In this document: positions 1-18,589 of the stretch, piece by piece
Numbering within the stretch: the stretch's first letter is position 1
Layout of the letters: every line of letters begins with the position of its first letter
The notes under the pieces: generated by a model
Seen by the model: the letters and a program-made list of their open reading frames with translations, nothing else
What the model was told of the DNA's origin: nothing
Databases searched by the model: none
Program-made: the position numbers and the translations under genes
Source: Jatrophihabitans sp.
GTDB taxonomy: Bacteria > Actinomycetota > Actinomycetes > Mycobacteriales > Jatrophihabitantaceae
Length of the DNA: 18,589 nucleotides
Assembly (NCBI RefSeq): GCF_025963285.1
Contig: NZ_JAOPUX010000209.1
Strand: one strand, 5' to 3'

Positions 1-2
1 TA

Positions 3-149
3 GTGGTCCCGGATCCCGATGGTGCCGTGCTCAACGTCGCCGGCTCGGTCCGCGCGATCCGCGAGGACGGCCTGGTCGAGGTCGACCTCGTCGCCACCGT
101 CGACGGTCAGACCGTGCTCGCCAAGGCCCGCGCCGTCGTCCGCGTCTGA
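3..149 (+). CDS. C-terminal fragment of a MaoC-like/hotdog-fold (R)-specific hydratase/dehydratase; N-terminus lies outside the window
   Basis: Frame 3 translates to ...VVPDPDGAVLNVAGSVRAIREDGLVEVDLVATVDGQTVLAKARAVVRV, ending at TGA 147-149. The pattern resembles the C-terminal beta-strands of hotdog-fold dehydratases, and had-like genes sit in this position upstream of tRNA-Trp/secE in mycobacteria. Assignment is from memory of the family only. Confidence 0.35.
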   Translation: MVPDPDGAVLNVAGSVRAIREDGLVEVDLVATVDGQTVLAKARAVVRV

Positions 150-210
150 CCTGTTGGGGCCGCGCGGGGCCGGGCTACGGCGGCGTCGGAGCTAGTGGGC
201 GGATGGCTGC

Positions 211-237
211 GCGCAGCGCCAGGACCTGGCGCTGCGC
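211..237. terminator. Perfect 27-nt palindrome (13-bp arms) between convergent genes; candidate bidirectional terminator
   Basis: gcgcagcgccagg-a-cctggcgctgcgc reads identically on both strands. It lies 2 nt downstream (on the minus strand) of the aminotransferase stop and about 60 nt after the hotdog gene stop. There is no clear U-tract. Confidence 0.35.
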
Positions 238-239
238 AC

Positions 240-1430
240 TCAGCTGTCGGCGACGAGCTTGGCGATCCGGCTGATTCCCTCGGCGAGGTCGGCGTCGCCG
301 AGGGCGTAGGAGAGGCGGGCGTAGCCCGGCGTGCCGAAGGCCTCACCCGGAACCACGGCCACCTCGACCTCGTCGAGGATGATCGCGGCGAGCTCGGCAG
401 ACGTGGTGGCGACCTTGCCCCGCAGCGACTTGCCGAGCAGCCCCTTCACCGAGGGGTAGACGTAGAAGGCGCCCAGCGGCTCGGGGCAGATGATGCCGGG
501 GATGTCGCGCAGCATCGAGACGGCCAGCTGTCGGCGCCGGTCGAAGGCGCTGCGCATCTCCGCGACGGCCGAGAGATCGCCGGAGACTGCGGCCAGCGCC
601 GCGACCTGGGCGACGTTGTTGACGTTGCTCGTGGCGTGCGACTGCAGGTTCGAGGCCGCTTTGATGACGTCGGTGGGGCCGATCATCCAGCCCACTCGCC
701 AGCCGGTCATGGCGTAGGTCTTGGCGACGCCGTTGAGCACGACGACCTTCTCGCCGGCACTGAGCGCGATCGAGTGGTTCACCGCGCCGCCGTAGACCAG
801 GTGTTCGTTGATCTCGTCGGTGACCGTCCAGAGGTCGTGCGAGGCGGCCCAGGCGCCGATCGCGTCGACCTCACCGGCGGGGTAGACGGCGCCGGTGGGG
901 TTCGAGGGGGAGACGAAGAGCAGCACCTTGGTGCGCTCGGTGCGGGCCGCCTCGAGCTGGTCGACGGTGGCCAGGTACCCCGTGGTCTCGTCGGTGACGA
1001 CGTAGACCGGCACGCCGCCGGCGAGCTTGATCGCCTCGGGGTAGGTGGTCCAATACGGCGCGATCACCAGCACCTCGTCGCCCGGGTCGAGCAGCGCGGC
1101 AAAGGTGTTGTAGACGGCCTGCTTGCCACCGTTGGTGACGAGCACCTGCGCGGCATCGACCTCGTAGGAGGTGTCGCGGAGCGTCTTGGCCGCGATCGCG
1201 GACTTCAGCTCGGGCAGGCCGCCCACCGGCGTGTAACGGTGGTTCTTCGGGTCGCGCGCCGCGGCGAGGGCGGCCTCGACGATGTAGTCCGGCGTCGCGA
1301 AGTCAGGCTCCCCGGCGCCGAAGCCGATGACCGGGCGCCCGGCGGCCTTGAGGGCCTTGGCCTTGGCGTCTACGGCCAGGGTGGCGGATTCAGCGATGGC
1401 GGCGATGCGGTCGGATACGCGGCTTCCCAT
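240..1430 (-). CDS. Class I/II PLP-dependent aminotransferase (aspartate/aromatic aminotransferase family)
   Basis: Track ORF 240..1622(-), trimmed to the internal ATG at 1430, which has GGGAGA about 10 nt upstream. The protein [47 protein letters not shown]... carries the PLP-lysine motif region [18 protein letters not shown] typical of AspC-type enzymes. The 64 aa of Pro/Arg/Gly-rich sequence upstream of that ATG look non-coding. Confidence 0.85.
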
Positions 1431-1471
1431 GTCGGCAATTCTCCCAGATCCGCCGGAGTGCTTTTGACCCC

Positions 1472-1548
1472 CGGGTCTGCCGCCGTCCCCGGGGTCTGCC
1501 GCCGTCCGTCGGGTCTGCCGCCGTCCCTCGGGTCCCTGCCGCTGTCCG
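1472..1548. repeat. Noncoding tandem repeat, about 19 bp x4 (GGGTCTGCCGCCGTCC core)
   Basis: Identical 16-nt cores at 1473-1488, 1492-1507 and 1511-1526, plus a degenerate fourth copy at 1530-1547. They lie in the divergent intergenic region between the aminotransferase start and the flotillin locus. Confidence 0.85.
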
Positions 1549-1555
1549 AGCGGTC

Positions 1556-1825
1556 GTGATCTGTCAGACAGATCCCAGCCGACCGGATCCGAAGGGTCTA
1601 ACGTCGCCAACCGTGGCGACATACACCGGCCACAGCCCCGTTGGGGAGTTAGGCCGGATCACGGTTCCGATCCCGCTCGCGGGACCAGGCGAGGTGCTCG
1701 TACCCGTTCGCGGGGGCACCGAGGCGTTTGCCGCCTGGGCCAGCCAGCCCATCGCCAAGCACTCGATCGTTCTGGTGCTCACCGAACTGTCGGGCCGCAG
1801 CGTGCTGGTGACGCCCTACCCCTGA
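1556..1825 (+). CDS. Short NfeD-like OB-fold protein without an N-terminal membrane segment
   Basis: The 89-aa ORF has a C-terminal [43 protein letters not shown]. This matches the NfeD C-terminal OB-fold pattern (GE.W.A....I..G..V.V..v.G..L.V.P), and NfeD is the usual operon partner of SPFH/flotillin. Start (GTG 1556) is uncertain and there is no obvious SD. Confidence 0.4.
1558..1575. promoter_or_regulatory. Perfect 18-bp palindrome GATCTGTCAGACAGATC (candidate operator)
   Basis: gatctgtc/gacagatc inverted repeat with no spacer, overlapping the GTG of the NfeD-like ORF. It sits in a divergent promoter region. Confidence 0.3.
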
Positions 1826-1920
1826 GCCGCCACACCCTGGGCCACTGCGCCTGAACCCTGCCGCGGGTCGTCGCGGCATCACCATCGCCGCTGTGCGCGG
1901 CAGGATCGAGCACCACCGTC

Positions 1921-3099
1921 ATGTTGTTCTGGCATGTCCCCGCCCCGAACGAGGCCCTTCTGGTCTCCGGGTCGCGGTCGCGCGAAGACGACGACCTGCA
2001 GTTCCGCATCGTCACCGGACACGGCTGCTTCGTGCTGCCGGTGAAGCAACGAGCCCGCACGCTCTCCCTGGCCCTGCGCGAGTCTGAGATCGTCGAGGAC
2101 TGCGTGACGATCCAGGGCGTCCGCCTCACCATCCAGGCCGTCGCCGCGTTCAAGGTCGGCGACGATCCGACCTCCATCGCCAACGCCGCACGCCGCTTCC
2201 TCACCGAGCAGGACCGTCTCGAAGAGCTCGTGGGACGGATCTTCGCCGGCCACCTGCGTTCGATCGTGGGCGCGCTGACCGTCGAGCAGCTCATCAGGGA
2301 GCGTGACCTCGTGGCGCAGGAGGTCAAGGAGGCCAGCCACTCCGAGATGGAGAAGCTCGGCATCGTCGTCGACGCGCTGCAGATCCAGGAGATCGTCGAC
2401 AAGTCCGGCTACATCGACCACCTCGCCGCGCCGCACGCAGCCGCAGTTGCGAGCCAGGCCCGTATCGCCGCCGCGCAGGCCGACCGCGAGGCGGTGGAGA
2501 AGGAACAGGAGGCTGCCGCGCTCAAGGCCGCCTACGAACGCGAGACTGCGATCAAGGTGGCGGGCTTCGCGGCCGAGACCGAGCAGGCCCGCGCCAGCGC
2601 CGCCCAGGCCGGGCCGCTCGCCGAGGCGCGTGCGACGCAGGAGGTGATCGAGCAGCAGACCGCCCTGGCTCGCAGGCAGGCCGAACTCGCCGACCAGGAG
2701 CTCGAGGCCACGGTGCGCAGGCCCGCTGATGCCGAGGCCTACCGGCTGCGCACCCTCGCCGACGCGAAGCGTGACCAGGTGAAGGCCGAGGCAGAGGCGG
2801 GCGCCTACGCGCTGCTCGAGCATGCGCGGTCCCAGGCAGAGGCCAACGAACTGCGCGCGGCGTCGCTGCGCGGCGGCAACCAGGAGCTGATTGCGGCGAA
2901 TCAGCTGATCGACGTGCTGCCGGCGCTGGTCGAGGCGGCGGCGAAGGGGCTGGCAGGGTCGAGTCTCACGGTCCTCAACGGGACGTCGGGGCTCAACGAG
3001 ATGCTCACCGGCCTGGTAGGCCAGGGCTTGACGATCTTCGAGGCGCTGAAGGCGGCGACGGCACATCCTGCCGACGTTCCGAAGCAACTGAGCGCCTGA
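1921..3099 (+). CDS. Flotillin-like SPFH/band-7 domain protein (FloT/YuaG-like), apparently lacking the N-terminal membrane hairpin
   Basis: 392 aa. It has an SPFH core (VPAPNEALLVSGS...IQGVRLTIQAVAAFKVGDDP...LRSIVGALTVEQLIRERD...LGIVVDALQIQEIVDKSGYIDHLA) followed by a long Ala/Glu/Gln-rich coiled-coil flotillin tail. The frame is closed by TGA at 1852-1854 and there is no alternative start between that and ATG 1921, so no TM segment is encoded. The SD is weak. Confidence 0.85.
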   Translation: MLFWHVPAPNEALLVSGSRSREDDDLQFRIVTGHGCFVLPVKQRARTLSLALRESEIVEDCVTIQGVRLTIQAVAAFKVGDDPTSIANAARRFLTEQDRLEELVGRIFAGHLRSIVGALTVEQLIRERDLVAQEVKEASHSEMEKLGIVVDALQIQEIVDKSGYIDHLAAPHAAAVASQARIAAAQADREAVEKEQEAAALKAAYERETAIKVAGFAAETEQARASAAQAGPLAEARATQEVIEQQTALARRQAELADQELEATVRRPADAEAYRLRTLADAKRDQVKAEAEAGAYALLEHARSQAEANELRAASLRGGNQELIAANQLIDVLPALVEAAAKGLAGSSLTVLNGTSGLNEMLTGLVGQGLTIFEALKAATAHPADVPKQLSA

Positions 3100-3137
3100 C
3101 GCCGTGGTGGCGGCCGGGCGAGCGCGACGGGGTCTTT

Positions 3138-3166
3138 TTGGATCTGGGGTGACTCGCCCGTAGACT
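3138..3166 (+). promoter_or_regulatory. Candidate sigma-70-type promoter for the tRNA-Trp/secE/nusG unit
   Basis: TTGGAT (3138-3143), a 17-nt spacer, then TAGACT (3161-3166), about 60 nt upstream of the tRNA. An imperfect inverted repeat gcgcaagcatgc/gcatgtgcgc lies at 3192-3225 between the promoter and the tRNA. Confidence 0.3.
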
Positions 3167-3226
3167 CGCCTGTCGGGGTCCCTGTGGCCCTGCGCAAGCA
3201 TGCTCACGCATGTGCGCGTGCGTCCT

Positions 3227-3299
3227 AGGGGCGTGGCTCAATTGGTAGAGCACCGGTCTCCAAAACCGGCGGTTGCAGGTTCAAGTCCTGTCGCCCCTG
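3227..3299 (+). tRNA. tRNA-Trp (anticodon CCA)
   Basis: 73-nt cloverleaf. Acceptor AGGGGCG/CGCCCCT, D-arm GCTC-AATTGGTA-GAGC, anticodon arm CCGGT-CTCCAAA-ACCGG with CCA centred, T-arm GCAGG-TTCAAGT-CCTGT, discriminator G, no encoded CCA. It sits in the conserved position directly upstream of secE. Confidence 0.85.
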
Positions 3300-3369
3300 C
3301 GGTTCCAAGCAGTACCCGGCAAGACCAGAACGACGAATGCACATCAGGATCCACTCGAAGGAGAGCTCC

Positions 3370-3603
3370 GTGACCGCGACACGCACCGAGCCCGCAGCGT
3401 CCCGCCCCTCCGGCGGTCGTGGCGGCAAGCCTGCGCGTTTCGTGCGCGAGAGCATCTCCGAGCTGCGCAAGGTGCTCTGGCCGTCGCGCAACGAGCTCGT
3501 CACGTACTCGATCGTCGTGATCGTGTTCGTGGTGATCATGGTGTCGCTCGTCGCCGGGCTCGACATCGGTTTCGCCAAGCTGGTGCTCGCCGTCTTTGGC
3601 TGA
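3370..3603 (+). CDS. secE: Preprotein translocase subunit SecE
   Basis: C-terminal TM helix VTYSIVVIVFVVIMVSLVAGLDIGFAKLVLAVFG preceded by ISELRKVLWPSRNEL, in the conserved position before nusG. Start is assigned to GTG 3370, which has GAAGGAGAG at 3356-3364, rather than the track's ATG 3337. Confidence 0.8.
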   Translation: MTATRTEPAASRPSGGRGGKPARFVRESISELRKVLWPSRNELVTYSIVVIVFVVIMVSLVAGLDIGFAKLVLAVFG

Positions 3604-3667
3604 GCAGGGCTGAGCGTCCACGCGCCACGCGTGCCGAGTTCGAGTTCACGAGCAGGAAAGAGAGATT

Positions 3668-4636
3668 GTGTCCGAGTACGACGACGTCACCACCGAGAGC
3701 GTGGACGGCGACGACAAGACCGAGCTGAACGACCCCTTCGCCTCGGCACGCGCCGAGGCGCAGGCTCCGGCTGCCGACACCTCCTTCGCGGCTCAGTCCG
3801 CCGACGAGGACGGTGACGAGCCGGTCGACGCGATCAGCGAGTCCGAGGAGTCCGTCGAGGACGGCCCAACCGACTTCGCCGCGGCCGCTCGTCTGCTCGG
3901 TGCCGACGAGGACGAGCAGATCGGTGACGAGCCAGCCACGGTCGCCGATCTCGGCCCGGCCGAGGACGCCGTCGAGGAGACCGCGGTCGAGGCTGAGCCC
4001 GTTGCCGAGGACGAGGAGAGCGACGAGGACCCGCTCGAGACGCTGCGCCGCGAGCTGCGCACGCAGTTCGGCGACTGGTACGTCGTGCACTCCTACGCCG
4101 GCTACGAGAACAAGGTCAAGACCAACCTCGAGAGCCGCATCCAGTCCCTCGACATGGAGGACTACATCTTCCAGGTCGAGGTCCCGACCGAAGAGGTCGT
4201 GGAGATCAAGAACGGCAAGCGCCAGCAGGTCCAGCGCAAGGTCTTCCCGGGCTACATCCTGGTTCGCATGGAGCTCACCGACGACTCGTGGGGCGCGGTG
4301 CGTAACACCCCAGGCGTCACCGGCTTTGTCGGCGCCACCTCGCGCCCGTCGCCGCTGACCCTCGACGAGGTGCTCCGCATCCTTGCCCCAGCGGCTCAGA
4401 AGGCCGTGGCTGTCGCGAACGGCAAGGCCGGTGCTGCCGCTGCCGACAAGGCTGCCGCCCCGCTCGTCGACTACAACGTCGGCGAGTCGGTCACGGTCAT
4501 GGACGGCCCCTTCGCCACCCTGCCCGCCACGATCAGCGAGATCGACGCCCTGCACCAGAAGCTGCACGTCCTCGTCTCGATCTTCGGTCGCGAGACGCCG
4601 GTCGAGCTGACGTTCAGCCAGGTCGCGAAGATCTAG
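3668..4636 (+). CDS. nusG: Transcription termination/antitermination factor NusG with an actinobacterial acidic N-terminal extension
   Basis: NGN domain ([23 protein letters not shown]...) and KOW region ([30 protein letters not shown]...[23 protein letters not shown]). About 130 aa of D/E/A-rich N-terminal sequence precede these. GTG start at 3668 with AGGAAAGAGAGA upstream. Confidence 0.9.
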
Positions 4637-4694
4637 GTTTTCCACCGAATCACCCTCCCGCTACCGCGGGGCCGTCGAGAAAAGAAGAGAAGAA

Positions 4695-5126
4695 ATGCCT
4701 CCCAAGAAGAAGCTTGCAGCGATCATCAAGCTGCAGATCCAGGCCGGCGCTGCCAACCCGGCGCCGCCGGTCGGCCCTGCCCTGGGTCAGCACGGCGTCA
4801 ACATCATGGAGTTCTGCAAGGCGTACAACGCGGCCACCGAGTCGCAGCGCGGGCAGATCGTCCCGGTCGAGATCTCGGTCTACGAGGATCGCTCGTTCAC
4901 CTTCATCACCAAGACGCCGCCGGCTGCCCGCCTGCTGCTGAAGGCTGCAGGTGTCGAGAAGGGCTCTGGCGAGCCGCACACCAAGAAGGTCGCCAAGGTC
5001 ACGATGGCTCAGGTGCGCGAGATTGCCGAGTCGAAGATGGAAGACCTCAACGCCAACGACATCGACCAGGCCGCGAAGATCATCGCCGGCACCGCCCGGA
5101 GCATGGGCATCACGGTCGAGGGCTGA
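4695..5126 (+). CDS. rplK: 50S ribosomal protein L11
   Basis: [45 protein letters not shown]... is the canonical L11 sequence. A purine-rich SD (agaagagaagaa) lies upstream. Confidence 0.95.
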
Positions 5127-5137
5127 TCCACCCGATC

Positions 5138-5176
5138 GTGCAACTTCTGCCCGCCTGGCGGCGGCGCAAGTTGCAC
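5138..5176 (+). promoter_or_regulatory. Stable hairpin in the rplK-rplA intergenic region (candidate attenuator or L1-responsive mRNA structure)
   Basis: Perfect 9-bp arms GTGCAACTT (5138-5146) and AAGTTGCAC (5168-5176) flank a GC-rich 21-nt segment that can pair further. It sits 12 nt after the rplK stop and about 85 nt before the rplA ATG. Confidence 0.35.
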
Positions 5177-5262
5177 AATCGCCCTGAAAGCGTGGGAGGG
5201 CACCCGATCGCCGGGGCCCGTCTGACCACTGAACCGGCTCAGTCCGGAGATGGAGTACAGCA

Positions 5263-5979
5263 ATGAAGCGCAGCAAGGCATACCGCAAGGCAGCGGAGCT
5301 CATCGAGCCCGACAAGATCTACAGCCCGATCGAGGCCGTCAAGATCGCCAAGCAGGCCTCCCCGACCAAGTTCGACGGCACGGTCGAGGTTGCCCTGGTT
5401 CTCGGCGTCGACCCTCGTAAGGCCGACCAGATGGTGCGTGGCACGGTCAGCCTGCCGCACGGCACCGGCAAGACCGCCCGCGTCATCGTCTTCGCCACCG
5501 GCGACCAGGCCGAGGCCGCTCGCGCTGCGGGTGCGGACAAGGTCGGCTCCGACGACCTCATCCAGGAGATCACCGACGGCTTCCTCGACTTCGACGCCGC
5601 GATCGCGACGCCGGACCAGATGGCGAAGGTCGGCCGCATCGCCCGCGTGCTCGGCCCGCGCGGCCTGATGCCGAACCCGAAGACGGGAACGGTCACCCCC
5701 GATGTCGCCAAGGCAGTCACCGACATCAAGGGCGGCAAGATCAGCTTCCGGGTCGACAAGCAGTCCAACCTGCACCTGGTGATCGGCAAGGCGTCCTTCA
5801 CGCCCGAGCAGCTGGTGGAGAACTACGCCGCCGCACTCGACGAGGTGCTCCGCTCGAAGCCGTCCTCCTCCAAGGGCCGCTACGTCAAGAAGGTCGTGTT
5901 CGCCACGACGATGGGCCCGGGCATTCCGGTCGACCCGAACCGCACCCGCAACATGCTCGAGGAGACGCAGGGCGCCTGA
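5263..5979 (+). CDS. rplA: 50S ribosomal protein L1
   Basis: [30 protein letters not shown]...[34 protein letters not shown]... is canonical L1. GGAGA lies 8 nt upstream of the ATG. Confidence 0.95.
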
Positions 5980-6002
5980 CGCTCTCGGCAAACAACGCGC
6001 AC

Positions 6003-6056
6003 GAACGGCCCGGCGGCCTCCCTCCCAGGGACCTGCCGGGCCGTTCGGCGTTTCTC
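6003..6056. terminator. Bidirectional intrinsic terminator between rplA (+) and the convergent 255-aa gene (-)
   Basis: Perfect 12-bp stem GAACGGCCCGGC (6003-6014) / GCCGGGCCGTTC (6035-6046) with a 20-nt loop, followed by GGCGTTTCTC. Confidence 0.55.
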
Positions 6057-6822
6057 AGCCGAGCCCGCTACTGCGGTGCGGCTCGGCCGAGCTCAGGCCG
6101 TGCGCGCCGAAGACCTCGGCGATGGCGCGCAGCGGCTCACGGGGGCGGGGTTCGAGGGCCAGCGCCACGAGGTGGCTGCGGTGCTCACCGAAGGTCATCC
6201 CGTTGCCCGGGTCCTCGGCGAGGGCCACACCGGGTGCCAGCGGCAGGCAGAGCGGCGGGGTGTCGGCGCGCATGTAGCCGGACAGTGCTGCGCTGATGTC
6301 GTGATGCAGCCCGGCGTCGTCGGGCAGGTAGATCACCGCACTGCCGCTGTGCCGCAGCCGTGACGGGAGGGTCGGCATGGCCAGCAGCCACGGCTGGTCG
6401 AGCCCGAGCAGTGCTGCGGTGGCGACGTGCACGAACTCGGGCAGTGCCGCCATCTCTGGCGAGAGCAGCAGGCGGACGCTCCGCGAGCGGCTGCGCGACG
6501 GTGACCACTGGCTGCCCCAGGTGCGCCACCAGCGATCACGGCCGAGCACGTCGCGCCGGTCGATCACCTGCACCTCGTCATCGTCGACGACGCGACGCGT
6601 GCTGCCGGCGTGGGCCTGACGGTAGAGCCCGACGAGCGGCAGGCGGAGCAGGGCACGCGGTGTCTCGACGACCGGTGGGGTGAACCACGAGTGGTACAGC
6701 CGCCCTGCCAGCGTGCTCGGGCCGTTGCCTGCGGCGTGGGCGTCGGCGGCCATGATCGCCCCCAGCAGTTGCCGACGTGCCCAGGCGGGCCAGTCCGTCT
6801 GCTCGATGGTGCGGTGCTGCAT
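6055..6822 (-). CDS. Hypothetical protein (255 aa), divergently transcribed from the S8/ECF/CHAT cluster
   Basis: ATG at 6822 with GAGAGGGA SD 6 nt upstream; stop 6055-6057. MQHRTIEQTDWPAWARRQLLGAIMAADAHA... matches no family I recognise. A strong RBS plus the terminator after the stop support it being real. Confidence 0.55.
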   Translation of the reverse strand: MQHRTIEQTDWPAWARRQLLGAIMAADAHAAGNGPSTLAGRLYHSWFTPPVVETPRALLRLPLVGLYRQAHAGSTRRVVDDDEVQVIDRRDVLGRDRWWRTWGSQWSPSRSRSRSVRLLLSPEMAALPEFVHVATAALLGLDQPWLLAMPTLPSRLRHSGSAVIYLPDDAGLHHDISAALSGYMRADTPPLCLPLAPGVALAEDPGNGMTFGEHRSHLVALALEPRPREPLRAIAEVFGAHGLSSAEPHRSSGLG

Positions 6823-7019
6823 GCCGGTCCCTCTCGTCGCTGCGGGTTACGAGGGGAAGGAGACCGGCCAGGGCCAGAAAATACCTGCGGCTACCGCTCG
6901 GTATCACGAACGCTTCTGTCTGCTCCTGACATGGGACAGAATCAGTGCGCGCTCTCCGCTGGCTGCGGGTATCCGACGGCCCTAGGCTCAGCGCCGGACG
7001 CCCCCAACCCGGAGTGATC

Positions 7020-8606
7020 ATGAGCGAGTTCCCCACCACGTCTGACGGCCGCAAGATCGTGACGCGTGTGCCGAAGACCGCCTCCTTCCCGGTCCTTGAC
7101 GTGCCGGCCGAGACCCTCCACCGCTACCGCGCGAAGGTCCTCGACCCGACCACGGCGGTGCAGCTGCCGGGTGAGCCGCGGCCGGCCTCGACCGTGTACA
7201 TCACCGACCAGCTCATCGTCAGTGGCCTCGCCACCCTGGATGCGCACGCCACCCTCGCCGAGGCGGCCGGCCGGTTCGGCCTCTCGGTCGTCACTCGCCT
7301 GAACGCCCCCGCCGGGCACCGGATCTTCCGCGCCGAGGCCGTGGCTCGCAACGCTGGGATCGCGCCGGAGTACCTGCCGCAGCGGGTACGCCTGGCGGTG
7401 ACCGCACCGACCGCCCCTGCGCCGGACGCCTGGGCGGTACTGCAGACGTACCGGAGCCTGCTCAAGCCCGACGATCCGGCCCGTCAGCACGTGCAGCTCG
7501 ACCACCTGATGAGCGCGTACCCGTACACGACGGGTCACCCGTACACGACCGGTCATCCCTACACGACAGGTCACCCGTACACGACCGGGCACGACTACGG
7601 GGACCCCGGTTACGGCGGCCGCGTGCCCGTGGCCTTCGTCAGCGCGCCGCCCCTGCGTCGTGAGCCCAGCCCGCTCGTGCGCCGCCCCAAGATCGTCGTA
7701 CTCGACACCGGCATCGGCCAGCACAGCTGGCTCACCCCCCAGCAGGGCTGCGTCGCCGACGGGTACGCGCTCCAGGTGCCGGTCAGCAACCCCGAGGTCA
7801 CCGGCGTGACGGTCGACCCGTACGAGGGTGAGCTGGACTCCGACGCCGGCCACGGCACGTTCATCGCGGGCATCCTGCGGCAGGGCGCTCCCGATGCCGA
7901 TGTCGAGATGATCTCGGTGATGGGAGGCGACGGCTTCGTGCCGGAGAGCGACCTCCTCGACGCGGTGATCATGCTTGCGCTGCGGCAGCAGCACTGCGTG
8001 CAGCAGGGCCAGGCAGAGAGCTTCATCGACGTCTTGGTGCTGTCTCTCGGGTACTACAACGAGAACCCGGCCGACCTGACGTACTCGTCCGAGCTGGGCG
8101 CGGCGCTGCGGGTATTGGGTAGCAACGGCACGATCGTGGTCGCGGCCGCCGGCAACGATGCCACCGACCGGCCGATGTACCCGGCGGCGTTCGGCCCATG
8201 GCAGGGCAGTCCGGGCAATCCCGCCTGCGCACCCGTCGTCAGCGTCGGAGCCCTCAACCCGAACCGGGCGACGATCGCTCTCTTCAGCAACGCGGGGTCG
8301 TGGGTGGCGACCCATGACATCGGGGTGTCGGTGGTCAGCACCTTCCCGGACACGTTCGACGGTTCGGCCCAGCCTGACGCCGCGGTCTACGTGCCGGGCG
8401 ACGGCCTGCGCACCTCCCTGGACGTCGATGACTTCCGCGGCGGGTTCGGCACCTGGAGTGGCACCTCGTTCTCGGCCCCGGTGCTGGCGGCGAAGCTCGC
8501 GGCCCGGCTCACTGCCGCCGCCGATCTCGCCGCGGTCGACCAGCCGACTGCGGTGGCCCGCGCGTGGGCAGCCGTCACGGCGCAAGTCCCCGGGCTGCAC
8601 CCGTGA
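7020..8606 (+). CDS. Subtilisin-like serine peptidase (S8 family), no signal peptide, with an N-terminal ~200-aa domain of unknown function and an HPYTTG x4 linker
   Basis: Catalytic motifs appear in S8 order: Asp (KIVVLDTGIG), His (DAGHGTFIAGIL), oxyanion Asn (VVAAAGNDATD), Ser (WSGTSFSAPVLAAKLAA). Start is set at ATG 7020 (GGAG 6-7 nt upstream) instead of track 6945. The N-terminus MSEFPTTSDGRKIVTRVPKT... has no hydrophobic signal, so the protein is predicted cytoplasmic. Confidence 0.85.
   Translation: MSEFPTTSDGRKIVTRVPKTASFPVLDVPAETLHRYRAKVLDPTTAVQLPGEPRPASTVYITDQLIVSGLATLDAHATLAEAAGRFGLSVVTRLNAPAGHRIFRAEAVARNAGIAPEYLPQRVRLAVTAPTAPAPDAWAVLQTYRSLLKPDDPARQHVQLDHLMSAYPYTTGHPYTTGHPYTTGHPYTTGHDYGDPGYGGRVPVAFVSAPPLRREPSPLVRRPKIVVLDTGIGQHSWLTPQQGCVADGYALQVPVSNPEVTGVTVDPYEGELDSDAGHGTFIAGILRQGAPDADVEMISVMGGDGFVPESDLLDAVIMLALRQQHCVQQGQAESFIDVLVLSLGYYNENPADLTYSSELGAALRVLGSNGTIVVAAAGNDATDRPMYPAAFGPWQGSPGNPACAPVVSVGALNPNRATIALFSNAGSWVATHDIGVSVVSTFPDTFDGSAQPDAAVYVPGDGLRTSLDVDDFRGGFGTWSGTSFSAPVLAAKLAARLTAAADLAAVDQPTAVARAWAAVTAQVPGLHP
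7521..7592 (+). repeat. In-frame 18-bp tandem repeat x4 encoding (H)PYTTG(H) hexapeptides
   Basis: ccgtacacgacgggtcac / ccgtacacgaccggtcat / ccctacacgacaggtcac / ccgtacacgaccgggcac. It sits in the linker between the N-terminal domain and the S8 catalytic domain (YPYTTGHPYTTGHPYTTGHPYTTGHDYGDPGYGG). Confidence 0.9.
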
Positions 8607-9193
8607 TCGCTGCCGAACCGGTCGGCGAGACGCTCGCCTCGCGCGCCGCGTCGCTGTTCCGTGCGTATCGGGACGGCGACGAGTCGCGGATGGGAGAACT
8701 CGTCGGCCTGCTCACGCCGATCCTGTGGCATACGGCGCGCGGCCAGCGCCTGGACCGTGAGTCGGCCGAGGACGTCGTGCAGTCGGCGTGGCTGGCGCTG
8801 GTACGAAGCTCAGGGTCCATCTCCGATCCGCAGGCGGTGCTCGGCTGGCTGATCACCACCGTGCGCCGGGAGTCGTGGCGAGTGGCCAAGCGCGACGGGC
8901 GAGCCGACCCGACCGAGTTCGAGGACGACGACGTGGTGGCGCCGGTGTCGGACCTGCCCGAGGAGCGAGTGCTGGCCGACGACAGTGCGGGTCGCCTCTG
9001 GCAGCACCTGGCCCGGCTGCCCGAGCGCTGCCAGGCACTGCTGCGGGTGATCGCCTTCGCTGACCGTCCGGACTATGCCGCGGTGGCCAAGGCGCTCGGG
9101 ATGCCGGTGGGGAGCATCGGCCCCACGCGCGGGCGCTGCCTCGCCAAACTCCGTGCCCACCTGACCGAAGACCCGACCTGGGAGACCTCATGA
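8603..9193 (+). CDS. ECF-type (sigma-70 family, regions 2 and 4) RNA polymerase sigma factor
   Basis: Region 2-like LVGLLTPILWHTARGQRLDRESAEDVVQSAWLALVRS and region 4.2-like LPERCQALLRVIAFADRPDYAAVAKALGMPVGSIGPTRGRCLAKLRAHL. The proposed GTG at 8603 overlaps the S8 stop (GTGA, 8603-8606) and gives a typical ~196-aa ECF size; the track's ATG 8564 would overlap the protease by 43 nt. Confidence 0.8.
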   Translation: MIAAEPVGETLASRAASLFRAYRDGDESRMGELVGLLTPILWHTARGQRLDRESAEDVVQSAWLALVRSSGSISDPQAVLGWLITTVRRESWRVAKRDGRADPTEFEDDDVVAPVSDLPEERVLADDSAGRLWQHLARLPERCQALLRVIAFADRPDYAAVAKALGMPVGSIGPTRGRCLAKLRAHLTEDPTWETS

Positions 9194-9690
9194 CGAACCC
9201 ACGACCCGGAGAGGACGAGTTGGCCCTGGGTGCCATCGACGCGATCGATCTAGCCGTGCTCGACCGCATCGAGGCGCTGTACCGGCAGCTCGATCCCGTA
9301 CCGGCTGCCCTGGTCGAGCGGGTCCAGTTCGGCATCACCCTGGAGGCGCTGCACTCCGAGATCGCCGAGTTGCAGCGATCGGCAGACCTTGCCGGCGTCC
9401 GCTCGGACGGGGGCGCCGACGCCCAGACGATCACCTTCACCAGTGCCCGCCTCACGACGATGGTGACGATCAGCCCGATCTCGGCCGAGCTGGCGCGGAT
9501 CGACGGCTGGGTGGTGCCCGGCGCCGGCGTGACCGTCGAGTTGAGGACCGTCGGTGGCGTGAGCACGACGACGACGGACCCCGACGGGCGCTTCGTCTTC
9601 GAAGCGGCCGAGCGCGGCATCGCGCAGTTCATCCTCCGACAGGCATCGGATGCCTCGGCGACCGTCGTCACGCCGTCCGTCGAACTCTGA
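9190..9690 (+). CDS. Soluble 166-aa protein: helical N-terminus plus C-terminal CarboxypepD_reg-like (transthyretin-like) beta-sandwich; candidate anti-sigma or adaptor
   Basis: ATG 9190 overlaps the sigma stop (ATGA) and has GGGAGA upstream. The C-terminus VVPGAGVTVELRTVGGVSTTTTDPDGRFVFEAAERGIAQFIL matches the carboxypeptidase-regulatory-domain motif (G..V.l......t.TD.dGrF.f). There is no TM segment and no zinc-finger motif. Confidence 0.6.
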   Translation: MTNPRPGEDELALGAIDAIDLAVLDRIEALYRQLDPVPAALVERVQFGITLEALHSEIAELQRSADLAGVRSDGGADAQTITFTSARLTTMVTISPISAELARIDGWVVPGAGVTVELRTVGGVSTTTTDPDGRFVFEAAERGIAQFILRQASDASATVVTPSVEL

Positions 9691-9701
9691 TCCAGAGTGA
9701 C

Positions 9702-12230
9702 GTGAGCGGAGGGCTCGAGGACGCCAGCGCACTCCGTGCCCGCGCCGTTCACGAACACGACAGGGGCAGACCCGTTCGTGCGCGCCGGCTGCTCCTCCGT
9801 GCCCGCGAACGGGTCGGCGCGCCACCCTACGTCGACAACGGCTACGCCGATCTCGCGGCGCGGATCGCGATCTCCCTCGCACGCGTGGACGCCGAGCTCT
9901 ACGGGGTCGAGGTAGGGCTGACGGTCGCCAAGCAGGCCGCGGCCGAGGCCTGGGCCACGGGCACGCCCAGCCTGGTGGTGCCGGCGGTGGGTCAGGTCGG
10001 GTTGATCGCCCTCCGGGCCGGAAGGCTCGGTCTCGCTGCCGAGTCGCTCGAGTCGGTCGAGCACATGGTGGACGACGGGTACGGCGATGTCGACGATCGC
10101 TACTCGGTCCTGCTCAACCTGGGGACGACGCGGATGCTGCTGGGGGACTTGACCCGTGGGCGATCCTCCCTCGTCAAGGCGGCAGAGCTGGCCCGCTCCG
10201 GACGAGCCTTCGGGGAGTTCATGGCGAGGCACAACCTCGGTTACCTCGACTTCCTTCGGGGCGACATTCCGTCGGCCTTGGAGCAGATGGAGCGGGCGCT
10301 CGCCACCAACGTGGACGCCTCGATCGGCGTCGCGCTGCTGGACCGGGCACGGGTGCTCTTCGAGGCCGGCCTGGTGCGGGGCGCCGACACCGCGCTCGCC
10401 GAGGCCGCGAAGATCTTCGCGGCCGACCGGCTGGCCCAGGATCTCGGCGAGGCGGAGCTGGAGCGCGCGCGGTGTGCCCTGATCTCGGCTGACATCGGGG
10501 CGGCCCGCCGGTTCGCCGGCCGCGCCCGCACGCGGTTCGCACGCCGGGGCAGCGACCGGTGGCGGCAGGCCGCCGAGCTGGTGCTGCTGCAGGCCGACCT
10601 CGCCGCCGGCCGCCCGGGTCGTCGCCTGATCGGTCCTGCGCGGCGACTGCGAGACGAGCTCGCCGCGGAGGGGCTCGGGGTGCTCGCGCGGACGGCGACG
10701 TTGATCGCGGCTGAGGCGGCGCTGGCCGCCGGAGACAGCGCTGACGCCGCGATCGAGCTGCTGCAGCTCGGGCGTGAGACACGGCGCGACCCGATCACCT
10801 ATCGGCTGCACGCCGCCTACGTCCGGGCCCGCCTAGACGCTGCACAGGGACGTCGCGGCCCGGCGGCGGCCCGTCTGCGCCGGGGTCTCTCCGAGCTTGC
10901 CGCGTACCAGTCCGGCTTCGGCAGCCTCGACCTCAGCACGGCGGCCGCGGTGCACGGGAGCCGCCTGGTGGCCCTCGACGTCGAGCTGGCCCTCGTCACC
11001 GGCCGGGCTGCCTCCGTCTTCGCCGCCGCCGAGCGGGGCAGGGCGGTGACGAGTCGGCTGGCACCTGTCCGGCCGCCGGACGACCAGGTCACGGCCGAGC
11101 TGCTCGCCGAACTCCGGCAGACCGTCGAGTCGCTGCGCGGCGTCGAACTCGACCCCGGACAGGCCGCACCGCTCGCCCGTCGGCGCAGTGAGCTGGAGCG
11201 CCGGATCGCCGAACGTGCGTGGTCTCGCCAGGGTGGCCGGTCGGTCGACGAGGCGGTTCCCCTCTCCGTGCTCCGGCCCGCACTGGGTTCCGCCGACTCG
11301 ACGCTGGTCTCGTACGTGGTGTCGGGAACGGAGTTGCATGCCGTGCTGGTGGGGGAGAGCCGGGTGCGCCACGTGCGGCTCGGTCCGTTCGCCGCGGTGG
11401 GGGAGCAGGTGCGCCGGGTGCGCGCCGACCTCGACATCCTTGCCCAGCCTCGACTTCCGGCGGCGATCGGCTCGGCGGTCCGCGCATCCTTCGGGCGTTC
11501 GATCCAGGCACTGGACGCCGCGCTCATCGCACCGCTGCGGCTGCAGGGTCGGCTCGTTCTCGTCACCACCGGCCTGCTCGGTGCCGTTCCCTGGGGCGCG
11601 TTGCCCTCGCTGCGGGGCGTCCCGCTGGTCGTCGCGCCGTCGGCCACGGCGTGGGTCACCGCCACCAGGTTGCCGCGACGATCCGGCGGCCGCCGGATGG
11701 TCGCTGTCGCCGGACCCGGCCTTGCCCGTTCGGACGACGAGGCTGCTGACGCCGCTGCGGCGTGGGGTACCGGCAAGGTGATCGCGGGAGCCACCGGAGC
11801 AGCGGTCTCCCAGGCGATGGCCACGGCACGCGTGGTGCACATCGCCGCGCACGGCGTGCACCAGAACGAGAACCCGCTCTTCTCCTCGATCCGCCTCGCC
11901 GACGGCCCGCTCTTCGCCCACGAACTGGACCAGACGGCCGGCACGCCCGAGCACGTCGTCCTCTCCGCCTGCGAACTCGGGCTGGCGACGGTCCGCCCCG
12001 GTGACGAGGCGCTGGGGCTCACGAGCGTGCTGCTGCGGCTCGGCACGAAGAGCGTCGTCTCCGGGGTGGCCCGTATCGGTGACGACCTCGCGGCCGACGT
12101 GATGGGCACCTATCACCGCCTGCTGGCCGGCGGCAGGGACAGCGCCGCCGCCCTCGCCGAGGCCGGCGAGGCGGTGGGCCAACCGGTGCCACTCGTCTGC
12201 TTCGGGGCCACCTGGGCGCTGCGCGGCTGA
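9702..12230 (+). CDS. TPR-like helical repeat protein with a C-terminal CHAT (caspase-like cysteine protease) domain
   Basis: 842 aa. The N-terminal ~550 aa is Ala/Leu/Arg-rich and helical-repeat-like. The C-terminus has the CHAT His/Cys dyad context: ARVVHIAAHGVHQNENPLFSSIRLADG...PEHVVLSACELGLA. GTG start at 9702 lies 11 nt after the previous stop. Confidence 0.85.
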   Translation: MSGGLEDASALRARAVHEHDRGRPVRARRLLLRARERVGAPPYVDNGYADLAARIAISLARVDAELYGVEVGLTVAKQAAAEAWATGTPSLVVPAVGQVGLIALRAGRLGLAAESLESVEHMVDDGYGDVDDRYSVLLNLGTTRMLLGDLTRGRSSLVKAAELARSGRAFGEFMARHNLGYLDFLRGDIPSALEQMERALATNVDASIGVALLDRARVLFEAGLVRGADTALAEAAKIFAADRLAQDLGEAELERARCALISADIGAARRFAGRARTRFARRGSDRWRQAAELVLLQADLAAGRPGRRLIGPARRLRDELAAEGLGVLARTATLIAAEAALAAGDSADAAIELLQLGRETRRDPITYRLHAAYVRARLDAAQGRRGPAAARLRRGLSELAAYQSGFGSLDLSTAAAVHGSRLVALDVELALVTGRAASVFAAAERGRAVTSRLAPVRPPDDQVTAELLAELRQTVESLRGVELDPGQAAPLARRRSELERRIAERAWSRQGGRSVDEAVPLSVLRPALGSADSTLVSYVVSGTELHAVLVGESRVRHVRLGPFAAVGEQVRRVRADLDILAQPRLPAAIGSAVRASFGRSIQALDAALIAPLRLQGRLVLVTTGLLGAVPWGALPSLRGVPLVVAPSATAWVTATRLPRRSGGRRMVAVAGPGLARSDDEAADAAAAWGTGKVIAGATGAAVSQAMATARVVHIAAHGVHQNENPLFSSIRLADGPLFAHELDQTAGTPEHVVLSACELGLATVRPGDEALGLTSVLLRLGTKSVVSGVARIGDDLAADVMGTYHRLLAGGRDSAAALAEAGEAVGQPVPLVCFGATWALRG

Positions 12231-12306
12231 TCGGGCGCGAACCCGGCGGCTGACATACGCTGGGTCCGAATTGCCGGATCTGTCACGCGACCCGAAGGAC
12301 TCCGCT

Positions 12307-14373
12307 GTGCCCCGCCTCGTCTCGATGTTCGCTGTCGGCGCCACCGTGCTCGGCATGGCCGTGGCCGTCGTCGCCACCGCTCAGGACTCCTCCGCTGCGG
12401 CCGTGAAGACCTCGACGGCGCCGAAGCTGGTGTACGTGCCGATCAAGCCCGGGCGCATCGTCAACACGACCACCGGCGCCGACGGCAACCACAAGGGCGC
12501 GATCGCGGCCGGAGCGGGTATCTCGCCGACCGTCACCAATGTGCCCAGCACCGCGGCGGCGGTGGCCGTCACGCTCACCGCCTTCTCCTCGACGGCCGCG
12601 GGTGCGCTCGTCACGTACCAGTACGGCAAGCCGCGGCCGGTGTCGGCGATGCTCCAGTTCGCCAAGGGCCAGACCGTCAGCGAGTACGCGCTGGTGCCGA
12701 TGGCCAGCCGTAAGATCAACATCGCGAACACCGGCACGTCGGGATCGACGCAGCTGCTCGTCGACGTCACGGGCTACTACACGACCTACACCGGTGGCAG
12801 CAGCGTCGGCCTGACGCACCTGCTCTCGCCCTCGGTCCGCGTCGCCGACACCACCAAGGGAACCGACGGCAACTACAAGGGACTGGTCAAGGCGCAGACC
12901 GGCATCACCCCGGTCGTCACCGGCTTCGCGGGTGCCTCCCCGACGGCCACCACCGGCGAGGTAATCGCCTCGGTCTCGGTCTCCAGCGCGACGAAGGCCG
13001 GAGCGATCGTGGCCTACGAAGGGACGATGCCGACCGAATCGAGCCTGCACTTCGATGCGGGCAAGGGCACCTCGGCGCTGGTGATCGTGCCGACCGACAG
13101 CACCGGACACATCAGGCTCTTCAACAACTCGGCCGGCTCGGTAAACTTGAAGGTCGATGTCGAGGGCTGGGTTGAGGGCGGTCCGGCTGAGATCAGCGGC
13201 GCCTTCCAGAACCTGCAGGTCACCCGGCCGACGAACGGCTCGTCGGTGGGGGCGAACGGCAACTACTCGATCGACCTGCATGGCAGAGGCGGCGTTCCCC
13301 TAGCTGCCTCGCCCAACCGCGCGGTCTGGATCACCGTGCACGTCCAGAGCCCGGCCGCCGCGGGTGCGCTCACCGTCGAGACCGGCGGCACGAGTCCTGC
13401 GGTGCGCACGCTCAGCTTCGCCGCCGGGCAGACGGTATCGAGCTCGATCCTCGTCCCGCTCTCCAGCGGTGGGGACGTCACGGTCCACAACTCCTCCAGC
13501 GGCAAGGTCTCGCTCTTCCTGGACGTCTACGGCTACGTGGCGGGCAACTCTCCTGTCGCACCGGCGACCTCGCCGGGGCGCTACGTCCAGGACGTCACCG
13601 ACGCCAGCGTCGGAAGCATGACGGCTCGCGGCACGGCCGATCGCGGCAAGCGCTTCGTGCTGCTGGAGTTCGGCGCCCAGACCTCCGACCGTGCGGGCGT
13701 GCAGCTCACCGGAAGCGCCGGCACCAAGGTCAGCTATGCCGGCGTCGCGGCGGCGGTGCAGGCCTACCTCGCCGCGTTCGCCTCGACGACGCCGGGCACG
13801 GTGGCGATCGGCACCAACAACGACGGCACCGACTGGACGTCGTACACCGGCGGCGAGCGGGGCACACGGTGGGCGGGCCTGGTCAACGGGATCGACGCCC
13901 CCAGCCACGTCACCGTGGTGGGTGCCGACGACATCGAGCCGGGCTTCTTCAGTACGGAGGCGCAGGCGGCGCAGTGGGTGCAGGCCTACACGGCGACGAG
14001 CGGGATCAAGGAACTGGTCTTCAACGGCTCTTCAGACGGCTGCCCCACGGCCTTCGGCGCGACGAGTGACTGTAGCTACAAGTGGACGCCGAAACAGATC
14101 TACGCCATGGCGCACCAGACGGTCTCCGGTTCGGCCCCGATCGTCGCCCTGCCGCAGGTCTACTTCACCTCCCAGGCCGAGCAGTGGGCCAACATCGACC
14201 TGGCCGGTGGCAAGGGCCTCGCCTTCGCCGGGGTCCTGACCGAGCACGGCACGGACTCGAGCACCTTCAGCGCGGTGCAGGGCTGGACGGCGCTCTACCG
14301 GACCCTGACCGCGGTCCTGAGCGCCCCGTCGCTCCCCGGACCCGTCGACCTCTCCGTCGACGCGGCCTCCTGA
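12307..14373 (+). CDS. Secreted protein with three tandem ~115-aa beta-rich repeats and a ~270-aa C-terminal domain of unknown function
   Basis: Start set at GTG 12307 (GAAGGA 8 nt upstream) rather than track TTG 12271. This gives an N-terminus M-PRLVSMFAVGATVLGMAVAVVATAQDS that looks like a signal peptide. Internal repeats fall at about nt 12424-12780, 12817-13173 and 13207-13536. Each starts P.R(I/V)..T..G.DGN(H/Y)K and ends L.VDV.GY. Confidence 0.7.
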   Translation: MPRLVSMFAVGATVLGMAVAVVATAQDSSAAAVKTSTAPKLVYVPIKPGRIVNTTTGADGNHKGAIAAGAGISPTVTNVPSTAAAVAVTLTAFSSTAAGALVTYQYGKPRPVSAMLQFAKGQTVSEYALVPMASRKINIANTGTSGSTQLLVDVTGYYTTYTGGSSVGLTHLLSPSVRVADTTKGTDGNYKGLVKAQTGITPVVTGFAGASPTATTGEVIASVSVSSATKAGAIVAYEGTMPTESSLHFDAGKGTSALVIVPTDSTGHIRLFNNSAGSVNLKVDVEGWVEGGPAEISGAFQNLQVTRPTNGSSVGANGNYSIDLHGRGGVPLAASPNRAVWITVHVQSPAAAGALTVETGGTSPAVRTLSFAAGQTVSSSILVPLSSGGDVTVHNSSSGKVSLFLDVYGYVAGNSPVAPATSPGRYVQDVTDASVGSMTARGTADRGKRFVLLEFGAQTSDRAGVQLTGSAGTKVSYAGVAAAVQAYLAAFASTTPGTVAIGTNNDGTDWTSYTGGERGTRWAGLVNGIDAPSHVTVVGADDIEPGFFSTEAQAAQWVQAYTATSGIKELVFNGSSDGCPTAFGATSDCSYKWTPKQIYAMAHQTVSGSAPIVALPQVYFTSQAEQWANIDLAGGKGLAFAGVLTEHGTDSSTFSAVQGWTALYRTLTAVLSAPSLPGPVDLSVDAAS

Positions 14374-14527
14374 CGGCCGGGATTTGGCCGTAGCTGCGGG
14401 CGTCACGTACTCTTGTCCTAGATCCACCTAAGACCGCTGGTTGTCGCGTGCGCACACGCGTTCAATGTCTCCGGAGCGCCGGAGCGGCCCGCGCAGGTTG
14501 GACGGTACGACGCGGCAGATAGCCCGC

Positions 14528-14565
14528 GACGCCCCGTGCGCCCTGCGCCGGGGCGTTTCTCGTTC
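14528..14565 (+). promoter_or_regulatory. Terminator-like hairpin within the rplJ 5' leader (candidate L10 leader attenuator)
   Basis: Stem GACGCCCCG (14528-14536) / CGGGGCGTT (14549-14557) with a 12-nt loop, followed by a T-rich TTCTCGTT. It lies about 50 nt upstream of the rplJ start inside a ~235-nt untranslated leader. Confidence 0.4.
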
Positions 14566-14610
14566 CTCAGGCAGGCGTCACCAGCCTGAACGAACGAGAG
14601 GAGGTTGCAC

Positions 14611-15261
14611 ATGCCGAACGCCGAAAAGACCGGCGCGGTCGCCGAGCTGTCGGAGCACTTCGCCACGTCCAGCGCGGCCGTCATCACCGAGTACCGCGGT
14701 CTGACCGTCAAGCAGGTCACCGACCTGCGCAAGGCGCTGGGTCGGGACACGACGTACTCCGTCGTCAAGAACACCCTGACCAAGCTGGCTGCGGCCGACG
14801 CCGGTGTCACCATCGACGACGCGCTGCTCACCGGCCCCACGGCCATCGCCTTCGTCAAGGGCGACCCGGTCGAGGCAGCCAAGGGTCTGCGCGACTTCGC
14901 GAAGACCAACCCGCTGCTGGTCATCAAGGGCGGTGTCCTCGACGGTAAGACGCTGTCTGCCGCTGAGGTCAACAAGATCGCCGACCTGGAGTCCCGCGAG
15001 GTCCTGCTGTCGAAGATGGCCGGTGTCCTCAAGGCACTGCCCACCCGCGCAGCCGGTCTCTTCCAGGCTCCGCTGTCGCAGATGGCTCGCCTGGCCAAGG
15101 CACTCGAGGAGAAGAAGCCTGCAGAGGCAGCAGCTCCCGAGGCGCCCGCAGAGGAAACACCCGTCGCCGAGGCCCCCGTGGCCGAGGTCGAGGAGGCAGT
15201 CGAGGCACCCGCCCCCGTCGCCGAGGACAGCACCGAAGCTTCCGCCGAGCCGGCGGAGTAA
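14611..15261 (+). CDS. rplJ: 50S ribosomal protein L10
   Basis: [44 protein letters not shown]... is canonical L10 with an Ala/Glu/Pro-rich C-terminal tail. ATG 14611 has GAGAGGAGG 6 nt upstream and is preferred over track TTG 14605. Confidence 0.95.
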
Positions 15262-15324
15262 GTACACCAACCCGATTGCCGGCTCATCCGGCGTGAATGA
15301 ACTACACGAAAGGAAGTGCCAGTC

Positions 15325-15711
15325 ATGGCGAAGCTCAGCACCGATGACCTGCTCGACGCGTTCAAGGAGATGACCCTTCTCGAGCTCAGCGAGTTCGTGA
15401 AGCAGTTCGAGGAGACCTTCGACGTCACCGCCGCCGCTGCTGTTGCGGCTCCGGCCGTTGGTGGGGCCGGCCCGGCCGCTCCCGCCGTCGAGGAGGAGAA
15501 GGACGAGTTCGACGTCATCCTCGAGTCGGCCGGCGAGAAGAAGATCCAGGTCATCAAGGAGGTGCGCACGCTCACCAACCTGGGCCTCAAGGAGGCCAAG
15601 GACCTGGTCGACGGCGCCCCGAAGCCGGTTCTCGAGAAGGCCGACAAGGCCGCTGCGGACAAGGCCAAGGAGGTCCTCGAGGCCGCCGGTGCCACCGTCA
15701 CGGTCAAGTAG
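15325..15711 (+). CDS. rplL: 50S ribosomal protein L7/L12
   Basis: [34 protein letters not shown]...[59 protein letters not shown] 15325 has AAAGGAAG upstream and is preferred over track 15316. Confidence 0.95.
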
Positions 15712-15735
15712 TACCTGCACCACTCAGCACCACTC

Positions 15736-15775
15736 GAACGGGCGGTCCGCGCAAGCGGGCCGCCCGTTCTGCTGT
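15736..15775 (+). terminator. Intrinsic terminator after rplL
   Basis: Perfect 10-bp stem GAACGGGCGG / CCGCCCGTTC with an inner mini-stem ccgc-gcaa-gcgg, followed by TGCTGT. Confidence 0.65.
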
Positions 15776-15784
15776 GGAGGCCGC

Positions 15785-15917
15785 GTGACGGGCGACTTTG
15801 TGCGTGCTGCCGGTGCGTGACGGCCCACATTGTGCGTGCTGCCGGTGCTGACGGGCGACTTTGTGCGTGCTGCCGGTGCTGACGGTGCGCCGCAGCACCG
15901 AGTGCGCGCACAAAGTG
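15785..15917. repeat. Three tandem ~32-bp direct repeats plus a partial inverted copy (GTGACGGGCGACTTTGTGCGTGCTGCCGGTGC)
   Basis: Copies at 15785-15816, 15817-15848 (variant with cccaca) and 15849-15879. An inverted partial copy cgcagcaccgagtgcgcgcacaaagt lies at ~15889-15917. Together this can form a long imperfect hairpin (ACTTTGTGCG...CGCACAAAGT). Intergenic between rplL and the convergent asparaginase-family gene. Confidence 0.8.
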
Positions 15918-15935
15918 GGCCTGACGCCTGGCGCG

Positions 15936-17009
15936 CTACGGCGAGAGCAGCTCCGCCAGCCAGGGCGACGGGCGCAGCGACCCCACGGGCACGCCGCCGC
16001 CCAGCACCGGGACCTCGCCCCAGCTCAGCTCCGCCGCCCAGCGGCTCGGCTCCGCCGCTCCCTGGCCCGGCTCCGCCGCGCCATGGCCCGGCTCCGCCGC
16101 TCCCCGACCCGGCTCCGCCGCGCTGTGGCTCGGCTCCGCCGCTCCCTGGCTCGGCTCCGCCGCCCAGCGGGCCAGCACGGCCGCGAGCAGTACCGGTAGC
16201 GCCCGGGCGCCCCCGTCCTCGAACTTCGCGGCGAACGCCCGACCGTCCGGCAGGGCAGCGGCCCAGACGCCCTCCGCGCCGTCCTTGCAGATCAGTCCTG
16301 GGACCGCGGCCATCGCCAGGCTCGCCGCGCGCGTGGTGCCGCCGATCAGCAGGGGATGCCGCCGCATCGCGTTGGCAACCATCGAAGACGGGCCTGAGCC
16401 GGCCGAGGCCAGCCGCGCGAAGGCGGTGGCAAGCCCGGTGAGGGTCACGGCAAAGGCGGGCGCCCCGCAGCCGTCCACCGCGACGGCGGAGACCTCGACG
16501 CCCGTCAGCACCTCGATCCGGTCGCGGATCTGCTGCTGCAGCGGGTGGGCCGGGTCTCGGTAGGACGGCAGCGGCAGCCCAGCGGCCACACAGGTGGCGA
16601 GCATCGCCGCGTGCTTGCCGGAGCAGTTGTGGCAGATCGGGTCGGCCGAGCCGCCGCCGCGAACCCAGTCGATCAGCGCCGTCTGGCTGCCCGGGAGCGC
16701 CGCCGGGCACTGCAGGGCGGACTCGTCCAGGCCCGCCGCGGCGAGGGTGGCCCGTGCACCGTCGACGTGCATCGCCTCGCCGTCATGGCTGGCCATCGAG
16801 AGGGCCAGCGATGCGCCGCGCCCGATGAAGCCGGCATCCAGCATCGCGACCGACTGCAGCGGCTTCAGCGCCGACCGGGGGAAGACCGGATCGTCGGCCG
16901 TGCCTGCCGTGAGCACCCCGGCCGGTTCGAGCAGCACGATGCTGCCCCGATGCACCGACTCGACATATCCGTCGCGGACGACCTCGATCAGCACCGGTGG
17001 GGCAGCCAT
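15936..17009 (-). CDS. Asparaginase_II-family protein (Rhizobium AnsA-type L-asparaginase) with a C-terminal AAEPxxG heptad-repeat tail
   Basis: MAAPPVLIEVVRDGYVESVHRGS...PRSALKPLQ...HNCSGKHAAMLA match the conserved motifs of this family, from memory. ATG at 17009. The C-terminal ~75 aa is low-complexity sequence encoded by a 21-bp tandem repeat. Confidence 0.7.
   Translation of the reverse strand: MAAPPVLIEVVRDGYVESVHRGSIVLLEPAGVLTAGTADDPVFPRSALKPLQSVAMLDAGFIGRGASLALSMASHDGEAMHVDGARATLAAAGLDESALQCPAALPGSQTALIDWVRGGGSADPICHNCSGKHAAMLATCVAAGLPLPSYRDPAHPLQQQIRDRIEVLTGVEVSAVAVDGCGAPAFAVTLTGLATAFARLASAGSGPSSMVANAMRRHPLLIGGTTRAASLAMAAVPGLICKDGAEGVWAAALPDGRAFAAKFEDGGARALPVLLAAVLARWAAEPSQGAAEPSHSAAEPGRGAAEPGHGAAEPGQGAAEPSRWAAELSWGEVPVLGGGVPVGSLRPSPWLAELLSP
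16023..16169 (-). repeat. In-frame 21-bp tandem repeat x7 (core GGCTCCGCCGC) encoding (G)AAEPxx heptads at the asparaginase-family C-terminus
   Basis: Units near 16026, 16044, 16065, 16086, 16107, 16128 and 16149. Copies 2 and 6, and copies 1 and 7, are identical, giving a symmetric array. Confidence 0.85.
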
Positions 17010-17029
17010 CAGCCGACCGTACCGCCGAC

Positions 17030-17806
17030 TCAGCTGCCGGACAGACCCAGCTTCGTGGTCGTCGCGCTGCTCAGCGGGGCGCCCGTGAGGCCGGCCCGCA
17101 CCTCGTCGGGGGAGCCGGCCAGCCGCTCTACGAGCCGAGCAGCCTGCGCCTCGTCGATGTTGGCCACCAGCTCGTCGAGCTCGCGCCAGAGCTCCGACTC
17201 CGCGGCCGCGGCGAGCAGTTCGTCTACCTGGATGTCGGTCAGCATCGCCGAGATCTCACCCAGGCGGGCCGTGTCGTCGAGGACGAAGCCGATGCGCAGC
17301 AGCTGCTCGCCGGTGAAGGCGGCCACCGACGAGCGCAGCCCGTCGATGCTGACCACCGAGACGAAGCCACCGATCACCACCCACTCCTGCCGGGCGGCGA
17401 GTTCGCGGGCGACCATCGCGATCCGCTCCGGTGGGATCTGCTCGATGATGTGCGGCGAGCGGGCCGGGTCCATGACGGCCGAGACGTTGGCGAGGTACCG
17501 CTCCGAGAGCCGTCCGACCATGTCGACGGCCTTGGCCGGGTCGAGCAGCTCGGAGGTGCGGGCCGCGATCATCGGCGGCAGCGCGAACTCGGTGATCTTG
17601 GCCGCGAGCGCGCTCGGGATGCTCTTCGAGAGCGCGGCGACCTTCACGAAGTGGTGCCGGTCGGCCTGGAAGAGCGCCTCACTGATCTGGCCACGGAGTG
17701 CGCGGAGATCGTCGGCGGGCACGGCGGAGAGGAACGCCAGTTCCTCGACGTCGACCGAGACCTGATGCGCCAGCTTCTCCAGCTCGGCCTCCGGGGTGCT
17801 CGTCAT
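17030..17806 (-). CDS. Hypothetical alpha-helical protein (258 aa)
   Basis: ATG at 17806 with GAGGAGG SD 5-6 nt upstream (reverse complement of cctcctc 17811-17817). The track's longer 287-aa form has an unconvincing Arg/Cys-rich N-terminus. No family recognised. Confidence 0.55.
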   Translation of the reverse strand: MTSTPEAELEKLAHQVSVDVEELAFLSAVPADDLRALRGQISEALFQADRHHFVKVAALSKSIPSALAAKITEFALPPMIAARTSELLDPAKAVDMVGRLSERYLANVSAVMDPARSPHIIEQIPPERIAMVARELAARQEWVVIGGFVSVVSIDGLRSSVAAFTGEQLLRIGFVLDDTARLGEISAMLTDIQVDELLAAAAESELWRELDELVANIDEAQAARLVERLAGSPDEVRAGLTGAPLSSATTTKLGLSGS

Positions 17807-17843
17807 CGGGCCTCCTCGCAAGCTCGTCGTCCCGCAAGCTCGC

Positions 17844-18059
17844 TCATCCGAGCAGCGTCTTCTTGACCAGGCCGCGGATCGGGAACGGCACATGCTTGAG
17901 CGAGGCCTCGAACGACGCGGCCAGGTCGCTGGCCTGCTTGCGACGGGCAGCGGCGACGATCTCGGCGAGGCGGGCCTGGTCGGCCGGGGGCAGCGCGGCG
18001 ATCGACGCGGGCGGGGCGCCGCCGAGCAGCTGCGCCAGGGTGGGATCGGGCGAGGTCAT
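17844..18059 (-). CDS. Small hypothetical protein (71 aa), translationally coupled to the upstream amidase
   Basis: The ATG at 18057-18059 (minus strand) overlaps the amidase stop (ATGA). MTSPDPTLAQLLGGAPPASIAALPPADQARLAEIVAAARRK... Coding status is uncertain. Confidence 0.4.
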   Translation of the reverse strand: MTSPDPTLAQLLGGAPPASIAALPPADQARLAEIVAAARRKQASDLAASFEASLKHVPFPIRGLVKKTLLG

Positions 18060-18589
18060 CGGTCGAGGCTACGTGGGTCGACCCAGCCACCGAAGGCGCG
18101 CTCCAACTCTGCCGCCACCGCGATGCTCACGTGGTCGCGTCCGGCGCCGGCCACCACCTGCACTCCGAGTGGCAGCCCCTTGGCGCCGAGGCCCAGCGGC
18201 GTCTGGGTCACGGGCAGCCCGAAGAGGTTGAAGACCGCGGTGTTCGTGGTCAGCCACAGCTGCGCGGTGGTGGTGCGGTGTCGCGGCGCGAGCCGGGGGA
18301 ACGGCGGGTAGAGCAGCGCGCCGTCCCCGATCGTGGCGCTGAGCGCGTCGGAGGCACGCCGTGCCGAGTCGACCACCCGGCGCATCGCGCGCGTCCGGAC
18401 GGCCCGTAGCGGGGCGTTGTCGACGAGCCTCAGCAGCGCGGCCGGGGCACGGACGAGCGGCGGCAGCCGGCCCGGCGTCGACGGGGACTCGACGAGCCCC
18501 TGGAACGAGGCAAGCATGTCCAGCTCGCTCCAGACGACGCCGCCGAACTGGGCCAGCGCCATCCGCATGGAGCGCAGCGACACCTCGCG
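18056..18589 (-). CDS. Amidase-signature family amidohydrolase, C-terminal part (N-terminus beyond the window end)
   Basis: The C-terminus ...AVFNLFGLPVTQTPLGLGAKGLPLGVQVVAGAGRDHVSIAVAAELERAFGGW matches the conserved amidase/GatA-like tail (FN..G.P..s.P.G....GLP.G.Q.vg...d.......A..LE). The ORF is open to the edge of the window. Confidence 0.65.
   Translation of the reverse strand, partial: REVSLRSMRMALAQFGGVVWSELDMLASFQGLVESPSTPGRLPPLVRAPAALLRLVDNAPLRAVRTRAMRRVVDSARRASDALSATIGDGALLYPPFPRLAPRHRTTTAQLWLTTNTAVFNLFGLPVTQTPLGLGAKGLPLGVQVVAGAGRDHVSIAVAAELERAFGGWVDPRSLDR

Follow-up and report, generated by a model that had tools for sequence, protein, structure and literature searches.

Gene content of the locus

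The window analyzed here, a stretch of 18,589 nt from a Jatrophihabitans contig, contains four plus-strand genes between positions 7020 and 12230 that encode, in this order, an S8 subtilase, an ECF sigma factor, a 166-residue protein (p166) and a TPR-CHAT protease (Table 1). The genes are translationally coupled or nearly so. Read directly from the sequence, the S8 stop codon and the GTG start codon of the sigma gene share GTGA at 8603-8606, and the sigma stop and the p166 start share ATGA at 9190-9193; the CHAT gene follows p166 after 11 nt and begins with GTG at 9702. The ATG of the S8 gene at 7020 has a GGAG 7 nt upstream. These overlaps, together with GC3 values of 0.85-0.90 in the called frames, which back the boundaries of all four genes, bear out the four-gene cluster described in an initial annotation of this DNA. 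The unit exceeds four genes, as it also includes a divergent HopA1-like gene and a back-to-back pair of promoter-like motifs in the 6823-7019 spacer.

Table 1. Features of the locus and their positions in the window.
Feature	Position	Strand	Remarks
HopA1-like gene, 255 aa	6055..6822	-	Pfam HopA1 PF17914, 7.5e-11
Promoter-like motif GTATTT-N16-CTCCT	6858..6884	-	Pattern match; faces the HopA1-like gene
Promoter-like motif GTATCA-N16-CTCCT	6901..6927	+	Pattern match; 93 nt 5' of the S8 start
TAGGCT, housekeeping-type -10-like hexamer (TANNNT)	6983..6988	+	31 nt 5' of the S8 start
Predicted cytoplasmic pro-subtilase (S8), 528 aa	7020..8606	+	Peptidase_S8, 1.2e-17
Tandem repeat, 18 bp x 3.7	7519..7585	+	Encodes (H/Y)PYTTG x4 in the S8 linker
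S8 catalytic residues	D229 7704-7706, H278 7851-7853, N379 8154-8156, S483 8466-8468	+	
ECF sigma factor, 196 aa	8603..9193	+	No regions other than sigma-2 and sigma-4; GTG start within the GTGA shared with S8
p166, small soluble sigma-coupled protein, 166 aa	9190..9690	+	N-terminal helices and CarboxypepD_reg-like beta-sandwich C-terminus
TPR-CHAT protease, 842 aa	9702..12230	+	CHAT 3e-29, plus TPR_12
CHAT dyad	H717 11850-11852, C757 11970-11972	+	
Accessory secreted or anchored protein, ~690-700 aa	12271..14373	+	Outside the conserved core

HMM searches confirmed the domain identities (S8, ECF sigma and CHAT/TPR) given in the initial annotation, the CarboxypepD_reg match of p166 (5e-5) falling below Pfam's cut-off. 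A hydropathy scan of the four operon proteins found no 19-residue hydrophobic stretch above 1.51 on the Kyte-Doolittle scale, and no membrane protein is conserved beside the sigma gene among the related loci; both results agree with the earlier statement that secretion signals and a membrane anti-sigma factor are lacking.

Conservation and variants of the module

The cluster is a real and widely conserved actinobacterial operon and not a chance adjacency. Whether the neighbors co-occur elsewhere had been left to be checked, and they do: in 50 of 57 non-redundant related loci that contain p166 and have adequate flanks, S8 and CHAT genes adjoin the sigma-p166 pair. These modules come from four actinobacterial orders (Jatrophihabitantales, Micrococcales, Propionibacteriales and Streptosporangiales) and occupy unrelated chromosomal sites, namely between rplA and rplJ, after dnaG, and beside MazG-like and radical SAM genes (the radical SAM gene is near the module in loci L088 and L089). 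In dozens of genomes of the Jatrophihabitans clade, the module occupies one fixed housekeeping site, between rplA and rplJ. True plasmids and phages lack it; the sole matches were an unverified contig and a "plasmid" record of chromosome size.

Two gene orders are found, S8-sigma-p166-CHAT and sigma-p166-S8-CHAT. Of 84 loci, 81 have overlapping sigma and p166 genes, with 4 nt shared in 49 and 1 nt in 32, and S8 overlaps sigma by 4 nt in 49/55 loci. The two protease genes are gained or lost jointly: among the 57 loci, 50 have both, six have neither, and one has CHAT with a trypsin-like protease in place of S8, the replacement seen in Cellulomonas. The initial annotation had the two proteases flanking the other genes as equals. 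Their linkage to the pair stands; however, sigma-p166 is the invariant core, because the pair also occurs without any protease (the six loci with neither are fully flanked and carry the same upstream motif). In one sigma-less locus, S8-p166-TPR, S8 still overlaps p166 and the same motif lies upstream; this locus ties p166 to the proteases.

A bipartite motif upstream of the module

The pattern GTATYN-N15-17-YTCYY has only two matches in the 18.6-kb window, both strands counted, against 0.19 expected by chance, and both matches lie in the 197-nt divergent spacer. Of 78 related loci, 61 have a bipartite motif ahead of the first module gene, across every locus class; both boxes are invariant, and the spacer and flanks are unconserved. 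About 55 loci have minus-strand equivalents 150-230 nt before the module, and back-to-back pairs are also present in remote loci. GTATCA-N16-CTCYT marks both the operon and its divergent neighbor, which is a new observation. We infer that it serves as the promoter of the module's own sigma factor, and the plus-strand copy is a candidate autoregulatory ECF promoter. To our knowledge, GTATCA would be unusual as the -35 element of an ECF promoter, and another regulator could instead use the motif as its operator.

Downstream of the bipartite motif, TA[CGA][GAT]CT is found in 41 of the 78 loci, 31-100 nt before the start codon and about three quarters of the time at 31-50 nt. The TAGGCT hexamer of the window may be a sigma-A -10 element and, judged by its sequence, a possible basal promoter.

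The divergent genes under the same motif vary and include HopA1-like, APH-like, AraC-type and trypsin-like genes. Thirty related loci have the HopA1-like gene in this position, and in 26 of these the promoter-like motif precedes it; the gene is likely a regulon member. Its family is that of the LanY phospho-Ser/Thr lyases (PMC9486802).

The two proteases

Both proteases appear catalytically competent from their residues. The S8 motifs are canonical (DTG, HGT and GTSxAxP) and the residues are kept in 61-63 of 63 orthologues, and the CHAT dyad is kept in 54 of 54 and is in register with that of Csx29, so the substitutions that might have undermined the initial annotation are not present.

The S8 protein has a prodomain-like N-terminus (residues ~28-166), a disordered repeat linker (167-208) and the catalytic domain. 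When its structural model was searched with Foldseek, the longest alignments (470-495 columns) were to the unprocessed pro-forms PCSK9, ProN-Tk-SP and pro-Tk-subtilisin; intracellular subtilisin precursors also matched, over ~315 columns and in the catalytic domain only. The protein resembles the Bacillus ISP precursor (2wwt), pro-Tk-subtilisin and PCSK9, with their N-terminal inhibitory prodomains, in having the prodomain-like region in its model, and like the intracellular and pro-form subtilases it has no signal peptide by the hydropathy scan. In contrast to these, its prodomain-like region is larger, with ~140 well-folded residues, and its linker is disordered and consists of short P-aromatic peptide repeats, 2-12 in an array. 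Orthologues have such arrays at the same position with different units and copy numbers. We know of no subtilase described with a linker of this type. From the model, then, the S8 protein appears to be a cytoplasmic zymogen whose peptide-repeat linker is hypervariable, which is also a new observation.

The TPR-CHAT protein consists of a TPR-like helical region (~1-600) and the CHAT domain (600-823). The nearest solved relative of this domain by sequence is Csx29 (E=0.003), and the NCBIfam Csx29 model gives the protein a weak 20.8 bits, the cut-off being 300.

The sigma factor and p166

The sigma factor matches Sigma70_r2 (7.8e-7) and TIGR02937 sigma70-ECF (2.5e-13 over residues 34-186). No other gene of the module is as conserved: identity is 49-76% across the tblastn loci and reaches 93% in the closest database relatives.

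The N-terminal helices of p166 carry an invariant DPxPxxLxxRxxFxxT...AE motif. We found no peptidase or catalytic domain in p166, only the beta-sandwich, and no Cys/His zinc motif. Residues 35-60 are its best conserved stretch, yet AlphaFold leaves them unplaced in the isolated protein. Folding of the segment upon a partner would be consistent with this, although the shallow alignment of 23 sequences could also explain the prediction. We consider p166 a candidate non-canonical anti-sigma factor or protease substrate.

Relationship to ECF54 and to other protease-sigma systems

The initial annotation did not recognize this gene combination as a named system. However, the published ECF54 context has these neighbors, i.e., a subtilase, a "carboxypeptidase" and a CHAT protein, and no anti-sigma factor (Huang et al. 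2015; Casas-Pastor et al. 2021; PMC8999054). Gene for gene the window matches the subtilase, CHAT and "carboxypeptidase" (CarboxypepD_reg) signature, and its module, like ECF54, is restricted to Actinobacteria and has a minimal ECF sigma factor without a recognizable anti-sigma factor. The 4Fe-4S protein reported nearby by Casas-Pastor et al. is not in the window. By gene combination, the region would fit an actinobacterial ECF54-type module. We see the operon as a good unsolved switch in a catalogued group and not as a new kind of system. We found no experiments on any ECF54 member in the literature. The accessible ECF54 descriptions do not include p166 as a sigma-coupled partner, the promoter motif, the zymogen and repeat architecture of S8, or the protease-less and sigma-less variants.

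Several known systems are similar in part. The type III-E craspase (Cas7-11, Csx29, Csx30, Csx31 and CASP-sigma/RpoE) also has genes for a TPR-CHAT protease, an ECF-type sigma factor and a small protein, and the CHAT His/Cys dyads align in register. There, Csx30 binds and inhibits the sigma factor, and its cleavage by Csx29 frees CASP-sigma/RpoE (PMC10028731). In contrast, the window has no Cas7-11, crRNA or CRISPR array; the activating signal cannot be target RNA; the Csx30 and Csx31 models do not match p166 (zero NCBIfam families); and the module has a second protease, of the serine type. The type III-B cascades (SAVED-CHAT to PCaspase with PCc-sigma/PCi; CalpL-CalpT-CalpS) likewise combine two different proteases, a sigma factor and a small regulatory protein, with one protease activating the other and an anti-sigma-like protein being cleaved (bioRxiv 10.1101/2023.06.23.546230). 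Unlike these, the window module has no SAVED or cyclic-oligonucleotide sensor, its second protease is a subtilase and not a caspase or Lon, its context is housekeeping and not CRISPR/CBASS, and a cascade here would be conjectural. Finally, DdvA-DdvS of Myxococcus xanthus also places an ECF sigma factor under a TPR-CHAT-containing protein. DdvA is itself the anti-sigma factor, a single transmembrane protein whose N-terminal domain binds zinc and whose periplasmic TPR-CHAT part has an incomplete active site; proteolysis by CHAT is proposed to begin a sigma release that RseP completes (PMC11506125). In the window the TPR-CHAT protein is separate and cytoplasmic, and the candidate anti-sigma factor is separate, small and soluble.

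Possible mechanisms

A sigma factor gated by proteolysis, one reading in the initial annotation, has also been proposed in the literature for this gene combination. Our working model, to which we would give somewhat less than an even chance, is that p166 is an anti-sigma factor. It would be made in a fixed ratio with sigma by means of the stop/start overlap, and its conserved N-terminal helical segment would bind sigma and hold it inactive. The ~600-residue TPR region of the CHAT protein would sense a cytoplasmic cue, leading to activation of the protease pair, possibly by a cascade in which the S8 prodomain is removed at the repeat linker. The proteases would then destroy p166, and the freed sigma factor would transcribe the divergent gene and, in a positive feedback loop, its own operon; the cue, and the division of cuts between the two proteases, are likewise conjectural. 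By analogy, precedents for a protease cutting an anti-sigma-like protein would be Csx29-Csx30-CASP-sigma, CalpL-CalpT-CalpS, SAVED-CHAT to PCaspase and DdvA-DdvS. We propose p166, which would not be a carboxypeptidase, as the best candidate for the missing ECF54 anti-sigma factor; this proposal is new. The six loci without adjacent proteases imply that proteolysis by S8 and CHAT is not the universal means of release, unless those genomes encode the two proteases at another site.

The proteases could instead be outputs, because both sit in the motif-preceded operon and would be co-induced with sigma. Sigma-p166 would then be a complete pair that receives its signal by another route, and S8 and TPR-CHAT would be effectors in the sigma regulon, acting on cytoplasmic proteins by remodeling or destroying them under stress, in development or in cell death. 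The protease-free loci with the same motif and the variety of enzymes and regulators encoded by the divergent genes are consistent with this, as is a caution by Casas-Pastor et al. (2021) that conserved ECF neighbors may be targets rather than regulators. We nevertheless consider it rather unlikely: the 4-nt overlap by which S8 precedes sigma is tighter than usual for a mere target, and the sigma-less locus links p166 to the proteases. It and the working model are not exclusive, and feedback could combine both.

Also counting against the working model is the proposal, in section 3.3 of PMC8999054, that ECF54 is controlled by proteolysis of sigma itself, by analogy with the ClpXP control of AntA; Casas-Pastor et al. 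(2021) found no putative anti-sigma factor for the group. The proteases would degrade sigma and so keep the system off, and p166 would be an adaptor that presents or shields sigma. We judge this improbable. It counts the "carboxypeptidase" as a peptidase, whereas p166 has only a non-catalytic, regulatory-like sandwich; a sigma factor co-transcribed with two dedicated destroying proteases from an autoregulated-looking promoter offers no obvious switch; and sigma is the module's most conserved gene.

The defense reading of the initial annotation, in which TPR-CHAT and S8 would be abortive-infection effectors or sensors and sigma the transcriptional output, as in craspase or CalpL, draws on the likeness to Csx29, on the protease-sigma modules known in CRISPR and CBASS loci and on a single weak PADLOC match (the subtilase, 3.7e-6), but we hold it to be very unlikely and did not retain it, since PADLOC matched neither sigma, p166 nor CHAT, the window has no cas gene, CRISPR array or cyclase/SAVED gene, the Csx29 score is far under its cut-off, and the module lies at a fixed site between ribosomal protein genes and not in variable islands, plasmids or phages.

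One more gene lies next to the module. The accessory protein downstream of CHAT has no Pfam or NCBIfam match; its likelier start is the GTG at 12307, which is preceded by GAAGGA, and it has an N-terminal hydrophobic segment with a Kyte-Doolittle value of 2.33. Only 16 loci have the gene, which can lie on either side of the module.

Probable ECF54 assignment of the module

The four consecutive genes of the module, which encode an S8 subtilase, an ECF sigma factor, a 166-aa protein (p166) and a TPR-CHAT protease, very probably form a functional module of the ECF54 type, ECF54 being a published actinobacterial group of ECF sigma factors. The assignment is based on the context signature, on taxonomy and on the absence of a canonical anti-sigma factor. 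[quoted passage not shown] It matches TIGR02937 (sigma70-ECF) with 50.0 bits (cut-off 42.9) over residues 34-186 and Pfam Sigma70_r2 with 29.2 bits (cut-off 24). A subtilase, a CHAT protein and a 'carboxypeptidase' (CarboxypepD_reg) flank it in the window and in 50 of 57 related loci, and the host, Jatrophihabitans sp., is actinobacterial.

A review proposes proteolytic control for ECF54, for the reason that carboxypeptidase-, subtilase- and CHAT-domain proteins are conserved in its genetic context; it refers to Huang et al. 2015 and Casas-Pastor et al. 2021 for the group and gives an example from Geodermatophilus (SFT86700.1, Geodermatophilus amargosae) (PMC8999054). Casas-Pastor et al. [quoted passage not shown] The window agrees gene for gene with the published neighbor signature. 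No neighbor of the sigma factor matches an anti-sigma family in Pfam or NCBIfam, and no 4Fe-4S protein, a frequent ECF54 neighbor and not a strict criterion, is found among the window genes; a Radical_SAM gene lies about 0.8 kb 3' of the module in two loci only (L088 and L089). The named example is absent from the 120 best matches to the sigma factor, all of which are close Jatrophihabitans-type relatives. Since the gene combination has already been catalogued, the window does not represent a new system. The literature searched contains no report of an experiment on any ECF54 member.

Gene map and linkage

The gene map was built from codon-position G+C and from Pfam, NCBIfam and tRNA scans of the window, which has a G+C content of 70%.

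Features of the window (coordinates in nucleotides)
Feature	Position	Strand
Aminotransferase	240-1622	-
SPFH protein	1921-3099	+
tRNA-Trp	3227-3300	+
secE	3337-3603	+
nusG	3668-4636	+
rplK	4695-5126	+
rplA	5263-5979	+
HopA1-like gene	6055-6822	-
Promoter-like motif 5' of HopA1-like gene	6858-6884	-
Promoter-like motif 5' of S8	6901-6927	+
S8 subtilase	7020-8606	+
ECF sigma factor	8603-9193	+
p166	9190-9690	+
TPR-CHAT protease	9702-12230	+
p700, ~700-aa secreted protein	12271-14373	+
rplJ	14605-15261	+
rplL	~15325-15711	+
Asparaginase II	15936-17009	-

The initial annotation had described four tightly packed genes for two proteases with intact catalytic residues, a sigma factor and a soluble protein, and this description is borne out. 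The S8 and sigma genes overlap in GTGA (8603-8606), the sigma and p166 genes overlap in ATGA (9190-9193), and 11 nt separate p166 from the GTG at 9702. The domain assignments hold for the four proteins in Pfam and NCBIfam, the CarboxypepD_reg match of p166 (residues 105-144) lying under the Pfam threshold. None of the four has a hydrophobic segment fit for a signal peptide or a membrane helix.

Linkage in other genomes, which the same annotation had named as one test of its reading, is kept across orders, chromosomal sites and gene orders. The survey was anchored on homologues of p166 because it is the family-specific component of the module; relatives turned up in 160 genomes of a species-level scan, the best 80 loci were used, and neighbors were counted by tblastn of all window proteins against these loci (57 non-redundant loci with enough flank). 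Both S8 and CHAT adjoin the sigma-p166 pair in 50 of these 57 loci and both are missing in six, so the two proteases behave as a pair. The remaining locus, from Cellulomonas (L082), keeps CHAT, and its S8 is replaced by a divergent trypsin-like protease.

The gene map places the module between rplA and rplJ, within the conserved secE-nusG-rplKA-rplJL region, and the whole module (5979-14605 of the window) occupies this site throughout the Jatrophihabitans clade, in dozens of genomes (L001, L003, L004, L006-L048 and others). In other orders the module is at other sites. Microlunatus, Lapillicoccus and further Propionibacteriales and Micrococcales have it at unrelated positions; in one genome it follows dnaG, and in two more it has MazG-like and radical SAM neighbors. 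Nonomuraea gerenzanensis also has it. Two gene orders are known, S8-sigma-p166-CHAT and sigma-p166-S8-CHAT. Chance adjacency is excluded, since the genes stay linked despite rearrangement, at different chromosomal sites and in four orders. The translational coupling is kept as well: the sigma/p166 overlap is 4 nt in 49 and 1 nt in 32 of 84 loci, and the S8/sigma overlap is 4 nt in 49 of 55.

The protease-less loci (L050, L052, L065, L067, L069 and L077) come mostly from Propionibacteriaceae-type MAGs and have sigma-p166 alone with the promoter-like motif upstream. Where their ORFs could be called, the pair has a membrane transporter-like gene on one side and housekeeping-looking genes on the other.

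p166, the hub of the module

The module has p166 as its hub: this protein is almost always coupled to sigma and accompanies it in the loci that lack the proteases. In one sigma-less locus (L086, 707-3892) it is still linked to S8 and TPR-CHAT; there the S8 and p166 homologues overlap by 1 nt, a TPR protein follows, and a GTATCA-N16-CTCTT motif is present at 538-564. The L086 contig is only 3.9 kb long, so sigma may be encoded elsewhere. A HMMER scan with the p166 profile found 568 clusters (50% identity) at E<=1e-10, and the 150 best of these are nearly all stand-alone proteins of about 150-185 aa, with a few fragments and four longer proteins.

p166 has a helical N-terminal part and a C-terminal beta-sandwich of the carboxypeptidase-regulatory (transthyretin-like) type, which the predicted model shows as eight to nine strands over residues 68-165. 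The most conserved stretch is N-terminal: D35-P36-x-P38-x-x-L41-x-x-R44-x-x-F47-x-x-T50, followed by A59. Three helices are predicted at low confidence in the isolated protein (8-13, 18-34 and 51-56), and the conserved stretch is where AlphaFold fails to place the isolated chain, with pLDDT under 50 at residues 35-37 and 47-65. A conserved segment that is badly placed in the model would fit folding on a partner.

Class I anti-sigma factors (ASD/ZAS) have an N-terminal four-helix domain, often with an HxxxCxxC zinc motif. p166 contains no Cys and does not conform to this class, and none of 23 p166 homologues matches an anti-sigma family (zf-HC2 and related) at E<=1. A PDB profile search with the p166 alignment found nothing for the N-terminal part and returned just two marginal matches, to a carbohydrate-binding sandwich at E of about 1. 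An identity as an M14 carboxypeptidase was also considered and rejected, as p166 has no peptidase domain and only the sub-threshold regulatory-type sandwich. It is not a peptidase, and 'carboxypeptidase' in the annotation of an ECF54-type context should not be counted as one.

The S8 subtilase and its repeat linker

The S8 protein matches PF00082 (1.2e-17) and carries the motifs of its family, VLDTGI (D229), HGTFIAG (H278), AAAGND (N379) and GTSFSAP (S483). The triad and the oxyanion-hole Asn are retained in 61-63 of 63 orthologues. In the predicted model a folded N-terminal domain (residues 28-166, pLDDT 82-97) is followed by a disordered linker (167-208), and the longest Foldseek alignments are to unprocessed pro-enzymes, with intracellular subtilisin precursors also matched. 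The model and these matches suggest that S8 is a cytoplasmic zymogen.

Between the prodomain-like and catalytic domains, the linker is a hypervariable tandem array of short peptides with a Pro-aromatic core, bounded by two conserved anchors. In the window it reads (H/Y)PYTTG four times, from an 18-bp repeat at 7519-7585. The units repeat every 6 or 11 residues, in 2-12 copies, and vary from one orthologue to another; for example, SPYVNG occurs 7 times, TPFVNG 10 times, SPYTSG 12 times and 11-residue units twice. They occupy the same position in L003, L007, L023, L026, L054 and other loci, and at least two near-exact copies are present in 111 of the 171 S8 homologues with a delimitable linker. 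Many units are Ser/Thr-rich or begin with S/T-P, and the trypsin-like substitute of Cellulomonas bears (E)PFT repeats. The repeats might be TPR ligands, cleavage sites or modification sites.

A promoter-like motif and the divergent gene

In 61 of 78 loci, of all classes, the motif GTATCA-N16(17)-CTCYT is present 60-205 nt (typically 110-180) 5' of the first gene of the module; remote loci, including the sigma-less one, have it as well. Both boxes are invariant within an unconserved spacer and flanks, which is the pattern of a protein-binding site and not of residual similarity. On the two strands of the window there are exactly two matches, with 0.19 expected, arranged back to back within the 197-nt spacer between the HopA1-like and S8 genes. 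The loci, which amount to 2.7 Mb with both strands counted, contain 134 matches; 91 are upstream of S8, sigma or HopA1-like genes, and most of the others are on the minus strand, again at the divergent position. We read the motif as the putative autoregulated target promoter of the module's sigma factor. The hexamer TAGGCT (TANNNT-type) at 6983-6988, 31 nt 5' of the S8 start and kept in position in about half of the loci, may be a basal housekeeping promoter downstream of the ECF-type motif.

Behind the same motif, the divergent gene varies with lineage: it encodes a HopA1-like protein, an APH-like kinase (L046, L073, L088), an AraC-type regulator (L049, L061) or a trypsin-like protease (Trypsin_2, L082). 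HopA1-like and APH-like proteins are known as the LanY/LanK phospho-Ser/Thr lyase and kinase that dehydrate Ser/Thr in class V lanthipeptides (PMC9486802). In no module locus were both of them detected. That the two divergent genes form one family was considered and rejected, as BLASTP found no similarity between them.

Proposed mechanism and alternatives

We propose that p166 sequesters sigma and is removed, on a cytoplasmic cue, by the TPR-CHAT protease and the pro-subtilase, which may act as a cascade; sigma would then transcribe its own operon and the divergent gene. As a whole this chain is a tentative reading, with a chance that we place a little below even. It borrows from the demonstrated cleavage of Csx30 by Csx29, which relieves CASP-sigma (PMC10028731), from CalpL-CalpT-CalpS and the SAVED-CHAT activation of PCaspase (bioRxiv 10.1101/2023.06.23.546230), and from DdvA-DdvS (PMC11506125). 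Against it are the lack of detected similarity between p166 and any anti-sigma domain and the six loci without adjacent proteases. That the proteases are instead outputs of a sigma-p166 switch is rather unlikely, and we give still less credence to the view in the literature that they degrade sigma itself, which is improbable.

The initial annotation had also raised a defense system. The TPR-CHAT protein matches PF12770 (3e-29) and carries the His-Cys dyad of the caspase-like peptidases of clan CD; 54 of 54 orthologues keep H717-G718 and C757, which line up with the HG and AC motifs in the Csx29 structures 8d9f and 7x8a. It scores only 20.8 bits with the Csx29 model NF041237 (cut-off 300), p166 matches no NCBIfam model, those of the craspase partners Csx30 and Csx31 included, and whereas craspase (Csx29/Csx30/Csx31/RpoE) goes with Cas7-11 and a CRISPR array, the window has no cas genes and the CRISPR/direct-repeat scan found no array. 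PADLOC-DB 2.0 is essentially negative: its only match is a weak generic one to the subtilase (PDLC03014, 3.7e-6), and sigma, p166, CHAT, p700 and the HopA1-like protein have none. The phage and plasmid searches found no genuine carrier. A 7.5-kb contig from human fecal samples labeled 'UNVERIFIED: Bacteriophage sp.' (L093, MT838002.1) has S8-sigma-p166-CHAT and is probably a misassigned actinobacterial fragment, and 'plasmid I' of Nonomuraea gerenzanensis in PLSDB (L092, NZ_LT559118.1) is chromosome-sized at 11.85 Mb. With these results and the fixed position among ribosomal genes, a role in defense is very improbable.

A fuller version of the proposed release of sigma from p166 would make the module the equivalent, standing by itself and independent of CRISPR, of the sigma switches of craspase and SAVED-CHAT, with a cytoplasmic two-protease cascade; in all its steps this is unlikely. 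TPR-CHAT would dock on or cut the hypervariable P-aromatic repeat linker and so activate the pro-subtilase, which would remove p166, a putative new structural class of soluble anti-sigma factor with a short helical sigma-binding segment and a transthyretin-like sandwich. The freed sigma would drive a small regulon from GTATCA-N16-CTCYT promoters that includes the phospho-Ser/Thr lyase-like or kinase-like (HopA1-like/APH-like) enzymes, and these might modify the Ser/Thr-rich repeats.

If p166 is an anti-sigma factor and S8/CHAT provide its release, ECF54 would be a wholly cytoplasmic, proteolysis-gated ECF switch detached from CRISPR/CBASS, and ordinary bacterial signal transduction would be linked to the protease-sigma modules that have recently come to light in immune systems. 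With a likely partner protein, a promoter-like motif, a zymogen/repeat architecture and natural variants, the ECF54 mechanism is now a well-posed experimental problem. Residues S483 and C757, the candidate promoter at 6901-6927 and the candidate partner p166 can be used in tests, and cultured hosts are Jatrophihabitans sp. GAS493, Frankineae bacterium MT45, Microlunatus ginsengisoli JCM 16929 and Nonomuraea gerenzanensis.

Downstream gene and other features of the window

Unlike the four module proteins, p700 has a hydrophobic segment, an N-terminal signal or anchor; it matches nothing in Pfam, NCBIfam or PADLOC. It was found in only 16 related loci, in some 3' of CHAT and in others between rplA and the HopA1-like gene. 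Of its possible starts, the GTG at 12307, which is preceded by GAAGGA, is the likelier.

A scan of 5900-14700 found neither a sigma-70-like promoter nor a terminator inside the cluster. The first plus-strand terminator-like hairpin after the module is at 14538-14556, just ahead of rplJ, and with none between it and the module, transcriptional read-through into rplJ-rplL is conceivable. An Rfam scan of the window found tRNA-Trp only.

NusG has 322 aa, and its N-terminal domain begins only at residue 136, after a long N-terminal extension. Tandem repeats are present at three other places: about four copies of 19 nt in the 5' part of the aminotransferase gene (1468-1548), 3.2 copies of 31 nt (TGACGGGCGACTTTGTGCGTGCTGCCGGTGC) in the spacer of the convergent rplL and asparaginase II genes (15786-15885), and about seven copies of 21 nt in the asparaginase II gene (16023-16185, minus strand), which encode AAEPxxG heptapeptides near the C-terminal end.
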